Assembly (NCBI GenBank): GCA_964583795.1
Contig: CAZOWX010000010.1
Location: 1-52,725, forward strand
Length of the DNA stretch: 52,725 bases
Direction: 5' to 3'
Source of the DNA: an uncultured Pseudomonadales bacterium
Lineage (GTDB): Bacteria; Patescibacteriota; Microgenomatia; UBA1400; PJMF01
Shown in pieces: positions 1-52,725 of the stretch. The notes below the pieces were generated by a model. That model did not search any database. It had not been told where the DNA came from and was given only the letters and a program-made list of their open reading frames with translations. The translations under genes were made by a program, and so were the position numbers. Each line of letters opens with the position of its first letter. Positions within the stretch are counted from its first letter, which is position 1.

Positions 1-11
1 CGCCCATTGTT

Positions 12-47
12 CAAGCTAAAATCGACTTCTTTATCTTCAAAAGAAGT
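12..47 (-). terminator. hairpin plus short T-run just downstream of tRNA-Glu
   Basis: Perfect 8-bp stem ACTTCTTT/AAAGAAGT (25-32 / 40-47) with a 7-nt loop. It lies 2 nt past the tRNA 3' end and is followed on the minus strand by CGATTTT. Confidence 0.4.
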
Positions 48-49
48 GT

Positions 50-124
50 TGGTGACCCCACGCGGAATCGAACCGCGCTTCTCAGGATGAAAACCTGATG
101 TCCTAGCCGATAGACGATGGGGCC
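50..124 (-). tRNA. tRNA-Glu (anticodon UUC), CCA encoded
   Basis: The reverse complement GGCCCCATCGTCTATCGGCTAGGACATCAGGTTTTCATCCTGAGAAGCGCGGTTCGATTCCGCGTGGGGTCACCA folds as a cloverleaf. Acceptor is GGCCCCA/TGGGGTC, anticodon stem TCAGG/CCTGA, anticodon loop TTTTCAT, T-loop TTCGATT. Confidence 0.9.
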
Positions 125-248
125 TTCGTTCATTTCTAAGTTGTTAATTTCTAAATCCAAAAAAACTTATGCGTCATCTGGACCTGAGATTGAAATTATA
201 CCTATAGAATATAAAGACTTCAAGGCTAGGAACACACCTGTCAAGATT

Positions 249-617
249 TTACTCAAATGTGACATTCTCAAAATGCTCAATTGAGTTGGGTAAGATGGTG
301 ACGATGTCACAGCGAAAATCAAGATTGATGTTATTTTGCTCAAGGTATTGTATGCCGGTTTGAATAATTCGGTTGATTTTTGCCTCATCGACCGCTTCTG
401 ATGGATGGATGACATCGCTATGTGTCCGTGTTTTTACCTCAACAAATACGATCTCGAGCCCCTCTTGAGCAATAATATCAATCTCTCCGAACTTCGAATG
501 AAAGTTTACAGTATGAATGCGATAACCTCTACTTTGAAGAAACTTCGTTGCCTTTTGCTCACCCGCTTTTCCAAGAAGCTGCTTAGGCGTTTGCAGGGGA
601 TGTGGATTTAACGTCAT
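249..617 (-). CDS. yraN: YraN-family (UPF0102) endonuclease
   Basis: 122 aa. The block GEQKATKFLQSRGYRI...FGEIDIIAQEG..IVFVEVKTR is typical of the family. Confidence 0.85.
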   Translation of the reverse strand: MTLNPHPLQTPKQLLGKAGEQKATKFLQSRGYRIHTVNFHSKFGEIDIIAQEGLEIVFVEVKTRTHSDVIHPSEAVDEAKINRIIQTGIQYLEQNNINLDFRCDIVTILPNSIEHFENVTFE

Positions 618-1053
618 TGACCACCTTCTTCTCTTTCAGGCGGACAGCATTTTTCCCTATTCGACCACGCAAATAGTACAATTTACTGCGCCTGACGATG
701 GCTTTTCGAGTGACCACAATTTTCTCAATGGTTGGCAACTCAACTGGGAAGATTTTCTCGACACCAATGCTTCCGCTGGCGATCTTGCGAACAACAATTG
801 ATTTGTTCTCTTCACGGTTTTGGACAGCAATAAGCACACCCTCAAACACCTGAATACGGGTTTTACTCCCCTCAGTAATGTTTTGGTGCACCGCTATGGT
901 ATCTCCAACTTGAAGTTTTTGGTCGCGAAAGGTTAAAGAATTTGCCATAATATCCAATGAAACTGTAGACAAGACAGGTATTGTACCAAGTACACGCAGT
1001 ATCTGCAAGGGGGCCTTGTTCTTGGCCAATCTCTTGATATAATAACACTTCAT
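583..1053 (-). CDS. rplS: 50S ribosomal protein L19
   Basis: Contains VGDTIAVH..EGSKTRIQVFEGVLIAVQNR...VRKIASGSIGVEKIFP....I.V.R.A.VRRSKLYYLRGR. The true start may be internal (the ATG at 948 gives 121 aa) because the first 35 aa do not look like L19. Confidence 0.93.
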   Translation of the reverse strand: MKCYYIKRLAKNKAPLQILRVLGTIPVLSTVSLDIMANSLTFRDQKLQVGDTIAVHQNITEGSKTRIQVFEGVLIAVQNREENKSIVVRKIASGSIGVEKIFPVELPTIEKIVVTRKAIVRRSKLYYLRGRIGKNAVRLKEKKVVNDVKSTSPANA

Positions 1054-1096
1054 TAGAGAGAAGCCTTCGTATCAAGCGAAGCTATGAAAGAACCAT

Positions 1097-1420
1097 ATGA
1101 AAGCGAATACCCACCCAAATTGGAGTCATACCGTTACTGTTAGTTGCGCTTGTGGAGCTACTTTCCAGACAGGGTCAACGAGTGATGCGATTCAAGTTGA
1201 TATTTGCAGTAAGTGTCACCCTTTCTTTACTGGTGAAATGAAGTTTGTTGATACTCAAGGACGCGTTGAGAAGTTTAAACTTCGCCAACAGACGGCTTCT
1301 GTGGTCAATGCCTCCAAAAAAGCCAAGAAAAAAGAGAAGCAAGACAAGCAACAGCAACCAGTCCTTTCTCTCAAGGACATGCTTCAAAGCGAAAAAGAGA
1401 CACTTTCTCAAGCTGCATAG
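1097..1420 (+). CDS. rpmE: 50S ribosomal protein L31 with a Lys-rich C-terminal extension
   Basis: MKANTHPNW...CACG..F...S....[26 protein letters not shown]. Confidence 0.93.
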
Positions 1421-1498
1421 CTCGACAGCCAGTTACTCTCGATACAAGTCAATGACCGAAAGTATTTTTGTGATAGACTTGTTGGAGAAGTTGCGCGC

Positions 1499-2449
1499 AT
1501 GAATAATTTTACCGACCCCTATCAAGCACAAATTCAACTGATTGATCAGCAAATTGCTGACAATGAGCAGTTCTTGAGTGATCCAGAGATGCATGACTTG
1601 GCTCAGCAAGAAATTGAAGTTCTCAAAGAGCAGAGATTGTCGCTTGAAAAAGCCAAACTCGATATGGAAAGTGGTGGTGAATCAGAAGACACCGGTGAGC
1701 GACCAAAACGTTGCATTATCGAAATTCGCGGTGGTACTGGTGGAGATGAGGCCAAAATTTGGGCGAATGACTTGATGCGCATGTACATGCGTTTTATCGA
1801 GACCACTCGATTTAAAATCGAACTCTTGGATGAGTTGGTGTTTCGAGTACGAGGGAGTACTGTGCTTGATGGGCAGGAATTGTTTGCTTTTGAGTATTTT
1901 CAGTCAGAATCTGGTGTGCATCGGGTACAGCGAATTCCTTCGACTGAAGCTCAAGGCCGGATTCACACCTCAACCGCATCGGTCGCAGTACTTCCGGAAG
2001 TAAGTGAAAAAGCTATCGAGATCAAACCACAGGATCTTTCATGGAGCTTTAGTCGAGCCGGTGGTGCTGGTGGTCAAAACGTCAATAAGGTCAATACCGC
2101 CGTTGAGTTGACGCACATTCCAACCGGTATTCGCGTCGATTCACGCCGAGAGCGCTATCAGGAGCGCAATCGCGAGATTGCTCTTGAATTGCTTCGAGCG
2201 CGATTGTGGGAAGCTGAAGAGGAAAAACGACTCGCGGCTATCGGTGATGCCCGGTCAGCCATTGGTCGCAGTATGCGAAGCGAAAAGATTAAAACCTACA
2301 ACTATCCACAAAATCGAGTTACTGACCATCGTCTCGGCAAATCCTGGCACAACTTAAGCGAAGTGATTGAAGGTGATTTGGGTGACGTACTTGATTTTAC
2401 TTACCGTGAGTTTCACAAGCCGACTGAAGAAGTTGCTAGCCAAGAATAA
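1499..2449 (+). CDS. prfA: peptide chain release factor 1 (short, 316 aa)
   Basis: GGQ motif ([18 protein letters not shown]) and an RF1-type PxT tripeptide ([14 protein letters not shown]). Confidence 0.9.
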
Positions 2450-2468
2450 CTCAATTTTCTCGCTGAGT

Positions 2469-3683
2469 TTATTCTTGTCTTTCTTTGAGTGTTACCTTGG
2501 TGGCCTTCTTTTCTCCATCGCGATAATACTCGAGCTCAATACTATCCCCGACCTTTTTGTTATTAATGAGCTTTGCCAGGTCAGTATCATCTTTCAGCTC
2601 TGTTCCATCAAACTTGGTAATGATGTCATCTGCTGTAATGCCGGCTTCACTTGCTGAAGTGCCTGGCACTACATCGACAACATACGCACCTTGTGGCAGG
2701 TTGTTCATCAGGGCGGTTTTCTTGGAAATCATCTGATACTGAACGCCGAAAAATGGACGCTCGAACTTCCCAGTGCGGTTGAAGTTGTCTAAGCTTTCTT
2801 TGATAATATTAATTGGAATGGCAAAACCAATGTTTTGCGCATTTCCGGCTACTGCTGAGTTGACGCCAATCACTTTCCCTTCTGAATTAAGCAGAGGGCC
2901 ACCAGAATTTCCCGGGTTAATTGCAGCATCAGTTTGAATTACGTTATCAAGTCGCTCCGAGCTAAAGCCACTTCCATCACTCGCGGTAATGCCTCTACCC
3001 AAACCTGATATGACTCCAGTAGTCACCGTGTGGCGAAACTCACCCAAGGCAGTTCCAATGGCAATCACTGATTGTCCGACTTTTAGCTGATCAGAATCGC
3101 CCAACTCAACAGCTGGCAGCTCGCCTTCAATCAATATAATGCCAATATCATTTGCTGGATCACGATACATTTTTTTGACGATAAATTGATTACCGTCTTT
3201 GTCTTCGACAAAGTACTCTGCTTGTGTATCAGAAATAACGTGTTTGTTCGTAATAATCAGACCAGCTTTTGAATCGACGACAAAACCGGTACCAATATCT
3301 TGAGGTTCGTTATCATTTTGATTGAGTCCTTGGTTCGGAGTGTCAAACGGTGAAAAGCCAAAGAAACCAAATGGAGACAAACGAGAGAACGGTTGATTTT
3401 TGCGCTTGATTGAAATAGTGACGACAGATTTCGAAGCTGTTTCTGAAATACTGACAATACTATTCTCTTGATTGTTGAGACGTGGTGTCTCTGGGGTTGA
3501 AGACTGCTGCTTTGAAGTGAAAGTTCGCTGAATCAAACCATCAAGTGGTTTAATCACAAATAATCGATCCGCAACTGCTCCTCCAAGAGCTGACGCGATG
3601 ACTAAAACGCTAACTGATAAACCCAATAGAAAGGGTTTTATTGGTGAGTGTGTGTGTTTGGGAAGTGATGATTGATCTTGCAT
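2469..3683 (-). CDS. htrA: HtrA/DegP-family serine protease with C-terminal PDZ domain and N-terminal TM anchor
   Basis: GTGFVVD..GLIITNKHVI, D.GIILIE and GNSGGPLLNSEGKVIGVNSAV form the catalytic triad context. A PDZ-like C-terminus follows. Confidence 0.9.
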   Translation of the reverse strand: MQDQSSLPKHTHSPIKPFLLGLSVSVLVIASALGGAVADRLFVIKPLDGLIQRTFTSKQQSSTPETPRLNNQENSIVSISETASKSVVTISIKRKNQPFSRLSPFGFFGFSPFDTPNQGLNQNDNEPQDIGTGFVVDSKAGLIITNKHVISDTQAEYFVEDKDGNQFIVKKMYRDPANDIGIILIEGELPAVELGDSDQLKVGQSVIAIGTALGEFRHTVTTGVISGLGRGITASDGSGFSSERLDNVIQTDAAINPGNSGGPLLNSEGKVIGVNSAVAGNAQNIGFAIPINIIKESLDNFNRTGKFERPFFGVQYQMISKKTALMNNLPQGAYVVDVVPGTSASEAGITADDIITKFDGTELKDDTDLAKLINNKKVGDSIELEYYRDGEKKATKVTLKERQE

Positions 3684-3788
3684 ACTTCAGTTATAACAAA
3701 AAAATAGTGTGAAGTGACAGCTAAGACTAAACCCAGTTTCTGAATTTTTCCTGAAAACACTCATGCCAAGAAGTGAAGAGTATGTGAA

Positions 3789-5018
3789 TTACAATGCTTC
3801 AACAGCTTTGTCGATCACTTCGTCATTTTGAGTGTTGGGATCATCAGCCACTTCGACGGTTGGAGCAATTCCTTTTCCGTGAATCCAGTCGCCATTTGGG
3901 AGCAACCAGCGACCAACAGTGACGTGAAGGCCTGCTCCACCAGAAAGTTCCATCGCATCTTGCACTGTTCCTTTTCCAAAACTATTTTCACCAAATAACT
4001 TTGCATTGCGACGATCACGCAGTGCTCCTGAAACAATTTCTGAGGCACTTGCACTCCCTTTGTTAATCAGTACTTCAATTGGAGTCTCTGTGAGTTTTCC
4101 TCGACGATTAACGGTGTATTTCTGTGTTTCTTCTCGACCTTCTTGAGAGACAACCAACCCATCCGAAATAAACTCACTCGCAATGTTCACTGCACCATCA
4201 AGATATCCGCCTGGGTTGTTTCTTAAATCTAAAATGACACCTGCTAAACCTTTTTGTTGAACAATTTCGTCGACGATCTTATTCCATTCCTGATCGGTTT
4301 GACCACCAAATCGAGAGAGGTGAATGACTGCTGCTTTTTTTCCGTTTTTTTCTGCATAAGTTACCTCAACTGAAGGAACAACGATCTCTCCACGACTGAT
4401 AGTAACTTCAAAGGTGTGATCAACTTTTTCTCTTGCCAGTGTTAGGGTAATAGGGACACCTTTTTTGCCACGAATTTTATCCACAGCATCTTCCAGGGAC
4501 ATTCCATTGGTATCAACATCAAGATCTTTGGTCTCGTCTTTTAAATGTAAAATGAGATCGCCGGCTTTGACGTCAGCACTTGCTGCAGGGGTACCTTTGA
4601 GTGGAGCTACGACAGCAAGGGTGTTGTCTTTGTAGCCGAGTTGAATTCCGATCCCATAAAATGAGCCAGCTAAATCCTCACTCGTACGCTTTTGTTCAGT
4701 AGGCGGTAAGTACATCGTGTACGGATCTCCAAGCGAGTTGGTCATTCCCTGAATTGCCCCGTACACTTGCTTTTTTGAATCGAGCTTTTGAGGATCAAGG
4801 TAGCTTTTATTTAAAATCCCCCAAACTTCCCAGAACTGAGAAAAATCGATGTTTTGATACTCTTTGGGTTGATCAGTGTGTGAAATCAGCGCACTGGGGT
4901 TGAAACCACTTGTAGTAAATACATTTTTCTTTCCAGCTTGAAAGCCAATGACTCCTCCAATTGCGATCAAAAGTATGGCGGTAATGACTTGTTTGATGAA
5001 GGTTTGTTGTGGCTGCAT
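3789..5018 (-). CDS. ctpA: S41 carboxy-terminal processing peptidase
   Basis: FYGIGIQL, PLKGTPAASADVKAGDLIL (PDZ), DLRNNPGGYL, INKGSASASEIVSGALRD. Confidence 0.9.
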   Translation of the reverse strand: MQPQQTFIKQVITAILLIAIGGVIGFQAGKKNVFTTSGFNPSALISHTDQPKEYQNIDFSQFWEVWGILNKSYLDPQKLDSKKQVYGAIQGMTNSLGDPYTMYLPPTEQKRTSEDLAGSFYGIGIQLGYKDNTLAVVAPLKGTPAASADVKAGDLILHLKDETKDLDVDTNGMSLEDAVDKIRGKKGVPITLTLAREKVDHTFEVTISRGEIVVPSVEVTYAEKNGKKAAVIHLSRFGGQTDQEWNKIVDEIVQQKGLAGVILDLRNNPGGYLDGAVNIASEFISDGLVVSQEGREETQKYTVNRRGKLTETPIEVLINKGSASASEIVSGALRDRRNAKLFGENSFGKGTVQDAMELSGGAGLHVTVGRWLLPNGDWIHGKGIAPTVEVADDPNTQNDEVIDKAVEAL

Positions 5019-5086
5019 AAGCGTTCAATCATAGCACGCAAAAGTTGGTAACGTCTACATGACTTTGCGAACAGAAAATTGAAAAA

Positions 5087-5953
5087 ATGTCACTGGGCAT
5101 TGTCCAAAAAGGAATTTCTTGGTATCCTTGGCTGATGACAAACCAAGACCCCTCTTCCCAACCAACAATAGCATCATTATCAGCAAAGTATCAGGTCAAT
5201 AAAGACAAGCCTTTTTTCCCACTGAACTCTTTGCGACTAGTGTATCTGATTTTTGCAGAAACTGTTGCAGTAGCAAATGACCAAGTGCGCTCTCGCAGAG
5301 GTCAAGATATCATCGCTTTGATTCCCAAAGTCCAAGCGTTGCTTGACGCTCGCACATCACATCGAGCGGAGACTCCTGAGGCGACCCTCGAAACTGAGTG
5401 GCAGGCTGTACAACCGGCTTTGCATGACATTTTGGCGATTATTGATTCTCCAAAAGTGAGAGCGATGTTCGATCATGTGTTCTCCTATATTTTCCCATTG
5501 CAAGATACTCTTTTAATTTCTCTCTACAATGATTTATCAAAGGGAAAACAGTTCGCGATTCAGGATATCTATAGTATCTTTCACATTCGCTCAATGGATA
5601 GCATTATTTACTCTGGACTCGTCAATGCTGTTCTTGAGCGAGATGTCCCAGCAGAGATGATCCCAGCAGATTTGCAATTATCCCTCAATTATAAACTCAG
5701 TGCTCTGTATCAACTCAACGATTTGGTGGATGCGATTGTGTACGCCAAAGAAGATCTTGAGCACAAGAACTTCTCACCATTTGAATTGATTCGCAAGGCT
5801 AGTGCAAATGTTGATGAGGCCAAAGAAATGATTAAGGGAATTGCCACCACATTCGAGCGTCGAATTCACGCATTCCCTCTGGGTGAACAGCCAGAAACGT
5901 TGTTGACTCAGTTTACTCATGAGTTGGTGAATGTGATTAGCCGAGGTCAATAG
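5087..5953 (+). CDS. hypothetical protein (helical, no family recognised)
   Basis: 288-aa ORF with an ATG start and no competing ORF. Transcribed divergently from ctpA. Confidence 0.6.
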   Translation: MSLGIVQKGISWYPWLMTNQDPSSQPTIASLSAKYQVNKDKPFFPLNSLRLVYLIFAETVAVANDQVRSRRGQDIIALIPKVQALLDARTSHRAETPEATLETEWQAVQPALHDILAIIDSPKVRAMFDHVFSYIFPLQDTLLISLYNDLSKGKQFAIQDIYSIFHIRSMDSIIYSGLVNAVLERDVPAEMIPADLQLSLNYKLSALYQLNDLVDAIVYAKEDLEHKNFSPFELIRKASANVDEAKEMIKGIATTFERRIHAFPLGEQPETLLTQFTHELVNVISRGQ

Positions 5954-6002
5954 GTGGTGGTGATCAGTTGTCAGTTGTGAGTTATTGGTTGCTAGGTTGA
6001 GA
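5954..6002. repeat. 7-nt-phased degenerate tract (7 units)
   Basis: gtggtgg tgatcag ttgtcag ttgtgag ttattgg ttgctag gttgaga, starting directly after the stop codon of the 5087-5953 ORF. Confidence 0.8.
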
Positions 6003-6168
6003 GAAAAATTGGGATTTCCCTTTTTGAGTTGTTGTTTGGTCTGCCTGTTGATGAGACCGGTTATTGGGCTGTTGGACAATTAAACACTTCATAGCTGAAT
6101 TATCATTCGCATTGTAGCTTACAAAGTTACAAGGTGATCTTTGTCACTCATCATTTTATGGAAATTAT

Positions 6169-6203
6169 GGAAATGGATCCCGGCCTTCGCCGGGATGACG
6201 ATC
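6169..6203 (+). repeat. GC-rich palindromic hairpin repeat (GGATCCCGGC..GCCGGGATGACG type)
   Basis: ggaaatggatcccggccttcgccgggatgacgatc. Near-identical copies lie at 16006-16034 (inverted) and 16137-16165. Confidence 0.85.
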
Positions 6204-6269
6204 TCGGTGCTGAACAAGTGCGGTTTATTCTTCGAAAAACATTACCAGTAAGGCACAACACCAACAAAA

Positions 6270-7475
6270 TTAGTTTTCTTGAACTATCCATTTACGTAAC
6301 TCTTCACTGAGGCGAACCATGAATCGGACGTTGTGGATAGATGAGAGCCGAAAGTACGTGAGCTCGTCGGTTTTAAATAAGTGTCGCAAATAACTTCTTG
6401 AATAACCTTGCTGACACGTAAAGCAATTACAACCCTCTTGAATGACACCTTGATCGAAAGTAAAGCGTTGATTTCCGATTTGCAGGCGACCTTTGGGAAA
6501 CTCTGAAATGAACTGAGGCAGATTATCTTTGATTTCAAGTTGTCCACTGTATAGTGTCCCGTTGCGTGCCAGTCGCGTCGGAGCAACACAGTCAAACATG
6601 TCATATCCAGCCAAAACAGCATCGATTAAATTTTGTGGATCACGACCCAGGCCCATGGCGTAGCGCGGTTTATCTTCGGGCAAGATATCGCGAACCCAAT
6701 CCATCAGTTCAACCGTGCCTGCCATGTTGTACCCAACGGTTTCTCCGCCAAAAGCAATGCCATCGAACTCTAAACTTTTGATAACTTCGAGTGACTCACG
6801 CCGAAGCTCAGGGTGCATGGCCCCTTGAACAATGCCAAATAATGCCTGATACGAGCCATACGCACTTTGACGGTTTTGCTGCTCCCAATACGTTTTGCAT
6901 TGTTTGGCCCAACGATGCGTTCGGTCAAGTGCCTCTCTTGCGTACTTTTCATCGGCTTTGTCGGGAGTACATTCGTCAAATGCCATGATGATATCAGCTC
7001 CAATTTGGCGCTGAATTTCAATGGCTTTTTCCGGAGAGAAAAAGTGTTTTGAGCCGTCTCGGTGTGAAGTGAACTCGACACCTTCGTTAGTAATTTTGTT
7101 GTGATTAAATTGTTTGGCAGCTGGTTGTTTGTGTTGTAATTTGACTCGTTGGTTGTCGACTATTTCGCCCAAACTAAACACTTGAAATCCCCCCGAATCG
7201 GTCAGCATGGGTTTATCCCAGCCCATGAATTGGTGTACTCCACCGGCTTTTTGGATGACTTCCATTCCAGGTGTTAAATACAGATGATAGGTGTTGGCTA
7301 AGATGATTTGAGCTTTCAATTCTTCAATATCTTGAGTGTCTAGTGATTTAATAGTGGCCAGCGTGCCAACCGGCATGAAAATAGGAGTTTGCACGACGCC
7401 GTGTTCGGTCGTAAAACGACCGGCTCTGGCATGGTGTTTGGTTTTTTCAAGTTTGAAGGTAAAGGGAGTCATCAC
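6270..7475 (-). CDS. tgt: tRNA-guanine (queuine) transglycosylase
   Basis: TPIFMPVGT, LTDSGGFQVFSL, DCVAPTR and CNCFTC..YSRSYLRHL (zinc site). Carries a ~20-aa insertion relative to E. coli Tgt as I recall it. Confidence 0.95.
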   Translation of the reverse strand: MMTPFTFKLEKTKHHARAGRFTTEHGVVQTPIFMPVGTLATIKSLDTQDIEELKAQIILANTYHLYLTPGMEVIQKAGGVHQFMGWDKPMLTDSGGFQVFSLGEIVDNQRVKLQHKQPAAKQFNHNKITNEGVEFTSHRDGSKHFFSPEKAIEIQRQIGADIIMAFDECTPDKADEKYAREALDRTHRWAKQCKTYWEQQNRQSAYGSYQALFGIVQGAMHPELRRESLEVIKSLEFDGIAFGGETVGYNMAGTVELMDWVRDILPEDKPRYAMGLGRDPQNLIDAVLAGYDMFDCVAPTRLARNGTLYSGQLEIKDNLPQFISEFPKGRLQIGNQRFTFDQGVIQEGCNCFTCQQGYSRSYLRHLFKTDELTYFRLSSIHNVRFMVRLSEELRKWIVQEN

Positions 7476-7494
7476 GCTATTTTACCAGATAAGA

Positions 7495-7500
7495 TATAAT
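7495..7500 (+). promoter_or_regulatory. candidate -10 box (TATAAT) for a leaderless queA transcript
   Basis: A perfect TATAAT lies 9 nt upstream of the queA ATG in a 34-bp divergent spacer. There is no Shine-Dalgarno and no convincing -35. Confidence 0.3.
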
Positions 7501-7509
7501 ACTACTCTC

Positions 7510-8583
7510 ATGAAATTAACAGCGTTTGATTATCACCTCCCTGAAGAACAGATTGCACAGCGACCAGTCAGTCCGCGAGATCACTCAAAACTACTGGTGC
7601 TGGACCGTTTAACAGGTGAAATACAGCAACGGCATTTCTTCGACTTGCCCAAACTACTTCGTTCTAACGATGTGTTAGTACGTAATAACACCAAAGTATT
7701 ACCGGCACGGTTGTATGGGAAGAAGGAAAGTGGCGGGTTTGTGGAGTTACTGTTAGTGAAAGCGATTCAGTCCAGTCAAGCGAGTGAAGTTTGGGAGGTA
7801 TTGTCAAAACCAAGTTTGAAAGTTGGACAGCGAATCGTTTTTGAACACGGGAACTTAACCGCTGAGTGTATTGCAGTCACGGGATACACTCGTCAGATGC
7901 GGTTTTCACAAAGTCGAATTGAGCTGATGAGTAGTATCGAAGCAATTGGGAAAATGCCGATTCCTCCCTACATTCATTGGGAAGGTGAGGAGGAAAAAGT
8001 CAGAGAGGTGTATCAAACGACCTTTGCCAAAATCGTTGGCTCGGTTGCAGCGCCGACTGCAGGACTACATTTTACCAAAGAACTGGATGAGAAATTACGA
8101 GCGAAAGGAATAGCAATAGAAGAGATTACGCTGCATGTTGGATTAGGGACGTTTTTACCGGTAAAGATTGATGACGTGACGAAGCATGAGATGCATAGCG
8201 AGTGGTATGAAGTATCTGCAGAAGTTGCTAACAGACTCAACCAGTACAAAAAAGACGGCAGAAGAATCATCAGTGTTGGGACCACTACAACTCGAACACT
8301 TGAAACCTTAGTTGATCAGAACGGGACTTTACAATCGGGTATTGGTGAAACAGATATTTTTATCTATCCGCCATACCAGTTTCGATTCATCGATGCACTG
8401 ATCACTAACTTTCACTTGCCAAAATCAACTCTGCTGATGTTAGTCAGTGCTTTTGTTTCACAACCTAATACTCAACATCAATTCACCGAGTTTCAAAACA
8501 CTTTGATAGGCAAAGCATATCAAGAAGCCATCAAACAAAAATATCGATTTTTTAGCTTTGGGGATGCGATGTTGATTTGTTAA
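7510..8583 (+). CDS. queA: S-adenosylmethionine:tRNA ribosyltransferase-isomerase
   Basis: MKLTAFDYHLPEE.IAQ.P...RD.SKLLVL, VAAPTAGLHFT, GTTT.RTLE, FHLPKSTLLML. The start was moved to the ATG at 7510, because the upstream part of the ORF overlaps tgt. Confidence 0.95.
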   Translation: MKLTAFDYHLPEEQIAQRPVSPRDHSKLLVLDRLTGEIQQRHFFDLPKLLRSNDVLVRNNTKVLPARLYGKKESGGFVELLLVKAIQSSQASEVWEVLSKPSLKVGQRIVFEHGNLTAECIAVTGYTRQMRFSQSRIELMSSIEAIGKMPIPPYIHWEGEEEKVREVYQTTFAKIVGSVAAPTAGLHFTKELDEKLRAKGIAIEEITLHVGLGTFLPVKIDDVTKHEMHSEWYEVSAEVANRLNQYKKDGRRIISVGTTTTRTLETLVDQNGTLQSGIGETDIFIYPPYQFRFIDALITNFHLPKSTLLMLVSAFVSQPNTQHQFTEFQNTLIGKAYQEAIKQKYRFFSFGDAMLIC

Positions 8584-8981
8584 AGTGGCAAACGAGTTGA
8601 TAATATTTTTGCTCTTGCTTGTTGCAACGCCTCATGAAAAGCATTATATGGGATGATAACCGCATCTTTTGTTCCAGATGGGTTCATATGTTGCTCAACC
8701 AGTTCCTTTGATCGAATTCCTTTCAAAGTGATACAACGTTCTATTACATGGTGTTCTGTATCATCTTCCTGAATAGGGCAGCCCTCTTTTTTAATTTGTG
8801 AAAACACGATGGCAACGAGTTGGGGGATCGTTTCATGGACTTGCTTAAAAATTGACCGCAAAATTCCTTCAGAAAGAGGTTCGGGGGAAAGTTCACTAAG
8901 AGAAAAACCTTTTTCAAGGATTGCTTCTAGTGTTTGGATTGCTCTAATTTGACGATGCCTTTGATCATCTACATTGGTCAT
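8580..8981 (-). CDS. hypothetical protein
   Basis: 133-aa ORF, convergent with queA and overlapping it by 4 nt. No family recognised. Confidence 0.5.
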   Translation of the reverse strand: MTNVDDQRHRQIRAIQTLEAILEKGFSLSELSPEPLSEGILRSIFKQVHETIPQLVAIVFSQIKKEGCPIQEDDTEHHVIERCITLKGIRSKELVEQHMNPSGTKDAVIIPYNAFHEALQQARAKILSTRLPL

Positions 8982-9079
8982 TGACCAATAGCATAACTCT
9001 CAAATTGATTGATTGCTACTGGTTTTTACTCATTTGTTGAGAACTACTACATTCTCTTAAAGCCGATTCTCGCTGTGCT

Positions 9080-9514
9080 TTAATAAAACCCCATGTTTAT
9101 GGGAAATGTGAAATTGAGTAAAGAATAGCCAATAAAGACGCACCAATTCATGGCATAAAAGATTGGAACAAGAAAGATGATAAGCCAAAAATGTGACAAA
9201 AGATGTAGAAAATGCCTGGATTTTGGTGGAGCTGAACGAAAATAGTACCCTACCACTGCTAGAATTCCGAGAACGTATGCAATGTTGCCAAGTAGAAGCA
9301 AACGGTTTCCGACTTTAAACTCAGTGAGTGAGAAAAGTATTTGCGTATCGAACGTGTTTCTGGGAAGGGTGCAGGGAAATGTTCGAGAGAGTACTACTGA
9401 TTTATTCCCGATGGCGAGTGCGTACAAAAATAAGGTTGGTATGAGGTAAATGAATTGAGCTGTGAACAACCGTAGAAATATGGAGTTAATTTTCAGATGA
9501 GAGCGAAATATCAT
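9080..9514 (-). CDS. hypothetical integral membrane protein
   Basis: 144 aa with about 4 hydrophobic spans. Its start forms an ATGA overlap with the tsf stop. Confidence 0.55.
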   Translation of the reverse strand: MIFRSHLKINSIFLRLFTAQFIYLIPTLFLYALAIGNKSVVLSRTFPCTLPRNTFDTQILFSLTEFKVGNRLLLLGNIAYVLGILAVVGYYFRSAPPKSRHFLHLLSHFWLIIFLVPIFYAMNWCVFIGYSLLNFTFPINMGFY

Positions 9515-9966
9515 TCCCCAATAGCATAGCGCACGAATCGCTTGATTTCCATCTTTTCACCGATCTTTCCAGAAAGCTCTTTGACCAGCTCTTCAATGGT
9601 TTGTTTGGGGTTACGGTTGTACTGTTGCTTCAAGAGTTCTTCGACTGATTCGGGAGCCATACTGGCAACCTGCATGGCGACTTCTCTTCCCATGTTTAAG
9701 AATTCCTCGTTGCGAGCGACGAAATCTGTTTCACAGTTAATCTCGACAATAGAAGCGACTTTATTCATATGAACGTATGAAGCAATAATACCTTCTTTTG
9801 CTTCTCGATCGGCCTTTTTAGCGGCTTTAGCAAGACCACGTTGTCTGACCCACTCTGCTGCCTTGTCCATGTCTCCATTTGACTCTTCGAGCGCTTTTTT
9901 GGCATCCATCACTCCAGCGCCGGTTTTTTCGCGTAATTGTTTGATTTGATCCATGGAAATTGACAT
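9511..9966 (-). CDS. tsf: elongation factor Ts (very short form, 151 aa)
   Basis: IKQLREKTGAGVMDAKKAL.ES.GD.DKA.EW.R (UBA-like N-terminus), then VEINCETDFVARNEEF. The start was chosen at the ATG at 9966, which is preceded by AAGGA. Confidence 0.9.
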   Translation of the reverse strand: MSISMDQIKQLREKTGAGVMDAKKALEESNGDMDKAAEWVRQRGLAKAAKKADREAKEGIIASYVHMNKVASIVEINCETDFVARNEEFLNMGREVAMQVASMAPESVEELLKQQYNRNPKQTIEELVKELSGKIGEKMEIKRFVRYAIGE

Positions 9967-9983
9967 AGAGTAAAATTCCTTAT

Positions 9984-10167
9984 TAGACTTGTAGCGAAAT
10001 AACAATCTTGTTTGAAATGCGCCTATTTGAGTTTTTTCTTTGCTTTTTTCTTCTCAAGTAACGCTGCTACTATCGTCGAAAAGAAGCTCGAAAAATTCGC
10101 CTGTGCCCGTTATTAGGGTGCAAATATGCATCATTTCAATTCAATTTCTTATTTCACTACAAGTCTA
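9984..10167. repeat. 19-bp inverted repeat (18/19 match) bracketing the rpsB-tsf spacer
   Basis: tagacttgtagcgaaataa (9984-10002) against ttatttcactacaagtcta (10149-10167). Confidence 0.75.
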
Positions 10168-10220
10168 TTATTCTAATTTTTAATTATTCTAAATGATTGA
10201 GAAACAATTCTCAAAAAAAT

Positions 10221-11048
10221 CTAGCGTGCAGCTTTTCCAGCTTTGTAGGCCTCTGCAATAGTGTGGACGATCAACTTGATACTGCGAGCAGCATCGTCAT
10301 TGGCTGGGACAACGATATCCACGTTTGAAGGATCATCGTTACTGTCCACCATTGCAATCACTGGAATTTTAGCTTGATTGGCCTCTAAAATAGCAGTTTT
10401 CTCTCGTCCGATGTCAACGACAAATAAAGCGTCAGGAGTAGTTTTTAAATCAGCTACACCACCGAAAAAGCGCTCAAGGCGAGCCACCTCTTTTTCGATT
10501 AATAACTTCTCCATTTTGGTGTAGTGTTTGTACTTACCTTCCTTGAGATCATTTTTCATTTGAGTCATTGAACGCACCGATTTCGAAACTTGTTCCCAAT
10601 TGGTCACAAAACCACCAAGCCAACGGTTAACGATGTACATAGCGCCTGCTTGAACTGCTTCTTCGCGTACAATGTCCTTTGCTTGGCGTTTTGTACCGAC
10701 AAATACGATGTTTTTTCCTGCTTTGGCAAGTTCGTACACTTTTAGAGCAGCTAGGCGAAGCTGTTTTTCGGTGATGATCAAATCAAAGATATGCACGCCA
10801 TCTTTTTTTGCATAAATGTACGGAGCCATTTTGGGGTGCCAACGCTTTGCTTGGTGGCCAAAATGACATCCAGCTTCGAGGAGTTGGTGAACGTCATATT
10901 CAGGGGAAAATGTCGTAGAAGCAACTGCTCCAGCTTTTTTTGTTGCTGGTGCTGTTTTAGTAATTTGCGCCTCCTCTTTTGGAGTCGCTTTGGTATCAGT
11001 GGCAACTGTATCTGCCATAAAAACCGCCTTTCGCCGCTCATCCGTCAT
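10221..11048 (-). CDS. rpsB: 30S ribosomal protein S2 with an ~40-aa Lys/Thr/Ala-rich N-terminal extension
   Basis: LLEAGCHFGHQ..RW.PKM..YI, FVGTKRQA, and NRWLGG..TN. The start is uncertain, either 11048 or 11018. Confidence 0.95.
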   Translation of the reverse strand: MTDERRKAVFMADTVATDTKATPKEEAQITKTAPATKKAGAVASTTFSPEYDVHQLLEAGCHFGHQAKRWHPKMAPYIYAKKDGVHIFDLIITEKQLRLAALKVYELAKAGKNIVFVGTKRQAKDIVREEAVQAGAMYIVNRWLGGFVTNWEQVSKSVRSMTQMKNDLKEGKYKHYTKMEKLLIEKEVARLERFFGGVADLKTTPDALFVVDIGREKTAILEANQAKIPVIAMVDSNDDPSNVDIVVPANDDAARSIKLIVHTIAEAYKAGKAAR

Positions 11049-11063
11049 CCCGCTAAGCGGGAC
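11043..11063 (+). repeat. small member of the CGTCATCC-hairpin family
   Basis: cgtcatcccgc taa gcgggac. The ATG of the longest rpsB ORF is the reverse complement of its GTCAT. Confidence 0.5.
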
Positions 11064-11093
11064 AAGGTGGTTGTAACCGGATGATGTGTATTT

Positions 11094-11128
11094 AGTTAAT
11101 AGTAAACAGTTAACAGTGAATAGTTAAC
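11094..11128. repeat. 7-nt-phased tract (5 units)
   Basis: agttaat agtaaac agttaac agtgaat agttaac, lying between the rpsB start and the folD stop. Confidence 0.8.
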
Positions 11129-11138
11129 TGGGAAACAA

Positions 11139-12056
11139 TTAGGAGGCTGAATTATAGCAAAGCTCGATCACGTTCTCAAGTAGGCAGATCACCGTCACTG
11201 GTCCTACTCCATTGGGAACCGGCGTGATGAATGTTGCAGCTGAAGCAATATGTTCAAAATCAACATCCCCTTGAGGAAAACCAGCATCGATAATGATGCT
11301 GCCACTGCGAATCATCGATTCAGTTATCAAGTTGTGTATGCCCGTTGAGCTAATAATAGTAGTGAACTCCCGAAGTTGTTGTGGTGAATTCAGCAGTGTG
11401 CCTAACTCTTTTTGGCCAGCTAACTGGACCTTTGGCCAGCCTAGATGTTGCAGTTCAAAAAACAGTGGAGTTCCCAAGAGTTCTGAGCGTCCTACAATTA
11501 TCGCTGGCTCTTGATCAAGCTGTTGAGGTGTGTGTTGTTGGACAGATTTCAGAATACTCAAGACAGCTCGGCACGTGGCTGGCAGAACCAGCTTTTGTTG
11601 TTGCCAAGTACCTGTTTTCACTGCTTCAAGTGTTTCTGGATGCAGACCATCAATATCTTTGTTGAGAGGAATTTCACTGGTCAATGTATGCCACCAGGTT
11701 TGAAAATCTTCAAAAGAATCAGCTGAATGCAGTTGGGCTTTTTGCCAGTTAGCACGCCAAGGTTTTTGAATGATGATGCCAGTAATTTGAGGATCATTCG
11801 CAAATGATTGAACCAGCTTTATAAGTTCTTCAATTGGTTTCGTTAAGCTGGTTTGAACGATGTCGTACACGATACCTAATCGAGCAGCGACGGTTTGTTT
11901 TTCTTGAGAGTAGACCAGTCCGCCTTGATCTTCAGTGAAGACCAAACAGCCCACATGCGGAGTGATGCCTGGCACAGTTGATTTGAGCTGGTGGATGCGA
12001 GCGAGCAACTGTGCCTCTTTTTGGGCTGCAAACTGCTTGCCATCGAAAATTAACAT
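11139..12056 (-). CDS. folD: bifunctional methylene-THF dehydrogenase / methenyl-THF cyclohydrolase
   Basis: MLIFDGK.FA...., VGRSELLG.P and ITPVPNGVGPVT...LLENV. Confidence 0.88.
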   Translation of the reverse strand: MLIFDGKQFAAQKEAQLLARIHQLKSTVPGITPHVGCLVFTEDQGGLVYSQEKQTVAARLGIVYDIVQTSLTKPIEELIKLVQSFANDPQITGIIIQKPWRANWQKAQLHSADSFEDFQTWWHTLTSEIPLNKDIDGLHPETLEAVKTGTWQQQKLVLPATCRAVLSILKSVQQHTPQQLDQEPAIIVGRSELLGTPLFFELQHLGWPKVQLAGQKELGTLLNSPQQLREFTTIISSTGIHNLITESMIRSGSIIIDAGFPQGDVDFEHIASAATFITPVPNGVGPVTVICLLENVIELCYNSAS

Positions 12057-12133
12057 GTGGGTATTATAACGTAATTATTTGGGAAAATTGATTGATGTGG
12101 TTGAATTGACTACAAGTTCTCTTTTTCAACTCG

Positions 12134-12161
12134 CTACAAGCTACAGGCCTCAAGCTGCCCT
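12134..12161. repeat. 7-nt-phased tract, CTACAAG type
   Basis: ctacaag ctacagg cctcaag ctgccct. Confidence 0.75.
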
Positions 12162-12169
12162 CCTTCGTA

Positions 12170-12240
12170 CTTGAAATGATAACTTGACTGTTAGTCAGGT
12201 TTTCATTCAGGTTACTTTCGGCGGGCGAGCAAGTGACACG
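12170..12240 (+). repeat. ~70-nt structured repeat element, copy A (candidate small RNA or MITE core)
   Basis: About 77% identical by hand alignment to 34612-34681. It folds as nested hairpins, and the substitutions between copies stay paired only as G-U on the plus strand. Confidence 0.6.
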
Positions 12241-12289
12241 TGCCGTTCCCTTTCAAAGAGCTCTATTTGTCAGTAAATGCAACCAGTGA

Positions 12290-12375
12290 CCATTAATCCA
12301 CAATCCATAATCTACAATCTACCGTGTTCCGCGTAGCCTCTAGCGAAGTGGGATCATCCATCATCCATTATCATT
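12290..12375. repeat. 7-nt-phased tracts plus a solo copy of the cassette arm TCCATCATCCATTATC
   Basis: ccattaa tccacaa tccataa tctacaa tctaccg (12290-12324). The segment 12357-12372 is an exact 16-nt match to the right arm of the 24.2-24.6 kb cassette and overlaps the nfo stop codon. Confidence 0.8.
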
Positions 12376-13228
12376 GAATCAGTTTTTTCAGCCGGTCGAT
12401 GTTGGCTTTGTCAGGGCCGTGACCATCAAGTCCAGGGACTTCAAGAATCAAAGGGATTTGTTCGAGTTGTTTGAGGTTCAAAAAATGCTCAAGATCTTCT
12501 GTCGGAATACTGCCTTCACCAAGATTTTCGTGTCGATCTTTGTGTGAAGCAAAGGGATCGCGACTATCGTTGACGTGCACACACCCAAGTGATGCCCACA
12601 AATTAAATTTTTCAATTTCATCTTCTGCAATTCCAATTGATCCATCTGCATACTTTGATTTAGGATTCAGCTGATATCCCGCACAAAACGCGTGGCAGGT
12701 ATCAAAACACCACCCCAACCGTTTTGATTTCACTTGGTCCATGAGCCATCGAATATCTTCCAAATCTGTGGTGAGTTTACCGTTCTGGCCAGCTGAGTTT
12801 TCGATCAAAAATGTTGAATTTTCTGGAGAATTTTCTAAAATTGTGGTAATACTTTTCGCAACTTGGTTGCGCATTTTTTCCCAGCCTCGTCCTTGGTGAC
12901 TACCTAGATGGACGACTACACCGCTTCCCTTGATTTCGCTATCAAATTTCAGCTCATAAGTTAGTGCTGCAATCGATTTTTTCAGTGATTCTGGATTATC
13001 AGTTGCTAAGTTGACTAAGTACAATGCGTGAGTCACGAGTGGGGTGACTGGAAAATCCTTTTGAGCTTCAAATAGTTTTTTGGTATCAAAACTTTCGAGT
13101 GACGGTTTTTTCCATACTCGTGGACTAGCAGAAAAAATTTGAGCGCAGTTGGCTCCGATTTCATCTGCCCGTTGTATAGCTTTATGCAGTCCCCCTGCAG
13201 CACTGACGTGAGCTCCGAGTTTTCGCAT
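12371..13228 (-). CDS. nfo: endonuclease IV (AP endonuclease)
   Basis: GAHVS.AGG, Q.FS.SPR.W, the HA.YL.NLA series, HLGSH, NSAGQ, FDTCHAF and H.NDS. This is the TIM-barrel metal-site pattern. Confidence 0.93.
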   Translation of the reverse strand: MRKLGAHVSAAGGLHKAIQRADEIGANCAQIFSASPRVWKKPSLESFDTKKLFEAQKDFPVTPLVTHALYLVNLATDNPESLKKSIAALTYELKFDSEIKGSGVVVHLGSHQGRGWEKMRNQVAKSITTILENSPENSTFLIENSAGQNGKLTTDLEDIRWLMDQVKSKRLGWCFDTCHAFCAGYQLNPKSKYADGSIGIAEDEIEKFNLWASLGCVHVNDSRDPFASHKDRHENLGEGSIPTEDLEHFLNLKQLEQIPLILEVPGLDGHGPDKANIDRLKKLIQ

Positions 13229-13251
13229 AGATTCTCCTTATTTTTAAAAGC

Positions 13252-13734
13252 TTAGTGTTTTGGTCTGCGGATAGCGCAAATGGTATTGTACCGTTTTGAA
13301 AGAATGATGTCACAAAGTGGTTGCTCGAACACTCCTCCCCCATTTGGGTGTTTTTTGCCATTTTTCCCATAACGTGAGGCATGAGCGATGAGATGTGTCT
13401 GCGTGTCAATGCACACTCCGACGTGCAGATTGTAGATGAGTGGATCTTGAATATGCTGTATCGGTCGAGGTCCAAGCAAAACAATATCCCCTCTTATGAG
13501 TTGTTCAACACTGTCTATCCGATCAACCCATACTCCTCGACCAGCACTACGACGATAGAGTTCGGCACTTCGCAACCACTTAGGTAGGCCAAAACCAAGC
13601 TCTTCTAAAAGTACGTGAGCAAAGAGTTCGCAATTAAAGTGCGGTTCATTGTCACGAAAACAACTACCACTGCTTAGAGGGCTCTGTGCATAACAATAAC
13701 TGACTTCACTCAGTGCTGGTGTAAATAGTTCCAA
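13252..13734 (-). CDS. NlpC/P60-like (C40) putative cell-wall hydrolase
   Basis: 160 aa. A Cys context (FNCELFAHVLL), GDIVLLG and a His context (LHVGVCI) resemble the NlpC/P60 catalytic pattern. The start codon is TTG. Confidence 0.5.
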   Translation of the reverse strand: MELFTPALSEVSYCYAQSPLSSGSCFRDNEPHFNCELFAHVLLEELGFGLPKWLRSAELYRRSAGRGVWVDRIDSVEQLIRGDIVLLGPRPIQHIQDPLIYNLHVGVCIDTQTHLIAHASRYGKNGKKHPNGGGVFEQPLCDIILSKRYNTICAIRRPKH

Positions 13735-13751
13735 GAATTACAACATTGGGG

Positions 13752-15104
13752 TTACCAGGCAAATAATGGAAACTCTTTGGTCATCTGTTTCACTTCGTCA
13801 AAAATACTCAGTAGCACTTTATCTTTCTGAATATCTTGAATAAATGTGTTGACGAATGATTGGCGGTCCAGTTTATTTTCTGGTAATTCGTATTGCTTCA
13901 CATGGTTGGCTACTTGAGCAATCCATTTGGCAATCTGTTTCATCTCCCTCACTTTCATACCACGTGTGGTGACGAGTGGAGTGCCCAGACGAATTCCTGA
14001 TGGATAAAACGGTGATACTGGTTCATTGGGAATGGTATTGCGGTTGGCATAGAGTCCTGCTACATCCATAGCGACTGCAACCTGTTTTCCCAGACCGTAC
14101 CCTAACTGCGTAAGATCGATCAACATCAAATGCGTTTCCGTGCCATTGCCAACCAGTTTTAGTCCTTCACTTTGTAGTGCTTCGGAGAGCGCGTTGGCGT
14201 TGGTACGAATTTGCTTCGCGTAGCGGGTGAAGGCTTTGGTGCTGGCTTCTTTGGCAGCGATGGCGATAGCAGCGGTTGTGGCGTTGTGCGGCCCTCCTTG
14301 CATCCCAGGGATAATGGCAGCATTTAATTTTCTGCCCAACTGAGGATCACGATCAAGTCCACGTTGTGTGGCGAGAATCATCGCTCCACGCGGTCCGCGG
14401 AAAGTTTTATGCGTAGTACTCATGATGACATCAGCGTACGGTACTGGTGAGGGATGTTCTCCTCCGATCACCAGGCCGGTAATATGAGAGATATCACAGA
14501 CCAGCCATGCACCAACTTCATCAGCAATGTCTCGAAATGCTTTAAAATCCAGCACAAAAGGATAAGCGGTATTCCCTGCCATGATCACCTGTGGTTTATG
14601 TTTTTTGGCAAGTGTCCGGACTTCGTCAAAATCAATGCGAGCTTTCTTGTTGAGTCCGAACTGGATGCTATTATAAAAACGACCCGACGCTGTTACTTTG
14701 GGATGACCGTGAGTTAAATGTCCACCCATTACCAGTTTAAGCCCCATCAAGGTCTCACCTGGATTCATCAGGGCAAAATAAATCGCTGCATTGGCTGGTG
14801 AGCCTGAGTACGGTTGCACATTAACGTAGGGGACATTGAACAATTTTTGTACTCTATTTATCGCTTCGGTCTCAATTTTATCAACAATCTGACTGCCTTC
14901 GTAATAGCGGGCATCACTGTAGCCTTCTGAGTATTTGTTTGATAAACAAGAGGAAAGCACTGCAGAAACTTCCGGTGAGGCGTTGTTCTCTGAAGGGATC
15001 AGTCCAATTTTTTGTTTTTGTCGTTTTTCTTCCGCTTTGATAAGCGAAAAGATAGTATCTTGCTTTGGTTTTTGGGTGTTGGTTTTTGGTTGTTGGTTTA
15101 CCAT
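13752..15104 (-). CDS. glyA: serine hydroxymethyltransferase
   Basis: LIPSEN..SPEV, YSEGY...RYY.G, GGHLTHG and TTHKTFRGPRGA (PLP lysine). Confidence 0.96.
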   Translation of the reverse strand: MVNQQPKTNTQKPKQDTIFSLIKAEEKRQKQKIGLIPSENNASPEVSAVLSSCLSNKYSEGYSDARYYEGSQIVDKIETEAINRVQKLFNVPYVNVQPYSGSPANAAIYFALMNPGETLMGLKLVMGGHLTHGHPKVTASGRFYNSIQFGLNKKARIDFDEVRTLAKKHKPQVIMAGNTAYPFVLDFKAFRDIADEVGAWLVCDISHITGLVIGGEHPSPVPYADVIMSTTHKTFRGPRGAMILATQRGLDRDPQLGRKLNAAIIPGMQGGPHNATTAAIAIAAKEASTKAFTRYAKQIRTNANALSEALQSEGLKLVGNGTETHLMLIDLTQLGYGLGKQVAVAMDVAGLYANRNTIPNEPVSPFYPSGIRLGTPLVTTRGMKVREMKQIAKWIAQVANHVKQYELPENKLDRQSFVNTFIQDIQKDKVLLSIFDEVKQMTKEFPLFAW

Positions 15105-15211
15105 GTTTTATCCTATCGATTTTAATAACTAGTAGTATAAGGAAAAGAAAATTTCGAACAAGAAGAAAGTTCTAAAGTGTCGAGCGAACAGTGGCGAAGC
15201 GAAGGGGGGAT

Positions 15212-15820
15212 TTAATCATGTCGACTCCAAAGATTCAGGTAAAACGCCGATTGATCTTGCGGAAAGCCAATTTGATTGAGTTGTTCCTGAATAGTCGCCA
15301 GATTGTCACTATCTTTACTCCACATGTCAGCCAGTTCAAACACCGTTTCACGAACTTCATTGGGGAAAATAATCCAAGCGTTGACTTCCTTAACAAAAAA
15401 ATCGGGACGAATAGTTGAGTGGGGTTTATGAAAAAAAACGGCGGTTTTTAGCGAAGCGATGCCCCGATGGTGTAAGTACTGCATGGCTGTTTGCATGGTT
15501 TTGCCAGAATCAACCAGATCATCAAAGAGTAACACTTTTTCACTTTTGAGCGACACTGGAATACTTTGAGTAATGACTGGCATAGCGCCAGGTGTGTTAA
15601 TGTTGTTGTAAAACTCGATGTGCAGAGAACTTACATCTTCAATGTTGAGATAATCAACGAGTGATCGCGAAAAAGTAAGTCCGCCTTTAGCGAGAGCAAT
15701 GACTCGGTCAAACTTCTCTCCACTTTCAACAATTTGTCGAGCCAAGGTGTAGATATCCTGTCCTTGCTCAGCCCAAGTTTGAAATTGATAGGAGATATTT
15801 TTAATAGTAACTGAGTTCAT
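15212..15820 (-). CDS. purine-type phosphoribosyltransferase family protein
   Basis: PRPP-binding motif VLLFDDLVDSGKTM. 202 aa. Confidence 0.8.
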   Translation of the reverse strand: MNSVTIKNISYQFQTWAEQGQDIYTLARQIVESGEKFDRVIALAKGGLTFSRSLVDYLNIEDVSSLHIEFYNNINTPGAMPVITQSIPVSLKSEKVLLFDDLVDSGKTMQTAMQYLHHRGIASLKTAVFFHKPHSTIRPDFFVKEVNAWIIFPNEVRETVFELADMWSKDSDNLATIQEQLNQIGFPQDQSAFYLNLWSRHD

Positions 15821-16005
15821 ATGGTTGGTTCGTCCTCTATTTTTTCGATTGTTTCTTCAAGGATTAAATCGCGAAGTAGAAGCAGTGTATCATTCCAGTC
15901 AACTTTGTCATAGGTACTTTTTCTTTATTGATTACAAGATTTAGAGTACTTATTGATTTCTGACTAAATTATACAAGGCTTTTACACTTGTTAATCAAGA
16001 ATAGC

Positions 16006-16165
16006 TCGTCATCCCGGCGGAAGCCGGGATCCATCATTACAGTCTGGATGCATATTTATATTGTTAGACGTCAAGGTTTTAACTCATTACTTTAATCAGT
16101 TTAAATTGTTTTGATTATTGTACATAAATTTGGGAAATGGATCCCGGCTTCCGCCGGGATGACGA
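16006..16165. repeat. pair of 29-bp hairpin repeats in inverted orientation flanking 102 bp (MITE-like)
   Basis: tcgtcatcccggcggaagccgggatccat (16006-16034) is the exact reverse complement of atggatcccggcttccgccgggatgacga (16137-16165). Each arm is itself a hairpin (ATCCCGGC/GCCGGGAT). Confidence 0.85.
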
Positions 16166-16268
16166 TCGTTATTTTTACTAAAAAGTTTGCAGATACCAAT
16201 ATTGCTTATGCTACTAAAAATCTGTTGAGTAGCACGATTATTTTAATTTCTGTCACTTATTCGTGATC

Positions 16269-17972
16269 TTATTTTTTTGTATTCTCAGTCGCTTTCAAAA
16301 ACTCAATAAACATCGCGTGAGGCTTCAGTGGCCGTGATTTGTATTCTGGATGAGCTTGAGTAGCGACAAAGAATGGGTGAATCTTTTTGGGTAACTCAAT
16401 CATCTCCACGAAAAAATCATCGGGCGACGTGCCGCTAATCACAAATCCTTTTTCTTCAAGGGCATTGCGATACTCATTATTAAACTCAAATCGATGGCGA
16501 TGACGCTCAGAGATGAGATGTTTCTTGGCATCTTTATATTGATGATGTTGCTGATACATTTGATCGATTAAAGTCCCTTTTTTGAGCACGCAGTCGTAGG
16601 CCCCTAAGCGCATACTTGCTCCATCCCCTTTAATTCTTTGATAGTGCGGATCAAAGGGAATGGCGTGAATGATAGGATCGGGAGTGTTCGGATCGACTTC
16701 TTGGGTGTGAGCTTGTTTGAGTCCAACTACGTTTCGTGCAAACTCAACTGCAGCAAGTTGCAATCCGTAACATAAACCCAAATACGGCACTTTGTGTTCA
16801 CGAGCATATTGGATGGCAGTAATTTTTCCTTCTACTCCTCTGCTTCCCCACCCGATTGGACAGATGATGCCATCAACTGATCGTAAATCTTTTTTGGCTT
16901 GGGCGTCGTTTTGTTCCAATTTTTCTGCATTGATAAACACCACTTCCAGTGCGACTTCATTTGCCCAGCTGGCATGATTCAACGCTTCGATGAGTGAGTG
17001 ATACGAATCAACCAGTTCATAATCACCGGTGGAAATATACTTTGCAATGATTCCGATACGCGTGGCATGTTTTTTGTCAGAGTGAATCTTGTCGATCAAT
17101 TTTCGCCAAGGTTTAAACTCACCATTGAGTTGCTTATATTTCAAAAATAATTTTTCTAACACTAACTCATCAAATCTTTGTTGTTGAAAGATCAGTGGCA
17201 ACTCGTAAATTGAGTCCATATCAGGATTAGAGATGACATGTTCTTTATTTAAGTTACAGTAAAAGGCTACTTTTTCCTTACGCTTGTCGTCAATCATGGT
17301 TTGGGCGCGACCAACAATGAAGTCGGGTTGAATCCCCATTGAGTTGAGCATTTTGACAGAGAGTTGGGTGGGTTTGGATTTGAGTTCGTGAATGTGTTCT
17401 GGAGAGGGAAAGTAAGTGACGTGAATATGAATCACATCTTTTGGTTGGCGCAGCTTCATCATACGATAGGTTTCGTAGTAGATAGCGTTTTGGTACTCTC
17501 CGGCAGTCCCGCCAAGCTCAACCAAAATAATATCAAAGCCTTCAGCTGCAAGTTGAATACGTCGAATGACCTCTTCTGGTACATAAGGAATGGCATCAAC
17601 TGTCGCGCCATTAAAAGTAAGATTTTTTGTGTCTTCAATCACTTTTAGGTATACCTGACCCATGGTGGTAAAGTTGCGATTTCCCACGTTTTCATCCAAG
17701 AAGCGCTCATAGGAACCTAAATCAAGATCAGCCTCGAGACCATCTTCGCACAGAAACACGTCACCATGCTCAATGGGATTAATGTTACCCGAATCAAGGT
17801 TAAGATAGTTTTCGCACTTAATATTAGTAACAGAGTACCCTTGGGCTTTAAGGAGGACCCCAAGAGATGCGGCGGTAATCCCCTTGCCAAGTCCACTCAG
17901 GACTCCGCCGGAGATGAAAATGTACTTGGGGGAATTGGTTGATGCTGTGGGTTTTTTTCCATGAATGCTCAT
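16269..17972 (-). CDS. pyrG: CTP synthase
   Basis: ISGGV.SGLGKGI and the glutaminase site GLCYGLQ...EFAR, plus H.HRFEFN. Confidence 0.97.
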   Translation of the reverse strand: MSIHGKKPTASTNSPKYIFISGGVLSGLGKGITAASLGVLLKAQGYSVTNIKCENYLNLDSGNINPIEHGDVFLCEDGLEADLDLGSYERFLDENVGNRNFTTMGQVYLKVIEDTKNLTFNGATVDAIPYVPEEVIRRIQLAAEGFDIILVELGGTAGEYQNAIYYETYRMMKLRQPKDVIHIHVTYFPSPEHIHELKSKPTQLSVKMLNSMGIQPDFIVGRAQTMIDDKRKEKVAFYCNLNKEHVISNPDMDSIYELPLIFQQQRFDELVLEKLFLKYKQLNGEFKPWRKLIDKIHSDKKHATRIGIIAKYISTGDYELVDSYHSLIEALNHASWANEVALEVVFINAEKLEQNDAQAKKDLRSVDGIICPIGWGSRGVEGKITAIQYAREHKVPYLGLCYGLQLAAVEFARNVVGLKQAHTQEVDPNTPDPIIHAIPFDPHYQRIKGDGASMRLGAYDCVLKKGTLIDQMYQQHHQYKDAKKHLISERHRHRFEFNNEYRNALEEKGFVISGTSPDDFFVEMIELPKKIHPFFVATQAHPEYKSRPLKPHAMFIEFLKATENTKK

Positions 17973-18027
17973 GGAGATACATTGTAGGTGAGATGGGATA
18001 GAGTGGCAAGTAGCTGTTTAGGGATCA

Positions 18028-18062
18028 GTATTAGGTATGAAGTGTAAAGTATTGAGAATGTG
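18028..18062. repeat. 7-nt-phased tract (5 units) upstream of pyrG
   Basis: gtattag gtatgaa gtgtaaa gtattga gaatgtg. Confidence 0.7.
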
Positions 18063-18093
18063 TTCGTTAAAAAATAGGTTCTTTTGAAGAAAG

Positions 18094-18711
18094 TTATCGT
18101 TTTTTCTTAAGTGGACGTACCGCTTCAGAAGGATCAATTGGGGGACCATCTTGCCCAACTTCGGTTTGGTCCGATAAAGCTGCAATTCTTGGCGCTCTTT
18201 CATCATTTTTTCTTTTTCTATGTAATACATGAACGTGTACTGCCTGATGTAATTTTGTCAGTACAACAGCACTATCGTAAGCTGGTGTGTCTGGATGGAT
18301 CTCTGAAATGTCAATTCCATATTGATACGATAACCGCCGTAATAATTCTCGCCCTTTTGTGGAATTTGCGTCTATTTTGAGTTCTTTAACAAAAATTGAA
18401 ATAATAATCTCGGCAGCTGTAGTCACTACTAGAGCTCCTCCAAGGAAAGGTTCAACACTATTAGTCAATACAAGTGAAGCAACAGCTATCAATTCAACAA
18501 CACTAGCCGTAGTGATTCCTGTCAACCAAGGAATCTGCTTAAGTCGATCTATGTGTTTGTTAAGTTCAGCGCGAAAAGTTTGCCAGTCTTTGCGGTCCCA
18601 GTCCACTCGTGCCTCAATGTCGCTAAGCCAAGCAGCCATGACTTCTTCATCATGGGTTGCTGGATCTACTTCACCAAAAGTGTATCTAACCATAACTTCA
18701 TTATATCGCAC
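18094..18711 (-). CDS. hypothetical membrane protein (two central TM helices, basic C-terminus)
   Basis: 205-aa ORF. No family recognised. The start may be the downstream M at residue 7. Confidence 0.5.
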   Translation of the reverse strand: MRYNEVMVRYTFGEVDPATHDEEVMAAWLSDIEARVDWDRKDWQTFRAELNKHIDRLKQIPWLTGITTASVVELIAVASLVLTNSVEPFLGGALVVTTAAEIIISIFVKELKIDANSTKGRELLRRLSYQYGIDISEIHPDTPAYDSAVVLTKLHQAVHVHVLHRKRKNDERAPRIAALSDQTEVGQDGPPIDPSEAVRPLKKKR

Positions 18712-18788
18712 ACATGCTGATTATTCAAGAATTGTATTGGTTAAAAACATTGATACATGTGTTAGAAACTGAATAAAGGGGTAAAATA

Positions 18789-21700
18789 TTACTTGAGCAT
18801 CTCTTTAACCTGTTTCTCTAACTGGTCAGTCCAGTTGACAGTGTAGGGTAAGATAACGCGTTTTGGCATATCTCCGTTGGGGATGATCAGGGTGACTTGA
18901 TGTTCACCTTCCGATGATTTGAGCAGACTTCCCAATTGTTGTAAGGTTGCTTTTTGAGTTTTTCTGGGGATAAAAATTTCATGCCGCAGCTCTTGGGGAA
19001 CTGCGTCCAACAAAGACTCTTCTGGTACCGTAATTTTTTCAGCAACCAGTTGTAACTCGTCATCGCGAGAATCAACTTTGGCTTTCAATAAAATCACGCT
19101 TTCGTTTTTTAAATATTTTTCAAAATCTTTGAATAACTTTGGGAACACCACAAATCGAATCTTGCCACTTTGATCGTTTAAAGTCCCAAAACACATCTTG
19201 TCTTGGTTCTTTTTGGTCAGTACCAACTTAAAATCAGTGATAAAACCGCCAAACAAAAAGATTTGTCCGACATGAATGTGAGCATCGAGATCGCCAATTA
19301 ATTTGGTGGCTTGGGCAGCAACATTTTTGAGTGCTTTCCCCATTGGATGGTCAGTTAAATATATGCCCAGTAGCTCTTTCTCAAATGACAACAACTCTTG
19401 TTTTGGATACTCAGGAAGTGAGGGAAATGTGTCTTTGACTTCACGCACGTCATTTTCTTGTCCCGCAAACAAAGTGTCTTGTCCCTCATCGTCTGACTGA
19501 AATTGTGTTGCTTTGGTGCGAATATCATCAAGTTGAATCAACATCGAAGATCGAGTGGCAAACTGATCAAAAGTTCCGACTTTTATCAAACTTTCAAGAA
19601 CTTTTTTGTTGACCTTTCGACTTTCCGTACGCATCAAAAACTCAGTGAACGAGCGAAACGGTCCATCGGCGCGTCGCTCAATGATATGTTCGATGGCAGC
19701 AACACCCACATTTTTTATGGCATGTAGACCAAAACGAATCGCATATCCATTGAGTGAATCCGCATTTTTTTCAATGGTAAAGTTGTTACTGGATTGGTTA
19801 ATGTCTGGTGGCAATACAAAAATTCCCAGCTCTTTGCATTCCTGAATACCTTGTTCGACTTTGAGTTCACGGTTGGCACTATTTGCATTGGCTTCTATCG
19901 ATAACATAGCACACATGTACTCAACTGGATAATTGGCTTTGAGCCACCCAGTTTGGTAGGCGATCATGGCATAACAGGCACTGTGCGCTTTTCCAAAACC
20001 ATACCCGGCAAATTTTTCGATGAATCCCCATACTTGATCAATGGTTTTTTGATTGTAATTGAGCTTTTTCGCTCCCTCGTCAAATTTCTTTTTCTCTGCT
20101 TTCATGATCTCAATCTTTTTCTTTCCGATTGCTCGGCGCAACTCATCAGCTTGTCCCAATGAGTAACCTGCCATGACGTTAGCTACCTGCATACATTGTT
20201 CTTGGTACAACAAAATACCGTAGGTATCTTTCAATACTGGTTTAAGATCGATATGAGGATATTCAATCGTGTCAGGCGATAGTTTCCCTTGGACAAATGA
20301 GTCAATCAGGTCCATTGGTCCGGGACGGTATAAAGCGACCATAGCGGTAAGATCGGAAAAGACCGAGGGGCGCAAATTGCGTGCTAGTCGACGCATGCCG
20401 GCAGACTCCATCTGAAAAATTCCAGTGGTTTGGCCTCTGGTAATCATGTCATACACTTTTTTATCATCGAGGGCGATACTTTGTAGATCAATTTCTTTTC
20501 CCGTAGTACTTTTAATAACTTTGATGGCCTCTTCAAGGATGGATAAATTGCGCAGTCCCAAGAAGTCCATTTTCAGCAGGCCAATTGCGTCAGGGCTAAC
20601 ATTCAAATCCAGGACTCTCATGTCATATTGGGTCACGATTTTGCCTGATTTACTATCTTTTTGAATTGGAGTGTACTGGGTGAGCGCTTCATCAGAAATA
20701 ATCACTCCGGCAGCGTGTACACTCGTGTGGCGTGCGTTACTCTCTACACCCATAGCGAGATCAATCAGTTTTTTATACTTTTTATCTTGGTAATACGTCG
20801 CGAGTTCAGGAACTTGTTTGAGCGCATCTTTGATGTGAACAGTGTGGCCTTGGTGTGGTTCGGGGATGAGCTTAGCGATGTGATCGGCTTCGGTGTACTC
20901 AAACCCCAATACCCGACCAATATCACGAATGGCTGCTTTACTTTCCATCCGACCAAAGGTGATGATTTGAGCGACTTTGTCAGCCCCATATTTCTGAGTG
21001 GTGTACGCAATGACTTCTTCACGTCGGGTATCAGCAAAGTCAATATCGATATCAGGAGTTGAAGCGCGCTCAGGATTCATGAACCGTTCAAATGGTAGGT
21101 CATGGACTATGGGATCGATCGAGGTGATATTGAGCGAAAATGACAAAATTGATCCTGCAGCACTGCCGCGACCTGGACCCACCGAGATACCATTTTGTTT
21201 TGACCAGTTGATGAAGTCTTGAACAATTAAAAAGTATGTTAAGTACCCTTTATCTGCAATAACATCAATTTCGTAGTTAAGGCGTTTGGCTACTTTAGTG
21301 ATCAAATCAGTCTCAGGATCAATTTCAGCCCATGGTTGGCCTTTTGCTGTTGTGGCATGAGCTGAAACACCTGGATAAAATTTTTCTAATCGAGAAAAAG
21401 CCATCTTACGAAGAAATGATTCCGTTGTCTCGCCTTCGGGAATGTCATAGTGGGGGAAGATGACTTTACCCAGCGGAATTTCTAAGTCACATTGGTTAGC
21501 AATCTTGATAGTATTTTCAAGTGCATCGGGGTATTTGGCGAATGCATTTTCCATCTCTTGTGTTGATTTGATATAAAAATCGGGTGAATCAAGCATGGTC
21601 ATTCGGTTCGTGTCAGTGACCAGTTTTCGTGTTTGGACACAAAGCAGAGCATCCTGAGCTTCAGCATCAGTTGCGTTGACATAGTGGTTATCATTGGTCG

Positions 21701-22304
21701 CCACGAGAGGAATACCCAGTTCACGACTGAGTTGAATTTGGAGTTTGGTGAGCTCTTTAAGTTCTTCTATGTTGGGGTGATCTTGAATTTCAATATAAAA
21801 CCGACCTTCAAATTTTTCAAAATAAAGTTGCAGTTTTTGTTTCGCTGCTTCGTACTGATTATTACGCAGCAAATTATTAAAAATACTATTCATGCAGCCA
21901 CTGGTAGCAATGACTCCCTTTGAGTGGGTGAATAAAACTTCTTCATCAATTCTTGGTTTATAGGAAAACCCTTCCAAATGCCCAATACTAGTGAGTCTCA
22001 TTAAATTTCGATACCCTTCTAAGTTCATTGCTAACAATGTGATGTGAAATTGATCTGAACCTGGGCGAGGTTGTTTATTGAGTCGTGACTCTTTGGACAT
22101 GTAGGCTTCCAATCCTACAATTGGCTTGATGCCCATTGCTCGAGCTTTGTTGTAAAAATGCACTGCTCCGTGCATGGCTCCATGATCAGTGAGTGCCAAG
22201 GCAGGTTGATTGAGTTCCTTGGCTTTTTCAAGCATGTCAGGTAACTTGCTCAGACCATCAAGCAGTGAGTACTCAGAGTGGTTATGAAGGTGAACGAATG
22301 ACAT
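18789..22304 (-). CDS. dnaE: DNA polymerase III alpha subunit
   Basis: PHP N-terminus MSFVHLHNHSEYSLLDG, then GPGRGSAAGS, PDIDIDF and the FGKAHSACYA blocks. The start is set at the ATG at 22304. Length is normal, so no intein. Confidence 0.97.
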   Translation of the reverse strand: MSFVHLHNHSEYSLLDGLSKLPDMLEKAKELNQPALALTDHGAMHGAVHFYNKARAMGIKPIVGLEAYMSKESRLNKQPRPGSDQFHITLLAMNLEGYRNLMRLTSIGHLEGFSYKPRIDEEVLFTHSKGVIATSGCMNSIFNNLLRNNQYEAAKQKLQLYFEKFEGRFYIEIQDHPNIEELKELTKLQIQLSRELGIPLVATNDNHYVNATDAEAQDALLCVQTRKLVTDTNRMTMLDSPDFYIKSTQEMENAFAKYPDALENTIKIANQCDLEIPLGKVIFPHYDIPEGETTESFLRKMAFSRLEKFYPGVSAHATTAKGQPWAEIDPETDLITKVAKRLNYEIDVIADKGYLTYFLIVQDFINWSKQNGISVGPGRGSAAGSILSFSLNITSIDPIVHDLPFERFMNPERASTPDIDIDFADTRREEVIAYTTQKYGADKVAQIITFGRMESKAAIRDIGRVLGFEYTEADHIAKLIPEPHQGHTVHIKDALKQVPELATYYQDKKYKKLIDLAMGVESNARHTSVHAAGVIISDEALTQYTPIQKDSKSGKIVTQYDMRVLDLNVSPDAIGLLKMDFLGLRNLSILEEAIKVIKSTTGKEIDLQSIALDDKKVYDMITRGQTTGIFQMESAGMRRLARNLRPSVFSDLTAMVALYRPGPMDLIDSFVQGKLSPDTIEYPHIDLKPVLKDTYGILLYQEQCMQVANVMAGYSLGQADELRRAIGKKKIEIMKAEKKKFDEGAKKLNYNQKTIDQVWGFIEKFAGYGFGKAHSACYAMIAYQTGWLKANYPVEYMCAMLSIEANANSANRELKVEQGIQECKELGIFVLPPDINQSSNNFTIEKNADSLNGYAIRFGLHAIKNVGVAAIEHIIERRADGPFRSFTEFLMRTESRKVNKKVLESLIKVGTFDQFATRSSMLIQLDDIRTKATQFQSDDEGQDTLFAGQENDVREVKDTFPSLPEYPKQELLSFEKELLGIYLTDHPMGKALKNVAAQATKLIGDLDAHIHVGQIFLFGGFITDFKLVLTKKNQDKMCFGTLNDQSGKIRFVVFPKLFKDFEKYLKNESVILLKAKVDSRDDELQLVAEKITVPEESLLDAVPQELRHEIFIPRKTQKATLQQLGSLLKSSEGEHQVTLIIPNGDMPKRVILPYTVNWTDQLEKQVKEMLK

Positions 22305-22358
22305 TGGCTGTAGTGTAATGAGAACTGGTAATAGTTGCAAGTTTCAAGATTTTTGGTT

Positions 22359-22393
22359 GCTACAAGCTTCAAGCTACAGGCTACAAGTGACAC
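22359..22393. repeat. 7-nt-phased tract, CTACAAG type (5 units)
   Basis: gctacaa gcttcaa gctacag gctacaa gtgacac. Confidence 0.8.
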
Positions 22394-22500
22394 AAGCTTT
22401 TCCTTTACAATCAGCGTCCCTTGTCAGTGAATATTGTCATTTTTAAATAAATTCCAATAAAGAAATAACGCTGAATCGACAGCAAGAAAAATAAAGAAGG

Positions 22501-22526
22501 CGTCATCCTGAACTCGTTTCAGGATC
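22501..22526 (+). repeat. CGTCATCC-hairpin repeat, TGAA-stem variant
   Basis: cgtcatcctgaa ctcg tttcaggatc. The stem is ATCCTGAA/TTCAGGAT. Confidence 0.8.
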
Positions 22527-22709
22527 TATACGCAGAAAACATGAAAAGTAGTTTCTCTTCTTCTGAAGAAGAGCCGGACTATCTGGTCGACAGGAGCATC
22601 TGTTAAGAATTTTTAAAAAAATCCTCCATGATTAAGAGATGAGTTTGCCAATAGAGACAAGATTTTAATACATAACTAATTACAATCTATCCGTCAACTA
22701 TCAGTTAAA

Positions 22710-24209
22710 CTAATTTGTTAATTGTTTTTCTAAAGTTGTCTTTACACTTTGTGGATCGACTTTCTTACCGAGCTTTCTCATCACCTGACCCATCAAAAAG
22801 CCAATGATTTGCGTTTTTCCAGCTTGATAGTCAGTGACGGCTTTTGGCTGTTCTTTAATAATAGAAGCAATAATTGTTTCAAGTTCACTCGTATCGACTG
22901 TATCAACGTGGGTAAATTCTTCAAATGTTTTGAGTAACTTGTCTGGACTCTCTAGCAACTGCGTTGCAAGTTTTTTGTTGACTAATAAATTAGCAAGTTT
23001 ATTGACATCTTGTTTGTTTTGCACAAAAAGTTGAGCGATAGCTTCGAACTGTTGCGTTTGAGTTGGAGTTACCGTGAGTACTTGCGCATAGCGTTTTTCA
23101 ACTTGATACTCTTTTCCCCATCGTTCAACGATCTGATCGGGAAGCTCTGGGAGTTGACTCTTGAGTTCATCAATTTGTTTTTGAGTGAACAGTATTGGAG
23201 GTAAATCAGGGTCAGGGAAGTAACGATAGTCTTCAGCATCTTCCTTTGACCGCTGGGAGAAAGTTTCGCTTTTTTTTTCATTCCAACCACGAGTTTCCTG
23301 CGTTGGTACTTCTCCTTTTGCAAGGATTTTTGATTGACGATCAATTTCAAATGCAACTGCCTTTTCTAGAAACCCAAACGAGTTGATATTCTTTACCTCA
23401 ACTTTATACTTGGGTAAATCTTCTTCAGTGAGACGCTTGTTGCTTGTGGCTTGTAGCTTGAAGCTATCCAAGAGCGAGATATTTGCCTCCAAGCGCAGGC
23501 TTCCCTGTTCCATGTTGCAATCAGAGATGTCCAGGAATCGCAAAATTTGACGCAGTTTTTTACCATACGCTTTTGCATGTGCTGCACTGTGGATGTCCGG
23601 TTCAGTTACAATTTCTACTAGTGGGACGCCTCCTCTATTGAAGTCAACGAGACTCACTTTTTGTTCTACAATTTTTTCAGTAGGTCCTGAATATTCATGT
23701 CTCAAATTTTTTGTATTTTCTTGTGGAGTTCGACTTGACTTTTCAGGATGACGGTTTGCAGAATTAACCGAGATAGTTTGATGAATCAATTTTCCAGTAT
23801 CTTCTTCCAAGTGAATACGGCGAATACGCACCGGCCCTTCTTCTGTCTCCAGAATGCCATGTTCACAAAACGGAATATCGTACTGACTAATCTGATAGCC
23901 TTTTGGCAAATCAGGGTAGAAGTAGTTTTTTCGATCAAACTTGGAAAACAAGTTGATTGTACAGTTGAGCGCCAGTCCTAACTTAATGGTCCACTCAATA
24001 GCCTTTTTATTGGCAACTGGCAGCGCTCCAGGCATGCCAAGACACACTGGGCATGTGTAGACATTCGGTTTCGGAGCGTGGAAGGGATCATTTTTACAAC
24101 CACAAAACATTTTGGAATTAGTCTTTAGTTCGGCATGAACTTCCATACCGATTATTGGGGTATAGATAATGGATGATGGATGATGGATGGATGACTTTTT
24201 ATTTTTCAT
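22710..24209 (-). CDS. gatB: Asp/Glu-tRNA amidotransferase subunit B
   Basis: IIGMEVHAEL.T.SKMFCGC, FDRKNYFYPDLPKGYQISQ, HLEEDTGK, VDFNRGGVPLVEIVTEPD, DYRYFPDPDLPP. Its start forms an ATGA overlap with the stop of the upstream four-helix-bundle gene. Confidence 0.95.
   Translation of the reverse strand: MKNKKSSIHHPSSIIYTPIIGMEVHAELKTNSKMFCGCKNDPFHAPKPNVYTCPVCLGMPGALPVANKKAIEWTIKLGLALNCTINLFSKFDRKNYFYPDLPKGYQISQYDIPFCEHGILETEEGPVRIRRIHLEEDTGKLIHQTISVNSANRHPEKSSRTPQENTKNLRHEYSGPTEKIVEQKVSLVDFNRGGVPLVEIVTEPDIHSAAHAKAYGKKLRQILRFLDISDCNMEQGSLRLEANISLLDSFKLQATSNKRLTEEDLPKYKVEVKNINSFGFLEKAVAFEIDRQSKILAKGEVPTQETRGWNEKKSETFSQRSKEDAEDYRYFPDPDLPPILFTQKQIDELKSQLPELPDQIVERWGKEYQVEKRYAQVLTVTPTQTQQFEAIAQLFVQNKQDVNKLANLLVNKKLATQLLESPDKLLKTFEEFTHVDTVDTSELETIIASIIKEQPKAVTDYQAGKTQIIGFLMGQVMRKLGKKVDPQSVKTTLEKQLTN
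23683..23754 (-). mobile_element. 72-bp palindromic-repeat copy inserted in frame within gatB
   Basis: The termini ggtcctgaa...ttcaggatgacgg match the repeat at 34805-34855 (gatcctgaa...ttcaggatgacgac). The segment encodes RHPEKSSRTPQENTKNLRHEYSGP, 24 codons. Confidence 0.6.
24161..24195. repeat. left arm of cassette 1 (7-nt-phased tract containing a 19-bp perfect IR arm at 24162-24180)
   Basis: tatagat aatggat gatggat gatggat ggatgac. It lies within gatB codons 5-16. Confidence 0.9.
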
Positions 24210-24574
24210 TTTTTTTCTAACTTAAACTTTCTAAAAGCTCTAATTCTTTTAATAAGTATTACAATTTCATTAATCAATTCATCGTTTCGAAGCAATTGCA
24301 TTTTCTGACAGAAGTATAATTGTGACAAACATTCATATGCCGAATTAATTGCGATTTTTATATATTTGGTTTCCTCTTTAATCGATTCGCAACCACTTCC
24401 CTCAGCTATATTGCTGGAAATTGATAAACTTGATCGATTCATCTGGTCCCCAATTGATTTTTTATGTTCAATTGAAAATCGTTGGGTTAAATTAAAAATT
24501 TTAACTGCAAAATCGAGTGAGTTTTGCCAAATTTCTAATTTTTCAAAAGGTGCTCCCATCGGTCCATCATCCAT
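24206..24574 (-). CDS. four-helix-bundle protein (23S rRNA intervening-sequence protein / Avd-like family)
   Basis: FEKLEIWQNSLDFAVKIF.L...F........DQM.RSS.SISSNIAEG.G..S.KE...Y..IA..S..E. The start is more likely M6 at 24559, which leaves the IR arm outside the ORF. Confidence 0.85.
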   Translation of the reverse strand: MDDGPMGAPFEKLEIWQNSLDFAVKIFNLTQRFSIEHKKSIGDQMNRSSLSISSNIAEGSGCESIKEETKYIKIAINSAYECLSQLYFCQKMQLLRNDELINEIVILIKRIRAFRKFKLEKK

Positions 24575-24595
24575 TATCTATGATCTATATATCTA
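24561..24595. repeat. right arm of cassette 1 (19-bp perfect IR arm at 24563-24581)
   Basis: ggtccat catccat tatctat gatctat atatcta. The segment tccatcatccattatctat is the reverse complement of 24162-24180. Confidence 0.9.
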
Positions 24596-24596
24596 A

Positions 24597-25100
24597 TTAG
24601 TATATTTTTATATTATCTTGAATATCTGAAATTGTGATATTTGATTTTGTATTTTTATTTTTGATATACGTTTCGATATCTTTTTTAATTCCTGGTATTG
24701 TCAGTAAATCGAGTGCTTCTTGTGGTGTGACCCAGCGAAACTCTGAATGCTCATGCGATAATGTTGGCTTTTCTATTTGTGTTTCGCAGATGAAAGTGAA
24801 GCCATATAGTTCGGCATCAACATGCTTACTTCCCCGATAAATGTGCCAAATTCGATTCAATTTTTTTACTTTTAAATCAGTAATTCCGGTTTCTTCAAAG
24901 ACTTCTCGCTTCAACGCCGTTGCCAGCTCTTCATGATGGTCGATACGACCATAAATCATTTCCCAACTGCCGTGATTCACTTCTGTTGTAGCGCGTTTAC
25001 CGAGCAGAATAGTATCTGTCCCTTTTAGCTCGATTATTGCCCCAACCCCGATCATGAATGAGCCGATTTTTCGAATTTGATCTCTCATACTGATATCCAT
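24597..25100 (-). CDS. NUDIX hydrolase
   Basis: Nudix box GRIDHHEELATALKREVFEETGI. Confidence 0.9.
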   Translation of the reverse strand: MDISMRDQIRKIGSFMIGVGAIIELKGTDTILLGKRATTEVNHGSWEMIYGRIDHHEELATALKREVFEETGITDLKVKKLNRIWHIYRGSKHVDAELYGFTFICETQIEKPTLSHEHSEFRWVTPQEALDLLTIPGIKKDIETYIKNKNTKSNITISDIQDNIKIY

Positions 25101-25163
25101 CTATTCTCTATAATCCCTCACCTATTATCTATACATCCATCTTCCTCCACTCATTCCACTGTG
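25101..25163. repeat. 7-nt-phased tract (9 units) spanning the gatA-nudix spacer and the last 11 gatA codons
   Basis: ctattct ctataat ccctcac ctattat ctataca tccatct tcctcca ctcattc cactgtg. Confidence 0.8.
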
Positions 25164-26526
25164 TAGCTTTCTCAAACGCATCGCCGACTTTAATCGCAAG
25201 ATCTTCACGAAACATGGGGGCCACGATGTTCATTCCCAAGTAGAGATTAGTTTTTTCATCTTTATAGCATGGGACGTTAACACCAGGTAGTCCGGTCATG
25301 GAGCTTGGTTCAACCAGCATGTCTTCGAGCTCTCCAAACATGACTTCGCCATCGGTGACGCCAATCTTTTTTGCAAATCCTGGTGATGTTAGAGAGACAA
25401 GGACATCATATTTTTTAAACAACTGTTCAAAATCTTGTCGGAATTGAGTGCGTACTTTTTGAGCGAGGACATAATACTTGTCAGCGTACCCTTTACTGAG
25501 TGTATACGTTCCAAGCAAAATTCTGCGCCGTGCTTCATCACCAAAAAAAGAACGATCATTGCCATAGCGTACCCCATCATAGCGAGCCAGATTACTACTG
25601 ACTTCACTGCGCTGAATGACAGTGTAAATGGCGATTGCGTACTTTGGGTCAAGCGCTTGTGCTAATTCAACCTTTGCTCCTAATCCCTCAAGCACTTTTA
25701 ATGCTTGTTCAAACTGTGGTTTGACAGATGTTAGACCTGGGATATCCATATACAGCACTCCAACTTTGAGACCTTTGATGTTTTGATTCAAAAATTGGGT
25801 GTAATCAGGGATACTTTGTGGTGATGAGGTCCCGTCAAAAGGATCGTGACCAGCAATGGTATTGAAAATAATAGTGGCATCTTCTACCGTCTTGGTCATT
25901 GGTCCAGGACTATCAAGTGAAGATCCCATGGCGACCACTCCGTAGCGGCTCACTCTTCCATAGGTGGGTTTGAGCCCAACAATGCCACACCAGGCGGCTG
26001 GTTGACGAATTGAACCTGCTGTTTCTGAGCCGATTGCTGCAATACACATATTGGCAGCAACTGCTGCCGCACTGCCTCCAGATGATCCTCCTGGAAGGTG
26101 TTCTGGATTACGTGGGTTGAGCGTACGTCCGTATTGAGAAGTTTCAGTGGATGATCCGTGTGCCCAAGCATCAAGGTTGGTTTTACCGATGATCAGTCCT
26201 CCTGCTTCTTTGACCCTTTTCGTAACGGTTGATTCGTATGGTGGAATAAAGGTATCAAGAACGGTAGATGATGCCGTTGTACGAAGTCCTTTGGTTAAGA
26301 AGTTATCTTTCACCGCAATAGGAATGCCGGCGAGAGGCTGCGTTTTCGTTGGAATGAGTGATTTCGACTTGATTGCTTGTTCATCAAGAGTCAAAAACAC
26401 ATTCAGTTTTTTATTTTCACTTTCAATGTTTTTCATTGCACTTTGCCACAATTCAGCAGCACTAAACGTTTTATCTTTTAGCCCCTGAAGTGCTTGTTTG
26501 AGAGTAAGGTGTGCAAGAGATGACAT
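25129..26526 (-). CDS. gatA: Asp/Glu-tRNA amidotransferase subunit A
   Basis: Amidase signature GGSSGGSAAAVAA....A.GSETAGSIRQPA..CG.VG.KPTYG. Confidence 0.96.
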   Translation of the reverse strand: MSSLAHLTLKQALQGLKDKTFSAAELWQSAMKNIESENKKLNVFLTLDEQAIKSKSLIPTKTQPLAGIPIAVKDNFLTKGLRTTASSTVLDTFIPPYESTVTKRVKEAGGLIIGKTNLDAWAHGSSTETSQYGRTLNPRNPEHLPGGSSGGSAAAVAANMCIAAIGSETAGSIRQPAAWCGIVGLKPTYGRVSRYGVVAMGSSLDSPGPMTKTVEDATIIFNTIAGHDPFDGTSSPQSIPDYTQFLNQNIKGLKVGVLYMDIPGLTSVKPQFEQALKVLEGLGAKVELAQALDPKYAIAIYTVIQRSEVSSNLARYDGVRYGNDRSFFGDEARRRILLGTYTLSKGYADKYYVLAQKVRTQFRQDFEQLFKKYDVLVSLTSPGFAKKIGVTDGEVMFGELEDMLVEPSSMTGLPGVNVPCYKDEKTNLYLGMNIVAPMFREDLAIKVGDAFEKATQWNEWRKMDV

Positions 26527-26534
26527 ACAGTTTC

Positions 26535-26828
26535 TTAGTCTTGATCAATAAGTTGCGGTACGACAAAGTACCCATTGTGAGTGTGCTTGGCGTTCATCAG
26601 TGCTTGTTCTTGAGTGAACATGCGCTGTTCATCAACGATATCTTCTCGAAGAACATTGGTGAGTCCAGTGACCTGATGTGTCGGTTCTACGCCACTTACA
26701 TCAAGCTGAGATAGAGAGTTCACAACGGACAAGGTTTCATCAAATGCTTTTTCCAGTGCTTTTTCTTCCGTAGTTGTGACCGGAATTTGAGCAAGCTTCG
26801 CAACGTGATGAACAATACCTGTTTTCAT
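26535..26828 (-). CDS. gatC: Asp/Glu-tRNA amidotransferase subunit C
   Basis: 97 aa immediately upstream of gatA. Contains V..VAKLA.I......E........L..V..L..LDV.GVEPT. Confidence 0.88.
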   Translation of the reverse strand: MKTGIVHHVAKLAQIPVTTTEEKALEKAFDETLSVVNSLSQLDVSGVEPTHQVTGLTNVLREDIVDEQRMFTQEQALMNAKHTHNGYFVVPQLIDQD

Positions 26829-27023
26829 AACAGTTCATTTTATCATTCTTCATCAAGATGAGAAGGTGAGATTGTGTGTCGTTCATGCTAAATGTTGATG
26901 ACCATTAAAATTGCCAGCACTGAGTAACACAGAATAAGCGCAACACTAGCAACGGTACACAAAGAAGAGGACATTACCTTTACTATACGAAGTTTTTTCT
27001 TGATGTGCAATGTGTGATTAACA

Positions 27024-27058
27024 GCTGCGAGCTTCAAGCGACAAGCTGCAGGCAACTT
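27024..27058. repeat. 7-nt-phased tract, CTACAAG-related (5 units)
   Basis: gctgcga gcttcaa gcgacaa gctgcag gcaactt. Confidence 0.75.
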
Positions 27059-27427
27059 TGAAAAAGGGAATAATTTGCAAGTATGTAGAATCTAAAGGAT
27101 GAGCAGTAATGTATAACAACACAACCACTCAACCACCGAACAACTAACAAACGAATCAACCATGCAACTAGCCAACCCATAAAGGGCTTTATCTTGACTT
27201 TCCAAATCATTTTGACAGTAACGATAATTTTTATCAGTATACTTAACAACCCTACTACACAACAACCTACCTCGCCGGCAGGCAGGCGTAACAACTTTTC
27301 GCGATAAGTACTACAGTAAAAATGTCTAACAAATCAACAATGACACTTATCTGCTGGCAAGCAAGCGAGTTGACCAACAAACTCATTCCCTTTGGCCTGC
27401 AATTATGAGACAATACCACCTTACCCT

Positions 27428-28384
27428 ATGAATGATCATACTGTGACTCCACCAGTAGTGTTGTCTGTGCAACATTTGTCCAAAAACTTTCATACAGCAA
27501 AGTCTGAATTTCTGGCGGTTGAGGATGTCACATTCGAGATTCACAAAGGTGAAATTGTTGGACTGCTTGGACCAAATGGGGCTGGAAAAACAACAACAAT
27601 TCAAATGTTGCTTGGGTTAATGACCCCAACTCAAGGTAGTATTTCCTATTTTGGACTTCCCTTCAACCAACACCGTGAAGAGATTTTACAGCGAGTCAAT
27701 CACACCTCTGGATATGCACAAATGCCTTGGCGACTGAGTGTGTACGAAAATATCAATATTTTTGCCTGGATGTATGGGATAAAAAATCGTAAGCAAAAAA
27801 TTTACGAGCTAGCTGAAGTGTTTGGCACCACCAAATTTTTGAAAAAACGATTCGTAGAGTTATCTGCCGGACAGCGAACCAGAGTGTTATTGATGAAAGC
27901 ATTTATTAATGAGCCTGAGTTGGTTTTGCTGGATGAGCCAACGGCTAGTTTGGACCCAGACATCGCAGAGCGAATTCGAGTGTACATTTTAAAGGAACAA
28001 AAAGCGCGCACGATGTCGATGTTGATCACCTCACACAATATGAAAGAAGTCGAGCAAATGTGTGATCGTGTGGTGTTTTTAAATCATGGGAAAGTCTTCG
28101 CGATCGATACCCCGCAAGGATTAGCTCGCCGCAATACCATGTGTGAGTTACAACTCATGGTTGAGGATGGATTAAAGCGTTTGATTGAAGTAGTGGAGTC
28201 GTATCACTACAAGTTTGAGGAAAAGCAACGCTTTATCTCGATTACTTTGCCAGAAGAAAAGGTGGCGGTTTTTTTGAGCGATATGGGAAGTCGTGGGTTA
28301 AAGTTCACTGAGATTGAGATTGTTCGTCCGTCACTCGAGGATTTCTTTTTGTCTGTCAGTGAGCAAGAGAAGGGAGATGTATGA
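27428..28384 (+). CDS. ABC transporter ATP-binding protein (ABC-2/DrrA-like)
   Basis: Walker A GPNGAGKTTT, signature LSAGQR, Walker B LVLLDEPT. The first in-frame ATG was chosen as the start; the longer ORF begins with TTG at 27392. Confidence 0.92.
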   Translation: MNDHTVTPPVVLSVQHLSKNFHTAKSEFLAVEDVTFEIHKGEIVGLLGPNGAGKTTTIQMLLGLMTPTQGSISYFGLPFNQHREEILQRVNHTSGYAQMPWRLSVYENINIFAWMYGIKNRKQKIYELAEVFGTTKFLKKRFVELSAGQRTRVLLMKAFINEPELVLLDEPTASLDPDIAERIRVYILKEQKARTMSMLITSHNMKEVEQMCDRVVFLNHGKVFAIDTPQGLARRNTMCELQLMVEDGLKRLIEVVESYHYKFEEKQRFISITLPEEKVAVFLSDMGSRGLKFTEIEIVRPSLEDFFLSVSEQEKGDV

Positions 28385-29166
28385 AGTGGCATCGGATTTG
28401 GGCGATTGTCTTGCGCCATTTATATAACTTCCGTCACAATCTTGATCGAGTAGTTGATGCATTTTATTGGCCTTCATTGGATGTGGTGGTATGGGGGCTG
28501 ACTTTGACCGCGATGGAAAAACAGGGTCAAACAGTGACTAATCAAGTATTTTTCATTGTCATTGGGACGATTCTTTGGTTTATTATGTGGCGAGGGCAAG
28601 GAGAAATCACGGTTAACTTTTTAGAAGAGTTATGGAGCGAGAATTTAATTAACCTTTTTGCATCGCCACTGAAGTTGGTTGAGTGGATGGTTGGTTTGTG
28701 TCTAATGGGAATATTTAAACTGATCTTGACGATTGCACTCACTGCCTCAATCGCCTTTTTGCTTTACAGAACTAATTTATTAACTTTGGGTTTGTGGTTG
28801 GTACCATTTGCTTTGACGCTGTTACTTTTTAGTTGGGCGTTTGGATTTATGACTGCTGGGATGTTTTTGCGCAAAGGTACTGATGTGCAAACCCTGGCTT
28901 GGGCGGGGGCCTTCATCTTGATGCCGTTTTCGGCAGTGTACTATCCGCTGTACTTACTCCCCAAGTGGGTCCAAGCAGTTGCTTCGATCTTGCCAACGAC
29001 TTACGTTTTTGAAGGAATGCGATTGTTTGTCCAGACTGGCCAACCTCCAGTTGAAGGGATCATCAAAAGTTTTGTGCTCGATGCAATCTATTTGAGTTTG
29101 GCCGTGTGGTTTTTTGTTCGTTCATTTGCCGCTGCGAAAGAAAAAGGTTTGGGACATTTGAAGTAA
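28381..29166 (+). CDS. ABC-2 type transporter permease
   Basis: 261 aa with about 6 TM spans. Its start forms an ATGA overlap with the ATPase stop. Confidence 0.85.
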   Translation: MKWHRIWAIVLRHLYNFRHNLDRVVDAFYWPSLDVVVWGLTLTAMEKQGQTVTNQVFFIVIGTILWFIMWRGQGEITVNFLEELWSENLINLFASPLKLVEWMVGLCLMGIFKLILTIALTASIAFLLYRTNLLTLGLWLVPFALTLLLFSWAFGFMTAGMFLRKGTDVQTLAWAGAFILMPFSAVYYPLYLLPKWVQAVASILPTTYVFEGMRLFVQTGQPPVEGIIKSFVLDAIYLSLAVWFFVRSFAAAKEKGLGHLK

Positions 29167-29185
29167 AGTGAGTCCTACTGTGCAA

Positions 29186-29632
29186 TCACATGCTTTCTGA
29201 AGCAATTTTTGATTCACTTGTGTTGCCCATTGAATCAACCGACACCTCGTACAATGCTTTTGCCGCCCTATATTCATTGATACTTCCAGCATTTTGCGGA
29301 TCAAATGTGAATTCAAGAAATGCGTCACCTTGAGCAGTGACAACTGCAAGATCTGGAGAGTATGTCAAAACTTGACTCTCTGCTTGAGTTTTACCATTTT
29401 CATCAAGGATTTTTAATTTCAGTATCATTCCATCACTGAGTTCTAGTTTGGTGATAGGAAACGTGGTTACTTTGTCAGCTTCAGTTGCTGTGTCTATTGA
29501 TGTTGGTGCGACCGCACTCTGTGACTGTGATTGTTTGTTCTGAGTCGTATCTGAAGATCTGTTGCACCCTGCTAGAAATAACACTGAGCTGATAACAATA
29601 ACTGAGAACAAATATTGATGAGTTCTTTTCAT
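29186..29632 (-). CDS. putative lipoprotein
   Basis: Starting at the ATG at 29632 gives MKRTHQYLFSVIVISSVLFLAGC, a signal peptide plus LAGC lipobox. The ORF sequence upstream of that looks non-coding. Confidence 0.6.
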   Translation of the reverse strand: MKRTHQYLFSVIVISSVLFLAGCNRSSDTTQNKQSQSQSAVAPTSIDTATEADKVTTFPITKLELSDGMILKLKILDENGKTQAESQVLTYSPDLAVVTAQGDAFLEFTFDPQNAGSINEYRAAKALYEVSVDSMGNTSESKIASESM

Positions 29633-29794
29633 AGAAGTGAAAAAATAAACATGTATAGTAGTATGATTGTAACGAAAGCGTTGTTGTGTGGCAATCAATA
29701 AGTATCTCAGAAGGTTGCAATGAGAAACAAAATTATTTGAAAATAACTGAAGTTTAGTTATGAAACAACAGCTCGACTTCAAAGATTGAAATGA

Positions 29795-32392
29795 TTATTT
29801 CTTTTCCAATTCTAGTTGAGCATTTTTAATTCCAACACTCACCGTAATTGCTTCATCATCAACCCGATCAAGCATGATCAGTGACAGGGGATCAAGCACA
29901 TCAATTTGAATGACTCGTTTGAGTGGGCGGGCGCCAAAGACGGGATCGTAGCCTTTGTCAGCTAGATACTTCTTTGCTGATTCAGTTATTTCCAGCTCAA
30001 CTCCTTGATCCTTAAGGCGCTGTTGCAAGTCTTCGAGTTGAATCGCCACGATCGATTCAATATGCTTGGCACTGAGTGCCTCAAAGAAAATGACTTGGTC
30101 GATGCGATTGAGAAACTCAGGTTTAAAAGAGTGATGTAATAAATCCCAGATCGATTTTTCTAAAGCTTGCTTATCCTTGTCCGATAATGTATCGGACTTC
30201 TCGTACGCTTCTTGGATTAAGTGAGCGCCAACATTACTGGTCATAATGATCACCGTATTTTTAAAGTCAACGGTTCGACCTTTGCCATCAGTCACTCTTC
30301 CTTCATCAAAAATCTGTAAAAATGTATTGAAAATTTGGGGATGAGCCTTCTCGACTTCATCAAGCAACAAAATTGAGTAGGGCTTGCGCCTCACTGCTTC
30401 GGTGAGTTGGCCGCCTTCTTCATAACCGACGTACCCTGGTGGGGCACCGATAAGTCGAGCGACTGAGTGTTGCTCAGAGTACTCGCTCATGTCAATTCGG
30501 ATAATCGCTCGCTCATCACTCAATAAAATCTCAGCCAAGGCTTTGGCGGTTTCAGTTTTCCCCACTCCAGTAGGACCAAGGAACAAAAATGTGGCTAGTG
30601 GTTTGCCTTGTTCAGCGATCCCAGTGCGAGCGCGACGAACGGCATTGGCCACTGCCTTGAGGGCTACTGCTTGACCAACAACTCTTTTTGATAAGTCATC
30701 CTCCAAGTGAATCAACTTTTGTGACTCACTTTTCACTAGGCGCTTGACCGGAATACCAGTCCAGCGTGCTACTATGGCAGCGATATCATCTTCTCCAACT
30801 TCTTCTTTAAGGAGTTTTTCTTCAACGGGAATGTGCTCCCATTGTTTTTGGGCCTGTGAAAGCTTTTTTTCTGCTTCAGGAATTTTGCCGTATTTGATCT
30901 CGGCAGCTCTATCGAGCTCAACATTGCGCTCGGCAATTTCCAGCTCACTGCGCAATTGTTCGATTTGTTGACGCTGCGATTGTACGGCTTGTAAAATCTG
31001 TTTTTGTTTATCCCAGCGGGACCGTGTTTGTTGCAGCTCTTCTTTTAAATTAGCAAGCTCATGCTCGATCTCATTTTTACGAGACTTTGCTTCTGGTGAT
31101 GATTCTTTCTTTAGGGCCTTTTCTTCAATTTCCAGTTGGGTGACTTTTCGCGCGAGTGTGTCGATGGTAATTGGGTCGGATTCTGTCTCGATTTTCAGTG
31201 CTGAAGCGGCTTCATCAACCAGGTCAATAGCTTTATCCGGTAAGAAGCGATCTTGGATGTAACGATCCGATAAAACTGCAGCTGCAACCAGTGCATCATC
31301 GGTAATTCGAATTCCATGATGAACTTCATACTTTTCTTTGAGTCCTCGTAAAATTGAGATTGTATCCTCCACTGTGGGTGCGTAAACCGGAACTGGTTGA
31401 AAACGTCTTTCGAGCGCGCTGTCTTTCTCAATATACTTACGATACTCATTTTGAGTGGTGGCACCAATGACTCTCAGGGCTCCGCGAGCCAGAGCGGGCT
31501 TCATCATGTTCCCGGCGTCGGTACTGCCCTCCCCTGCTCCTGCTCCAACAATCGTGTGCAGTTCATCGATGAATAGAATCACATTCCCTTCTGACTTGAC
31601 CGCTTCCTCAATGACATTCTTCATGCGCTCTTCAAACTCCCCCCGAAATTTTGCTCCAGCGAGTAATGATGAAATTTCGAGTGTCAAAATAGTTTTGTTT
31701 CTCAGTGACTCTGGGACGTCTCCTTGGACGATTCGAATGGCCAGCCCTTCGACTACCGCTGTTTTTCCGACTCCTGGTTCGCCAACTAAAACAGGATTGT
31801 TCTTGGTTCGGCGAGACAGTACCTGCATTACCCGGCGAATTTCTTGTTCACGACCAATGACTGGGTCAAGTTTCCCTTCGGTTGCCAAAGCGGTCAGGTT
31901 CGTTGTGTATTTTTCTAAGATCTTGTAGTTTTGATCGGAACTTTCGGGGTCTTGAGTGGCGTTTTGGTGGTGTGCCATAATTTTCTCCTTGATGCGCTCA
32001 TACGTGACGTCAAATGAGTCTAATATCTTTTTACTGTCTATGTCTGCTTTCGTCAATGCGAGCAATAAAATATCTTGGCTAATATATCCTTGATTGAGGG
32101 AGTTGGCGTTTTGTTGGGCTTCTTGGATGACACGAATAAGAGAAGTTGATGGTTTTGGTTCTGGTTGGGTTTCTGTAGTGGGGAGACTTTCTAACTTCTC
32201 ATGAATTGTCTGCTTGAGGCGCTGAGTGTCTTGAACTAGCTCATTGAGAAAATCTTGACTAATTCCTGAATTTTCAACTAACGCTTGCAATAGATGGAGG
32301 TTCGTGACCTCGCTGTGTTTTGCCTCTTGCGCGCTTTGGGCAGCTTCATTAAGAGTAAGTTGACTTGATTGGGTGAGTTTGGGCGATATCAT
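29795..32392 (-). CDS. clpB: ATP-dependent chaperone ClpB
   Basis: Two AAA+ modules ([18 protein letters not shown]) separated by a long coiled-coil M-domain. The start is set at the ATG at 32392; the TTG at 32410 lies inside the repeat tract. Confidence 0.97.
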
Positions 32393-32396
32393 AATT

Positions 32397-32431
32397 AACT
32401 CAAAGTTCAAAGCTCATAACTCAAAATTTAA
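32397..32431. repeat. left arm of cassette 2 (7-nt-phased)
   Basis: aactcaa agttcaa agctcat aactcaa aatttaa. The segment 32418-32429 (aactcaaaattt) is the exact reverse complement of 32847-32858. Confidence 0.8.
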
Positions 32432-32458
32432 CCACATGTTACCAATTTTTAAAAACAA

Positions 32459-32818
32459 TTACAGTGATCGTTTCATGGTCTTAATGCTAGATGCGAGCAT
32501 TCTTGCTAGTTCTTGAGCTTCATTTAGGAGTGGCGTAATTTTATCTTTATCAGCAAGATTTGCCTGTTCAAATAATTCTAGCCAATAAACGGTTTCGTTG
32601 GCACTTTTTAATGAAATTTCATAGTAACGAATAAATTCTTTTTTTGAACTTGAAGAAATTGCTTCATGAATATTGGCACCAATGCTAGTGCCAGAGCGAA
32701 GCAACTGATCTGATAATTTCCAGTAGATTGCTGAGTTAGGAAGTTGTTTAAAAAAAGAGATCACGTTTAGCGAAAATTGAAATGACCTCTCCTTAAGTAC
32801 ATTTTTCTTTTGATTCAT
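32459..32818 (-). CDS. four-helix-bundle protein (23S rRNA IVS protein / Avd-like family)
   Basis: ERSFQFSLNVISFFK.L.......LSDQLLRSGTSIGANI.EA.SS.SKKEFI....ISLKSANET.YWLEL. ATG at 32818; the ORF track extends to a TTG at 32833. Confidence 0.85.
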   Translation of the reverse strand: MNQKKNVLKERSFQFSLNVISFFKQLPNSAIYWKLSDQLLRSGTSIGANIHEAISSSSKKEFIRYYEISLKSANETVYWLELFEQANLADKDKITPLLNEAQELARMLASSIKTMKRSL

Positions 32819-32836
32819 TTCGTTTTTTACCAATAT

Positions 32837-32878
32837 TTGGAGCTTGAAATTTTGAGTTTTGAATTATGAGTTATGCGA
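32837..32878. repeat. right arm of cassette 2 (7-nt-phased), overlapping the htpX stop
   Basis: ttggagc ttgaaat tttgagt tttgaat tatgagt tatgcga. Confidence 0.8.
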
Positions 32879-33782
32879 TGCCTCTAAGAGCTTTAATTCT
32901 TTCTTCAACTGGAGGGTGGGTGTCAAACAATCCCGCAAACCAACTACGTCCGCCAGAAACATTTTTTAGAGGATTGGAAATATACAGATGAGCGGTAGCT
33001 TTATTGGCCGCTTCCAGCGGTTCTTGATCGGCTGAAATTTTTTCCAAAGCACTGGCTAAGCCTTCAGGATATTTGGTTATTGCTGCTCCTGAGGCATCTG
33101 CCAAGAACTCTCGACGGCGAGAAATGGCCAGTTGGATGAGTTGCGCAATAAGTGGAGATAAGAGTGCTAAAACTAATCCAGCAATGAAAAAAATGATTTG
33201 GAGTTGTCCAGCTCCTGAGTCTTTGTTACGACGGCCACCACCCCATGATGACATTCGTAACATCCAGTCTGCCATCAGAGCAATCAGTCCAACTAAAATG
33301 CTGACAATACTCATGAGGCGAATATCGTAGTTTTTAACGTGAGAGAGCTCATGAGCAATGACACCTTCAAGCTCAGTTCTGTTAAGTCGACTTAAAATTC
33401 CGGTAGTAGCACAGATCACCGCGTGATTTGGATCCCGACCGGTGGCGAATGCGTTCATCGCTGTGTCGTCAATCACATAAAGCTTCGGCAGTTTCATTTG
33501 TTGACTCATGCACAAGTTTTCGGTGACGGTATAAAAATCAAAAAACTCTTCACGCGTGGCTTCTCGAGCTCCAGAAATACCCAAGATAATTTTGTCCGAG
33601 AAGTAATACGAGAAGAAAGAGGTGATTCCAGAAAAAATAAAAGCGTATCCTACGACATCCAGCCCAAATCCAAAACCTCTGGCCATGATGTATGCTGCCA
33701 GCGCAATGAAGGTCACAAACCCTACAATAACAAGGGTAGACTTTTGTTTATTGGAATCGACTTGAGAGTAAAAATTTGCCAT
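32871..33782 (-). CDS. htpX: M48-family zinc metalloprotease HtpX
   Basis: HELSHVKNYD (HExxH), TM helices and a C-terminal HPP..ERI. Confidence 0.93.
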   Translation of the reverse strand: MANFYSQVDSNKQKSTLVIVGFVTFIALAAYIMARGFGFGLDVVGYAFIFSGITSFFSYYFSDKIILGISGAREATREEFFDFYTVTENLCMSQQMKLPKLYVIDDTAMNAFATGRDPNHAVICATTGILSRLNRTELEGVIAHELSHVKNYDIRLMSIVSILVGLIALMADWMLRMSSWGGGRRNKDSGAGQLQIIFFIAGLVLALLSPLIAQLIQLAISRRREFLADASGAAITKYPEGLASALEKISADQEPLEAANKATAHLYISNPLKNVSGGRSWFAGLFDTHPPVEERIKALRGIA

Positions 33783-33911
33783 GAGTTTAACGAATGTAAG
33801 CGAACGACAACGAATGTGAGCGAATGGATTACCTATTTAGAAAGTTCTGTATAATTGCGATAGGTATCATTCATTTGATGAATCCAACTCACTTTATTCG
33901 CAGTTTACTGT

Positions 33912-34502
33912 TTACAGCTCTACTTTTGGATCTTTCATCTCACTGGAACTGACTTCGATATGCTCACCTGTGGTTGGTGTGGCCAGTCCTGCTTCTGCCT
34001 TAAAGCCAAACATTCCAGCACTGATATTACTTGGGAAAACCATTAACTTTTGATTGTATGTTTGAGACAGATCGATAACTGTTCGGCGAGCATACATCAG
34101 TTTGTCAGCCGTGTCTCGCAGCTCATTCATGAACTGGGCTACGGTAGCATCAGATTTGATTTGAGGGTTTGATTCCACTAAAACGTTTAATCGTCCCATC
34201 ACTCCCTGCAAATCACTGACCGCTTTATCGACATTTTTCATGGAACCAGAGTCACTGGCAATCTGCACTGATTTTCGAGCATCAGTCAGCATTTGAAAGA
34301 TGTCTTTTTCTTGCTTCATGTAGCCTTTGACTGAAGCTTGAAGATTGGGGATCAAACTGGCTTGACGTTTCAGTTGGTTGCCAATTTCTTGAATGCTGGC
34401 AACAATCCGAGTTTTGAGTGTTTGCAGCGAGTTGTAGATGGAGATGATGTAAAAAGCGATGGCAACTCCAGCGACGAGTAAGATAATAGGTAAACTAGTC
34501 AT
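33912..34502 (-). CDS. lemA: LemA family protein
   Basis: N-terminal TM followed by YNSL..L...V......I..QL.RQA.LIPNL. This is the typical LemA-HtpX pairing. Confidence 0.9.
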   Translation of the reverse strand: MTSLPIILLVAGVAIAFYIISIYNSLQTLKTRIVASIQEIGNQLKRQASLIPNLQASVKGYMKQEKDIFQMLTDARKSVQIASDSGSMKNVDKAVSDLQGVMGRLNVLVESNPQIKSDATVAQFMNELRDTADKLMYARRTVIDLSQTYNQKLMVFPSNISAGMFGFKAEAGLATPTTGEHIEVSSSEMKDPKVEL

Positions 34503-34611
34503 AGTGACTCCTTATTTTTGTTCGATATTTTACTAAAGATGTACTTTGTATTATACGCTTTTTGAGTGAGTTCAACAACATTACATAAGCTTCAGGCTAC
34601 CATCCTACGCG

Positions 34612-34681
34612 CTTGATATGAAAACTTGATCATTTGTTGGGTTTCATTCAGGCTGCTATGGCGGGTACGGCAAGTGACACG
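34612..34681 (+). repeat. ~70-nt structured repeat element, copy B
   Basis: cttgatatgaaaacttgatcatttgttgggtttcattcaggctgctatggcgggtacggcaagtgacacg. It is the counterpart of 12170-12240. Confidence 0.6.
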
Positions 34682-34804
34682 AGCTATTTCTTTTGCTTAC
34701 TTTACCTGTCTGTACGCCACTCCTAAGAACGCAACAACTCAACAACATTACCTACTGAAGGCTTTACTACTATTGGATTGAGCAAAGCAAGTGGTCTGAC
34801 TTTA

Positions 34805-34855
34805 GATCCTGAATCCGTCTTGCTCGTTCCTCGCTAGACTGTTCAGGATGACGAC
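34805..34855 (+). repeat. CGTCATCC-hairpin repeat, TGAA-stem long-loop variant
   Basis: gatcctgaa-(28 nt)-ttcaggatgacgac. Confidence 0.8.
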
Positions 34856-34926
34856 TTTTTACTTTTCTTGTTTTTAAAATGTATTGTTACCCCAGACACT
34901 AATTCCTAATCGCTCGTCACTAGTTG

Positions 34927-34996
34927 CCAATCCACTATCCACATTCTACATTCCACATTCCATTATCCATTATCTATGCGTCTATAAATCCATCAT
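34927..34996. repeat. longest 7-nt-phased tract (10 units), includes a solo cassette-arm copy
   Basis: ccaatcc actatcc acattct acattcc acattcc attatcc attatct atgcgtc tataaat ccatcat. The segment 34961-34978 (cattatccattatctatg) matches the cassette-1 right arm. The tract runs into the dinB stop. Confidence 0.85.
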
Positions 34997-36237
34997 AGTT
35001 TATAGTACTGGCGGTCGCCTAAAAAGCCGGTGACTTCAGGACGAAAGACTTTATGGGTGAGCATCGTGGATGGTTTGACAGTGAATAAACCATATTTTTG
35101 AGTAATAGCATCCAACGAATGACTTAATTTCTCTCGTTTTTCTTCTGGGTCAAATAAAGAGCGTGGGGTTAACTCAGCTTTTCTCATTAAACTCAAGCGC
35201 ACAGCAAATTTGATTACGGGAAACTGTGGGAGTTGCGATTGGTAGAGTTGGTGATAGGCAATATCAAACATTTCTGAAGTGTGCCGAATATACTGTTTGA
35301 GAGTTTTGTGGGCTGACCAGCCTTGATTGTGGCCGTACAGTCCGATCCAGACTTGACGACCAGCAAGCTGCATTTGACGAGTTTTGTAGGTGACTTCTTC
35401 AATTAAATTGAGCAAGATCATTTTTTTTGTGGTCTCATCTTTGCAGAGCTTATATCCGGTGATTGATCGTCCCACACTTTTCATATGAGTTGGTTGGTGA
35501 TCAACTAAACGTAGAGTATGGGATTCTTCACCATAGGCAATATGTCCGAGTTCTTTAGCCCAAAAAGGGCCAAAAACCGGTAACAACTGCTCTTCGGTGT
35601 AGAAACGGATTTGGTACGGGGTGGTCACTCCTAAAAGTCTCAATTTTTTCTCCAATCGAGCACCAATACCACACACTTCACTAAATGGAGCTTGCGCTAA
35701 GATGGCGTCTTTATTGTGTTCATCGATAGTAAAAATTGTCCCTTTGGGAGCAATGCCCGATCCGAGTTTAGCCAGTAAACGGTTGTGGCTAATACCAACA
35801 TTACAGGTGACCCACTCCCCTAATTCCTGGAAAACCATCTGTTGGATGCGCTTCGCAACGATTAATGGGTCACTATATAAATAGTGAAGACAATGCGTCA
35901 GATCAATGAAGGCTTCGTCTAGAGAGTAAATAAACACATCGGGAGAAATACGAGTAAAAATGGTTTTCAGTCGTCGCGTTGCATCCAGGTATCGTTCGAA
36001 CGCGGCAGGGACACATAATAGGTTGGGACAAAGATCACGAATCTCTTTGAGTCGTGAACCGGTGCGCACACCCATGGCTTTGGCCTCTTTAGAGGCAGCG
36101 ATGATGCAGGTGCGCCCAACATCTTTGACCACTCCAATTGGTCTACCGCGCAGTTTGGGATTCTCTTGTTGTAGCATGGTGGCAAAGTACGAGTTCATGT
36201 CCACATGCAAGATGGTTTTTTGAGGGGTGTTACTCAT
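34993..36237 (-). CDS. dinB: Y-family DNA polymerase IV
   Basis: ILHVDMNSYFA, RGRP..V, SLDEAFIDLT and GIG......L..LG..T. Confidence 0.93.
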   Translation of the reverse strand: MSNTPQKTILHVDMNSYFATMLQQENPKLRGRPIGVVKDVGRTCIIAASKEAKAMGVRTGSRLKEIRDLCPNLLCVPAAFERYLDATRRLKTIFTRISPDVFIYSLDEAFIDLTHCLHYLYSDPLIVAKRIQQMVFQELGEWVTCNVGISHNRLLAKLGSGIAPKGTIFTIDEHNKDAILAQAPFSEVCGIGARLEKKLRLLGVTTPYQIRFYTEEQLLPVFGPFWAKELGHIAYGEESHTLRLVDHQPTHMKSVGRSITGYKLCKDETTKKMILLNLIEEVTYKTRQMQLAGRQVWIGLYGHNQGWSAHKTLKQYIRHTSEMFDIAYHQLYQSQLPQFPVIKFAVRLSLMRKAELTPRSLFDPEEKREKLSHSLDAITQKYGLFTVKPSTMLTHKVFRPEVTGFLGDRQYYKL

Positions 36238-36478
36238 CGATCCAGATCTCCTCTAAGGTCCATGATTCTTTCTCGCGATTAAAACAGAGTCGATAGACGT
36301 CTTGTCCGACCAGTACGCTATAGAGGCGTTTTTTAATGCCACCGTCTTTGGTGTCGGATTTGAGAGTGATTTGATTGATCCAGTATTCTTTACTTTTCCA
36401 CCGGAACTTTTTAGGGGTAAAGGTGTTTTTGGTATACACTCCGACCACGTCAATCGATTCGGATATTGTTTGGTACAT
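36230..36478 (-). CDS. small protein translationally coupled to dinB (possibly DUF6504-like)
   Basis: 82-aa ORF with an ATG start that overlaps the dinB start by 8 nt. The pattern F.W..KEY.I......YSV......Y.L.F......W.LEEIW resembles small proteins found upstream of Y-family polymerases. This is from memory and not verified. Confidence 0.6.
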   Translation of the reverse strand: MYQTISESIDVVGVYTKNTFTPKKFRWKSKEYWINQITLKSDTKDGGIKKRLYSVLVGQDVYRLCFNREKESWTLEEIWIDE

Positions 36479-36668
36479 ACTATTAGTAAATACGAATAAT
36501 ACCCAAATGGCAATGAGGGGGTTTTAGGTGGTTGGGGGTAAATATCAAAATATGAAAAAGAGAAAAACCAAAAATCGATATACTACAAACGGTTACGATA
36601 TTTACTTTGGCTATAAACCCAAAAATAGGATTGTTATTCTTCGGGTCAAGGATGACGCAGCCAATGTT

Positions 36669-37670
36669 TTACTTTATCTTTGCTTGCTCGATTTCACTCT
36701 CTCCCACTCTTTGTTCTGGGGGCATGACTCGCAGTCCCAAGAATTTGTAAAACTCTTTTTCGTTGTTAAGTTCAACAAGTTTTTTGTCTTGATCAAGCAG
36801 TTTAATACCATGCTCCGAGAGGGACTTGCCTTGTTTGAGCGCGTACTCGCGCAGTTTAATGTTATGTTCTTTTGATCCAGTAAAGTGTTGCAAAAATGCC
36901 CCGAAACGCTCTGGTGGTGAGCTTTTGATGTCGACTTGAATGTTATTGGTGAGGATAACGCGGATGAGGTTATCTCCATCGGCTAGAACTTGTTTAATAT
37001 TTTTGAGCGTTTTAATAAACGTTTTGACTTGTTCAAAATCAGTAGTAGCAACTCCCAAATCAATATCCCCAACTCTTTTCTTTTTTCGGCGCAAACTGCC
37101 AAGCGGAAGTGCTTCGATGACTGCTGGACACTCTTTGAGTTGAGTGAGCAATTTGTCTGCAATGACCGATGCTTCTTCAAAACTGTACGAAGATGCTTGA
37201 TGCTTCGAGAGCTCAATAGCTTCAATAATGTCTTGTTCACTTTTTTCACCAAACCCTTCCAAGTCTCTGATTTTGCCTGCTTTTGCCAGTTGTTCTAGAT
37301 CATCAACTGCACTTTTTGGTTCGAGCTGAAACGTGGTGACAAATTTGTAGGCACGTTTGACTCCAATCCCTGTGATGTCCAAAAGTGGAAAAACGGCTGC
37401 GGGTACTTGATTCAAGTACTGGTCAATTTCCTGACAATGCCCAGTGTTTAAAAGTTCAATAATTTTTGACTCAATGGCTGGTCCAATTCCTTCAATCCGA
37501 TCCAGGGACTTTTCTCGTTGATATATATCGGAGATTTCTTCTGTCAAATCAAGTAAGACTTGAGCAACTTTTTGATATGATCGGATTTGAAAGAAGTATT
37601 TTTTCTGATCGATCAGTTGTAGCGCTGCAGCAAGGTACTCGAATTGTTTGGAGATGGCAACGTTGGTCAT
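36669..37670 (-). CDS. family X DNA polymerase, polymerase core only (no PHP domain)
   Basis: HhH motifs (IEGIGPAIESKI, ITGIGVKRA) and the nucleotidyltransferase motif GSLRRKKKRVGDIDL. At 333 aa it stops after the thumb. Confidence 0.85.
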   Translation of the reverse strand: MTNVAISKQFEYLAAALQLIDQKKYFFQIRSYQKVAQVLLDLTEEISDIYQREKSLDRIEGIGPAIESKIIELLNTGHCQEIDQYLNQVPAAVFPLLDITGIGVKRAYKFVTTFQLEPKSAVDDLEQLAKAGKIRDLEGFGEKSEQDIIEAIELSKHQASSYSFEEASVIADKLLTQLKECPAVIEALPLGSLRRKKKRVGDIDLGVATTDFEQVKTFIKTLKNIKQVLADGDNLIRVILTNNIQVDIKSSPPERFGAFLQHFTGSKEHNIKLREYALKQGKSLSEHGIKLLDQDKKLVELNNEKEFYKFLGLRVMPPEQRVGESEIEQAKIK

Positions 37671-37732
37671 GTTGCTAGTATATAGGGTTTTGTATATGGT
37701 ATGTAGGGAGTTCGCTAGTACTTAATATAGTA

Positions 37733-37990
37733 CTAGAGCGACTCTGAAAATTTAATTATTGTATGTCTCTTCATGAATGCTCTGCCTGAACCAGACTTTA
37801 AATATTTTTCGAATCCAAACGCAACAAACTTGTTTGCAAAAGCGAAGTAACAAAGAAGATTAACTGGCAATCTTTGTTTTGTGGAATTAACTTGTCCACT
37901 CTGATGTCTTATGATTCGCTCTTTTAAGTTGTCAGTACATCTAATATAGCTTTTTTTATCTGAACAGAGAAGAATATAAACAAAATACAT
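37733..37990 (-). CDS. GIY-YIG nuclease family protein (UPF0213-like)
   Basis: MYFVYILLCSDKKSYIRCTDNL..R...H. 85 aa. Confidence 0.85.
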   Translation of the reverse strand: MYFVYILLCSDKKSYIRCTDNLKERIIRHQSGQVNSTKQRLPVNLLCYFAFANKFVAFGFEKYLKSGSGRAFMKRHTIIKFSESL

Positions 37991-38139
37991 TGCGGGACAT
38001 TATAAACTAATGAAGAAAAGTTTGCCCTAGTTTTTTACTGATATACGGTTGTTAAAATTTGAGACTCGTTGTTGAGGATAAGCGGACAGTGTCTCGCCAA
38101 AGCCTTTAGCAGGTAACGTATAGTTGAAGTAATTGCTCT

Positions 38140-38183
38140 ATTAAAAGGAGCCCGCCTCCACTGAAGCTACGGCGAGGCGAAGG
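38140..38183 (-). terminator. hairpin plus UUUU downstream of tRNA-Asp
   Basis: The minus-strand RNA is UUCGCCUC-(15 nt)-GAGGCGGG followed by CUCCUUUUAA. Confidence 0.4.
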
Positions 38184-38256
38184 CGGACTCGGCCGGATTC
38201 GAACCGGTGATCTCCTCTGTGACAGAGAGGCGTGATAACCACTACACTACGAGTCC
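38184..38256 (-). tRNA. tRNA-Asp (anticodon GUC), CCA not encoded
   Basis: The reverse complement is GGACTCGTAGTGTAGTGGTTATCACGCCTCTCTGTCACAGAGGAGATCACCGGTTCGAATCCGGCCGAGTCCG. Anticodon loop is CTGTCAC and T-loop TTCGAAT. Confidence 0.88.
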
Positions 38257-38461
38257 AGATGTTAAATTTCGAGCCTTAATTATATCGAAATTTTGGCACT
38301 TGAGTACCACTAAAACTTCTAAAGTAGTGATATCCCCCATGCGCTCAAGATTGCTTTGTCGCTGGGCTTATTCAGTCATACTCCTCATCTTGAGCTCTGG
38401 GGGATTATAAATTGCAAATTTACAACTATGGAGTATATAATCGCGAAAAAGGTGGGATATT

Positions 38462-39142
38462 ATGGAAAAAAGTGACATTAAACAACTGCTCAAGAATATT
38501 AAGGAATATGAACAATTGGGGAGTTTTGTCATGGGTGTGGTCGTAGTGGTTTTGATAGCAGGTAGTGTGTTGTATGGGATGGTAAAGATGAAGTTTCAAG
38601 GTAGATTCATTCATCGCGATGCTGAGAATACCCAAGTATCAATTACTCCCACGGTGGGGGTTTTGCTGATAGAAAAGCTTCCTGAAACCCCTGATTTGTA
38701 TGAGAAAGATGGGCATTGGTATGCTAAGGGATTGCCGGCTGAGTATGAAGTCAAAAATGGAGATTCAAGTTGGAAAGTAGCGCTGGCTGTCTATGGATCG
38801 GGAGACAACTATCGTGACATTGAAGTAGAGAATGCGATGCAACCCAATCAAGATTTAGTTATGGGGCAAAAAATCGTGTTGCCAAATGTGCCGTCAAAAA
38901 AGTTGGGCCCAGCCACTACAGTATCACCGACATCCAGTGCAACCCCCCAGGATCAATCTTCAATGAAGATTGGACTACCCACTAAGCATGTTGTTCAAAT
39001 TTCAGAAGGTTTATGGCAAATCGCTCAAAAGTATTATGGAGACGGATATCAGTACTTGAAAATTTACGAAGCAAATAAAGACAAAATGAAAAGCCCAGAC
39101 GATATCCGAGTAGGAATGGAGCTCACCATTCCCCAATTGTAA
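38462..39142 (+). CDS. membrane-anchored protein with two LysM domains
   Basis: N-terminal TM. LysM 1 is YEVKNGDSSWKVA...YG.G..Y..I......N.DLV.GQKIVLP. LysM 2 is HVV.ISEGLWQIAQKYYGDGYQYLKIYEANKD......DIRVGMELTIP. Confidence 0.85.
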   Translation: MEKSDIKQLLKNIKEYEQLGSFVMGVVVVVLIAGSVLYGMVKMKFQGRFIHRDAENTQVSITPTVGVLLIEKLPETPDLYEKDGHWYAKGLPAEYEVKNGDSSWKVALAVYGSGDNYRDIEVENAMQPNQDLVMGQKIVLPNVPSKKLGPATTVSPTSSATPQDQSSMKIGLPTKHVVQISEGLWQIAQKYYGDGYQYLKIYEANKDKMKSPDDIRVGMELTIPQL

Positions 39143-39166
39143 ACACTATTCTTTGGTAGAATTTTG

Positions 39167-39186
39167 CAAAAATCTGCCGATTTTTG
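39167..39186 (+). terminator. weak AT-rich hairpin after the LysM gene
   Basis: caaaaatc tgcc gatttttg, a perfect 8-bp stem. There is no separate T-run. Confidence 0.3.
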
Positions 39187-39272
39187 GCTATTAGTGGCCA
39201 AACCTGTCAACTAAAAGCGCAGAATTGAATAAATTTTGTACTCATTACTCTTTGTTTACTTTTCACACAATT

Positions 39273-39307
39273 CCTGAAACCTTAGACCTGACACCTGAAA
39301 CCTAGCA
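39273..39307. repeat. 7-nt-phased tract (5 units) abutting the tRNA-Thr 3' end
   Basis: cctgaaa ccttaga cctgaca cctgaaa cctagca. Confidence 0.8.
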
Positions 39308-39311
39308 AGAG

Positions 39312-39382
39312 AGCCTCCTGACAGAATCGGACTGTCACCCGCGGTTTACGATACCGCTGTTCTACCATTGAACTAAGGAGGC
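39312..39382 (-). tRNA. tRNA-Thr (anticodon CGU), CCA not encoded, atypical T-loop
   Basis: The reverse complement is GCCTCCTTAGTTCAATGGTAGAACAGCGGTATCGTAAACCGCGGGTGACAGTCCGATTCTGTCAGGAGGCT. All four stems pair. Anticodon loop is ATCGTAA. The T-loop is TCCGATT rather than TTCGAAT. Confidence 0.8.
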
Positions 39383-39575
39383 TACTGCTTTATTTGCTCA
39401 GCAGAGTTACCATTTTACCGCTCTTTTGTGGCAAAAACCACACTATTTGATAATGTTAGGGCCGAGGCTGGACAGAAATTAGTGCTAGTCAGCGGTTTTT
39501 TGCTCTTTGTTTTTTACCTTTTACATGTGTAGTATAGGATACATAGGAATTTATCAATTAAGAATACGTTAAGTT

Positions 39576-41837
39576 ATGAAAAAAATGACAGTAAAAGTAT
39601 CCTTCACTTTTTCAATATTCCTTTTCTTGATGAGTGCCTTTTCTCGTCAAGCTGTGTTTGCTGCGGCAACTACGGTGCTATCACATAGTGCGAATGCTTC
39701 TACGATCGGGAAGTATAAAAAGTTTGAACTCACTTTTCAAATCTCAAGACAGTTCCCTGCCGGCTCCTTTTTACCCTACTACTATTATGATCCATCTGAT
39801 ACTGCAGTGATTACCGCGTTTCCAACTCCAGGTCCGGTTGGAGCCGATGGCATAACCATTGATGGACACTTTATTACTCCGTCAGGCAAAGAACTTGTCG
39901 TGCCGGCGTTTTATATGCAGGAATATACCAGAGGGACAAGTTATCGAATTAATTTATCAACTAATTATTCCTGGAAACTGCGCTTTGCACCGGAAGAAGT
40001 CGGTGCATATCAGTACTATATTACAGTTCAGGATAAAAACGGGAGTTCACGGTATCCTGTGTCTGGAACTTTAAATTTTCAGGCAACAACTTCAACTTCG
40101 AAGGGATTTGTACGGAAGTCTTCGAGCGATCCTCGATTTTTTGCTTTTTCCAATGGTGATAGTTTTATTCCGAACTCTGCTGCTGCTCAGTGGTGGAGTG
40201 GTGGACGATCAGATGGATACGACAAGATTTTTAATAATTTTAAATTGAACAATATTAACTTTACCCGAATATGGGATCAAAATGATGGCTATGGTTTAAC
40301 AGTTGAAGGGCCATATGACGCATACCCAGATGACTACCCAAATGCTTGGGGGTTGGGAGGAAATGATCCAGCCGCGATTGCAGTGCCAAAAGGAACTCAG
40401 ATGAATCAGCGAGGCAATGCTGAACAAGACATTATAATTGATTCTGCGGAAAATAATGGAGTGTATATAGAGCTGTGTTCTCATTCAGACCCGTACTGGA
40501 TCTGGGATGCTTCAGTGCACAATGAAGGATGGAATTTAAATAAAGTTGATTTCGCCAATGTGAAACACGTGAATTATTGGAAACGCAATTTCCGCTACAA
40601 AGTAGCACGGTGGGGATACTCCCCTGCAGTTCTTAGTTGGGAGGCCTGGAATGAGCATGGTCAGGATATGTTTTCATATGGCACGTTGGTACAGTTTTAT
40701 CAAGCCTATGGTGATTACCAAAAGCAGACAGATCCATACAAACATTTTGTGACCACTTCTCAAGGTTCACAGAACTGGAGCCCTGGATTTTGGGCTCTGC
40801 CGCAAATGGACTTGGCAAATTATCACGATTATATGATGTCAAATCGATTCCCAGATGGTGTCTACAATGACGCGACTAACTTTGTGTATCGCTATGCACA
40901 ATGTTTACGAACGACAACTGGAAAAAGTAATGGTTGTAGTTTTGGTATCGGTGATGGAACTACCTGGGCTGATCCCAACTCAAAGCCAATTTTATGGACT
41001 GAGCTGGACACTGGGACCACGACTTGGAATGTAGCGAATCCTCAACCAACAGCTCGTCTCAATATGCGCTGGGCGGGTTTGTTTTCGCCAATTGGAATGG
41101 CTCCAGTTGATTGGTATAGTAGAGATGAGTCAACAACTTTTGTCAAAGATAAATATGCAGAAGCAAAAGTTGCTGGAAACTTTTTTAAGGATATTGCTTA
41201 CGATAAGGCAAAGTTCTCGTATTTTTCCACCAGTGATGTGGCCCTTACGACGTCTCCCATTACAGCGACAAACGTAAAAATTCGTGTATTGGGTATGCGC
41301 AGTCAAGATACTCAACAATTTTATGCTTACGTTCAGCATAAAGACTTTATTTGGAAGTATGGAACCACTGTTCCAGCTGCTATCTCTGGATCGTTCAGTG
41401 TCGGAGGTATGACTGATGGTCAGTACAACGTTGAGTATTGGGATACTACTGCTGGGACAAAGACGACGGCTACTGTAACAGTTGTTGGAGGGAATCTAAC
41501 AGTTCCAGTTGTAAATCTTTCAAAAAGTATTGCGATCAAAGTCCGGCACGTGAATTATAATCCAAACCCACCAACAGCCACACCTGTGCAACCGACCTCG
41601 ACTCCTGTTCAGCCTAGTTCGACGCCAATCCAACCAACAGCGACAAATGTGCCTTTTTCTTGTCCAACTGATATTGATGGGGATTATCTGACAGGATTAA
41701 GTGATTACTCAGTTTTGGTTGCTAACTTTCTAAAAAAACCGCTAATCAATCCAAAAGCTGACATAAATGGTGATGGAAGTTGTGACCTTCTTGACTACTC
41801 ACAACTTGTACAACACTTTTTACAGCCATGCCAGTAA
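39576..41837 (+). CDS. secreted glycoside-hydrolase-like protein (GH5-like TIM barrel) with Pro/Thr linker and C-terminal dockerin
   Basis: Signal peptide, then the WEAWNEH (NE acid/base-like) motif and a PTATPVQPTSTPVQPSSTPIQPTAT linker. Two dockerin Ca-loops follow: DIDGDYLTGLSDYSVL and DINGDGSCDLLDYSQL. Confidence 0.75.
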   Translation: MKKMTVKVSFTFSIFLFLMSAFSRQAVFAAATTVLSHSANASTIGKYKKFELTFQISRQFPAGSFLPYYYYDPSDTAVITAFPTPGPVGADGITIDGHFITPSGKELVVPAFYMQEYTRGTSYRINLSTNYSWKLRFAPEEVGAYQYYITVQDKNGSSRYPVSGTLNFQATTSTSKGFVRKSSSDPRFFAFSNGDSFIPNSAAAQWWSGGRSDGYDKIFNNFKLNNINFTRIWDQNDGYGLTVEGPYDAYPDDYPNAWGLGGNDPAAIAVPKGTQMNQRGNAEQDIIIDSAENNGVYIELCSHSDPYWIWDASVHNEGWNLNKVDFANVKHVNYWKRNFRYKVARWGYSPAVLSWEAWNEHGQDMFSYGTLVQFYQAYGDYQKQTDPYKHFVTTSQGSQNWSPGFWALPQMDLANYHDYMMSNRFPDGVYNDATNFVYRYAQCLRTTTGKSNGCSFGIGDGTTWADPNSKPILWTELDTGTTTWNVANPQPTARLNMRWAGLFSPIGMAPVDWYSRDESTTFVKDKYAEAKVAGNFFKDIAYDKAKFSYFSTSDVALTTSPITATNVKIRVLGMRSQDTQQFYAYVQHKDFIWKYGTTVPAAISGSFSVGGMTDGQYNVEYWDTTAGTKTTATVTVVGGNLTVPVVNLSKSIAIKVRHVNYNPNPPTATPVQPTSTPVQPSSTPIQPTATNVPFSCPTDIDGDYLTGLSDYSVLVANFLKKPLINPKADINGDGSCDLLDYSQLVQHFLQPCQ

Positions 41838-41841
41838 AAGT

Positions 41842-42645
41842 ATGAGTTTTTTTACTTTTATTCAAAGAGTACTGTTAAGTTCCTCTAAGATTGCGAATCA
41901 GCATTTTGGAAAAGTATCTTCTGAGTCTGTGAAGACAGGAGATAACAATCAAGTACTCACCCAAGCCGATCTTGATATTGGGCAGCATTTGATCAAAGAA
42001 ATCCAATCTGAATTTCCCGATTTTAATATTATCGATGAAGAAGCTGGAGTCATCGATAATGGTTCTTTATACACATGGGTGATCGACCCAATTGATGGCA
42101 CGAGCAACTTTGCCGCAGGCTTGCCAACGTATGGGGTGATGTTAGGCTTGCTCAAGGAAGAAAAACCAATTGCTGGTGGTATCGTACTTCCCTATTTTCA
42201 ACAGCTCTACATTGCCGAACATGGTTCTGGAGCATTTTGTAACGACAAACGAGTGCATGTCTCAAGTGAACAGAAGTTACTTTCTTCTTTGGTGGCATAT
42301 GGAATTGATGGTTATCAAGAAAATCCTACACGAACTGAGACAGAGATGCAGTTGGTGACCAAAGTAGTTCTTAATATTCGAAACTTGCGAACAACTAATA
42401 GTGCGTATGATATGGTTCATGTCGTTGATGGCCGATATGGAGCATTCTTAAATCAAACGACCAAAATTTGGGATAATATTGCATTTCACTGTTTAGTTGA
42501 AGAGGCTGGCGGTGTGATCACTGACTTTTGGGGGAAATCAATGGATTTTTCAAACCCTTTAACCAAAATTGAGCAGAACTTTACTGTTTGTGCCGGAGCA
42601 AAAGAACTTCATACCCAACTGCAAGCAATTATTCATAGCAGTTAA
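41842..42645 (+). CDS. suhB: inositol monophosphatase family protein
   Basis: IIDEE and WVIDPIDGTSNF motifs, plus WD..A. The start is set at the ATG at 41842, 4 nt after the upstream stop. Confidence 0.88.
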   Translation: MSFFTFIQRVLLSSSKIANQHFGKVSSESVKTGDNNQVLTQADLDIGQHLIKEIQSEFPDFNIIDEEAGVIDNGSLYTWVIDPIDGTSNFAAGLPTYGVMLGLLKEEKPIAGGIVLPYFQQLYIAEHGSGAFCNDKRVHVSSEQKLLSSLVAYGIDGYQENPTRTETEMQLVTKVVLNIRNLRTTNSAYDMVHVVDGRYGAFLNQTTKIWDNIAFHCLVEEAGGVITDFWGKSMDFSNPLTKIEQNFTVCAGAKELHTQLQAIIHSS

Positions 42646-42705
42646 TCGGACGTTGCTTGCTTCTTCTTCTCTTTTTGCAGTAGGATTTGTATAGAAGGAG
42701 TCTCT

Positions 42706-43095
42706 ATGCAAAAGTTTGCTCGAGTGTTTGGTTTTGGTTTTTTGAGTTGGCTGGTGCCCTTTGTGGCATCCATTTTTTTTTATACCAAAGAAGGTACATT
42801 ATTGGTTGATGTGTTTCTATTTAAATCAATCATGATTGTGGTTGGTTCCCTAAGTGCCAGTGTCTTGTTTGTCCTGTACTTCAAGCATTTATCGTCTCGT
42901 TTTTTGAAAGAATCGGTTGTTTTGGGAGTAACTTGGTTTGGTATCAACCTATTATTGGATATCGTTATTTTACTGCCGATGGCCAAACTTAATTTTGCCG
43001 ATTATTTTGCCCAAATTGGTATGCGATATTTGGTCATTCCTGTATTTGCTATCACGATTGGAATGCTGCTTGAGACAAAACAGAGTTCACGATGA
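42706..43095 (+). CDS. hypothetical membrane protein (4 TM)
   Basis: 129 aa. A strong AAGGAG lies 5 nt upstream of the ATG. Confidence 0.65.
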   Translation: MQKFARVFGFGFLSWLVPFVASIFFYTKEGTLLVDVFLFKSIMIVVGSLSASVLFVLYFKHLSSRFLKESVVLGVTWFGINLLLDIVILLPMAKLNFADYFAQIGMRYLVIPVFAITIGMLLETKQSSR

Positions 43096-43106
43096 AGAAG
43101 AAAACG

Positions 43107-43640
43107 CTAAGTGGAGCTTAATTCAACTAATTTTTTCATGGTGTTATAGTTGCGTGTAGTGATTGACACATTCAGTTGCTTTTCAAAAAAATTGTTATTC
43201 CATTTTGAATCACTGTACTTGGTTGCATACTGGGTATACAGCACGTTATCAACAACTTGAACAGCATCTGGTGAGAAATCTTGTTTGATGAAAGCATCTA
43301 AGAGTTGGGTGTCAAAAGGTTGTTGTGGAATCGAGAAATAGACCTTTGACGAGTCAACAGTATGAATGGGGTTGTTAGAAAAGATTGTATTAAAAGTTGT
43401 TGCATCTCGAGCGATCACAATGATCTCAGCTCCGATTTGATTCATGATGGCTTGATGAACCATCTGTTCAATGGTGGATTGAGGATGCTCTGATTGGGCG
43501 ACGACATTACCAGTTTGGATGTACGTCTGAACATTGAGCAGTCCGGCACTCGTAAGGGCTTTTCTGAGCTCTGCCATTGGGACTTTATTTTTTCCGATTG
43601 GCATTACTCCACGAAGCAGGATGACGTATGTTTGAATCAT
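43107..43640 (-). CDS. DUF1697 domain-containing protein
   Basis: YV.LLRGV.P.GKNKV.MAELR..L...GL.NV.TYIQTGNVV. Confidence 0.85.
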   Translation of the reverse strand: MIQTYVILLRGVMPIGKNKVPMAELRKALTSAGLLNVQTYIQTGNVVAQSEHPQSTIEQMVHQAIMNQIGAEIIVIARDATTFNTIFSNNPIHTVDSSKVYFSIPQQPFDTQLLDAFIKQDFSPDAVQVVDNVLYTQYATKYSDSKWNNNFFEKQLNVSITTRNYNTMKKLVELSST

Positions 43641-43648
43641 ATACTGAC

Positions 43649-43894
43649 CTATTTTTTTAGCGCTATTTCAATCTCCGTATCAAGCTCAGCGAATTGGTTG
43701 ATTATAAATTTTTTTGAATCATCAACCCCTTTATTGTACAGGGTTGTTCCAACAGTATCTAGGAACATATCCAGAAGCTCTTCAGCAGCAATCACACCAA
43801 TGGTTTCATCTTTTTCTGTTTCATAAAAGTCAATAATCGCCTTGATTGCTTGCTGGCGTTGTTCTGTGGTAAGGAGTGAGAGCTTTGATTTCGT
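43649..43894 (-). CDS. DUF2164-like ORF with no ATG/GTG/TTG start (possible ACG start or fresh pseudogene)
   Basis: The stop-to-stop frame encodes TKSKLSLLTTEQRQQAIKAIIDFYETEKDETIGVIAAEELLDMFLDTVGTTLYNKGVDDSKKFI..., which matches DUF2164 end to end from memory. AGGA lies 7 nt upstream of the ACG at 43892-43894. The ORF is absent from the ORF track because it has no canonical start. Confidence 0.5.
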   Translation of the reverse strand, partial: TKSKLSLLTTEQRQQAIKAIIDFYETEKDETIGVIAAEELLDMFLDTVGTTLYNKGVDDSKKFIINQFAELDTEIEIALKK

Positions 43895-43928
43895 TTCTGT
43901 GTCCTATTTTGTTGAGAGTATTAATATA

Positions 43929-44954
43929 TTAAACACCCTTTTGGCAACGTATTCGTCCACCAATAATATTTTCGTTACTATCTATTACCCAGTAGTTTAA
44001 CGTAATTGCACTTATATTTTTCATTCGTGTTTCATGCAAAATCAAATAATCCCCTATCTGGACCTTTTGCCAATCTTTAAAGCCTGGCATATGTATTTCT
44101 TGAGCATCAAGAAATGTCACTCTGATCCATTGATTGTCACATGTCTCTATTTTTCTGACAATACCTTGTGTACTTGAGACAAAGTTGAAAGGATTTTTTC
44201 TCAATTGGAGTAGATAAAAGATTGGGATTTTGTTTTCTGCTAAACGGTGATATCTGGGATTATGATCTTGAATTGAATCAGTGAAGATAGGGACCATTTG
44301 GATAAAATCAAATCCAAGAGCCAAGAGTGTTGCTAACCAACTTTGGGGGCTGCGACTACACATTAGAGTACTTCCCGAAGTATCGAATGAAAATACTCCA
44401 GTTACTTCATTTTCTGTGCTGCTTTTCACTACAAATTTCTGTGGTTCGTGTTCCTCCAAATCCTGCAAATATTTGGGGTGAAGGTTTACTATTAGCAGAT
44501 CTCCAGTTTCTTTCAATGCTTGAAAGGCTAAAAAAAGAAAGTATGAAGCCTCATCTCTATTGAGTATTTGATGCAACACCAGTTGAGCCACTGCTACATC
44601 GTAACTACTTTCATATTGGCGAGTAAACCGAGATATTACTCCAGTATTTTGTGCTAGTACCACTTGATTGCTGAAAGTGTCTATTGGATTAGAAAAAGTT
44701 GTTCTGACTAGATTGGAAAAGATTTTTGTATCAGTTTCAAAAAATGCTGTTTTTTTTATTCTCATACCGTTTAGTATTAAAGAAATTAGCAAATTTTGAG
44801 ATGAAGAAGCATCTCCAGACCCAAAATCAAAGAATGATAACTCGGTTGCTAGATTGGGAATTTGTAGAATACAGCCAAGTATCAAAGGATGTATTAATCC
44901 TTCTTTTAGTGGATCAATACTTTGGCCAGTTTTTGCCTCTCGTGTATTTGCCAA
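43929..44954 (-). CDS. putative class I SAM-dependent methyltransferase with extra C-terminal domain
   Basis: Motif-I-like FFDFGSGDA, post-I FFETD, DVAVAQLVLHQI and GDLLIVN. The gene is visibly more AT-rich than its neighbours. Confidence 0.55.
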   Translation of the reverse strand: MANTREAKTGQSIDPLKEGLIHPLILGCILQIPNLATELSFFDFGSGDASSSQNLLISLILNGMRIKKTAFFETDTKIFSNLVRTTFSNPIDTFSNQVVLAQNTGVISRFTRQYESSYDVAVAQLVLHQILNRDEASYFLFLAFQALKETGDLLIVNLHPKYLQDLEEHEPQKFVVKSSTENEVTGVFSFDTSGSTLMCSRSPQSWLATLLALGFDFIQMVPIFTDSIQDHNPRYHRLAENKIPIFYLLQLRKNPFNFVSSTQGIVRKIETCDNQWIRVTFLDAQEIHMPGFKDWQKVQIGDYLILHETRMKNISAITLNYWVIDSNENIIGGRIRCQKGV

Positions 44955-45037
44955 TATGGTTAAAAGTCTTTTACTATTTTTAGCTAATGAGACGTCAAAT
45001 GTTGTTTTTAGTTTTATTTGAAGGCTAAATAGCGTGA

Positions 45038-45913
45038 TTAGCCAATTGCTATTTTATACGCTCCGAACAAAATCACGAGTAGTCCAATTCCTCGTATCAC
45101 ATACACTTTTGCAGGATGGTGTTCCAGGAATGTCGGTGAAAAGCGCGATGCAATCAGACTGACCACAAACACGATTGGAGCACTGAGCAAGCCAATTACA
45201 CTAGAAATGGTGAGGTTTACGCTGAATGCTTTGAATAGAGCAATGACCCCTATAGAGCCAATATAACTGGAGATGACCATTGGTGTAATTTGCTTTGTCG
45301 TATAGTTCATTTTTGGCTTTTTAAGCATGATGAACAGAAAGCCAGCTGTTCCTATGAACATGTATTCCCAGAAAATCAATTCAATTGGAGTGAGTTGTTT
45401 CAAGCTAAAGCCAACGAGTAAATTGGAGTAAGCATGAAAGATTTGCATCAGTAGTACGAGCCCAATGCCCTTGTTGAAGAAGCTTTTGACAGACATTTTT
45501 TCGTCAAGTGAAACGAGAATTGCTCCGAAGATGAGCAGTCCCATCCACAGATAGTTTTGGATCGGAAAGCGCTCGCCCAAAAAAAGAAATGCCAGTAATC
45601 CCACAAACCCTGCTTGCAACTGAAAGAGCGGCGCAAAGCTTGATGCATCGGTATCAAAGATTGCGGTGTAAAACGCGTAGTACCCTATCAAAAAACCACC
45701 GACAAGCAGTGCTATAAGTTCGAACATTTCAAATGAAAGCGTGGTGAATGACACAAATGGAAATAAAACAAGATTAAACGAGAAGGTCGTTAGCATGAAG
45801 TATGCCATCATCGAGTCTTTGTTATCGATGCTGTGCTTGCTTAAGAGTTTGTTGAGAATCAGCACCACTGCAAAACAAGCAGCTGCGAGAAACGCGAAGA
45901 AAAGGTAGCTCAT
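45038..45913 (-). CDS. EamA/DMT-family transporter
   Basis: 291 aa with about 10 TM spans and an internal two-fold repeat typical of EamA. Confidence 0.8.
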   Translation of the reverse strand: MSYLFFAFLAAACFAVVLILNKLLSKHSIDNKDSMMAYFMLTTFSFNLVLFPFVSFTTLSFEMFELIALLVGGFLIGYYAFYTAIFDTDASSFAPLFQLQAGFVGLLAFLFLGERFPIQNYLWMGLLIFGAILVSLDEKMSVKSFFNKGIGLVLLMQIFHAYSNLLVGFSLKQLTPIELIFWEYMFIGTAGFLFIMLKKPKMNYTTKQITPMVISSYIGSIGVIALFKAFSVNLTISSVIGLLSAPIVFVVSLIASRFSPTFLEHHPAKVYVIRGIGLLVILFGAYKIAIG

Positions 45914-46629
45914 GAGTGGTGATTATACATCTTGCTTGGTTGTAACTGCCAGGTGCCAATCTCTCGTTGTTTTTTAAACACGGCGTTGCAACTTAGGAGT
46001 GTGACAGAATCAACCAGATACGGCTCGAATTGTATAGATTCCGATAGTTTTAATACTTGTTCTCGAAACGCTTGAGATGGTTGAGAGCTAAACCGAACTA
46101 ATGTCATATTGCTAAAGAAATAGCGTGTGTTTGCGTAGATTTTATCATCTGGAACATTGGCTTTTTTCATCGCTTCGTCTAAATCTAGGACAATGTTATC
46201 TAGTTCTGGATCGGTTGTGCCGATCAGAGCGAGGTTATTTGGGAAGAGTAATAGGCGATAAAAGTAGATCTGATACTGGTGGTGACGAGGGATGACGCTA
46301 GAAAAAACGCGCTGGGCCTTTTCAATGTCATTTTCATCAAAGTGTGGCGGATCATTGATGACGCGTACGTTTTTGACGGTGAGGTGCAGTGAGTCATTGG
46401 GGTAGTAGAAAAAATCAGGTTCGATTGCTCGCAGTGGCTGAGTCAGTGTGCTGACTTGATTGATCAGCTTCTGGTTTGGAATGTGAACGCTGGTCAAGCA
46501 AATTCTGGAATCATTTTCGTAATCTTCTACTGGTGCTACAGTACTAAAATTCAGTGCATTAACACTGACTTGTTTGGCGATGGTGTTAATGACTTCTATT
46601 TGTTTGTGTTGGTGGGGTGTGAGTGGCAT
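45910..46629 (-). CDS. hypothetical protein, weak 2H-phosphoesterase (LigT-like) resemblance
   Basis: The first HxT motif is present (SLHLTV). The second position reads NMTLVR, with H replaced by N. Its stop overlaps the EamA gene by 4 nt. Confidence 0.5.
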   Translation of the reverse strand: MPLTPHQHKQIEVINTIAKQVSVNALNFSTVAPVEDYENDSRICLTSVHIPNQKLINQVSTLTQPLRAIEPDFFYYPNDSLHLTVKNVRVINDPPHFDENDIEKAQRVFSSVIPRHHQYQIYFYRLLLFPNNLALIGTTDPELDNIVLDLDEAMKKANVPDDKIYANTRYFFSNMTLVRFSSQPSQAFREQVLKLSESIQFEPYLVDSVTLLSCNAVFKKQREIGTWQLQPSKMYNHHS

Positions 46630-46803
46630 ACTAGAGGTTACTAATGGTAATTAGTTCAAATCTATTGGGTTTGGATGCCAGCAACAAACCAGATTTTTTC
46701 CTCCAGTTTTACCTACTCAAACCGCATGTCCGTATCGATTTTTTGTAACCCTTAGTTAATATGCTCTATCAAGAAACGATATGATTCATATTCATTTTTT
46801 GTA

Positions 46804-47289
46804 CTATCCAATCACAAAAAAACGATCTGTCTTATTTTCTATTACAAAAGGATATTTTGAATCATCTCCTATTTGTTGGTAGTGGTCATATGCTCTTTTT
46901 AGGTTATTCCATGTTGTGTTATCTATGTCTTGTTCACTGTAGAATCTTAATCTTTCTACTTCACCCTGGGGAGGAGCTTCTAATGCATCGAGAAGGGCAT
47001 ATCTTCTCATATGTTCCAATTCATGCATTGCCACAAAATAGGGATCTTTTGAATCTGGATCTACTCCAGCTAATACTTTCCACTGAAACGAACCTTCAGG
47101 ATAGAGTTCAAGTTTAGTGTACTCTGCAGGGTTTGTATAGCTCTGATCTGGCTGAAGTTCTAATATCTTTGTGGGTTCGAAAGCTTCTTCTAATGGAATA
47201 TCTTCTATGCTTACATTAAAACCTCTATCACTCCACCCTTCTGGTGCGTATGTTATCTGGATACATTCAAAACTACTTGGTCTTTCGAT
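46804..47289 (-). CDS. C-terminal HEXXH portion of a frameshift-split gene (-1 frame relative to 47253-48146)
   Basis: This frame is open from 47349 to 46804 but has no start codon before the GTG at 47034. It contains VAMHELEHM. It joins the upstream ORF at the A7 run. Confidence 0.6.
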   Translation of the reverse strand: MERPSSFECIQITYAPEGWSDRGFNVSIEDIPLEEAFEPTKILELQPDQSYTNPAEYTKLELYPEGSFQWKVLAGVDPDSKDPYFVAMHELEHMRRYALLDALEAPPQGEVERLRFYSEQDIDNTTWNNLKRAYDHYQQIGDDSKYPFVIENKTDRFFVIG

Positions 47290-48146
47290 TTTTTTCCAAT
47301 TGCAAGAAACAAATAATCTGTGTCTGTAGAGCCTTGCTCTAAACCTGCTTTAATTGAGTAGCCCGTTATTCCCATTAAACCCCAGTTTGCAATTTCATTT
47401 TGTGTAATTAGGTGTAATGACTGTTCACGAAGTTGTCGCTGTACGTCATTTCCTGACTGCCAGTGTGCCTGGAGAAACATGTCTGCGTCAGCAACAGTGG
47501 GCAACGCCTTTTGAATTACATCTCTAGCGGAATCGTATCTTTCATCACGGAAGGTTTCCTGAAGAATAGTTGGTTTATCAGTTATTAAAATCTTTAATCT
47601 TCTATCCCCACCCCGCTGATACTGAGCCATTAATCCGCCTTCTTCAAAAGCGGATTGCCGTATGTGAAAGCCGACATTTTGTGAGTCTAATATTTCGATG
47701 CCTCTTTCTGATAGTTCTTTTACTTCTACAATGTTTTCTGGCAACCTTTTGATCCCTTCGGTTGCAATTTCAACCTCAGGTGTTGGAGTTCTGGTTGCCC
47801 TACTACTTGTAACACGAACTACCTGCGCGACTTTGTGGTCTCCGTCCTCTTCACCTTGCCGTTTAGCTTCTAAAAGTTTTTCGGTGTCAAACTCACCTTG
47901 ACTACTTTGGTCTTCCCACCTAGTTGGAATCCCCTCACGAAACCAGACCTTTATACCATCTTGGTTGAAAGAGAGCACTTCAGGTGAGGGTTGCGTTTCG
48001 GTGAGTGAGGGAGTTTGATTTTGTGTAGAATTTGTAGAAGTGTTTCTATCCCTTGACCTTAAACCGACACCAGCTGCTGTGAGAATAAAACCAGAGATTA
48101 TTCCCTTCAAGAGATTCCGCCTACTTATATCTTTGTTTTCTGTCAT
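47253..48146 (-). CDS. N-terminal portion of a Tat-signal secreted protein (upstream ORF of the split gene)
   Basis: Twin-arginine signal MTENKDISRRNLLKGIISGFILTAAGVG. The 297-aa ORF ends 11 codons after the A_AAA_AAA heptamer. Confidence 0.7.
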   Translation of the reverse strand: MTENKDISRRNLLKGIISGFILTAAGVGLRSRDRNTSTNSTQNQTPSLTETQPSPEVLSFNQDGIKVWFREGIPTRWEDQSSQGEFDTEKLLEAKRQGEEDGDHKVAQVVRVTSSRATRTPTPEVEIATEGIKRLPENIVEVKELSERGIEILDSQNVGFHIRQSAFEEGGLMAQYQRGGDRRLKILITDKPTILQETFRDERYDSARDVIQKALPTVADADMFLQAHWQSGNDVQRQLREQSLHLITQNEIANWGLMGITGYSIKAGLEQGSTDTDYLFLAIGKKSKDQVVLNVSR

Positions 48147-48613
48147 TTAATTTAGATACTACTTGAAATGGTTGGTGTAAATTGTTGCTGTTACTGTTAC
48201 TATATCATGGAAACTAGTATGAACTATTTTAGATCCAAGAGGTATTAAATCTTTGCCAATTTTTAAGAGTAGTCAAGTGTTTTTTTGATAACTTATTACG
48301 TTTTTGGAAATACCAAACTTTTTTTCTAACATTGATAATATTTGGCCGGCTAACTCAAATGCATATTTTTCTCGATTTTGCCAATACCTGAATCATAAAA
48401 TGATTCAAGGAATCTACGCTAATAAAATAAAGAAAGTAGATATAAAAACGAAAAAAGTAACTGAAGAAAATGGGGGTGATGTTTCAAAGCATCCTCCGAT
48501 GTGGTTTTTAGCCAAAAAATTCTTTGATAGATCGTATGTCTGACATGTTTTACAATTCTGTGTTGGTTGGACTAATGATTTGTTAGGAAAGAAGACTAAA
48601 GAAAAATCCTAGG

Positions 48614-48636
48614 TTCGATTCCCGTCACCGGTATTG
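48614..48636 (+). other. orphan tRNA 3'-end fragment (T-loop plus 3' acceptor strand)
   Basis: The segment ggttcgattcccgtcaccggta has no matching 5' acceptor, D arm or anticodon arm upstream. Confidence 0.55.
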
Positions 48637-48703
48637 CAACTTTCCAGGCTAAACGATTTTTTGCAAAAAATAAAGCTCGAACTCGGGGAAAGATTGATTT
48701 CTT

Positions 48704-48736
48704 GGCTAAAAACCAAAAAACGGGAATTAATTCCCG
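48704..48736 (-). terminator. rho-independent terminator after tRNA-Gly
   Basis: The palindrome CGGGAATTAATTCCCG is followed on the minus strand by TTTTTTGGTTTTT. It lies 2 nt after the CCA end. Confidence 0.7.
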
Positions 48737-48738
48737 AA

Positions 48739-48812
48739 TGGAGCGGGATAGGGGAATCGAACCCCCTTCTCATCCTTGGGAAGGACGCATTCTACCGGTG
48801 AACTAATCCCGC
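48739..48812 (-). tRNA. tRNA-Gly (anticodon CCC), CCA encoded
   Basis: The reverse complement is GCGGGATTAGTTCACCGGTAGAATGCGTCCTTCCCAAGGATGAGAAGGGGGTTCGATTCCCCTATCCCGCTCCA. Confidence 0.9.
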
Positions 48813-48884
48813 GCTGTTTTTCTACTTGTTAAGCAGCGATCTATTTTAACACGATTTTATATTTTGGGTTACAATAGACACAAC

Positions 48885-49820
48885 ATGATTCAACAAATCA
48901 CTCTCCCATCAGCTGAGCAAAAAACTCCTGAACCAACCGTCAAGAAACCCGTTGTCTCCAATAACCCTGCTCCGGTGAATCGACCAGTCCCCCTCTCCTC
49001 TACTCGATCGATTACAAATCCATCGGTGCAACCCAATACTCCCAGTGCTCCAGCGATGAGTGGGTTATCTGCTTACGAGCAAACCCAACAATTTCTCAAA
49101 AACCAGATCTTATCCATTCAACGCAAATCCAAAAACCTCAAAGAATCCGAACGCTCCATCTTGTTTCAAAGTATCGCAGCGTTATCAGCTTCAGTCGCAC
49201 TGGGCCTTGCCTTCATCTTCTTCATCTTTCCGCTGCTGATTCGCTTTGCTGGTAACTGGGGTAACCTCGCCGTGTTCCAACAAAGTGACTCGATTCCGCC
49301 ACGCATTCCCGCCTTTGCTGCACCACCCGAAGCCACACAGGAAAGCTCAATTATCCTATCAGGATTTGGTGAACCCAAAAGCAAAATCGTTGTGGTGAAA
49401 AACGGCCAACAATCTGAAAACACGCAAGTCGATGACAACGGTGAGTTCTCACTCAACGTTGGGCTCAACGAAGGCGAAAACACCATTGCTTTGTTTAGTG
49501 TCGATGAAGCCAAAAACGAAAGTGCCAACAGTAAAACCTACACCATCAGTTTTGATAAAACCCCACCAGAAGTTGATTGGCAAACCCCAGAAGATAAAAA
49601 AGTAGTTAAAAATCTGCGTGAGCAATCAATCGAAGTCAAAGGCACTGCAAATGAAGCAGCAAAGGTGTATCTCAACGATAAGTTTGTGGCCAACTCACCC
49701 GATGGTAACTTTAAAACCAATTTCCAACTCAATCAAGGGGATAATGCCCTCAGCCTCAAAGTGACCGACAACGCGGGAAACGAAACGGTTGTTGAGCGCG
49801 TTGTCTCATTTAAACCGTAA
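48885..49820 (+). CDS. membrane-anchored protein with Ig-like/beta-sandwich repeats
   Basis: Pro-rich N-terminus, one TM (IAALSASVALGLAFIFFIFPLLI), then two repeats of the type ..G.......V..NG............F......L.EGEN.I. The first in-frame ATG was chosen as the start. Confidence 0.7.
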   Translation: MIQQITLPSAEQKTPEPTVKKPVVSNNPAPVNRPVPLSSTRSITNPSVQPNTPSAPAMSGLSAYEQTQQFLKNQILSIQRKSKNLKESERSILFQSIAALSASVALGLAFIFFIFPLLIRFAGNWGNLAVFQQSDSIPPRIPAFAAPPEATQESSIILSGFGEPKSKIVVVKNGQQSENTQVDDNGEFSLNVGLNEGENTIALFSVDEAKNESANSKTYTISFDKTPPEVDWQTPEDKKVVKNLREQSIEVKGTANEAAKVYLNDKFVANSPDGNFKTNFQLNQGDNALSLKVTDNAGNETVVERVVSFKP

Positions 49821-50963
49821 CCGATTCATTCCTAGTAGCGTCGCAAGTGCAATCAGTGTCCACGCATAAAACACACTATTGTTAAACAGGCTATGAATGC
49901 CAATCAATAGTACGACTGATCGAATCGGTTCGCTCATAAAAGTAAAACGCAGTTGCCACAGTGCGAGCAGCAGCAGCACTGAACCCAAAACTCCCAGTGA
50001 CACAAACACAAATACAAATGAGTTGTCCGGGGCGGTGGCATGATTAGGCAAGTTGTTGAGCGATGCGGGAATAGTGGTGTACAACCCTTTTCCCCAGATG
50101 ACTTCAGTCAATGAAAGTGATTGTAAAGCCGCCTGGTTTGAGTTAATTCGCGAAAAAATACTGGCAGTTCTCTCAAGTTTCACTCCTTCTGAGGAAGGAC
50201 GCGGTAATAGCGGGATTATTGCAAAGAAAAAGAGAATTATCAGAAATTGTTTTTTATATTTTGATACCCAAAGATTAAACACACTCACCAGAATGAGAGC
50301 AACATACGTAGCGCGAGAGTACGTCAGCAACACACTCACCATTCCCAGGCCAATAAACAGTCCAAACAGCCACCATTTGGAATTTTTCTGAGTGAGCGTA
50401 TACACCACTACCCCAATTGCTAGGATCAATCCAGTGAAACCCGGATCAAACACGGTAGAAATCAGACGATAGTAATGATCATCCCACCCCAGCAGTAATA
50501 ACCACCGAGTATCAGGATAGAAAACGTACTGTACCACACCAAACACCCCAATCAATGCGATCATGCCCAAAAACAAATGTAACAGTTGAGTTTTTTTCAT
50601 CATGCGATTCTTGATCGCCAGGTGAACCAACACTCCCAGTTGGGTATACAACCCCAATCGAACCAGATACAACACTGGCACAATGTCAGGATGCAGTAGC
50701 TGAATAAAAAGCGTTTGAATACCCAGAAAGAGCGCAAAAACCAAGGTCAATGGGTGTTGGGATGCATACCCCAGTAACTTACGATACGCAGTCAATAACT
50801 CCGGTAGAAAAAGAACGATCAGTCCAGACAGAATCATCTCGTGAAGATACACAGCGACGTGCGATGTGAGTTGAAATCGCTGGAGTTGCCCAAGACTCAA
50901 CACTGCAAAAAAGACAGCAATCAAAATTCGAAATAGTGCTGGTTTAGCGTCTGTGAAGTTCAT
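49806..50963 (-). CDS. O-antigen ligase / Wzy-like polymerase family membrane protein
   Basis: 385 aa with more than 10 TM spans and the loop motif LTYSRATYVALI typical of Wzy_C proteins. Confidence 0.75.
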   Translation of the reverse strand: MNFTDAKPALFRILIAVFFAVLSLGQLQRFQLTSHVAVYLHEMILSGLIVLFLPELLTAYRKLLGYASQHPLTLVFALFLGIQTLFIQLLHPDIVPVLYLVRLGLYTQLGVLVHLAIKNRMMKKTQLLHLFLGMIALIGVFGVVQYVFYPDTRWLLLLGWDDHYYRLISTVFDPGFTGLILAIGVVVYTLTQKNSKWWLFGLFIGLGMVSVLLTYSRATYVALILVSVFNLWVSKYKKQFLIILFFFAIIPLLPRPSSEGVKLERTASIFSRINSNQAALQSLSLTEVIWGKGLYTTIPASLNNLPNHATAPDNSFVFVFVSLGVLGSVLLLLALWQLRFTFMSEPIRSVVLLIGIHSLFNNSVFYAWTLIALATLLGMNRLRFK

Positions 50964-51693
50964 AGCGTTTAATCCGAACCATATTGGAGTGTATGGCCAT
51001 TAAAAAACTGTACACAAACCCGCGGTAGCCATCCAAAAAGCCGAAACGAATGACAAATGTATAGATGAATTTACAAACTGGAAAGCAAACCATTTTCAGC
51101 AGTAAAAATCGCTCATCATGCTCACTTGCAAGCAGGGAAGTATACTGATCAATTTTTTGAATAAACTGTGTGATTGAGGTGTGGGGGTGATGCCCCAAGA
51201 AATGGTTCAGCGTGATCACGTTTGCCGCTGTCGATGTGAGTACCAGTTGTTCGTGTGCACTCCCATGCCACTGTGCTTCCCCCTTTTTCACAATTCGCAG
51301 AAAAGTTGCTCCTCTAGTTTCTCCGTGAAAAAGCGGCTTGTTCAGGAAAAAATCAAGTCTGCGCAGTCGCATGCCAACCACATCAGCATCATTCAAGTGC
51401 GCTTCAATTTCAGTGGTTAACTGCTTTGAAATATACTCATCGCTATCCAGAAATATGATCCAGGGAGTGGTGACCATACGCATCGCTTCGTTTTTCATCT
51501 GCGAAAAGCTCTTGAGCTGCGGATGTGGCAACACTCTCAGTGCTGTGCTGGTCTTCATTTTTTTCCAGTCAACTCCCGACTGCTGGTCAATGACGATAAT
51601 TTCCTGGGCAAATGTTGCGCTTTGGATCGCTTGGCACATTCGCTCGTCATCGCGATGACACGGAATAATGATGGTGAGTGGGGCTTTGGTCAT
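50944..51693 (-). CDS. family 2 glycosyltransferase
   Basis: LTIIIPCHRDD and the FLDSDEY (DxD) motif. Confidence 0.88.
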   Translation of the reverse strand: MTKAPLTIIIPCHRDDERMCQAIQSATFAQEIIVIDQQSGVDWKKMKTSTALRVLPHPQLKSFSQMKNEAMRMVTTPWIIFLDSDEYISKQLTTEIEAHLNDADVVGMRLRRLDFFLNKPLFHGETRGATFLRIVKKGEAQWHGSAHEQLVLTSTAANVITLNHFLGHHPHTSITQFIQKIDQYTSLLASEHDERFLLLKMVCFPVCKFIYTFVIRFGFLDGYRGFVYSFLMAIHSNMVRIKRYELHRR

Positions 51694-52725
51694 GGGATAT
51701 CTGGGACTACAGTAACTGAAACGTGGTCAAAGTGGATTGTTTTCGCACCTTGATACTCATCTAACTCGCTGTTTTTATTGTTAATAAAGTATACCGCAGT
51801 TGGAGTGTCGGGTTGGGATGGAGAGGTAGAGTTGTTGAGTGAGAGACCAATCATTCGATAATTATCGAGATAGCTTTCAAAGCGAGCTTCAGGATCGCTT
51901 GAGTGCAAGGTGTATGGCTTTGTGTTTGTATCACGCTGGATGTAGCGCATCACTTGCAGTTGTTCTTTGTACGATGGTCCGTAGTGAAACTCTGAATTGG
52001 CCGGAAGCACAAAAAAATGGTTGTTCACGATGGCTCTGCTATTGATGAGTGCAGTGCTAATGATAAGTAGTACGACGAGATATTTTGCTAGATGCTTCCA
52101 ATAAAACAGACCAATGCCAATACTCATGCAACACAGCAAGATAATCGGAGGGAAATACGCTTCCGATGGTGTGCCGTGTATCACGAGTGCGAGCAATAAA
52201 AGCAGTACACTCACGCCAACTTCATACAAAAATAAATCAGCCTTTTTTGTACGAACAATACTCCACAAACTCAAGAGCACTAACCCTAAAAATACCGCTC
52301 CTAATACAGTACTGTTGAGTGAAAAAATGCGTGAAAAATAAAAGAAAAATATTTTGGCTGTGTCGACGAACTGGGATATTGAGAAAGTGTGGGAGGTACC
52401 TGGCAAAAAGTAACGTGCGATATTTTTTGCTACCCAAAAGATGAACCCTCCAAGCTGAGAAAATTGGTGCGTTGTGTCATAGATGAGCTGAGGCAGTAAA
52501 CCAATTGCAAATCCCAAGGATATCTCCCATAGAAAGGTTTTTTTCCAATGCTTGGTTTTCCACAGTGAAAGTGGAATCAATAGGAGTAGCGGGAAAAGCG
52601 CTAACTCGAACTGAAACAGAAGCGAAAAACTTAGTACTGCCCCTAAAACCGCTCGACTTTTTTGTTCGATCAATCGGTCTATGTTCCATAAGTACAACAA
52701 TAAAAATGAGATAATTGGAGTGATG
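51690..52725 (-). CDS. GT-C fold (ArnT/PMT-like) membrane glycosyltransferase, 5'-partial
   Basis: Multi-TM region with a soluble C-terminal domain. The frame stays open to the window edge upstream of the TTG at 52700. Confidence 0.65.
   Translation of the reverse strand, partial: ITPIISFLLLYLWNIDRLIEQKSRAVLGAVLSFSLLFQFELALFPLLLLIPLSLWKTKHWKKTFLWEISLGFAIGLLPQLIYDTTHQFSQLGGFIFWVAKNIARYFLPGTSHTFSISQFVDTAKIFFFYFSRIFSLNSTVLGAVFLGLVLLSLWSIVRTKKADLFLYEVGVSVLLLLLALVIHGTPSEAYFPPIILLCCMSIGIGLFYWKHLAKYLVVLLIISTALINSRAIVNNHFFVLPANSEFHYGPSYKEQLQVMRYIQRDTNTKPYTLHSSDPEARFESYLDNYRMIGLSLNNSTSPSQPDTPTAVYFINNKNSELDEYQGAKTIHFDHVSVTVVPDIP

Follow-up and report, generated by a model that had tools for sequence, protein, structure and literature searches.

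Known heptanucleotide repeats include long simple sequence repeats (LSSR) and the STRR sequences of cyanobacteria, and STRRs reportedly lie inside the RNase P RNA gene of heterocystous cyanobacteria. Rickettsia palindromic elements (RPEs) reportedly occur in frame in protein genes; they are palindromic elements of 100-150 nt and belong to defined families. The 23S rRNA intervening sequences of Coxiella and Leptospira that contain an ORF encode the S23p protein, corresponding to PF05635.

According to the summary of Mrazek et al. given in PMC4679880, no class of long simple sequence repeats (SSRs) is commoner in many bacteria than heptanucleotide repeats, a suggested cause of which is polymerase slippage. 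Units located in coding regions generally follow the rule of a length of 3n (PMC4679880). The TAACTGA repeats of marine Beggiatoaceae are mainly intergenic and near start codons, with some overlapping ORFs or lying within them, mostly at protein ends; their orientation is limited by stop codons, and insertions were argued to survive at the periphery of proteins (MacGregor 2015, PMC4679880). Borg tandem repeats are found between as well as inside genes, the genic units all being divisible by three (Schoelmerich et al. 2023, PMC9879509), and those within genes add low-complexity, disordered segments to proteins and evolve fast (PMC9879509).

The stretch of DNA analysed here, 52,725 nt of a Patescibacteria (CPR) contig and referred to as the window, shows an excess of degenerate 7-nt tandem arrays that is real and specific. 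With +1/-2 scoring, a counting threshold of at least 10 and dinucleotide shuffles as the null, our run detector revealed 11 period-7 arrays where 0.15 were expected, and at most two arrays for each of the other non-harmonic periods from 4 to 13. By placement, 13 arrays in the 52.7 kb comprised seven intergenic ones, three straddling gene ends and three in CDS; the coding share of the window is 82%, yet the arrays are mostly non-coding. They adjoin stop and start codons very tightly. The units differ between loci (AACCAAM, ATCCATC, AGCNNCA and others, none of them TAACTGA), and all are built as direct tandem repeats with no internal palindrome or hairpin, complementarity existing solely with separate partner arrays. 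Three of the arrays, at glyA 15064-15098, gatB 23435-23465 and gatB 24165-24189, display at least three head-to-tail copies with a periodicity above chance (run scores 13-15, lag-7 z=3.0-5.9) and lie in frame in essential genes, covering glyA codons 3-14, gatB codons 249-259 and gatB codons 7-15, respectively. The genes and segments concerned are:

6270-7475, minus strand: tgt, queuine tRNA-ribosyltransferase, 401 aa (PF01702, E=1.9e-131; orthologue alignments)
7095-7157, minus strand: loop insert of tgt, 20-21 codons, DNQRVKLQHKQPAAKQFNHNK, not a heptamer array
13752-15104, minus strand: glyA, serine hydroxymethyltransferase, 450 aa vs 437 in most relatives (PF00464; N-terminal alignment)
15064-15098, minus strand: heptamer array (AACCAAM)5 encoding GlyA residues ~3-14, NQQPKTNTQKPK (TRF, run score 13, lag-7 z); the GlyA peptide covering the array-encoded residues is MVNQQPKTNTQK
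22359-22392, plus strand: array (GCTACAA)n in the intergenic spacer separating gatB from dnaE, forming an inverted pair with the array of the gatB loop
22710-24209, minus strand: gatB, 499 aa vs 440-446 in most relatives (PF02934 and PF02637; alignments with relatives and PDB)
23435-23465, minus strand: heptamer array, GCTTGTN on the plus strand and AGCNNCA on the coding strand, encoding GatB residues 249-259 (SFKLQATSNKR) in the loop after EANISL
24165-24189, minus strand: heptamer array, ATCCATC on the coding strand, encoding GatB residues 7-15 (SIHHPSSII), right arm of the PF05635 cassette (z=5.2)
24206-24574, minus strand: small ORF of the 23S rRNA intervening-sequence protein family (PF05635, E=7.2e-26)
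24557-24589, minus strand: heptamer array, left arm of the PF05635 cassette (inverted-repeat pairs)
25089-25140, minus strand: spacer of ~50 nt between gatA and the NUDIX gene, weakly 7-phased (ATAGRNN)
25129-26526, minus strand: gatA, 465 aa, C-terminus conserved up to ..KATQWNEWR (PF01425; alignment with L081 and L084)

An earlier note on this DNA had taken the first codons of glyA to be heptamer-derived, and 15064-15098 does indeed contain a genuine array, which reads (AACCAAM)5 on the coding strand (TRF score 63 at period 14; lag-7 z=3.0-3.6, p=0.0004-0.003). Compared with the relatives L083 and L084, glyA carries a 39-nt insertion directly 3' of a positionally conserved ATG, and the alignment revealed no array segment in most relatives. 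In strain L082, showing 98.0% identity over 3153 nt with 0 gaps, the glyA array is identical. Neither an inverted partner of the array nor, within the window, a second copy of its unit was found. The GlyA N-terminus of L167 also bears an array. The extensions of L083, L166, L168 and L169 at the same end are A/C-rich and not 7-periodic, so not every extension is array-derived.

The residues SFKLQATSNKR of GatB, likewise attributed to heptamers in the note, are encoded by a real array at 23435-23465 (lag-7 z=5.9, p at most 0.0002). In the AlphaFold model it is located between strands 238-248 and 270-275, with a mean pLDDT of 63 for block 250-259, and the EANISL loop exceeds those of T. maritima GatB and L084 by about 12 aa. 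Both this loop and the N-terminal extension of GatB vary in length across 20 relatives and in comparison with GatBs of the PDB. The unit of the loop array is seen again within the window at 22359-22392, ~1 kb apart, and the two arrays share 28 nt at 86% complementarity and align with a score of 18, where the null reached 14 at most. Four runs (X1, X4, X5 and X6) displayed an alternative loop allele of equal length, with no indels in the gatB arrays. The alleles are separated by nine non-synonymous changes, of which almost all fall in the loop (~16 codons), and by 16 synonymous changes in the flanks, the loop being the fastest-evolving part of the gene between them. The divergent allele looks like a recombined one, as far as its pattern of substitutions indicates. 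PF05635, the family of the small ORF next to gatB, is Avd-like; DGR-type mutagenesis was rejected as a source of this allele, the substitutions not being adenine-specific and the synonymous changes reaching into the flanks.

The N-terminal array of gatB is an addition to the sites named in the earlier note. It belongs to a cassette with inverted arms at 24161-24193 and 24557-24589, which match at 85% of 33 nt, the match rising to 100% in a core of 19 nt, and it is the only array here for which a PF05635 ORF with inverted-repeat flanks was found. The stop of the small ORF overlaps the gatB ATG (ATGA), and its own start lies within the left-arm array. Located between the NUDIX gene and gatB, the cassette is missing from L081 and L084, in which these two genes abut. 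The unit of the array is seen again at 12353, 24563 and 34930 within the window, and GatB residues 1-11 have a pLDDT below 50 in the AlphaFold model. This array may have originated as a block at the start of gatB, by way of the inserted cassette, which would also have given gatB a new start codon. Translation of the N-terminal arrays of both glyA and gatB is probable, because an alternative ATG, GTG or TTG start is absent upstream of the conserved residues.

At each of the three in-frame arrays the length differs in a lineage-specific way, and orthologues vary at these sites. When 22 sets of orthologous genes were compared, three of the indels specific to the window overlapped period-7 arrays. 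Of the remaining ones, two are differences of 2 residues at the C-terminus and six are N-terminal items that apparently reflect the start codons chosen in the ORF map used. Net changes of 13, ~12, ~12 and 2 codons do not agree with the idea that indel lengths come as multiples of 21 codons. For gatA, whose last 11 codons had been placed in a heptamer tract, we found mostly conserved orthologous sequence, with the last 2-3 codons and the stop derived from the spacer; the tract at 25101-25163 is marginal (lag-7 z=1.8, p=0.05) and the 52-nt spacer reaches z=1.0. The gatA and NUDIX genes of L081 and L084 overlap (TAATG / ATGA). The view that heptamer DNA of the spacer class also occurs in coding regions holds for the glyA N-terminus and the gatB loop, and the coincidence of indels with period-7 DNA for the three overlapping cases; neither is supported for the tgt insert or for most of the gatA tail.

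Coding arrays of period 7 are not confined to the window. Among the gatB CDS of 80 other, distant CPR relatives (at most 57% identity), 13 genes contain a total of 16 such arrays, whereas periods 6, 9 and 12 yield 1, 3 and 1. They cluster at five alignment sites with differing units, and some are perfect repeats of 4.7-5.3 units. L081, the closest relative with a GatB 69% identical, has arrays at both gatB sites, but their units, TACAACN and TTCCACN, are unrelated to those of the window. Arrays are also present in folD of L167 and L168. At gatB site D and in folD of other CPR genomes, the arrays replace homologous sequence with no indel, which is left unexplained by block insertion. Identical residues within the site-D arrays use identical codons in 58 of 77 cases, against ~0.44 elsewhere, a pattern that may reflect constraint at the nucleotide level, or homogenisation that is still under way, and not simple neutral decay. 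None of 16 other coding arrays tested has a significant inverted partner (the score of L105 is borderline, the 15 others are no higher than the shuffle mean or well under the shuffle maximum); among the arrays tested, only the two gatB arrays of the window have one.

The segment of tgt at 7095-7157 is a different matter. Its coordinates and peptide had been given correctly, and the E. coli-type Tgt sequence cited for comparison, FSLGDIRKITEQGVHF, matches PDB chain 10fb_A, but the heptamer phasing claimed for it has to be withdrawn. Its lag-7 self-match of 0.34 equals the expectation from composition (z=-0.2, shuffle p=0.63), lags 3, 4 and 12 outscore lag 7, neither TRF nor the run detector picked it up, and it falls at the 88th percentile among all 63-nt windows. 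The arithmetic of 63 nt as 9x7 and 21 codons does not stand either, the insert comprising 20 residues relative to 10fb_A and the segment not being periodic. Every CPR relative aligned has a variable insert at this site, and Tgt residues 98-122 have a pLDDT below 50 in the model. L083 keeps 19 of the 21 residues, with eight synonymous vs two non-synonymous codon changes. The insert of L007 has a period of 12. Judged from the alignments, the tgt segment is a conserved, lineage-specific 20-residue insert in a loop variable across CPR, under purifying selection and not a heptamer array, and it is older than the split from L083. The insert might also have started out as an ancient heptamer array whose repeats have since become unrecognisable and which then became fixed as a loop under constraint; this would accord with coding arrays undergoing point substitution with no change in length, with the A/C-richness that the insert shares with the glyA array on the coding strand, and with the site being an indel hotspot across CPR. 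We nevertheless regard such decay as very unlikely: the lag-7 signal is absent from the insert of the window as well as from those of L083, L001, L002, L006, L007 and L014, a scan of 80 tgt loci revealed no array within the coding region of tgt, and the insert predates the split from L083, whose locus shows zero arrays in 15.5 kb. The lesson of tgt is that composition-biased loop inserts can pass for repeat-derived ones when no periodicity test is applied.

For the arrays that are real, tolerated repeat DNA read as tails and loops probably fits better than a recruited function, because the coding arrays are degenerate, length-stable between strains and located in low-confidence regions of the models. 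The DNA of this Patescibacteria (CPR) lineage probably builds up short degenerate heptanucleotide arrays of ~25-35 nt (3.5-5 units), resembling STRR/LSSR, most of which abut gene ends, and the same spacer-filling process probably also places arrays in weakly constrained coding DNA. Those persisting in genes are in frame, carry no stop codon in the reading frame and are probably translated into N-terminal tails of low complexity or into residues of surface loops, the cases in the window being GlyA ~3-14, GatB 7-15, GatB 249-259 and, trivially, the last 2-3 codons of gatA with the stop. The coding arrays of the window are stable in length and altered by point substitution. Other arrays may have served as their source, through copying of blocks or template switching, or local sequence may have been overwritten by templated misalignment; the arrays are presumably selectively neutral.

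Slipped-strand microsatellites, acting as contingency loci in which gain or loss of 7-nt units switches glyA and gatB expression or varies the protein, would be in line with the prevalence of heptanucleotides among long SSRs and the slippage proposed for them (PMC4679880), and with the perfect arrays in some distant CPR gatB genes. That the arrays here behave in this way appears quite improbable, as they are degenerate and differ between strains by substitution or block replacement and not by unit gain or loss; their length is unchanged, with no unit-number polymorphism, in the 98%-identical strain L082 and in the diverged gatB loop allele of the four runs, and in these essential, single-copy housekeeping genes a change of one unit is a frameshift. 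The earlier note went further and considered such sequences as exapted into protein extensions and loops. The arrays are indeed read in frame as tails and a loop, but showed no sign of recruited function. Their persistence in essential genes, the recurrence of arrays in the same loops of many lineages, and the purifying selection on the tgt insert (itself not an array) would suit a recruitment of the encoded peptides; this is hardly probable, though, in view of the GatB loop being the most divergent part between alleles, of relatives having unrelated units and hence unrelated peptides at the same sites, of the low model confidence at the array-encoded segments, and of these segments being wholly missing from most relatives. 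Selection might also act on RNA or DNA, with the arrays serving as cis-acting signals, either phased sites for protein binding or, on the model of 23S rRNA intervening sequences, arms of RNA stems processed by RNase III. The two arrays forming inverted arms around the PF05635 ORF, the pairing of the gatB loop array with the array just upstream of dnaE, the raised synonymous codon identity at site D and the very tight positions against stop and start codons all speak for such a role, which we still hold to be rather unlikely: the glyA array and the 16 other coding arrays have no partner, a single binding motif does not emerge from units that vary by locus, and a stem spanning 1 kb within translated mRNA is not to be expected. 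Tolerated repeat DNA remains our preferred reading. Tentatively, we add one that is possible rather than probable, namely that in CPR, and perhaps in other uncultured phyla, an ultra-small array element or a templated process still active writes tracts of ~30-35 nt into weakly constrained DNA including a few permissive loops of GatB, GlyA and FolD. Each tract would comprise ~4-5 units of a 7-nt word chosen locally, would sometimes overwrite the DNA with no change in length, and would then be kept homogeneous at the nucleotide level; the arrays could then be signals, for example PF05635-linked processing stems, and not junk. Compatible with this are the dominance of period 7 in gatB CDS (16 vs 1-3), the recurrence of five sites with different units, and the raised synonymous identity.

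The 3n-unit rule of SSR surveys and of the Borg work contrasts with the dominant 7-base coding unit found here and in 13 of 80 other CPR gatB genes. Coding repeats of 7 bases are read in all three frames and occupy few, recurrent permissive sites in essential enzymes. This pattern indicates a strong source of new protein segments that is specific to the lineage and either mutational or mobile, and such a source could explain part of the unusual insertions in CPR proteins.

Taken as a class, the coding arrays can be regarded as a variant of the known heptanucleotide repeats. Like STRR/LSSR, they consist of tandem 7-nt units in few to several copies, occur at many loci per genome, are mostly intergenic and show a lineage-restricted abundance; in contrast to these, the units are locus-specific and degenerate, the host belongs to the CPR and the arrays are translated inside essential protein genes. 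With the TAACTGA system they share heptamer direct repeats between genes and also at the beginnings and ends of proteins, but there one unit is conserved whereas many are used here, and internal surface-loop sites in housekeeping enzymes recurring across lineages are not described there (PMC4679880). Nucleotide tandem repeats that are both genic and intergenic and that yield low-complexity protein segments are common to Borgs and the window. The unit here is 7 nt, not divisible by three as in aaTRs of the Borg type, with the result that all three of its frames are read, and the arrays are degenerate and length-stable where those of Borgs are perfect and variable. As with RPEs, seemingly dispersed repeat DNA of a non-coding type is read in frame as extra surface segments while function is kept, although our arrays are tandem heptamers of ~30 nt and lack internal palindromy. 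Finally, the PF05635 ORF bracketed by inverted repeats at 24161-24589 resembles the 23S rRNA intervening sequences, but it is located between the protein genes NUDIX and gatB, and one of its arms has become gatB codons 7-15.

The window (52.7 kb, about 42% GC) is dense with housekeeping genes, most of them encoded by the minus strand, and the nearest genome relatives of its Tgt are Patescibacteria/Microgenomates MAGs, the best being L001, one of the loci fetched from relatives, with 80% identity. Tandem Repeats Finder returned many period-7 rows. Scoring matches +1 and mismatches -2 and keeping runs with a score of at least 10, we detected 11 period-7 arrays versus 0.15 in dinucleotide shuffles, with no more than two arrays at any other non-harmonic period in the range 4-13; the heptamer sequence class is real in the window. 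At a threshold of 8, 13 arrays were found, seven of them intergenic despite a coding share of 82% in the window, three across gene ends and three wholly within coding sequences, with units that vary by locus (AACCAAM, ATCCATC, GCTACAA, CTCAAAG and others). Across the window and the fetched loci, array density is restricted by lineage: the closer relatives L083 (15.5 kb) and L084 (21 kb) contain no arrays, 14 other tgt loci of the candidate phyla radiation (CPR; 94 kb) contain one, and arrays are present in L081, which has the closest GatB (69%).

Three arrays of the window (12353-12372, 32850-32875 and 32400-32423) lie tight against gene ends. The AP-endonuclease gene and htpX each have an array starting at their stop codon or immediately 3' of it, and one of the three terminates immediately before the putative clpB ATG; the ORF caller's TTG start at 32410 seems artefactual. 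A (CCTGAAA)-type array at 39279-39303 is located just upstream, on the plus strand, of a putative tRNA gene (minus strand; judged by eye). The upp-pyrG spacer carries a perfect 29-nt inverted repeat (TCGTCATCCCGGCGGAAGCCGGGATCCAT; 16006-16034 and 16137-16165, arms 102 nt apart), which looks similar to CGTC-tagged palindromic repeats at other places in the window.

The earlier note had described heptamer DNA at the N-terminus of glyA, and codons 3-14 are indeed (AACCAAM)5 (z=3.0-3.6, z being the lag-7 self-match relative to shuffle expectation). Among 40 relatives, GlyA is mostly 437 aa long and begins with M[TP]DIIF, a minority having variable extensions rich in T/K/N/Q/P. The upstream DNA, TATACT box and ATG included, can be aligned with L083 and L084, and the window has an additional 39 nt immediately 3' of the ATG. 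As no other ATG, GTG or TTG occurs 5' of the conserved IFSLIK and AGGA lies 8 nt 5' of the ATG, the array is probably translated. It is identical in the near strain L082 (98.0% identity; 3153 nt, 63 mismatches, 0 gaps). The GlyA extension of L167 is likewise a heptamer array ((AACCACY)4, z=3.3), and no periodicity was found in those of L083, L166, L168 and L169.

GatB comprises 499 aa, most relatives having 440-446, and differs at three variable places of alignment A1: an extension at the N-terminus, an insert following HQTIS and a loop following EANISL. Relative to T. maritima GatB and L084, this loop has about 12 extra residues. The loop was correctly recognized as heptamer DNA (23435-23465, z=5.9, encoding SFKLQATSNKR); strands 238-248 and 270-275 border it, its block pLDDT is 63 (flanks 84-90), and it has an inverted match of 28 nt (86%) to a spacer array at 22365-22392 that exceeds 200/200 shuffles. 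gatB holds a further array not listed before, within a cassette between the NUDIX gene and gatB:

24165-24189: gatB N-terminal array, codons 7-15, z=5.2, in the right arm of the cassette
24161-24193 and 24557-24589: cassette arms enclosing a 122-aa ORF of PF05635, the 23S rRNA intervening-sequence protein family (E=7e-26)

The stop codon of the PF05635 ORF overlaps the gatB ATG; in L081 and L084 the NUDIX-gatB gap is 1 nt, without the cassette. The annotated ORF start (ATGGATGATGGACCGATG; 24557-24574) sits within the left-arm array, and the second Met is probably where the conserved protein begins. The gatB-dnaE spacer (22501-22528) and gatB itself (23742-23753) contain the 12-nt word CGTCATCCTGAA and its exact complement, the gatB site being the post-HQTIS insert (residues ~150-180, pLDDT <50). 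Therefore, gatB holds two different repeat-type inserts, and the downstream spacer has an inverted counterpart of each.

Comparing 22 orthologous gene sets with L081, L083 and L084, and counting window-specific insertions of at least two residues, we found that lineage-specific indels coincide with period-7 DNA: glyA 2-6, gatB 14-15 and gatB 250-254 overlap arrays. What remained were two C-terminal 2-residue differences and six N-terminal items that look like start-codon choices of the ORF map. The proposed preference for 21-codon multiples failed, the sizes being 13, ~12, ~12 and 2 codons, and a 7-codon rule was absent too. The heptamer tail ascribed to gatA was overstated: L081 and L084 align with the C-terminus up to ..FEKATQWNEWR, and only K-M-D-V and the stop differ, the relatives having NN/NK instead. 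gatA and the NUDIX gene overlap in these relatives; in the window they are ~50 nt apart, with weak phasing (ATAGRNN, z=1.0-1.8).

For tgt, the peptide, its coordinates (7095-7157) and the E. coli-type sequence given for comparison (matching PDB 10fb_A) were right, but heptamer phasing and the length of 21 residues were not. Lag-7 self-match is 0.34 (z=-0.2, p=0.63), exactly as predicted from the T/G-rich composition, and lags 3, 4 and 12 score higher; HMMER places exactly 20 additional residues relative to E. coli-type TGT. A variable insert of ~5-50 residues directly follows FQVFSLG in 14/14 CPR relatives and never exceeds three residues in aligned non-CPR orthologues. L083, whose Tgt is 86% identical and whose locus is without arrays, shares the insert, keeping 19/21 residues with eight synonymous and two non-synonymous codon differences (whole gene: 185 and 52 in 395 codons); the loop is therefore inherited and under purifying selection. 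The L001 insert is of equal length and unrelated sequence. No 7-periodicity was detected in relatives' inserts, and no array inside tgt in 80 scanned loci. The AlphaFold model is confident (mean pLDDT 87.8) except at residues 98-122, where pLDDT falls below 50. In L007 (tgt at 3001-4248), the loop insert consists of 47 low-complexity residues rich in N/S/K, and its DNA has period 12 (z=5.2), not 7. A second clade-specific Tgt insert of ~14 residues (..SGQLEIKDNLPQFISEFPKG..; residues ~310-330, gene 6270-7475) occurs in all the CPR Tgt proteins compared and in Verrucomicrobia MAG L028 and is absent from the other aligned non-CPR orthologues.

A survey of 80 distant CPR gatB loci (465 kb) yielded 39 arrays of period 7 and at most 12 for each other non-harmonic period; the 80 coding sequences (115 kb) held 16 in 13 genes, with 1, 3 and 1 for periods 6, 9 and 12. 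The gatB arrays occupy five alignment sites:

N-terminus
hairpin around ..LET/EEGPVRI..
EANISL loop
xQIxxLKSQIPELP helix
C-terminal variable region

Six lineages, the window and L081 among them, have arrays in the EANISL loop, with every unit different. Helix-site arrays (AAATCTC/AAATTTC; L092, L093, L095, L112 and L149; columns 540-559) encode the conserved xQIxxLKSQI without an indel, and array sequence therefore stands in place of homologous sequence. Identical residues there share codons in 58/77 cases versus ~0.44 elsewhere in the gene, suggesting homogenisation or nucleotide-level constraint. In folD, in-frame arrays (L167:4378-4404, AACCACC; L168:4750-4775, CCACACT) occupy a single variable loop, which is longer by only 1-2 residues. 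A (CCAGCAT)n array of 250 nt in a Ferruginibacter MAG (L036:6398-6647) and intergenic arrays at Geobacter and Deefgea tgt loci indicate that the repeat class is widespread beyond CPR.

Sequencing runs with contigs of the same organism or near strains allowed a view on how arrays change. Contigs of X2 are identical to the window. X1, X4, X5 and X6 carry a second gatB allele (~23367-23523) of equal length without gaps, whose loop is LLDSSKLQGAGYKLLTDKD in place of LLDSFKLQATSNKRLTEED; of its changes, nine are non-synonymous and almost confined to the loop, 16 are synonymous and located in the flanks, and lag-7 match is still 0.61. In X5 and X7, 224-235 unrelated letters take the place of 24159-24385, a stretch that covers the start and N-terminal array of gatB together with the 3' half of the PF05635 gene, so cassette and GatB N-terminus differ among otherwise near-identical strains. 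Array variation among strains is therefore substitution or block replacement, and unit slippage is not involved.

As to origin, the comparisons show that the gatB N-terminal array came in with the cassette. The other arrays may be block copies of existing ones (an inverted partner of the gatB loop array lies nearby), or may stem from templated misalignment overwriting local sequence. Stepwise +7 growth from scratch is unlikely, since intermediates would frameshift essential genes. Persistence in a reading frame is possible for stop-free orientations only; in gatB, for instance, TAG or TGA would be read if the arrays were turned round.

Overall, the earlier observation is partly confirmed and its interpretation partly supported, whereas its claim on tgt and its 21-codon numerology are wrong; what is real are heptamer arrays, probably translated, that sit at permissive sites of essential genes. 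In the paper library searched, nothing linked Patescibacteria with heptanucleotide repeats. TAACTGA heptamers overlapping ORF ends are described in MacGregor 2015 (PMC4679880), where Mrazek's findings are passed on as well, namely that no long SSR class is commoner than heptanucleotides and that those in coding sequences are SSRs with 3n units; the passages on Borg genic repeats in PMC9879509 give 3n units throughout. The arrays described here are a variant of these already known heptanucleotide repeats.

What the first reader, a model, noticed from the sequence alone, without database searches (positions are those of the whole stretch)
12290..12375. Solo copies of the cassette-1 arm at the 3' ends of nfo and dinB, as possible footprints or landing pads
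TCCATCATCCATTATC (12357-12372) is an exact 16-nt match to the right arm of the gatB-proximal cassette, in the same orientation. It overlaps the nfo stop.

cattatccattatctatg (34961-34978) matches the same arm at 17 of 18 positions and lies 15 nt past the dinB stop.

In cassette 1 the arm lies 16 nt past the nudix stop. So in three cases the same motif sits immediately 3' of a minus-strand gene and opens a long spacer. One spacer contains a four-helix-bundle ORF, and the other two contain only repeat modules.

This fits decayed cassettes (a solo arm, by analogy with a solo LTR) or a preferred insertion or recombination site.
Basis: partly seen in the sequence, partly recalled or inferred. Interest (0 to 1): 0.6.

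Follow-up and report, generated by a model that had tools for sequence, protein, structure and literature searches.

The report
Ordinary heptamer-repeat tracts, not cassette footprints
The short motif next to nfo and dinB is one common variety of the 7-base tandem repeats that fill the gaps between genes in this small bacterial genome, so it is not the scar of a lost gene cassette.

Summary
TCCATCATCCATTATC is exact at 12357-12372 and in both arms of the four-helix-bundle (4HB) cassette. The dinB copy matches 17 of 18.

The motif is two units of a heptamer tract (unit TCYAYNN). This flavour ties as the commonest among about 270 period-7 tracts in this 1.58 Mb Patescibacteria genome. Of 50 tracts of the flavour, 38 share at least 16 exact bases with another.

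Both "solo arms" are the 3' tails of mosaic non-coding repeat elements. These elements fill lineage-specific inserts:
- nfo-folD: 314 nt here against 26 nt in the same-genus genome.
- dinB-lemA: 490 nt against 44 nt.

Neither spacer holds a 4HB remnant or an inverted partner. No relative has a 4HB gene at these sites, and the congener's empty sites lack the motif. The cassette arms are inverted, so a solo-LTR-type deletion cannot apply.

Tracts, cassette arms included, sit at the edges of inserted DNA with a fixed outward polarity.

Seen in passing:
- All nine 4HB genes lie between inverted heptamer arms, each of a different flavour.
- Tract-rich genomes of the order tend to carry several 4HB genes, but a planned replication did not reach significance.

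The parts
12353..12372 (+). Short heptamer tract (ATCATCC ATCATCC ATTATC, 2.9 units). This is the 'solo arm'. It overlaps the nfo stop codon.
   Evidence: TRF row; exact matches; sequence.
12293..12325 (+). Second tract of the same flavour and orientation in the same spacer (TCCACAA TCCATAA TCTACAA TCTACCG).
12301..12353 (+). Non-tract body directly 5' of the arm. It has an 85% paralogue at contig C16:7901-7953.
   Evidence: BLAST; alignment.
12100..12275 (-). Copy of dispersed module M1 (26 copies genome-wide). Its 3' CTTGNAG heptamer tail points towards the folD start.
   Evidence: nhmmer; alignment.
12057..12370 (.). nfo-folD spacer of 314 nt. The same-genus genome has 26 nt here. The TATAAT box and folD ATG are retained at the left end.
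12371..13228 (-). nfo (AP_endonuc_2 domain).
11139..12056 (-). folD (THF_DHG_CYH domains).
34928..34979 (+). Seven-unit tract of the same flavour. It ends 13-14 nt before the dinB stop.
34804..34985 (+). Composite dispersed element: a hairpin module, a T-rich stretch and the heptamer tail. A 91% copy lies at C30:13538-13728 and differs by exactly one 7-nt unit.
   Evidence: BLAST (161 nt, 91.3%); alignment.
34578..34693 (-). Second copy of module M1, with its tail towards the lemA start.
34503..34992 (.). dinB-lemA spacer of 490 nt. The same-genus genome has 44 nt here. The -10 box and ribosome-binding site of lemA are retained.
24161..24193 (-). Left arm of cassette 1. It lies inside the gatB open frame as called from ATG 24209.
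24557..24589 (+). Right arm of cassette 1. It matches the left arm at 28 of 33 positions and supplies the first ATG of the 4HB frame.
24206..24574 (-). Four-helix-bundle gene (PF05635, E 7e-26). It is absent from the same-genus genome, where nudix and gatB lie 2 nt apart.

Best explanation
The 'arm' is two adjacent units (TCCATCA, TCCATTA) of a heptanucleotide tandem tract. These are simple repeats of the kind called STRR in cyanobacteria, or long simple sequence repeats more generally. In this Patescibacteria genome the tracts come in about eleven flavours and lie mostly between genes.

The nfo and dinB copies are the 3' tails of two different tract-tailed, non-coding dispersed elements. Together with a third tailed element (M1) at the other end, they make up mosaic inserts. 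Each insert lies between the upstream gene's stop codon and the downstream gene's -10 box. The same-genus genome lacks these inserts.

The near-identity to the cassette arms arises for three reasons:
- Cassette 1 happens to be bracketed by the same flavour.
- The flavour uses a small vocabulary of units.
- Tailed elements are copied around the genome.

Shown here: tracts change length by whole units, because two paralogous copies differ by exactly 7 nt. Inferred: growth by replication slippage, and spread by recombination or an unidentified mobiliser. The inserts are most likely selfish or neutral filler. They are tolerated because they leave the neighbouring genes' signals intact, although they do reshape gene ends.
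For: - Period 7 stands out. There are 271 tracts at 16 of 21 self-matches, against 7-26 for periods 4-6 and 9-12.
- 217 of 270 tracts are mostly intergenic, where 18% of the genome is intergenic by my crude gene calls.
- 50 tracts have at least 3 in-phase TCYAYNN units, against 0.28 expected.
- The flavour holds 38 of 269 tracts and ties for commonest.
- 38 of 50 tracts share at least 16 exact nt with another tract, as do 59 of 1225 pairs. Six units make up 136 of 235 units.
- The dinB tract plus its adjacent module is 91% identical to C30, with a single one-unit indel.
- The body next to the nfo arm has a paralogue on C16.
- M1 has 26 copies, including one in each spacer.
- The window is collinear with G001:C1:60181-92719. 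Spacers there are 26, 44 and 2 nt, with TATAAT and the start codons conserved.
- A four-unit pattern of the flavour gives 85 overlapping matches in G000. It gives 0 in G001 and 0 in all 18 same-family genomes.
- G001 has 0 period-7 tracts in 80 kb.
- Neither spacer shows 4HB similarity: best tblastn E 0.28, and the profile scores 0.8 bits or less.
Against: - The exact 16-mer is somewhat commoner than independent draws of units predict. By hand's unit counts I expect about 1 adjacent TCCATCA-TCCATTA pair. One search shows 6. Some copies are therefore related by descent and are not independent.
- Tracts are not placed at random. They hug gene ends with a fixed polarity, which pure slippage does not explain.
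- No mobilising enzyme was found, so how the tailed elements spread is unknown.
- In one run a contig spans the whole nfo spacer with 0 gaps. No unit-number variation was seen at this particular tract.
Confidence: 0.75

Rival explanations
1. Heptamer tracts are preferred recombination or insertion junctions. New DNA, whether cassettes or non-coding modules, enters next to a tract, so tracts end up at the outer edges of every insert.
For: - Outward polarity of flavour-A tracts: 30 against 10 spacers, and 18 against 2 within 30 nt of a gene end. The gene end is a stop in 13 cases and a start in 12.
- Flavours B, C and D lean the same way without reaching significance (10 v 3, 8 v 3, 12 v 4).
- M1's tailed 3' end lies within 90 nt of a gene end in 16 of 25 copies. 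Its 5' end does so in 2 of 24.
- Cassette arms obey the same polarity.
- In run X4 a contig matches only from 12380 rightwards and carries 296 unmatched letters where the spacer should be. In X1 a divergent stretch of nfo meets an identical spacer.
Against: - The motif is missing from the compact sites of the same-genus genome.
- Nine cassettes use nine flavours, so there is no common core site.
- G000 has no Y1 transposase and no reverse transcriptase. It has two tyrosine recombinases, against three in tract-free G001.
- Ancestral spacers of 2-44 nt mean that any insert must abut both genes.
- Metagenome contigs can break or mis-join at repeats.
Confidence: 0.12
2. The tracts are cis-acting signals read on RNA or DNA by a binding protein. 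This was proposed for the TAACTGA repeats of Beggiatoaceae. Under this reading their placement at gene ends is functional.
For: - Placement within tens of bases of start and stop codons.
- Precedent: TAACTGA repeats mostly lie a few nucleotides upstream of start codons and overlap upstream stops (PMC4679880; abstract and passages read).
- In X1 no difference is listed between 12040 and 12412, while nfo carries many just beyond (first 40 of 636 rows shown).
Against: - Eleven or more unrelated flavours would need many readers, or none.
- Tracts are absent from the same-genus genome, which has the same genes.
- Consensus scans of the two spacers found no terminator-like sites, and promoter-like sites at the level of shuffled sequence.
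- Predicted pairing of the tracts is no higher than in the rest of the spacer.
Confidence: 0.08
3. The nfo and dinB tracts are the surviving arms of 4HB cassettes that have decayed or been deleted.
For: - Same flavour, orientation and position relative to a minus-strand stop codon as the right arm of cassette 1.
- One 4HB gene elsewhere in the genome carries an internal stop, so cassettes do decay.
- Tract density and 4HB gene number rise together across 28 genomes of the order.
Against: - No coding remnant and no inverted partner.
- The far end of each spacer has a different flavour, as the tail of M1.
- The arms are inverted, so arm-to-arm recombination cannot delete the interior.
- About 270 tracts stand against 18 cassette arms.
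- None of 2197 open frames of at least 60 aa around nfo (61 loci) and dinB (13 loci) in relatives matches a 4HB profile. The same profile finds 23 of 24 control loci.
Confidence: 0.05

Closest known systems
Short tandemly repeated repetitive (STRR) heptamers of heterocystous cyanobacteria, and long simple sequence repeats of 5-11 nt in prokaryotes
   Same: Both consist of tandem 7-nt units in several flavours. Both are mostly intergenic, occur in hundreds of copies and have a sporadic phylogenetic distribution. Slippage is the presumed engine. The LSSR survey is known to me only as summarised in the Introduction of PMC4679880. STRR is recalled, not read here.
   Different: The host is a 1.58 Mb Patescibacteria genome without photosystem genes. 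The tracts are short and degenerate, and they serve as tails of composite dispersed elements and as inverted arms around small genes.
Intergenic TAACTGA direct repeats of marine Beggiatoaceae, some Cyanobacteria and Bacteroidetes (MacGregor 2015, PMC4679880)
   Same: Heptamer direct repeats of 2-6 units that lie a few nucleotides from start codons or overlap upstream stops. They have a preferred orientation and a patchy distribution that suggests horizontal spread (abstract and passages read).
   Different: There one heptamer dominates and related ones are rare. Here many flavours coexist, and about half of the gene ends next to flavour-A tracts are stops. That paper's supplementary tables could not be seen.
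23S rRNA intervening sequences that carry a PF05635 open frame
   Same: A PF05635 gene sits between inverted flanks predicted to pair into a long stem. RNase III is encoded in the genome.
   Different: The cassettes lie between protein-coding genes, not inside an rRNA gene. Excision was not tested. This comparison concerns the cassette, not the solo tracts.
Solo LTRs, MITEs, and REP or BIME elements
   Same: Short, non-coding, multi-copy elements that fill intergenic space. M1 has 26 copies, and the roughly 70-nt hairpin module has about 49 BLAST matches.
   Different: Solo LTRs need direct repeats, and the arms here are inverted. No Y1 (RAYT-type) transposase was found in G000. Target-site duplications were not looked for.

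Membership tests
Heptanucleotide tandem tracts (STRR / LSSR type) | Head-to-tail units of 7 nt, in excess over other periods | tested here: met
   96 period-7 tracts at 18 of 21 self-matches, against 2-7 for periods 4-6 and 9-12. At 16 of 21 the counts are 271 against 7-26. TRF rows.
Heptanucleotide tandem tracts (STRR / LSSR type) | Mostly intergenic | tested here: met
   217 of 270 tracts lie mostly outside called genes, while 18.2% of the genome is intergenic by a crude gene caller.
Heptanucleotide tandem tracts (STRR / LSSR type) | Sporadic distribution among relatives | tested here: met
   0 tracts in 80 kb of the same-genus genome against 17 per 100 kb in G000. Across 28 genomes of the order the range is 0-50 per 100 kb.
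Heptanucleotide tandem tracts (STRR / LSSR type) | Unit number changes by whole units (slippage) | tested here: inconclusive
   The paralogous copies at C10:34804-34985 and on C30 differ by exactly one 7-nt unit. The one contig that spans the nfo tract in another sample shows 0 gaps.
Solo-LTR-type footprint of a cassette | The parent element is flanked by direct repeats, so that recombination leaves one copy | tested here: not met
   The arms of cassette 1 and of all nine 4HB cassettes are inverted.
Solo-LTR-type footprint of a cassette | Remnant of the interior, or an occupied site in relatives | tested here: not met
   No 4HB similarity in the spacers. No 4HB frame near nfo or dinB in 74 loci of relatives. 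G001's spacers are 26 and 44 nt.
Site-specific landing pad (att or attC type) | The core motif is present at unoccupied sites | tested here: not met
   The G001 sequences between nfo and folD and between nudix and gatB lack the tract. The end of dinB there resembles it over only about 1.5 units.
Site-specific landing pad (att or attC type) | The same core at all cassette junctions | tested here: not met
   Nine cassettes have nine flavours.
Site-specific landing pad (att or attC type) | A dedicated recombinase | tested here: inconclusive
   G000 has two PF00589 matches against three in tract-free G001. It has no PF01797 and no PF00078. Other enzyme families were not searched.
23S rRNA intervening sequence (considered for cassette 1 only) | Lies inside a 23S rRNA gene and is excised by RNase III | tested here: not met
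   The cassette lies between nudix and gatB. Rfam finds only tRNAs in the window. Excision is not testable here.

The most novel reading that the evidence does not exclude
Heptamer tracts and small IVS-type genes (PF05635 four-helix bundles, and at least one PDDEXK_3 gene) may form one system.

Under this reading the genes travel as cassettes bracketed by inverted heptamer tracts. The tracts pair on the transcript into an RNase III-type stem, which restores the old stop-to-start neighbourhood of the flanking genes. The far more numerous single tracts at the edges of non-coding inserts would then be products or half-sites of the same process, perhaps recognised by the 4HB proteins.

In support:
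- 9 of 9 4HB genes lie between inverted arms, against 4 of 210 control genes.
- Heptamer-periodic arms also flank 4HB genes in relatives. 10 of 18 loci have an inverted-repeat score of at least 13, and 9 of those 10 have a lag-7 self-match of at least 0.6.
- Arms and solo tracts share one polarity.
- Tract density and 4HB count correlate at rho 0.75 across 28 genomes.

Against:
- The planned replication was weak: 4 of 10 against 0 of 10 tract-rich genomes, one-sided p 0.12.
- Five 4HB-rich genomes showed no tract in 25-40 kb.
Probability: 0.2. Interest if true: 0.7.

Novelty: new member of a known kind. Interest (0 to 1): 0.35.

Why it matters
The finding as stated is ordinary for this genome. 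It would be a mistake to annotate these motifs as cassette scars or attachment sites.

The setting is less ordinary. This ultra-small Patescibacteria genome is the largest of the 31 compared. It carries a species-level burst of heptamer-tailed mosaic repeats that its congener lacks entirely.

That pair of genomes gives clean filled and empty sites. They could be used to study how simple repeats invade compact genomes, how they rewrite gene ends, and whether IVS-type four-helix-bundle genes are linked to them.

Tried and rejected
- Reverse transcriptase as a maker of templated repeats: no PF00078 in G000, G030, G029 or G023. The only match is in tract-free G001.
- REP-type Y1 transposase: none in G000.
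- Tyrosine recombinases: no excess.
- Terminator or promoter role: the consensus scans of the two spacers found no terminator-like sites, and promoter-like sites at the level of shuffled sequence.
- Structured RNA: Rfam at gathering thresholds finds only four tRNAs in the window. RNAalifold on 26 M1 copies returned no consensus structure. In folds of the two spacers the tracts are paired no more than the rest: 0.62 against 0.58, and 0.52 against 0.56.
- An inverted partner for the nfo arm: the predicted partner at 12090-12104 is not a tract of this flavour by eye.
- A general rule that the pyrimidine-rich strand points outward: it holds in G000 (71 against 32). It fails for period-8 tracts (9 against 15) and in G030 (8 against 8). 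In G030 my gene caller also placed 55 of 80 tracts inside genes and is probably unreliable.
- Replication of the link between tracts and 4HB genes: not significant.
- Seeding of tracts from the ancestral gene ends: the resemblances in G001 are too short to count.
- Read laying: in X1 no listed contig piece covers 24012-25426, so cassette 1 is neither shown present nor absent there. Joints with sides under 30 letters were ignored, as the tool advises. The letters of the unmatched part of the X4 contig were not shown.
- Literature searches found no paper linking PF05635 genes to heptamer repeats, and none on such repeats in Patescibacteria. These searches cover only the held library.
- Supplementary tables of PMC4679880 were not available.
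- The script stopped with an error after flavour G. Flavours H and I were not analysed for polarity.
- In one search I entered 5 for G007's 4HB count where one search shows 3 over the cut-off. One search repeats the test with 3.

Full report
**Observation.**
- TCCATCATCCATTATC stands at 12357-12372 on the + strand. It overlaps two bases of the nfo stop codon at 12371-12373.
- The same 16 bases form part of the right arm of the four-helix-bundle (4HB) cassette at 24563-24578. Their reverse complement is part of the left arm at 24165-24180.
- The match to the left arm extends to 20 bases.
- The dinB copy at 34961-34978 matches the right arm at 17 of 18 positions. It ends 14 nt before the dinB stop.
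- The genes are as named: nfo, folD, dinB, lemA, nudix and gatB. The cassette gene is a PF05635 (23S_rRNA_IVP) protein with E 7e-26.
- Against shuffled sequence the motif is clearly enriched: 6 matches against 0.5 expected.

**What the motif is.** The window is contig C10 of a 1.58 Mb genome in 44 contigs, rated 97% complete. It has no photosynthetic reaction-centre gene. Its relatives have genomes of 0.8-1.4 Mb. The record titles of the nearest nfo relatives mostly name Patescibacteria, Pacebacteria or Paceibacterota, though some titles carry other labels.

The genome is full of short tandem tracts with a 7-base period.
- At 16 of 21 self-matches there are 271 period-7 tracts. Periods 4-6 and 9-12 give 7-26, and period 8 gives 120.
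- 217 of 270 tracts lie mostly between genes.
- Grouped by consensus unit they fall into about eleven flavours. The flavour of the 'arm' (unit TCYAYNN) holds 38 of 269 tracts and ties for first place with two others.
- A stricter count finds 50 tracts with at least three in-phase TCYAYNN units, where 0.28 are expected.
- Six units make up 136 of the 235 units in these tracts. TCCATCA and TCCATTA are among the six.
- 38 of the 50 tracts share at least 16 exact bases with some other tract.

A 16-base identity between two tracts of this flavour is therefore the rule.

The exact 16-mer occurs six times in the genome. Three copies are in the window, and three are on contigs C1, C16 and C30. None of the three outside copies lies next to any of the nine PF05635 genes. 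Five of the six end within about 20 nt of a gene boundary: three at stops and two at starts.

**What the two spacers are.** The window is collinear with 32.5 kb of the same-genus genome G001. The spacers compare as follows:

| Gene pair | G001 | This genome |
|---|---|---|
| nfo-folD | 26 nt | 314 nt |
| dinB-lemA | 44 nt | 490 nt |
| nudix-gatB | 2 nt | 387 nt, holding the 4HB gene |

In both 'solo' cases the downstream gene's TATAAT box and start region are still recognisable at the far end. The extra DNA therefore lies between the upstream stop codon and the downstream promoter.

The extra DNA is a mosaic of dispersed repeats.
- Both spacers contain a copy of a roughly 100-nt module, M1. 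It has 26 copies in the genome, and its 3' end is a CTTGNAG heptamer tail pointing at folD or lemA.
- The dinB tract is the 3' tail of a roughly 185-nt composite element: a hairpin module, a T-rich stretch and the tract.
- A second copy of that element lies on contig C30. It is 91% identical and differs by exactly one 7-base unit. The C30 copy carries the exact 16-mer.
- The 53 bases directly 5' of the nfo arm have an 85% paralogue on contig C16.

Each spacer is thus made of tailed elements lying head to head with their tails outward.

*Decayed cassette.*
- Nine 4HB proteins and a profile built from them find nothing in either spacer. The best tblastn E is 0.28 in a database of two sequences, and profile scores are 0.8 bits or less.
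- Neither spacer has an inverted partner of the tract.
- In relatives, the frame search covered 61 nfo loci with up to 3 kb of flank and 13 dinB loci with 1.5 kb of flank. None of the 2197 open frames of at least 60 aa matches the 4HB profile. The same profile recovers 23 of 24 control loci.
- Where folD follows nfo on the same strand, the gap is 63 nt or less in 24 of 38 loci.
- The solo-LTR analogy also fails on logic. Solo LTRs arise by recombination between direct repeats. These arms are inverted, so recombination between them would flip the interior and not remove it.

*Pre-existing landing pad.*
- The compact sites of G001 lack the tract.
- G001 has none of the four-unit patterns anywhere and no period-7 tract in 80 kb.
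- The nine cassettes of this genome are flanked by nine different flavours, so there is no shared core site.
- I found no reverse transcriptase and no Y1 transposase in this genome. It has two tyrosine recombinases, against three in tract-free G001.

The context is not random.
- For flavour A, the 3' end of the TCCAT strand is the end nearer to a gene in 30 spacers, against 10 for the 5' end (p 0.002).
- It lies within 30 nt of a gene boundary in 18 cases, against 2 for the 5' end.
- That boundary is a stop codon 13 times and a start 12 times.
- Flavours B, C and D lean the same way without reaching significance (10 v 3, 8 v 3, 12 v 4).
- M1's tailed 3' end lies within 90 nt of a gene end in 16 of 25 copies. 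Its 5' end does so in 2 of 24.
- The arms of the cassettes have the same outward polarity.

Part of this is trivial, since ancestral gaps of 2-44 nt force any insert to touch both genes. The fixed polarity is not explained by slippage alone. It keeps a recombination-junction reading alive at low probability. A wider rule based on pyrimidine content holds in this genome but not for period-8 tracts or in G030.

**Population data.**
- In one public run a contig spans 11900-15370 with no gap, so the spacer exists elsewhere at the same length.
- In another run a contig matches only from 12380 rightwards and carries 296 unmatched letters where the spacer should be.
- Strains therefore differ from the end of nfo onward. 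The unmatched letters were not shown, so I cannot say what replaces the spacer.

**Comparison with what is known.** Tandem heptamers are a known kind of bacterial simple repeat.
- A survey summarised in the Introduction of PMC4679880 found heptamers the commonest class of long simple repeats and proposed polymerase slippage.
- That paper describes TAACTGA repeats in Beggiatoaceae, Cyanobacteria and Bacteroidetes. They lie a few bases from start codons, overlap upstream stops and have a patchy distribution.
- The STRR elements of heterocystous cyanobacteria are a recalled parallel that I did not read here.

The tracts in this window meet the defining features of this kind. The new elements are the host lineage, the many coexisting flavours, and the use of tracts as tails and arms. 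I found no paper on this in four searches of the held library.

**Side finding.**
- All nine PF05635 genes of the genome lie between inverted heptamer arms with inverted-repeat scores of 13-20.5. Only 4 of 210 other genes of 300-450 nt reach 13.
- Those four are a GroES-like gene next to a cassette, a PDDEXK_3 gene with AACGAAT arms, a GIY-YIG gene and one gene of unknown function.
- The transcript of cassette 1 is predicted to pair its arms (z -4.06). RNase III is encoded in the genome.
- 4HB genes of other genomes in the order also have heptamer-periodic inverted arms. 10 of 18 loci have a score of at least 13, and 9 of those 10 have a lag-7 self-match of at least 0.6.
- Across 28 genomes, tract density and the number of PF05635 genes rise together (rho 0.75). 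8 of 10 tract-rich genomes carry three or more such genes, against 0 of 18 tract-poor genomes.
- A planned replication compared ten 4HB-rich with ten 4HB-free genomes. It gave 4 of 10 against 0 of 10 tract-rich genomes, with one-sided p 0.12.
- Related genomes are not independent, and only 25-40 kb per genome was sampled. This is a lead, not a result.

**Verdict.** The reading as footprints or landing pads is not supported. The motif is an ordinary member of a genome-wide family of heptamer tracts. Interest in the finding itself is low to moderate. The genome-wide repeat system and its possible tie to IVS-type genes deserve a separate look.

Noticed in passing
window 24161-24589 and 32396-32873; G000 contigs C6, C7, C11, C12, C18, C37: All nine PF05635 four-helix-bundle genes lie between inverted heptamer-tract arms. 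Each cassette uses a different flavour and is wedged tightly between two genes. Only 4 of 210 control genes of similar size have such arms. Relatives' 4HB genes often show heptamer-periodic arms too.
   Followed up: partly
window 24165-24209: As called from ATG 24209, gatB reads through the left arm. This gives an N-terminus 11 residues longer than in the same-genus genome before the conserved PIIGME motif. The 4HB stop overlaps that ATG (ATGA).
   Followed up: partly
G000 C24:19617-20021 (L236:318-722): A PDDEXK_3 (GxxExxY-type) gene is flanked by inverted AACGAAT heptamer arms. This is a second small-gene family carried in the same kind of cassette.
   Followed up: partly
window 12100-12275 and 34578-34693: Module M1 is about 100 nt long, has 26 copies and is well conserved. 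It contains an AAGGAGG-like stretch and ends in a CTTGNAG heptamer tail that usually points at a nearby gene end. It has no Rfam match, and RNAalifold found no consensus fold.
   Followed up: partly
window 34795-34866: A hairpin module of about 70 nt (ATCCTGAA...TTCAGGAT followed by a T-rich run) has about 49 further BLAST matches across the genome.
   Followed up: no
window 27175-27372: A 198-nt stretch of an intergenic spacer is skipped by contigs in three public runs from different studies. This is a strain-level insertion or deletion in mosaic spacer DNA.
   Followed up: no
window 12413-12803: In run X1 the first 40 listed differences put 36 in this 390-nt part of nfo and none in the adjacent spacer at 12040-12412. 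That suggests a recombination boundary near the 3' end of nfo.
   Followed up: no
window 29186-32833, 39576-48146, 13252-13734, 18094-18711, 2469-3683: These genes are present here but had no match in the 80 kb of the same-genus genome that I searched (G001:C1:30001-110000, which covers the syntenic region). They are a ClpB-like ATPase with a 198-aa frame and a second 4HB cassette, an 8.6-kb island, two frames without a Pfam match next to nfo and further on, and a trypsin-PDZ protease.
   Followed up: partly
G000 genome-wide: Period-8 tracts are also in excess: 120 against 7-26 for other periods. Some period-7 tracts are CCCTAAA repeats (for example C21:1408-1456), the same unit as plant telomeres, presumably by coincidence.
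   Followed up: no
window 32847-32879: The right arm of the second cassette overlaps the stop codon of the upstream gene at 32871-32873. This is the same arrangement as the nfo tract.
   Followed up: no

Follow-up and report, generated by a model that had tools for sequence, protein, structure and literature searches.

The window, by which we mean the whole 52.7-kb stretch of DNA that was analyzed, carries a dispersed family of short hairpins. We consider it likely, with a probability of roughly three in four, that these are CGTC-tagged REPs of the CGTC-1 type, the class of dRS3/NTS, RPE-6, and the "Ssn-related motifs," and that the segment 16006-16165 is a head-to-head (HH) homodimer of two 29-nt units. 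The window has 42% G+C and holds housekeeping genes; the closest named relatives of its pyrG and phosphoribosyltransferase (PRTase) proteins come from a "Patescibacteria group bacterium" and from Pacebacteria MAGs, while look-ups for proteins identical to three of the window's own gave no match. Patescibacteria are a new host for a described class, and the repeats are not a new kind of element; since the class and its protein partner are already published, the finding opens no new field.

Seven hairpins in the window carry a CGTC tag

The octamer CGTCATCC occurs 10 times on both strands of the window, with respect to 1.15 expected and a maximum of 4 in 100 shuffles; a chance origin of the family was rejected. 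Seven of the 10 matches run directly into a perfect palindrome; the other three (36650, 43619, and 46290) lie inside ORFs, have no hairpin, and are at chance level. A scan of the window for CGTC followed by a perfect stem returned exactly the same seven copies, and with loops of 3 to 8 nt it gave 6 matches compared to 1.5 in shuffles. More generally, a palindrome scan yielded 48 matches compared to about 31 in shuffles, the surplus being the CGTC copies, and it revealed no second recurring hairpin family in the window. All seven copies that a previous reading of this DNA, made from the sequence alone, had listed were found where that reading placed them:

6173-6200 (hairpin 6177-6200), minus strand: single CGTC-1 REP with loop GAAG, between convergent genes, a 288-aa ORF and tgt
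11043-11062, plus strand: rpsB-leader look-alike, CGTCA-TCCCGC-TAA-GCGGGA-C
16006-16034 (hairpin 16007-16030), plus strand: left arm of the pair, CGTC-1 type REP, TCGTC-ATCCCGGC-GGAA-GCCGGGAT-CCAT
16137-16165 (hairpin 16141-16164), minus strand: right arm of the pair, exact reverse complement of the left arm
22501-22525, plus strand: TGAA-stem REP, CGTC-ATCCTGAA-CTCGT-TTCAGGAT-C, 5-nt loop, between gatB and dnaE
23685-23753, minus strand: TGAA-stem copy with a 51-nt interior, in frame within gatB, in a 34-codon insert
34806-34853, minus strand: TGAA-stem copy with a 28-nt interior, part of a unit of about 60 to 70 nt (34795-34866)

In every copy, CGTC immediately precedes the stem, whose interior is CCGGC/GCCGG (n = 3), TGAA/TTCA (n = 3), or CGC/GCG (n = 1) and is always paired; the bases constant across the copies are the GTC preceding the stem and the C following it. 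A fixed outer signature around variable but paired stems, as first described, thus holds in all seven copies. As for the further claim that the stems covary, and that selection therefore acts on the hairpin, the stems do stay paired; the apparent covariation is mostly a difference between subfamilies and does not amount to many independent compensatory events. The complete anatomy, an 8-bp stem starting with AT, a 4-nt loop, and a CCA-like tail, is found in 6177-6200, 16007-16030, and 16141-16164 (ATCCCGGC, 4 nt, GCCGGGAT, CCAT). The TGAA-stem copies keep the 8-bp AT stem, but their loops measure 5, 28, and 51 nt and their tail is CTA or CC. Excluding the hairpin of the rpsB leader, discussed below, six copies remain in 52.7 kb, with one HH dimer among them. 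They occur in both orientations relative to transcription, and each intergenic one follows the end of a gene, with neighboring genes that are convergent or run in the same direction. Near the copy at 22501, just upstream of dnaE (22345-22385, minus strand), an array of phased 7-nt repeats (cttgtag cctgtag cttgaag cttgtag) was also observed.

The inverted pair is spanned by an independent contig and has a single-copy interior

Each arm of the pair (16006-16034 and 16137-16165) measures 29 nt (TCGTCATCCCGGCGGAAGCCGGGATCCAT); the arms are 100% complementary and separated by 102 nt, and the tags of both face outwards, so that the pair is an HH homodimer. The spacer (16035-16136) is a unique sequence of 26% G+C without an ORF, and stop-free stretches in the 160-bp element reach at most 35 codons. 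The layout first described, two exact reverse-complement copies of 29 bp around 102 bp of AT-rich, ORF-free DNA, is therefore accurate. The pair holds no terminator and no convincing promoter, no terminator-like site was detected in 15700-16400, and no target-site duplication was seen at the pair, its flanks being AATAGC and TCGTTA. A profile search for Ssn, the nuclease family considered below, found no remnant in the spacer, or elsewhere in the window besides the ORF P0001. As single-stranded DNA, the pair is predicted to form either a single stem of 29 bp that closes a loose 102-nt loop or two separate hairpins, with a predicted minimum free energy of -44 kcal/mol (z = -10).

Metagenomic runs containing this organism or close strains came from wastewater, freshwater, aquatic, and bioreactor samples (individual runs are labeled X1 to X7 where needed). 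A contig of the independent freshwater run X7 covers the entire pair (15925-16283, 3 differences), so the pair is not an assembly artefact, and X1 is identical to the window over the pair region. The spacer is single-copy both in the window and by metagenome contig depth, which is the same as for the flanks in runs X1, X3, and X4, with a value of 0 in X2. This speaks against the 160-bp unit being a MITE present in many copies. The "MITE-like layout" proposed from the sequence is not supported, given this result and the missing target-site duplication, and the arrangement fits instead the published "HH dimer" of CGTC REPs. The repeated unit of the right arm extends inwards by about 11 to 24 nt, to about 16113-16126 (tail CCATTTCCCAAA), and many other contigs match from 16113 or 16126 to 16165 or 16170; the tail CCATTTCC recurs in G+C-rich proteobacterial copies.

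The repeats match CGTC-1 REPs and resemble Ssn-related motifs

CGTC-1 REPs consist of an unpaired CGTC (or TGTC/CCTC) tag, an 8-bp stem starting with AT, a 4-nt loop, and a CCA tail (PMC3733652). The family, which includes the Neisseria dRS3 and the Rickettsia RPE-6 (Di Nocera, De Gregorio, and Rocco 2013, BMC Genomics 14:522; PMC3733652), mostly forms tags-out dimers, called HH, with spacers of 20 to 100 bp in most cases (PMC3733652). REPs are generally located after gene ends, between same-direction or convergent genes, and in-frame intragenic copies of CGTC REPs are on record (PMC3733652). The copies in the window share the CGTC tag, the 8-bp AT stem, the 4-nt loop, and the CCA tail. The pair is an HH dimer, comparable to published ones with spacers up to about 100 bp; copies lie after gene ends, one is in frame in a gene, and there are subfamilies with alternative complementary stems. 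Identification of a REP-type hairpin family from the sequence was therefore borne out by the agreement of this anatomy with published CGTC-1 REPs. Two differences were noted. The host is a member of the Patescibacteria (CPR) with 42% G+C, a phylum not among the five reported, and two of the TGAA-stem copies have long interiors (28 and 51 nt), the 28-nt form itself being high-copy.

In 2025, the CGTC class was renamed NTS/SRM and paired with the Ssn family cd10448 (Chenal et al., Nat Commun 16:2388; PMC11893778). Members of the Ssn family are GIY-YIG enzymes with a single domain and about 95 aa; to be bound and cut by them, the hairpin must be single-stranded DNA, and only one of the two strands is a substrate (PMC11893778). 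SsnA cuts upstream of the tag and does not act on RNA; in mutational analysis, cleavage depended most on the GTC that precedes the stem and binding most on the C that follows it (PMC11893778). The window copies follow the same CGTCAT-stem-loop-stem-ATC plan, and their invariant bases are those that SsnA needs. We searched the window with the published SRM pattern HGTCWYN(0-2)YYVSBRHN(0-5)WNVSBRGN(0-2)RNCYNB (PMC11893778). The copy at 6173-6200 fits exactly, with 0.1 matches expected by chance; both arms of the pair miss at one loop base (G where H is required), and the TGAA-stem copies do not fit. The ssn genes are often flanked on both sides by the motif (PMC11893778), in tags-out pairs like that of the window, but no ssn gene lies between or beside the window copies, unlike in NTS/SRM cassettes. 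Patescibacteria are not mentioned in PMC3733652 or PMC11893778, and our literature search found no published account of palindromic repeats, or of a GIY-YIG protein of this kind, in Patescibacteria.

Copies occupy sites that syntenic relatives lack

Over window positions of about 4000 to 33800, two relatives are collinear with the window, GCA_039934415.1 (here L334; pyrG 87% identical) and L335 (86%), so that orthologous spacers could be compared. The pair lies between two genes of the same strand:

15212-15820, minus strand: phosphoribosyltransferase (PRTase) gene
15821-16268: pyrG/PRTase spacer holding the pair, 448 bp, specific to this lineage
16269-17972, minus strand: pyrG

At this junction, the two genes overlap by 4 bp or are 1 bp apart in L334 and L335, and the distance is -4, 1, or 12 bp in five further relatives (L333, L387-L390), compared with 448 bp in the window. 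Outside the arms, the 448-bp spacer resembles neither the rest of the window nor the relatives. In another relative, L330 (PRTase 74% identical), an unrelated 168-aa ORF (2939-3445) is wedged at the same junction, with stop and start codons that overlap; it has no Pfam match, and no decayed homologue of it was found in the window. The pyrG/PRTase junction thus seems to be a recurrent insertion site. On the other side of pyrG, between dnaE and pyrG, a 205-aa ORF (18094-18711, minus strand) was observed that has no Pfam or NCBIfam match and is missing from all syntenic relatives, and in the close strains X2 and X3, 204 other bases replace 17994-18788; by these comparisons, the region 18094-18711 is a strain-specific insert.

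Three other copies show the same behavior. The spacer between tgt and its convergent neighbor is 316 bp with a REP in the window compared with 6 bp in L334, and the gatB-dnaE spacer is 369 bp with a REP compared with 207 and 45 bp without a REP in relatives. The 34-codon insert of gatB that carries the copy 23685-23753 is missing from gatB of both L334 and L335. Overall, only 2 octamer matches, one of them in the rpsB leader, were found in 79 kb of relatives, compared with 10 in the 52.7-kb window. Comparison of orthologous spacers, which the sequence-only reading had proposed as a check, shows the repeats to be inserted DNA, with copies lying in spacers, and in one case in a protein loop, that have no counterpart in syntenic relatives. 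That reading was only partly supported as a whole, and this part of it was right: judged from these comparisons, the repeats behave as inserted, mobile DNA.

Two sites vary between close strains and the repeats are abundant

Close strains from the metagenomes differ at two of these sites. A contig of 4913 nt from X2 is identical to the window over 15483-15914, has 15915-16289 exchanged for 539 other bases, and resumes in pyrG at 95% identity. Along 15483-17993, this contig has 0 differences from the window in 15483-15914 and 17800-17993 and 5% divergence in 16290-17200. Such mosaic identity suggests recombination tracts that end near the repeat-bearing spacer. In the strain of X3, 23663-23789 is replaced in frame by 25 nt, and gatB reads as the uninserted form of the relatives ("...QHTTVDSKKVSL..."). 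These contigs show that two sites, the gatB copy and the pyrG spacer, vary between closely related strains, about 93% to 96% identical as assessed by sequence comparison. All four strains examined carry both 6173-6200 and 34806-34853 (X2, X3, X4, and X7 for 6173-6200).

The repeats are not confined to the window. In four metagenomes, the summed contig depth over the CCGGC-type repeats is about 16 to 19 times that of the flanks and over the unit 34795-34866 about 25 to 50 times, a range of about 16 to 50 times that is rough because these depths sum all organisms in the sample. The unit 34795-34866 is the most abundant repeat of the lineage. We also observed tandem copies of it, spaced by 5 nt, on other contigs of X3 and X7.

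The copy at 11043-11062 belongs to a conserved rpsB leader

The longest rpsB ORF begins at an ATG (11048) inside GGATGACG, the reverse complement of the octamer, as the sequence-only reading had pointed out. Alignment with three relatives, however, places the real rpsB start at the ATG 11018, so this ATG does begin the longest ORF but is not the actual start codon. Alignment of the spacer between folD and rpsB from the window, L334, L335, and a further relative, L121, yielded a conserved leader (window 10990-11100, minus strand; L334:15592-15668; L335:16066-16144; L121:2645-2750). In this leader, TCATCCG pairs with CGGATGA and AACCACCTT with AAGGCGGTT; the segments follow the order a, b, a', b', which is pseudoknot-like, with a variable inner hairpin between them and a conserved ATG 25 nt downstream. 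The second helix, AACCACCTT/AAGGCGGTT, covers the AAGG just before the start codon. Since none of these leader pairs varies among the four sequences, the fold is unproven.

The octamer forms at the junction of the inner hairpin and the outer helix (GCGGGA-TGA-CGGATGAG). In L334, which otherwise has no REPs, it is found at the same position with the same flanks and with a compensated stem (TCCCGA/TCGGGA); L335 has the same position and flanks with a degenerate hairpin and no octamer, and L121 has a longer hairpin at this position. This alignment assigns 11043-11062 to a conserved rpsB 5' leader as its inner hairpin, and the copy is no recent REP insertion. The element is therefore old and probably functional in the mRNA. 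No Rfam match was found for the leader, and Rfam matches in the whole window were limited to tRNAs; the leader may be an S2 autoregulatory leader. This copy shows that a CGTCATCC hairpin can also be part of a conserved mRNA leader. The rpsB start codon is hereby corrected, and a conserved rpsB leader with a look-alike hairpin is flagged.

Related motifs flank Ssn nuclease genes in other genomes

The exact 26-mer CGTCATCCCGGCGNAGGCCGGGATCC was found at more than 120 loci in Alpha-, Beta-, and Gammaproteobacteria, a Microgenomates MAG, Actinomycetota, and others, and also in 31 viral contigs. Tags-out pairs of the form CGTCATCCCG...CGGGATGACG, about 420 bp apart, occur at 119 loci in other genomes, which span many phyla, many of the loci in G+C-rich genomes being chance matches. 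At 16 or more of these loci, the hairpins stand at both ends of a GIY-YIG ORF of 95 to 120 aa (VYIL..NGTLYIGVT..L..R..EH..G...GFTKKY). With a profile built from these cassette ORFs, 3 of 120 motif-centered loci gave a strong Ssn ORF that lies next to two copies of the motif or between them, and 80 rpsB-centered loci gave nothing but one weak match. In a metagenome scan, contigs matching a 32-mer that includes the tail were only G+C-rich ones, and no Ssn ORF was found on them. The CGTCATCCCG-type motif or tags-out pairs also match contigs of archaeal MAGs or isolates labeled Bathyarchaeota, Halobellus, and Nitrososphaerota (L023, L050, L265, and L269); some of these matches probably reflect binning errors or chance in G+C-rich DNA.

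The window encodes a single nuclease of the GIY-YIG superfamily:

37733-37990, minus strand: P0001, stand-alone GIY-YIG ORF of 85 aa (Pfam PF01541, E 4e-9)

P0001 matches the Ssn profile (E 3e-8) over positions 5-71 of 97 only, the conserved C-terminal part being missing. Its closest solved structure is 1ZG2, of UPF0213 (E 6e-5), and it is nearer to UPF0213/YhbQ than to the cassette Ssn proteins; NCBIfam has no name for P0001 or for the cassette proteins. As P0001 lacks the C-terminal region, has no CGTC hairpins alongside, and is nearest to UPF0213, we do not take it for the cognate Ssn nuclease. In this region (37700-38260, minus strand), we observed that the P0001 ORF lies directly downstream of a tRNA gene, that a G+C-rich imperfect hairpin follows the tRNA 3' end, and that a palindrome, CTAGTACT-TAATAT-AGTACTAG, overlaps the P0001 stop codon. 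The nuclease-like small ORFs of the window are only P0001 and a UPF0102 protein.

Alternative explanations

Since the layout of 16006-16165, an inverted doublet of short hairpin repeats, noncoding and dispersed, is that of a REPIN, and since the entire 160 nt can be predicted to fold as one long hairpin with a 29-bp stem, we considered a REPIN-type doublet moved by a RAYT transposase (IS200/IS605-like Y1), the partner that the sequence-only reading had in mind. RAYT transposases, however, pair with GTAG-tagged REPs, whereas the tag here is CGTC, for which Ssn is the sole experimentally shown partner (PMC3733652, PMC11893778). The published survey has no dedicated transposase for CGTC REPs (PMC3733652). 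The spacer is also long, unique, and unstructured, without self-complementarity, and neither Y1_Tnp nor any other transposase family was found in the window ORFs scanned. Because the CGTC class is bound and cut by Ssn nucleases, RAYT is the wrong partner, and we regard this explanation as highly improbable. A classical MITE, that is, an IS deleted down to 29-bp terminal inverted repeats and moved in trans by a DDE transposase, would account for perfect inverted ends around noncoding DNA. Such an origin is just as improbable, given that no target-site duplication is present, that the arms exist in many copies but the interior in only one, and that single arms occur on their own. No transposase or recombinase was identified by Pfam among nearly all larger ORFs of the window, a result that bears equally on a third proposal. 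In this one, an IS110/IS1111-type recombinase or a phage integrase would use the repeats as attachment or target sites, much as a Neisseria phage recombinase uses dRS3. The presence of the motif on viral contigs speaks for this proposal, but no inserted element splits any of the seven copies and no such recombinase gene was found in the window ORFs scanned; we judge it very unlikely, and at most a secondary use of the repeats.

A role at the RNA level, with the hairpins as terminators, processing sites, or stabilizers that would uncouple pyrG from the downstream operon, is the least improbable of these alternatives, although still unlikely. The position of all intergenic copies downstream of a gene end and the mRNA-leader location of the 11043 copy are both consistent with it. 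Against it, no copy is followed by a T-run or matches a terminator, the tails being CCAT or CTA, and intrinsic terminators were rejected on these grounds together with the lack of a terminator-like site around the pair. Orientation relative to transcription is not constant, one copy lies in frame within gatB, the same sequence is found in unrelated phyla and viruses, and SsnA is inactive on RNA (PMC11893778). An RNA role could nonetheless be a side effect of the repeats. Identification of the repeats as CGTC-1-type REPs inserted into this genome accounts for the tag, the anatomy, and the dimer, and we retain it.

A possible mechanism and its meaning

By analogy with the published Ssn systems, each unit would fold into a hairpin when its DNA becomes single-stranded, during replication, repair, or DNA uptake. 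A small GIY-YIG Ssn protein would then bind the hairpin, recognizing the stem, the GTC at its 5' edge, and the C at its 3' edge, and would nick that strand only, a few bases upstream of the tag. For a tags-out pair, this would be expected to place nicks just outside both ends, one per strand. We tentatively propose that the CGTC hairpins may be an active mobile system in this organism, driven in trans by an Ssn-type nuclease, with tags-out pairs as a gene-less, nonautonomous form carrying the DNA between the nick sites. This proposal is possible but doubtful. The published activities of Ssn are cleavage of such hairpins and modulation of transformation, and not the copying of hairpins (PMC11893778). 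If true, it would identify the long-missing mobilizing enzyme of CGTC REPs. It would also explain why operon junctions are split by several hundred bases in a streamlined genome, why strains differ in the presence of the gatB copy and the pyrG spacer, and why a core sequence is common to many phyla and viruses.

In conclusion, the window offers a case from a natural population in which the hairpins, in a tiny streamlined genome, part genes that overlap or nearly do so in relatives. One copy lies within an essential enzyme (gatB), and two or more sites vary between co-occurring strains. These polymorphic sites are material for studying how CGTC REPs are copied and whether Ssn does so.

Follow-up and report, generated by a model that had tools for sequence, protein, structure and literature searches.

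A probable CGTC-tagged palindromic repeat inserted in frame in the gatB gene of a member of the Patescibacteria

The gatB gene of an uncultured member of the Patescibacteria, located on a contig of 52,725 nucleotides that was analysed over its whole length (hereafter the window), very probably carries the core of a palindromic element, about 102-111 nt long, which is built on a CGTC-tagged REP hairpin and inserted in frame in a loop of the GatB protein. The element would consist of an unpaired CGTC tag, a 22-nt loop and a ATCCTGAA/TTCAGGA stem whose arms are lengthened to about 21 nt. It probably represents a MITE-like form, with a long loop, of the short intergenic REPs that are scattered over the window.

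Results

An in-frame segment of 37 codons in an intact gatB gene

The gatB gene (22710-24209, minus strand) is an intact ORF of 499 amino acids according to the ORF list and matches the Pfam families GatB_N (357 bits) and GatB_Yqey. Every invariant GatB residue is kept in the alignment with homologues, and the AF2 model of the protein retains the fold of solved GatB structures (TM 0.6-0.7). A preliminary description of this DNA had proposed a palindromic repeat in frame inside gatB, and this is confirmed. Read along the coding strand, the segment has the sequence CCGTCATCCTGAA...GAATATTCAGGACC and is translated as RHPEKSSRTPQENTKNLRHEYSGP. Its position had been given as 23683-23754, which is off by one base, since the 24 codons R153-P176 correspond to 23682-23753, and the proposed size of 72 bp was too small: homologue alignments delimit the complete insertion to codons S147-Q183 (23661-23771, minus strand; 111 nt, 37 codons), where it takes the place of a canonical (D/N)GK and results in a net gain of 34 amino acids. 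The stretch K140-D189 thus comprises 50 residues in the window protein vs 16 in 109/120 close homologues, and the unoccupied site in relatives reads ACT ATA GAT GGC AAA AAA GTC AGT. The insert is free of stop codons and divisible by three in length (37 codons), so that it is apparently read through, adding about 34 hydrophilic residues.

The number of about 10 residues given for the corresponding loop of Bacillus subtilis GatB agrees with the spacing between GKLVH and SLVD in the GatB proteins of T. maritima (about 10 residues, 3AL0_B) and Aquifex (about 3 residues, 3H0L_B). That the insert might form a surface loop, as had been suggested for checking, is supported by the AF2 model, which places it between two strands (residues 140-148 and 181-189). 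Since residues 153-178 have pLDDT values below 50, this part of the protein is consistent with a flexible or disordered loop. The place of insertion is the tip of a beta-hairpin following the GatB HLEEDTGK motif.

A matching insert, identical in codon position and length, is present in the GatB of a second organism, represented by a 10-kb contig (JGI 3300015360, referred to as L001), which harbors no other REP. A homologous insertion in a lineage lacking the repeat family had been named as an observation speaking against a repeat origin. L001 partly corresponds to this case, but since its insert itself retains the REP termini, a REP origin is not refuted. The same contig bears on the question of whether a chimeric join placed the repeat into gatB during assembly or binning. 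As a metagenome-type contig, the window could contain misassemblies, for which repeats are common sites; yet the reading frame is intact through both junctions, and a stop-free insert of the same length at the same codon, 22% diverged, was recovered in an independent assembly, so that we regard an artefact as a negligible concern.

Structure of the palindromic core

Within the insertion, the palindromic core is flanked by a head of 18 nt and a tail of 21 nt. The unpaired CGTC tag, the defining tag of the REP superfamily discussed below, was read directly from the sequence (23750-23753, minus strand, as for all parts of the core); it immediately precedes the stem on the coding strand and is also kept in L001. 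RNA folds delimit the left arm (A)TCCTGAAAAGTCAAGTCGAAC (23728-23749), of which 24/27 nt are identical to L001 over codons 153-161, the A-rich loop of 22 nt (23706-23727; codons 162-169), which has the 9-mer AAAATACAA in common with the loop of the L001 insert, and the right arm TTGAGACATGAATATTCAGGA (23685-23705), 17 nt of which exactly match an intergenic copy from a different genome (L048). The right arm is complementary to the left one at 15/21 positions in the window and at 18/21 in L001, counted manually from the fold pairing. The L001 copy folds into a single long hairpin with paired arms, and the window copy folds similarly, with poorer pairing; both copies fold better than shuffled sequence (z-scores of -2.3 and -1.9). 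The gatB copy keeps 7/8 stem pairs (TCCTGAA/TTCAGGA), the first A being opposite C in the window and opposite A in L001, which means that the first A-T pair is lost in both gatB copies (GGAC in the window, GGAA in L001). The predicted outer stem is in a different register in the two copies, the arm changes of the window copy disrupt pairs, and the two sequences give no covariation backing for an RNA structure.

No clear target-site duplication was found at the junctions of the gatB insert; a possible direct repeat, AT(A/T)..GT(T/A)AAT, occurs at both junctions and is too weak to be called. The 18-nt head has no counterpart in the intergenic copies, and a search for a parent insertion sequence with matching ends gave none.

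Related hairpins in the window

The termini of the gatB segment had been described as common to two intergenic repeats, and this holds: the architecture CGTCATCCTGAA-N-TTCAGGA occurs at three sites only in the window, namely in gatB and in two intergenic hairpins, vs 0.00 expected from shuffled sequences. The sequence TTCAGGATGACG is found exactly three times, at 22501(-), 23742(+) and 34842(+), with 0.17 expected and 0/100 shuffles reaching three. CGTCATCC occurs 10 times vs 1.15 expected, and a census of tagged hairpins yielded 8 in the 52.7 kb vs 0.3 in shuffles.

The TGAA type is represented by a short REP in the gap between gatB and dnaE (22501-22528, plus strand; CGTC-ATCCTGAA-CTCGT-TTCAGGAT-CTA) and by a long-loop REP between the genes for an IMS (Pol IV-like) protein and LemA (34803-34853, minus strand). 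A lone CGTC REP of the CGGC type is located downstream of tgt (6174-6200, minus strand). There is also an inverted pair of CGTC-ATCCCGGC-GGAA-GCCGGGAT-CCA units (16006-16165, no strand assigned), which are complementary at 29/29 positions and lie 102 nt apart in a 448-nt spacer between pyrG and a PRTase gene; this spacer is absent from relatives, the two genes abutting in the syntenic loci L122 and L123. In addition, a shorter CGTC-tagged hairpin, CGTCATCCCGC TAA GCGGGA, is located in the folD-rpsB gap (11043-11067, plus strand). The CGTC tag is likewise present on the copies at 6200, 16007, 16164, 22501 and 34853. Intergenic copies have perfect 8-bp stems (ATCCTGAA/TTCAGGAT and ATCCCGGC/GCCGGGAT), the loop is 4-5 nt long in those at 6177, 16007, 16141 and 22501, and the 3' tail is CCA on CGGC-type units and CTA on TGAA-type units, including the gatB copy. 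Judged by the identified flanking genes, every intergenic copy in the window lies between same-direction or convergent genes. None of the 40 window ORFs, which cover 52.7 kb of the genome, matched a transposase family, including Y1_Tnp, when scanned against Pfam, and an Rfam scan found four tRNAs only, so that the repeats are covered by no known RNA family.

With this family in view, the insert could still be an ordinary lineage-specific expansion of the GatB loop that resembles the intergenic hairpins by coincidence. Indeed, the length of this loop varies among several CPR GatBs without an obvious REP signature (29 residues in P0011 and 27 in P0051, compared with the canonical 16; 20 residues in P0021, P0032, P0073 and P0103), and by a rough, uncomputed estimate some 12-mer triple would not be very rare in 105 kb of two-strand sequence. 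However, the expected count of the complete architecture is 0.00 in shuffles, and the likeness between the gatB copy and that at 34806 outruns both the 12-mer and the termini noted earlier on either side (left, CGTCATCCTGAA.AGTC.AG; right, ATTCAGGAyCTA). Furthermore, the insert by itself forms a long, albeit imperfect, palindrome, and both of its arms recur in the intergenic element of L048. The shuffle controls and L048 contradict such a coincidence, which we consider highly improbable.

Comparison with known repeat families

As judged from their sequences, the window repeats fit the CGTC-tagged REP superfamily (Di Nocera, De Gregorio & Rocco 2013, BMC Genomics 14:522; PMC3733652). This superfamily is defined by a CGTC (or TGTC/CCTC) tag, an 8-9 bp stem starting with complementary A/T, a loop of 4-5 nt and a CCA-type 3-nt tail; its members are multicopy and located between unidirectional or convergent genes, and inverted dimers occur (PMC3733652). 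The short units of the window of the CGTC-ATCCCGGC-GGAA-GCCGGGAT-CCA form match this description point by point, whereas the TGAA-type units carry a CTA instead of a CCA tail. The gatB copy differs in the span between its 8-nt stems, which is about 54 nt (arms of about 21 nt plus the 22-nt loop) compared with about 30 nt in the 34806 copy and with the 4-5 nt loop of the definition, and in the lost first stem pair. The same publication lists in-frame copies of both GTAG and CGTC REPs for numerous species, among others in dnaE, uvrABCD and tRNA synthetase genes, and no transposase tied to CGTC REPs was reported (PMC3733652). Occasional in-frame intragenic copies and the lack of a dedicated transposase are therefore common to the published repeats and those of the window. 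Patescibacteria and gatB are absent from the published lists (PMC3733652), which places both the host phylum and the gene studied here outside them. Inverted pairs are also frequent in REPIN-RAYT systems, which likewise consist of short hairpins with an unpaired 5' tetranucleotide, and one such pair is present in the window (16006-16165). REPIN-RAYT systems differ by their GTAG tag and a tyrosine HUH transposase, whereas the window repeats carry CGTC and no Y1 transposase was detected in the 40 ORFs; they could plausibly serve, by analogy, as a model in which the repeats move as single-stranded hairpins.

The preliminary description named the Rickettsia palindromic elements (RPEs; Ogata et al. 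2000 and 2002) as the closest precedent. RPE-1 is about 100-150 bp long and, to our knowledge, confined to Rickettsia. Like the gatB copy, RPEs are in-frame palindromic repeats in genes of a small genome whose proteins are still functional. The gatB segment correspondingly lies in an ORF for a recognisable, presumably functional protein, and both the AF2 model and the 3-10 residues present there in solved GatBs place it at a surface or loop site. The analogy is right and even closer than supposed, since RPE-4 and RPE-6 of R. conorii are CGTC-4 and CGTC-1 REPs, respectively (PMC3733652), and it is by this assignment alone that the gatB copy is linked to RPEs. As a precedent, Rickettsia is not unique, though, because in-frame REPs occur in many species beyond this genus (PMC3733652). 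Moreover, Rickettsia belongs to another phylum, and in CPR GatB proteins a single loop took three REP types across lineages.

The gatB element also resembles MITEs such as Correia/NEMIS, RUP, ERIC and Nezha in its size of about 100 nt, its terminal inverted repeats, its lack of coding capacity and its long hairpin, and in-frame fusions of MITEs with genes have been described (review PMC10969869). It differs from them in having REP ends with an asymmetric CGTC tag, and neither a matched parent insertion sequence nor a clear target-site duplication.

Copies in other genomes

CGTC REPs with a virtually identical 26-nt unit occur across many phyla, including at least 12 CPR MAGs, and long-loop and nested forms with equal ends are frequent in further genomes. 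The long-form subfamily itself is represented by only three recovered copies. One of them is intergenic (L048 6256-6323, MAG CAYOQI01) and contains both arms, the left one with 3 differences from the window copy. The long-loop variant is presumably mobile. Further in-frame copies were found in a SufC-like ABC ATPase of a Curtissbacteria MAG (L055) and in the DEAD domain of an Lhr helicase of a Flavobacteriales MAG (L109). Pattern matches in a glycosyltransferase gene (L050) and an OsmC-like gene (L081) were judged to be chance and left out of the count, as their translations read like normal coding sequence and their interior does not obviously resemble a hairpin.

Two other CPR GatBs harbor different tagged REPs in the equivalent loop. 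In P0008 (L120) the repeat reads AGTC-ATTCTGAAC-...-GTTTCAGAAT, with frame and orientation as in the window, and in P0050 (L119) it reads TGTC-ATTCCGGA-CTCTGA-TCCGGAAT, in the opposite orientation. Both are absent from the closest relatives of the respective genome. All three types of REP in the gatB loop start directly 3' of Thr-Ile codons. P0011 and P0051 represent other length variants of this loop.

Viral contigs yielded 3 long-form matches only, none of them with the gatB head, and carriage by phages is thus unsupported. A link to GIY-YIG nucleases, suggested by one small gene near the L003 copy, was dropped, as only 4 such genes were present in 870 kb of REP-bearing loci.

History of the insert

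The inserts of the window and L001 are 78% identical. Their differences are spread over codon positions 1, 2 and 3 with 10, 7 and 7, respectively, from which we conclude that the constraint is not on the protein. Identity amounts to 94% in the head (17/18), 89% and 90% in the left and right arms, 58% in the loop and 62% in the tail. Every part is more alike than the four-fold sites of the two sequences, which are saturated (identity 0.30, 195/644), and this counts against pure neutrality; the synonymous sites beside the insert are saturated right up to its borders. In each of the trees of GatA, DnaE and NUDIX the window clusters with L122/L123 (98-100% bootstrap; 0% for a grouping with L001), while a tree of GatB alone leaves the grouping open (48/15/13%). 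L122 and L123, the nearest relatives, have the canonical loop TI(D/N)GKKVS; they harbor no REPs in 42 kb, and their sites are empty where the window has REPs. Taken from sequence comparison, this suggests that repeat activity is recent in the lineage of the window. Sites grouping the window with L001 against L122/L123 are not clustered near the insert as in a recombination tract, except for residues 193-194.

Because the genomes of the window and L001 are non-sister, we favour two acquisitions, i.e. independent insertion at the same site or lateral transfer, over one ancient event with vertical inheritance, which is less likely. Separate acquisition, whether copies of one subfamily inserted independently into the same codon or the element itself was transferred laterally, has about an even chance in our view, and the sharing would then reflect target preference and few viable sites. 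It is in line with the empty sites of the nearest relatives, with an insert that is 78% identical and devoid of codon structure between saturated flanking synonymous sites, and with a window lineage that is rich in REPs next to REP-free L122 and L123. Likewise, the loop REPs of P0008 and P0050 are missing in their closest relatives, the three REP types all start just past the Thr-Ile codons, and an intergenic copy of the subfamily is known elsewhere (L048). However, the equal total length, the common loop 9-mer and the common 18-nt head, which was seen in no other copy, fit common descent better. A search for both arm cores in 241 million metagenome records gave only L001 and one unrelated intergenic copy, and the lack of resolution in the tree of GatB alone would allow for an old exchange of part of gatB.

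In case of a single ancient insertion, inherited vertically, the arms would be selected at the level of the nucleic acid, for instance because they form a hairpin in the mRNA or bind a protein, and the insert would now be a functional cis element. The 89-94% identity of head and arms despite saturated four-fold sites, the even spread over codon positions, the equal length and junctions and the better-than-shuffled folding of both copies could be accounted for in this way. On the other hand, the two hosts are non-sister, and the canonical loop of the relatives would require losses that exactly restore the residues. Each of the three substitutions in the arms of the window copy disrupts a pair that L001 retains, and none is compensated, which argues against structural selection. 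Finally, since the arms are kept in the unrelated intergenic copy of L048 as well, their conservation is a property of the family rather than of gatB, and overall this scenario appears unlikely to us. Equally doubtful is a further possibility, in which a REP-derived palindrome of about 100 nt acts like a homing element towards one gatB codon, with independent entries at the tip of the beta-hairpin across Patescibacteria lineages (one subfamily arriving separately in the window and L001, other subfamilies in P0008 and P0050), or in which the arms are kept by a nucleic-acid function in the gatCAB-dnaE transcription unit. Either variant would explain an insert identity of 78% without codon pattern in non-sister genomes with saturated neutral sites.

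Discussion

We consider a CGTC-tagged REP with a stretched stem the best explanation for the gatB insert. By analogy with GTAG REPs and RAYT, such elements might move in trans as single-stranded hairpins. In an indispensable gene only in-frame, stop-free insertions in a permissive loop would survive, which would explain why different REPs are found in the equivalent GatB loop of other CPR lineages, and the insert probably persists because it is tolerated rather than useful.

The phenomenon is real but largely known; the host group (Patescibacteria/CPR) and the gene (gatB) are new, as are the long-loop MITE-like variant and the two other CPR GatBs with different tagged REPs in the equivalent loop. 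Indeed, our literature search revealed no report of REPs in Patescibacteria or in gatB, and a search with the repeat sequence itself returned primer matches only.

These results extend the in-frame REP "decoration" of core genes to the Patescibacteria. For annotation and phylogenomics of CPR bacteria, this means that odd insertions in conserved proteins, such as GatB and the SufC-like ATPase, can be selfish repeat DNA and not adaptive domains. The gatB insert is also a compact and clearly delimited example on which the movement of CGTC REPs could be studied. Most worth following is its history, which combines one codon, non-sister hosts, a slower-than-neutral divergence and a loop with three REP types.

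An in-frame insertion in a variable loop of GatB

The gatB gene of the window (22710-24209, minus strand) is a 499-aa ORF with the Pfam domains GatB_N and GatB_Yqey, whose closest homologues come from Patescibacteria (CPR) assemblies. The segment in which a preliminary description had seen a palindromic repeat reads CCGTCATCCTGAA...GAATATTCAGGACC on the coding strand and translates as RHPEKSSRTPQENTKNLRHEYSGP; it does comprise 24 codons in frame, but its coordinates have to be corrected by one base to 23682-23753. In an alignment of the best 120 GatB homologues, the stretch K140 to D189 measures 16 residues in 109 of the 120, and 50 residues only in the window protein and in P0002, the GatB encoded on contig L001 (JGI 3300015360). 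This bears out the proposed insertion, which extends over 37 codons (S147-Q183; 23661-23771, minus strand), with an 18-nt head, a CGTC-tagged palindromic core and a 21-nt tail. The closest relatives show the empty site ...ACT ATA GAT GGC AAA AAA GTC AGT... (TIDGKKVS), and solved GatBs have 3-10 residues at this loop (Aquifex 3H0L_B about 3, T. maritima 3AL0_B about 10). P0002 carries the same insert with equal length and junctions in a syntenic locus (gatC-gatA-nudix-gatB-dnaE), and the insert is in frame and stop-free in both independent assemblies. An AlphaFold2 model built from the alignment retained the GatB fold (TM 0.6-0.7 against solved GatBs) and predicted the insert to lie between strands 140-148 and 181-189; residues 153-178 of this variable loop were modelled at low confidence (pLDDT below 50), as would be expected for a flexible surface loop.

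The window carries a family of CGTC REPs

Only three copies of the 12-mer TTCAGGATGACG are present in the window, at 22501 (-), 23742 (+) and 34842 (+), compared with 0.17 expected from shuffles, and the full architecture, i.e. CGTCATCCTGAA followed by a gap and TTCAGGA, is restricted to the same three sites (0.00 expected), so that the termini which the gatB repeat shares with two intergenic copies are confirmed and are not a chance product of composition. The likeness between the gatB copy and the long-loop copy at 34806-34853 runs past these termini on both sides, and the window carries more family copies than had been noted: CGTCATCC occurs 10 times (1.15 expected), and tagged hairpins, defined as [ACT]GTC, a stem of 7 bp or more with AT at its start, a loop and the complementary stem, number 8 versus 0.3 in shuffles. 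Three units at 6177-6200, 16007-16030 and 16141-16164 have the form CGTC-ATCCCGGC-(GAAG or GGAA)-GCCGGGAT-CCA, the latter two being an inverted pair (29/29) 102 nt apart, while a further short unit, CGTC-ATCCTGAA-CTCGT-TTCAGGAT-CTA, is located at 22501. Every intergenic copy is flanked by genes in the same direction or convergent, and none of the 40 window ORFs scanned belongs to a transposase family.

Di Nocera, De Gregorio and Rocco (2013, PMC3733652) sorted REPs into two superfamilies according to whether the unpaired tag is GTAG or CGTC. In the CGTC superfamily the stem is 8-9 bp long and starts with A/T pairs, the loop has 4-5 nt and the tail 3 nt (consensus CCA); its members frequently form inverted dimers, lie between unidirectional or convergent genes, have no dedicated transposase and, in several species, also occur within genes (PMC3733652). 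The short units of the window fit this definition point by point. A filled and an empty site can be compared at pyrG and the neighbouring phosphoribosyltransferase gene: in the window a 448-nt spacer (15820-16269) with the perfect inverted REP pair separates them, whereas in L122 (16641-16643) and L123 (16798-16801), its two closest syntenic relatives, the two genes abut or overlap; no tagged REP was found in either relative across 42 kb of synteny. One CGTC-tagged hairpin (11043-11067) contains the start of the longest rpsB ORF (10221-11048). In this ORF the Ribosomal_S2 domain is not reached until residue 56; translation probably starts further downstream, and the hairpin would then be intergenic.

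The gatB copy has the CGTC tag, seven of the eight stem pairs and the 3-nt CTA tail of the window's TGAA-type units, but 54 nt instead of 4-5 nt separate its stems, and on folding the stem extends inward. From this we conclude that it belongs to the palindromic CGTC REP family as a long-loop, MITE-like derivative. The arms of the L001 orthologue, TCCTGAAAAATCAAGTCTAAC and GTTAGACCTGAATATTCAGGA, flank a loop of 22 nt, and 18 of their 21 positions are complementary (manual count), compared with 15 of 21 in the window copy (manual count on the fold).

Other repeats and insertions in the window

A second in-frame repeat in gatB (23435-23465, residues ~249-259) consists of 4.4 copies of the heptamer GCTTGTA on the plus strand (peptide SFKLQATSNK), located at the variable loop after ANISL and lacking in P0002 and in P0003, the GatB of L122. 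It has the 14-mer AGCTTCAAGCTACA in common with another array of heptamers, located in the intergenic region upstream of dnaE (22359-22387), and this pattern has 8 matches at up to 2 mismatches (0.43 expected). Tandem arrays (TRF) of 7-nt period, with 3-5 copies of a unit that differs each time, are located at 5964, 11094, 12295, 15065, 22359, 24165, 32399, 32850, 34928 and 39273, mostly in intergenic spacers and several adjoining REPs; the one at 24165-24189 (GATGATG) lies inside the N-terminal extension of gatB. These arrays are reminiscent of the heptamer STRR repeats of cyanobacteria. Two genes belong to the 23S_rRNA_IVP (four-helix-bundle) family (24206-24574, 32459-32833), the first located between nudix and gatB with a 4-nt overlap with the gatB start; a family gene at this position is present in L121 and absent from L001, L120, L122 and L123. 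The Pfam matches of tgt (6270-7475) and queA (7336-8583) exceed their profiles by about 45 (TGT) and 30 (Queuosine_synth) residues, and these genes may hold further lineage-specific insertions. As listed, the 5' ends of the two ORFs share 140 nt, and therefore at least one start is probably miscalled.

Relatives of the gatB element in other genomes

When one genome per GTDB species was scanned with CGTCATCCTGAA-N28-58-TTCAGGAYC, at least 115 loci from many phyla were recovered. Among the matches listed are MAGs of Falkowbacteria, Moraniibacteria, Microgenomates, Curtissbacteria, Parcubacteria, Saccharibacteria, Kazan and Peregrinibacteria; the canonical unit among them is CGTCATCCTGAACTTG(T/A)TTCAGGATC, and the loops of their long forms contain unrelated hairpins, which are often nested. 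A second tagged hairpin (e.g. TGTCCCGGACTTGATCCGGGATC) lies within the loop of a CGTCATCCTGAA...TTCAGGATC hairpin in L017 (3166-3229), L074 (359-407) and L084 (minus-strand offsets 4138-4198), an indication that the loops of hairpins serve as insertion targets too. In several phyla, two to four tandem copies of the left half only (CGTCATCCTGAAC plus 6-10 nt) precede one complete canonical hairpin (L010 6884-6993, L115 1320-1408, L079 minus-strand offsets 4139-4208, L034 2269-2330 and others). We know of no published explanation for these arrays, which the mechanism of insertion may have left behind.

An intergenic copy with both arms of the gatB element is located between a TatD-like gene and metG in L048 (6256-6323), from a MAG labelled Pseudomonadales with 39% GC; compared with the window, its left arm differs at 3 positions and 17 nt of its right arm are identical, so that a dispersed subfamily with these arms exists. 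metG lies on the opposite strand, and together with its tail (6256-6333) this copy extends exactly to the metG stop codon. Its tail ACTACTAAA, common to L048 and the L001 insert, overlaps the last codon and stop of metG, whose end the element may have supplied.

Recurrent insertions in the GatB loop and in other genes

Other REPs occupy the same loop elsewhere. The GatB homologue P0008 (L120 3439-3478) contains AGTC-ATTCTGAAC-CTGGCCAACGGCCAAGC-GTTTCAGAAT-CTG in the frame and orientation of the window copy (peptide SHSEPGQRPSVSES), and P0050 (L119 2125-2150) contains TGTC-ATTCCGGA-CTCTGA-TCCGGAAT-CTA in the opposite orientation (peptide DSGSESGMTD); their closest relatives, e.g. P0009, have a canonical loop. 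Thr-Ile codons directly precede the start of all three REP types. With a hairpin tip of only three residues, selection alone could be sufficient to produce this coincidence; a target preference is possible as well.

Further in-frame copies were recovered in two other genes. In a Candidatus Curtissbacteria MAG (JAUSJC010000004.1; L055 3234-3292) the repeat interrupts a SufC-like ABC ATPase, in which 134 positions of the ABC_tran profile are matched over 199 residues, and in a Flavobacteriales MAG (JANWKT010000044.1; L109 1164-1189) the canonical 26-nt unit (KILKQVQDDG) is in the DEAD domain of an Lhr-type helicase. The L055 insert is a composite of about 65 in-frame residues within ABC_tran, in which the REP peptide QILNQAFEAVSPQAESVQDDD is flanked by SLRAVNRRRSNL and IASSFVTPRNDS, peptides resembling two other palindromic repeat types.

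History of the insert shared with L001

Four-fold degenerate sites of gatA, gatB minus the insert, dnaE and nudix are saturated between the window and L001 (identity 0.30, 195/644), whereas the inserts are 78% identical (head 17/18, left arm 24/27, loop 14/24, right arm 19/21, tail 13/21), and their 24 differences are spread over codon positions 1/2/3 as 10/7/7 (manual count, codon table). Judged from these comparisons, the insert has evolved neither under protein constraint nor as neutral sequence of the genes' age. GatA, DnaE and NUDIX each group the window with L122 and L123 at 98-100% bootstrap (99-100% for the concatenated data) and never with L001, and the GatB-only tree does not resolve its position; the window and L001 genomes are non-sisters. 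L122 and L123 have a canonical GatB loop (P0003 and P0007).

If the window and L001 each acquired a member of one subfamily at the same codon, lateral arrival of the element included, this would account for both the divergence and the phylogeny and agree with the repeated REP arrivals in this loop. However, this reading, to which we give roughly an even chance, must also explain the identical length of the two inserts and their common 18-nt head, which is found in no other copy, and a metagenome scan with both arm cores returned only L001 and one unrelated copy. Alternatively, the insert may go back to a single old insertion that was lost elsewhere and whose arms are constrained at the nucleotide level, but this needs losses that exactly restore the canonical DGK, and the arm substitutions in the window break pairs without compensation. 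An old exchange of part of gatB, combined with constraint, also remains, although no tract of window-L001 agreement surrounds the insert except at residues 193-194. Taken together, we regard the readings that invoke constraint as rather unlikely. At residues 193-194, the window protein, P0002, P0008 and P0011, all with loop insertions, read NRGGVPL, and the insert-free P0003-P0007 read NRSSVPL, which may reflect compensation or a common history of the allele.

Discussion

The REP in gatB is real and the phenomenon belongs to an already described class. The comparison with Rickettsia palindromic elements (RPEs) made at the outset was essentially right, since RPE-6 and RPE-4 of R. conorii are a CGTC-1 and a CGTC-4 REP, respectively, and in-frame REPs are known from dnaE, uvrABCD, recBCD and tRNA synthetase genes, among others (PMC3733652). 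That study lists CGTC REPs from Proteobacteria, Chlorobi, Bacteroidetes, Spirochaetes and Thermotogae, and its lists include neither Patescibacteria nor gatB (PMC3733652); our literature search found no paper linking REPs with Patescibacteria.

The gatB insert is probably translated, and would be tolerated and not useful. The element would have spread non-autonomously, perhaps in the form of a single-stranded hairpin, in analogy to GTAG REPs and RAYT; a mobilising enzyme is not known for it, and none was found among the 40 window ORFs scanned. Its persistence in an indispensable gene could reflect a filter for in-frame insertions located in loops. New here are the host phylum, the gene and the long-loop variant; the finding also raises the question of recurrence at the same site together with a divergence slower than neutral.

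Follow-up and report, generated by a model that had tools for sequence, protein, structure and literature searches.

The htpX-clpB junction of the window (the whole stretch of 52,725 nt analysed here) holds, in a Patescibacteria-like genome, a discrete inserted gene cassette, made up of a PF05635 gene with about five heptamers arrayed on its 5' side and a reverse-complementary array on its 3' side, and this cassette is the same type of element as the ORF-bearing IVS of 23S rRNA, in this case within an mRNA operon. Its features (cassette 2), those of a further cassette at the NUDIX/gatB junction (cassette 1) and three solo arrays are collected in Table 1.

Table 1. Positions of the two cassettes, of the host genes of cassette 2 and of the solo heptamer arrays in the window.
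Feature	Position	Strand	Remarks
htpX (Peptidase_M48), upstream host gene	32871..33782	-	
5' arm, cassette 2	32836..32875	-	mRNA strand: CATAACTCA TAATTCA AAACTCA AAATTTC AAGCTCC; about five 7-nt units
Cargo gene, cassette 2	32459..32818	-	119 aa, four-helix-bundle, PF05635 (23S_rRNA_IVP)/TIGR02436
3' arm, cassette 2	32396..32431	-	mRNA strand: TTAAATT TTGAGTT ATGAGCT TTGAACT TTGAGTTA
clpB, downstream host gene	29795..32392	-	start ATG 32390-32392
5' arm, cassette 1	24557..24589	-	TATAGATCATAGATAATGGATGATGGACCGATG; starts 7 nt past the NUDIX stop
Cargo gene, cassette 1	24206..24574	-	PF05635; second ATG 24557-24559
3' arm, cassette 1	24161..24193	-	against the 5' arm, 19 nt perfect and 33 nt at 85%
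Solo array, cassette-1 arm type	25114..25132	-	ATAGATAATAGGTGAGGGA; gatA stop / NUDIX junction; direct orientation to cassette-1 5' arm
Solo array, cassette-1 arm type	12357..12375	-	AATGATAATGGATGATGGA; overlaps the stop of ORF 12371-13228
Solo array, cassette-1 arm type	34959..34977	-	ATAGATAATGGATAATGGA; opens the longer heptamer array 34930-34977

Cassette 2 is on the strand of both neighbours and fills the htpX|clpB junction from stop codon to start codon. The initial annotation had described arms that overlapped the htpX stop and nearly touched the clpB start, and this is confirmed here: the outermost heptamer of the 5' arm opens with the htpX stop TAA (32871-32873), and only 4 nt separate the 3' arm from the clpB ATG. 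The flanks, their inverted relation and the 12-nt core were also present as had been claimed. The left flank (32397-32431) reads aactcaa agttcaa agctcat aactcaa aatttaa, the right flank (32837-32878) mirrors it in inverted orientation, an exact 12-mer pair links 32418-32429 with 32847-32858, and the 3' arm corresponds to the reverse-complemented 5' arm, shifted in register by one unit. The cargo gene, the sole ORF within the cassette, starts at ATG 32816-32818, and an in-frame TTG at 32833 falls within the arm. An Rfam scan of the window returned four tRNAs only, neither the cassette nor the repeated intergenic element matched an Rfam family, and a search of the cassette for sigma-70 promoters and terminators yielded none that was convincing. 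Rfam and domain matches place cassette 2 outside 23S/16S rRNA genes, with Peptidase_M48 and ClpB as neighbours, and the genes neighbouring the two cassettes are those for LemA, HtpX, ClpB, an ABC transporter, NUDIX, GatA and GatB.

Cassette 1 shares with cassette 2 the arm, ORF and inverted arm design and differs in arm sequence, as had been noticed before. Its 5' arm overlaps the earliest possible start codons of the cargo ORF and its cargo stop overlaps the gatB start (ATGA); the gatB start codon is placed between the cargo stop and the 3' arm. The latter lies within the gatB reading frame and codes for part of a 15-residue N-terminal extension of GatB that was absent from 80 GatB relatives. 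The genes gatA and gatB are adjacent in 31 relatives, and since the inserts found between them in relatives were other genes, with no 4HB gene or obvious arms, this junction is a general insertion hot spot and not a cassette-specific target.

That the two ORFs belong to one family, as first proposed, was established by profile searches. The cassette 2 protein matched PF05635 (E 2.5e-26, 92.4 bits, cut-off 33.8) and TIGR02436 (E 3.3e-31, 107.7 bits, cut-off 24), as did the cassette 1 protein (E 7e-26 and 2e-24, respectively), the two being about 35% identical over 66 aa. No other Pfam family appeared at E <= 10 and no catalytic family was matched, and the PADLOC defence-system models gave nothing at E <= 1. 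The PF05635/TIGR02436 family is very large (2363 relatives from one search), and the arms are often translated as spurious low-complexity N-termini (MSKLKTQNQN...). To our knowledge, it has no known function apart from that of its distant DGR relative Avd. The AlphaFold model of the cassette 2 protein consists of four helices (pLDDT 92.5), and the nearest structures were 2RLD (TM 0.86-0.91) and 2GSC (about 0.8), followed by Avd (TM 0.72-0.80; 4DWL, 8UB7). The 2RLD entry is BT_0352 from Bacteroides thetaiotaomicron. Both solved relatives crystallised with five chains, and Xcc0516 has been described as a homopentameric toroid (PMC4990558).

A repeat search of cassette 2 detected inverted repeats with 24-nt arms, 79-83% complementary, in several registers, as expected because the units are tandem, and TRF found period 7 on both sides. 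In local alignments of one flank with the reverse complement of the other, cassette 2 scored 30, a value reached by 2 of 2000 dinucleotide shuffles (16.9 +/- 2.7), and cassette 1 scored 41, which none of 2000 shuffles reached. When the same geometry was applied to the whole window, the two cassettes ranked first and second among 1409 positions. Both the MFE and the centroid structures of the two cassette RNAs had the arms paired in a long-range stem around the ORF, with folding energies that were marginally better than those of shuffles in cassette 2 (z -1.98) and had a z of -4.61 in cassette 1. The predicted arm-arm duplexes comprised 28 pairs with a 7-nt bulge (-21.8 kcal/mol; 2 of 500 shuffles equally stable) in cassette 2 and 24 pairs (-37.2 kcal/mol; 0 of 500) in cassette 1. 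The folding test suggested by the initial annotation thus predicts a stem that encloses the ORF in both cassettes, and shuffled sequences do not account for the match.

Chance had been considered unlikely from the outset. Although the flanks are AT-rich and repetitive, the shuffles, the window-wide ranking and the gene-matched controls given below reject a low-complexity artefact, to which we assign a negligible probability. The same holds for the possibility that the cargo is the Avd gene of a diversity-generating retroelement. Avd is indeed a structural relative, a four-helix bundle of equal length that is pentameric and forms part of a ribonucleoprotein, but sequence and profile searches gave no match to it, and near either cassette there was no reverse transcriptase, no template/variable repeat pair and no long direct repeats.

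We extended the analysis to homologous loci, and the idea of a cassette class, raised from the two copies in the window, received strong support. Significant flanking inverted repeats were found in 63 of the 76 loci of a first set and in 57/77 of a second subfamily, that is, in 120/153 loci from many phyla, and most of these repeats had period 7. A score >= 28 was reached by 74% of the 4HB genes, as opposed to 3.8% of 292 other genes in the loci of the first set (Mann-Whitney p 2e-28), and four of the 11 genes outside the 4HB set that reached it proved to be further 4HB genes. The lag-7 autocorrelation was 0.42/0.47, compared with 0.26 in controls, and period 7 was present upstream of the ORF in 51/76 and 51/77 loci. 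Arrays typically had 4-5 units and the inverted repeat had a median length of 35 nt. The median distance between upstream stop and arm was 0 nt, and that between arm and downstream start was 8 nt. The armed cassette occurs in operon junctions of Patescibacteria, Bacteroidota, Proteobacteria, Acidobacteriota, Planctomycetota, Firmicutes and others. In 88 of 93 cases the arms were purine-rich on the inward 5'->3' strand; a telomere-like reading of the arms was rejected, as the purine/G-rich strand points inward and not outward.

These loci also provided information on the pairing itself. Variant units appeared in mirrored order between paired arms (median z 2.06), and double changes that preserved complementarity amounted to 12, with 1.4 expected. 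Selection for the stem in the sense RNA would be expected to raise the arm mismatches compatible with G·U pairing in the sense strand above those of the mirror type, but they were not in excess in either of two comparisons (48 vs 69 and 38 vs 47). Since there is no sense-strand G·U excess, we make no claim of RNA-specific selection, and the lack of bias would agree equally well with a DNA or ssDNA hairpin or with one arm having been copied from the other.

The proposal that the cassette had been inserted into a lemA-htpX | clpB cluster agrees with the arrangement in relatives. The lemA-htpX pair was kept in 79/80 of them, and in the seven in which clpB is next to htpX the gap was about 2-150 nt with no 4HB gene between. 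Elsewhere, cassettes that share 57-82% identity had unrelated surroundings, and some of them belonged to different phyla. Homology between the copies of Atribacteria and Omnitrophota is limited to arm, ORF and arm and ends at the arms, and the same is true of the copies of Bdellovibrio and Bacteroidota. Because relatives join htpX to clpB and the cross-phylum homology is restricted in this way, we conclude that the cassette is a discrete inserted unit. Comparison of these sequences lends indirect support to the suggestion that it is mobile.

Inversion between the arms, with the cargo gene flipped as an on/off switch, is a very improbable account of these structures. Invertons have inverted repeats of 20-40 bp around a short segment, an anatomy that the cassettes match, and about 15% of the cassettes are opposed to a neighbour. 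However, cassettes were co-oriented with both neighbours in 42 of 55 loci, above the expectation of about 56%, one cassette had the same orientation in ten independent assemblies, the arms are only about 85% complementary and there is no invertase nearby.

A DNA-level mobile element, in which the arms would act either as terminal inverted repeats or, like REP sequences, integron attC sites or the ends of IS200/IS605, as ssDNA/cruciform hairpins, and would be read by an enzyme encoded elsewhere, with the 4HB gene as cargo or accessory factor, is in our opinion unlikely. The empty sites in relatives, the cross-phylum homology limited to the cassette and the closely related cassettes in unrelated contexts speak for it, and so does the symmetric complementarity, as a DNA constraint predicts. 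4HB genes are, moreover, among the strain-specific genes of Arthrospira (PMC8700078), and a mobile origin of IVS was proposed by Ralph and McClelland and by Burgin et al., as cited in PMC4990558. Against this, no target-site duplication was evident in 49 loci, where the best direct match averaged 1.55 nt (null 1.67 +/- 0.19), and no transposase, integrase, reverse transcriptase or invertase adjoins either cassette of the window. Near-identical copies at separate sites were not found, the two in the window being 35% identical. The one protein listed on many contigs (P0117, 34 contigs) was at one genomic site in every place sampled, with invariant arms, and therefore provides no direct evidence of transposition. 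A single recognising enzyme is unlikely too, unless it reads shape or period, because the arms differ between cassettes of one genome. Integron cassettes are promoterless single genes oriented to the host promoter, with an imperfect inverted repeat conserved in structure over sequence. The present cassettes resemble them as promoterless single-gene units in host orientation with an imperfect inverted repeat, but they have two arms around the gene instead of one 3' attC, lack an integrase and attI, and are scattered in operon junctions and not arrayed.

The kind of cassette described here is not new, as its design is known from the ORF-containing IVS of 23S rRNA. In Coxiella, the 23S rRNA IVS carries an S23p ORF, three tandem GACAGAT heptamers upstream and a 28-bp terminal stem that is cut by RNase III in vitro (PMC4990558), and 23S_rRNA_IVP ORFs are present in CPR rRNA insertions (PMC11270868). 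Like the ORF-containing IVS of Coxiella burnetii and Leptospira, the cassettes carry a gene of the PF05635 family in about 430-480 nt, with terminal inverted repeats predicted to enclose the ORF in a 24-28 bp stem, heptamers upstream of it, probable transcription from a host promoter and no transposase. They differ from the 23S rRNA IVS in that they lie between protein-coding genes and both arms are heptamer arrays, and from that of Coxiella, whose ORF was reported as decaying and probably untranslated (PMC4990558), in that their ORFs are intact and conserved.

We believe that an IVS-type cassette, read through from the operon, closed off by the pairing of its arms and spreading as a unit, is the best explanation for these results, with a probability of roughly 55%. 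Lacking a convincing promoter and terminator, the cassette would be transcribed by read-through from the host operon, and the arms would pair in the transcript as an imperfect duplex of 24-28 bp, turning the insert of about 400 nt into one large hairpin, so that only a few nucleotides would again separate the htpX stop from the clpB start. By analogy with rRNA IVS, such closure may make the insertion tolerable, and the duplex may be an RNase III-type substrate, with cleavage being plausible for cassette 2. Cleavage cannot be a requirement of the class, however, because in cassette 1 the cut would fall inside gatB and sever its start, a damage to the downstream gene that sets it apart from the rRNA case. 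The purine-rich 5' arm would supply the cargo gene with an A-rich leader, and the cassette would spread as a unit, also across phyla, leaving no target duplication. Pairing alone does not explain the strict 7-nt spacing, which suggests a second function, and the phasing probably reflects binding of the arrays by the encoded, putatively pentameric protein. Neither does the pairing model explain the tandem heptamers as such, or the solo arrays at gene ends or far from 4HB genes.

Arms are not exclusive to cassettes, since arm-type heptamer arrays also occur without a 4HB gene. Three further gene ends of the window carry the cassette-1 arm motif, for which chance predicts 0 matches, and the array 34930-34977 lies directly past the stop of the IMS-family polymerase gene; the cassette-2 arm type had one weak extra match. 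Within a given locus of 8 kb, further occurrences of arm 12-mers exceeded those in cross-locus controls about 11-fold. In public genomes, 86 of 88 perfect CTCAAAA arrays had no adjacent 4HB gene, as judged with an HMM that was built from one subfamily and overlooked at least L269, a divergent 4HB gene, and the notion that perfect arm-type arrays are mostly cassette arms was accordingly rejected.

These arrays are a reason to consider a protein-repeat system, REPIN/RAYT-like or operator-like, a tentative reading that we hold to be rather doubtful. It predicts that the pentamer binds heptamers, one per subunit, in RNA, ssDNA or dsDNA, that the gene of each paralogue is enclosed by arrays cognate to it, which serve autoregulation or self-propagation, and that solo arrays and ORF-less heptamer hairpins are other targets or offspring. 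The inverted arms would be two opposed binding sites instead of, or besides, a stem, which is compatible with mobility. Several observations are in line with it: the period of 7 is retained across phyla although the heptamer sequence varies, the cassette-1 motif recurs at other gene ends, and Avd, the nearest characterised structural relative, belongs to a ribonucleoprotein (8UB7). Arrays of 4-5 units would suit the five-chain crystals and the pentameric Xcc0516, although at present this match is numerology. Arm similarity follows protein similarity (Mantel 0/500) and two paralogues of one genome carry different arm types, but common descent of the cassette would account equally well for arms and proteins that are inherited together. 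The mirrored order of units and the compensatory double changes are not required by independent sites either, and the window, although limited to 52 kb, includes array types for which it contains no cognate 4HB gene.

The REP sequences and RAYT genes offer a parallel, as most repeats are far from the gene and the gene is nearly always flanked by them. The same asymmetry is seen here, with most arrays apart from 4HB genes, as far as the one-subfamily HMM tells, and 4HB genes nearly always with arrays. Both systems have a small gene flanked by inverted short repeats that are intergenic and hairpin-forming, without target duplication, and in the cassette system, too, most copies of the repeat would lie elsewhere. 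RAYT proteins are transposases of the Y1 (HUH) type and have a known catalytic motif; PF05635 proteins are 120-aa helical bundles for which we know of no catalytic activity. Unlike REP/REPIN, the repeats of the cassettes are heptamers in tandem, with a sequence that varies between paralogues, and the sequences of the two systems show no relation.

Heptamer repeats have been described in several bacteria. Xanthomonas has 70-75 inverted pairs of GGGAATC heptamers per genome (PMC4692102), Geobacter metallireducens has 24 + 21 + 8 pairs of inverted 7-9-nt arrays, which were interpreted as sites of an unknown global regulator (PMC2700814), and the TAACTGA repeats of Beggiatoaceae are intergenic tandem heptamers (PMC4679880). 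As described there, these repeats and the cyanobacterial STRR share with the cassette arms the 7-nt tandem units, typically about four per array, which often abut start or stop codons and often form inverted pairs. The same texts treat the arrays, many of them solo, as G-quadruplex formers, regulator sites or translational signals, and in their searchable parts no link is drawn between heptamer pairs and an enclosed four-helix-bundle gene. We found relatives of XCC0516 flanked by GGGAAT-type arrays in Pseudoxanthomonas and Xanthomonas, with weak arms in the one Xanthomonas locus. It is conceivable, but improbable on present evidence, that PF05635 proteins and heptamer arrays form one system and that the bacterial excess of heptamer repeats (STRR, GGGAATC, TAACTGA, Geobacter sites) consists largely of their targets or offspring. 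If true, this would represent a symbiosis of the REPIN/RAYT kind or else a post-transcriptional operator network of very wide distribution, with the 23S rRNA IVS as just one landing place.

The origin and mobility of the rRNA IVS, from which the family takes its name, have been open questions since the early 1990s. The IVS-type cassette described here places the armed unit in ordinary operon junctions of many phyla, where it abuts stop and start codons with a fixed polarity. Scattered observations, namely the Coxiella IVS heptamers, the Xanthomonas GGGAATC pairs, the Geobacter "global regulator sites" and the IVP genes in cas operons, become one object. PF05635-family genes have been found wedged between cmr3 and cmr2 (PMC3936711), and it is our speculation that the tandem repeats of the arms could contribute to the apparent CRISPR linkage of 4HB genes. 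For annotation, the arms yield spurious N-termini and can extend neighbouring genes, as in GatB here. The cassette makes testable predictions with respect to the stem, its cleavage by RNase III and the binding of heptamers.

[quoted passage not shown] Both belong to one family of four-helix-bundle (4HB) genes, and their products are distant paralogues (~35% identity over 66 aa) and the only PF05635 members in the window. Read on the mRNA strand, the htpX stop codon is the first triplet of cassette 2, whose 5' arm is TAACTCA TAATTCA AAACTCA AAATTTC AAGCTCC and whose 3' arm, ...TTTTGAG TTATGAG CTTTGAA CTTTGAGTTA, is followed by ATT and the clpB ATG. TRF reported period 7 on either side of this ORF, and a repeat search found 24-nt arms that were 79-83% complementary in several registers. 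The same architecture recurs with another arm sequence in cassette 1, where GGATGAT-type units form an inverted repeat that is perfect over 19 nt and 85% matched over 33 nt. AlphaFold predicts with high confidence (pLDDT 92.5) that the cassette 2 protein folds into a four-helix bundle, and the model lies nearest to BT_0352 (2RLD, TM ~0.9) and XCC0516 (2GSC, TM ~0.8), crystal relatives with five chains each. The protein gave no defence-system match and no further Pfam family.

Features of the window cassettes and heptamer arrays
Feature	Position	Strand	Remarks
lemA	34502-33912	minus	Pfam LemA
htpX	33782-32871	minus	Pfam Peptidase_M48
Cassette 2 ORF (119 aa)	32818-32459	minus	PF05635 (23S_rRNA_IVP) 92 bits; TIGR02436 ("four helix bundle protein") 108 bits
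clpB	ATG from 32392	minus	Pfam ClpB
Cassette 1 ORF	24574-24206	minus	matches PF05635 and TIGR02436
Cassette 1 spacer and 3' arm	24161-24209		inside gatB
Cassette 1 arm motif	25114-25132; 12357-12375; 34959-34977		first at gatA stop
Direct cassette-1-type arrays	25114-25132; 24557-24589		bracket NUDIX gene (24597-25132 region)
Second array type GCCTGTAGCTTGTAGC	12133-12148; 22359-22388; 27031-27053	minus	
Second array type, inverted copy	23435-23464	plus	inside gatB coding region
AGTTAAC x5	11093-11120		between two co-oriented genes
TTGGTTG x5	15064-15099		first codons of ORF 13752-15104
CCTGAAA x4	39273-39303		beside tRNA-Thr
TCAGTTG x3	5964-5983		just past stop of ORF 5087-5953
Long intergenic regions with ~110-nt block	12057-12370; 34503-34992; 22341-22709		last one truncated; block in minus-strand sense

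The initial annotation had allowed that shuffled sequence might account for the matching flanks and that no extended duplex would form. In fact, when the flanks of cassette 2 were aligned with each other, 2 of 2000 dinucleotide shuffles scored as high as the real sequence, and for cassette 1 none of 2000 did; the two cassettes ranked first and second among 1409 positions when the identical geometry was slid across the whole window. Minimum free energy and centroid folds of either cassette RNA paired the arms and enclosed the ORF; the arm duplex had 28 pairs and -21.8 kcal/mol in cassette 2 (equally stable in 2/500 shuffles), and 24 pairs and -37.2 kcal/mol in cassette 1 (0/500).

A search with the cassette 2 protein returned 2363 relatives, those among the top ones listed being from metagenome assemblies and, where named, from Patescibacteria. 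We analyzed two independent sets of 80 loci, with contigs from one genome per species: set 1 around cassette 2 relatives (Patescibacteria, Bacteroidota, Verrucomicrobiota, Acidobacteriota, Firmicutes, Atribacterota, Omnitrophota and others) and set 2 around relatives of the crystallised Xanthomonas protein XCC0516 (Proteobacteria, Planctomycetota, Nitrospirota, one archaeon and others). In 63 of 76 testable loci of set 1 and in 57 of 77 of set 2, the flanks had a higher inverted-repeat score than at least 98% of controls drawn with equal geometry from their own locus. When the flanks of a further 292 genes in the set 1 loci served as a stricter control, 74% of 4HB genes scored 28 or more versus 3.8% of the control genes (p 2e-28), and the 11 exceptions included four further 4HB genes and several host genes between two cassettes. 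Chance, as a reading of the arms, is thus rejected by shuffle, window-wide and same-locus or gene-matched controls. Mean lag-7 autocorrelation was 0.42 in upstream and 0.47 in downstream arms versus 0.26 in controls, and the best lag was 7 or 14 in about two thirds of loci versus 11% of controls, with period 8 or 9 in a few. The heptamer varied by lineage (AAAACTC, AAAAGTC, AATTACG, GAATTAT, GGATAGT, AATGCAC, AGTGGGC, GTGACGA, GGGAATG and others); yet the two arms of a cassette were ~87% reverse-complementary. Arrays typically had 4-5 units, with a median inverted repeat of 35 nt.

Some loci carried two 4HB cassettes 1-3 kb apart at successive junctions of one operon (L009 3960-5650, where arrays flank both a LexA-like gene and an exonuclease-like one, and L174 2501-5332, whose two cassettes differ in arm type, like those of the window); L059 3529-5713 and L055 3977-7181 are also double. 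The family can have arms of another kind, as in Verrucomicrobia (L030 3891-4425, L036 3891-4410), with near-perfect, non-heptamer inverted repeats of 35-39 nt (GTCCAGCCTCCGCAGGAGGCTGGATATCGTTTCCTATGT) that contain an internal palindrome. Many cassette 2 homologues displayed odd N-terminal extensions (e.g. MSKLKTQNQN). Database gene calls for P0008, P0013, P0022, P0065, P0079 and others start before or within the 5' arm, and the resulting low-complexity N-termini (MSKLKSQNQNLN, MLTQSSNLKTQNQNAK) are probably translated heptamer arm and not real protein.

With respect to their neighbours, the arms fill the gene junction: the median gap was 0 nt from the upstream stop codon to the 5' arm and 8 nt from the 3' arm to the downstream start. 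Where the arms were clear and genes had been called on both sides (55 loci), 42 cassettes were co-oriented with both neighbours, the expectation being ~56% from a 75% background of adjacent pairs. The purine-rich arm strand ran 5' to 3' toward the ORF in 88 of 93 cassettes (p 1e-20). Since an inverted repeat is identical from either strand, this polarity distinguishes inside from outside and not the ORF strand, and it gives cargo in either orientation a purine- or A-rich leader.

Permuting the heptamer order in one arm worsened the match (median z 2.06; p <= 0.05 in 47% of loci), so that the order of variant units is mirrored between arms. In 14 related cassette pairs, 12 paired positions showed complementary double changes versus 1.4 predicted under independent change, with 45 one-sided and 3 non-complementary double changes, although these pairs lack independence and this signal can be imitated by register shifts. 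These two results say that arm complementarity is maintained. Mismatches that would become G·U in the sense transcript did not outnumber those of the mirror type (48 vs 69, 38 vs 47), which argues against a constraint specific to sense RNA. In cassette 1, gatB starts at an ATG that shares bases with the 4HB stop codon (ATGA), and spacer plus 3' arm encode the first 15 GatB residues (MKNKKSSIHHPSSII). Of 80 metagenomic relatives, nearly all have no equivalent of these residues, and their match begins at about residue 16; the cassette therefore gave an essential gene a new start and N-terminus, and a cut in its stem would part gatB from its start codon.

Comparison of the htpX-clpB junction supported the proposed insertion of a cassette class, with empty junctions in relatives and arms in most homologous loci. 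The lemA-htpX pair was kept in 79 of 80 HtpX relatives, and clpB directly followed htpX in seven (HtpX 61-69% identical), with gaps of ~2-150 nt and no 4HB gene. One of these seven, L106, has in its gap (4400-4449) a solo array, CCATTTA CCATTTA CCAGTTA CCAGTCC, that reaches the clpB ATG; it is arm-like and occupies the junction where the window carries cassette 2. Likewise, gatB immediately follows gatA in 31 metagenomic relatives, and in the window 920 nt with the NUDIX gene and cassette 1 keep them apart. The junction is an insertion hot spot, since other relatives have different inserts there without a 4HB gene, either an MFS transporter or unknown small ORFs (90-150 aa). The closest cassette 2 homologues (57-64% identity) were always similarly wedged, among unrelated genes (giant LamG proteins; PAS and HAMP sensor proteins; AbiEii beside a polysaccharide synthase), with ACTCAAA/TTTGAGT-type arms and TAACTCA...TGAGTTA-like outer ends. 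An Atribacteria and an Omnitrophota copy shared 82% protein and 77% nucleotide identity over 420 nt, with homology limited to arm-ORF-arm, as in Bdellovibrio and Bacteroidota copies, and arm 6-mer similarity tracked protein identity (Spearman 0.30; Mantel 0/500); arm and gene therefore move together, across phyla. In two Chitinophagaceae the cassette was at the orthologous site. No target-site duplication was detectable at cassettes, and no transposase, integrase or reverse transcriptase was found near those of the window. That the arms form a DNA-level hairpin or TIR serving mobility is a further possibility, to which we give a fairly low probability. The DGR protein Avd resembled the cassette 2 model (TM 0.72-0.80) with weak E-values, and DGR and inverton readings, like chance, are rejected or unlikely.

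Period-7 arrays also occur elsewhere in the window. The cassette 1 arm motif recurs three times (at most 3 mismatches; 0 expected), always on the gene strand at or just past a stop codon, and a second type has 9 matches versus 0.17 expected, ~20-200 nt upstream of operon starts (a folD-like ORF, ORF 18789-22340, gatC). Its copy in gatB forms an inverted pair with that at 22359-22388, ~1 kb away, and lies in a GatB loop presumably longer than is typical. Although non-coding DNA makes up only ~14% of the window, its eight strongest arrays include four in intergenic sequence and three others that overlap the end or start of a gene. Three intergenic regions share a conserved block (...GC.CGTGTCACTTGC..(12).. 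CCTGAATGAAA.CC..AC.A....TCAAGTT.TCAT.TCAAG..CG.AGGA.GG.AGC.TGA.GC.), with GCTTGTA-type heptamers 3' of it in all three and, 5' of it, a cassette-1-type array in two and a weak heptamer-like run in the truncated one. It had no Rfam match and may be a repeated promoter or leader module, a small RNA or a MITE. In homologue loci, own-arm 12-mers were ~11 times commoner outside the cassette than the arms of other loci. A (CTCAAAA)x3 scan of species genomes found arrays chiefly in cyanobacteria, Bacteroidota and Chloroflexi, 86 of 88 lacking a 4HB gene within 120 nt; 19 of 67 had an inverted partner, always T-rich...A-rich and mostly as ORF-less hairpins. These, (AGTTTTG)n, a loop of 0-60 nt and (CAAAACT)n, occur in the same three groups and others (L265, L273, L300, L303, L316, L324, L344, L348, L351, L365), in the arrangement opposite to Patescibacteria cassettes of the same heptamer (19/19, none reversed). 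Thus, the gene nearly always comes with arrays and arrays often lack the gene, an asymmetric relation.

We conclude that cassette 2 is a real inserted cassette and no product of chance, of a class general for PF05635 genes. Its kind is already known from the IVS with an S23p ORF: the Coxiella element, 428 nt long and located in 23S rRNA helix 45, carries three GACAGAT heptamers in tandem ahead of its ORF, in strain-variable copy number, RNase III cuts its 28-bp terminal stem, and older proposals saw IVS as transposition remnants or mobile elements (Warrier et al., PMC4990558); CPR rRNA insertions carry 23S_rRNA_IVP ORFs (PMC11270868). On anatomy and this rRNA precedent, we give a probability of about 0.55 to an IVS-type element in an mRNA operon junction. 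It would be transcribed together with the host genes, and its pairing arms would seal off the insert and bring the stop and start of the neighbours together again, with RNase III cutting possible wherever tolerable. Heptamer phasing, fixed polarity and solo arrays are not explained by pairing alone. The chief rival of this reading, or a complement to it, is a protein-repeat system whose putative pentamer would read the arrays, which we hold only tentatively. Paired arrays are on record: 70-75 inverted GGGAATC pairs per Xanthomonas genome (Rehm et al., PMC4692102), and dozens of paired inverted 7-9-nt arrays in Geobacter metallireducens (e.g. the proB/proA interval), interpreted as sites of unknown global regulators (Aklujkar et al., PMC2700814). 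TAACTGA arrays end just 5' of start codons (MacGregor, PMC4679880), and IVP genes are wedged between cmr3 and cmr2 (Zhang and Ye, PMC3936711). The literature that we searched, with incomplete coverage and an earlier description possible, did not tie heptamer pairs to a 4HB gene outside rRNA. What appears to be jointly undescribed so far is the combination of operon-junction sites, family-wide generality, junction-filling geometry and polarity.
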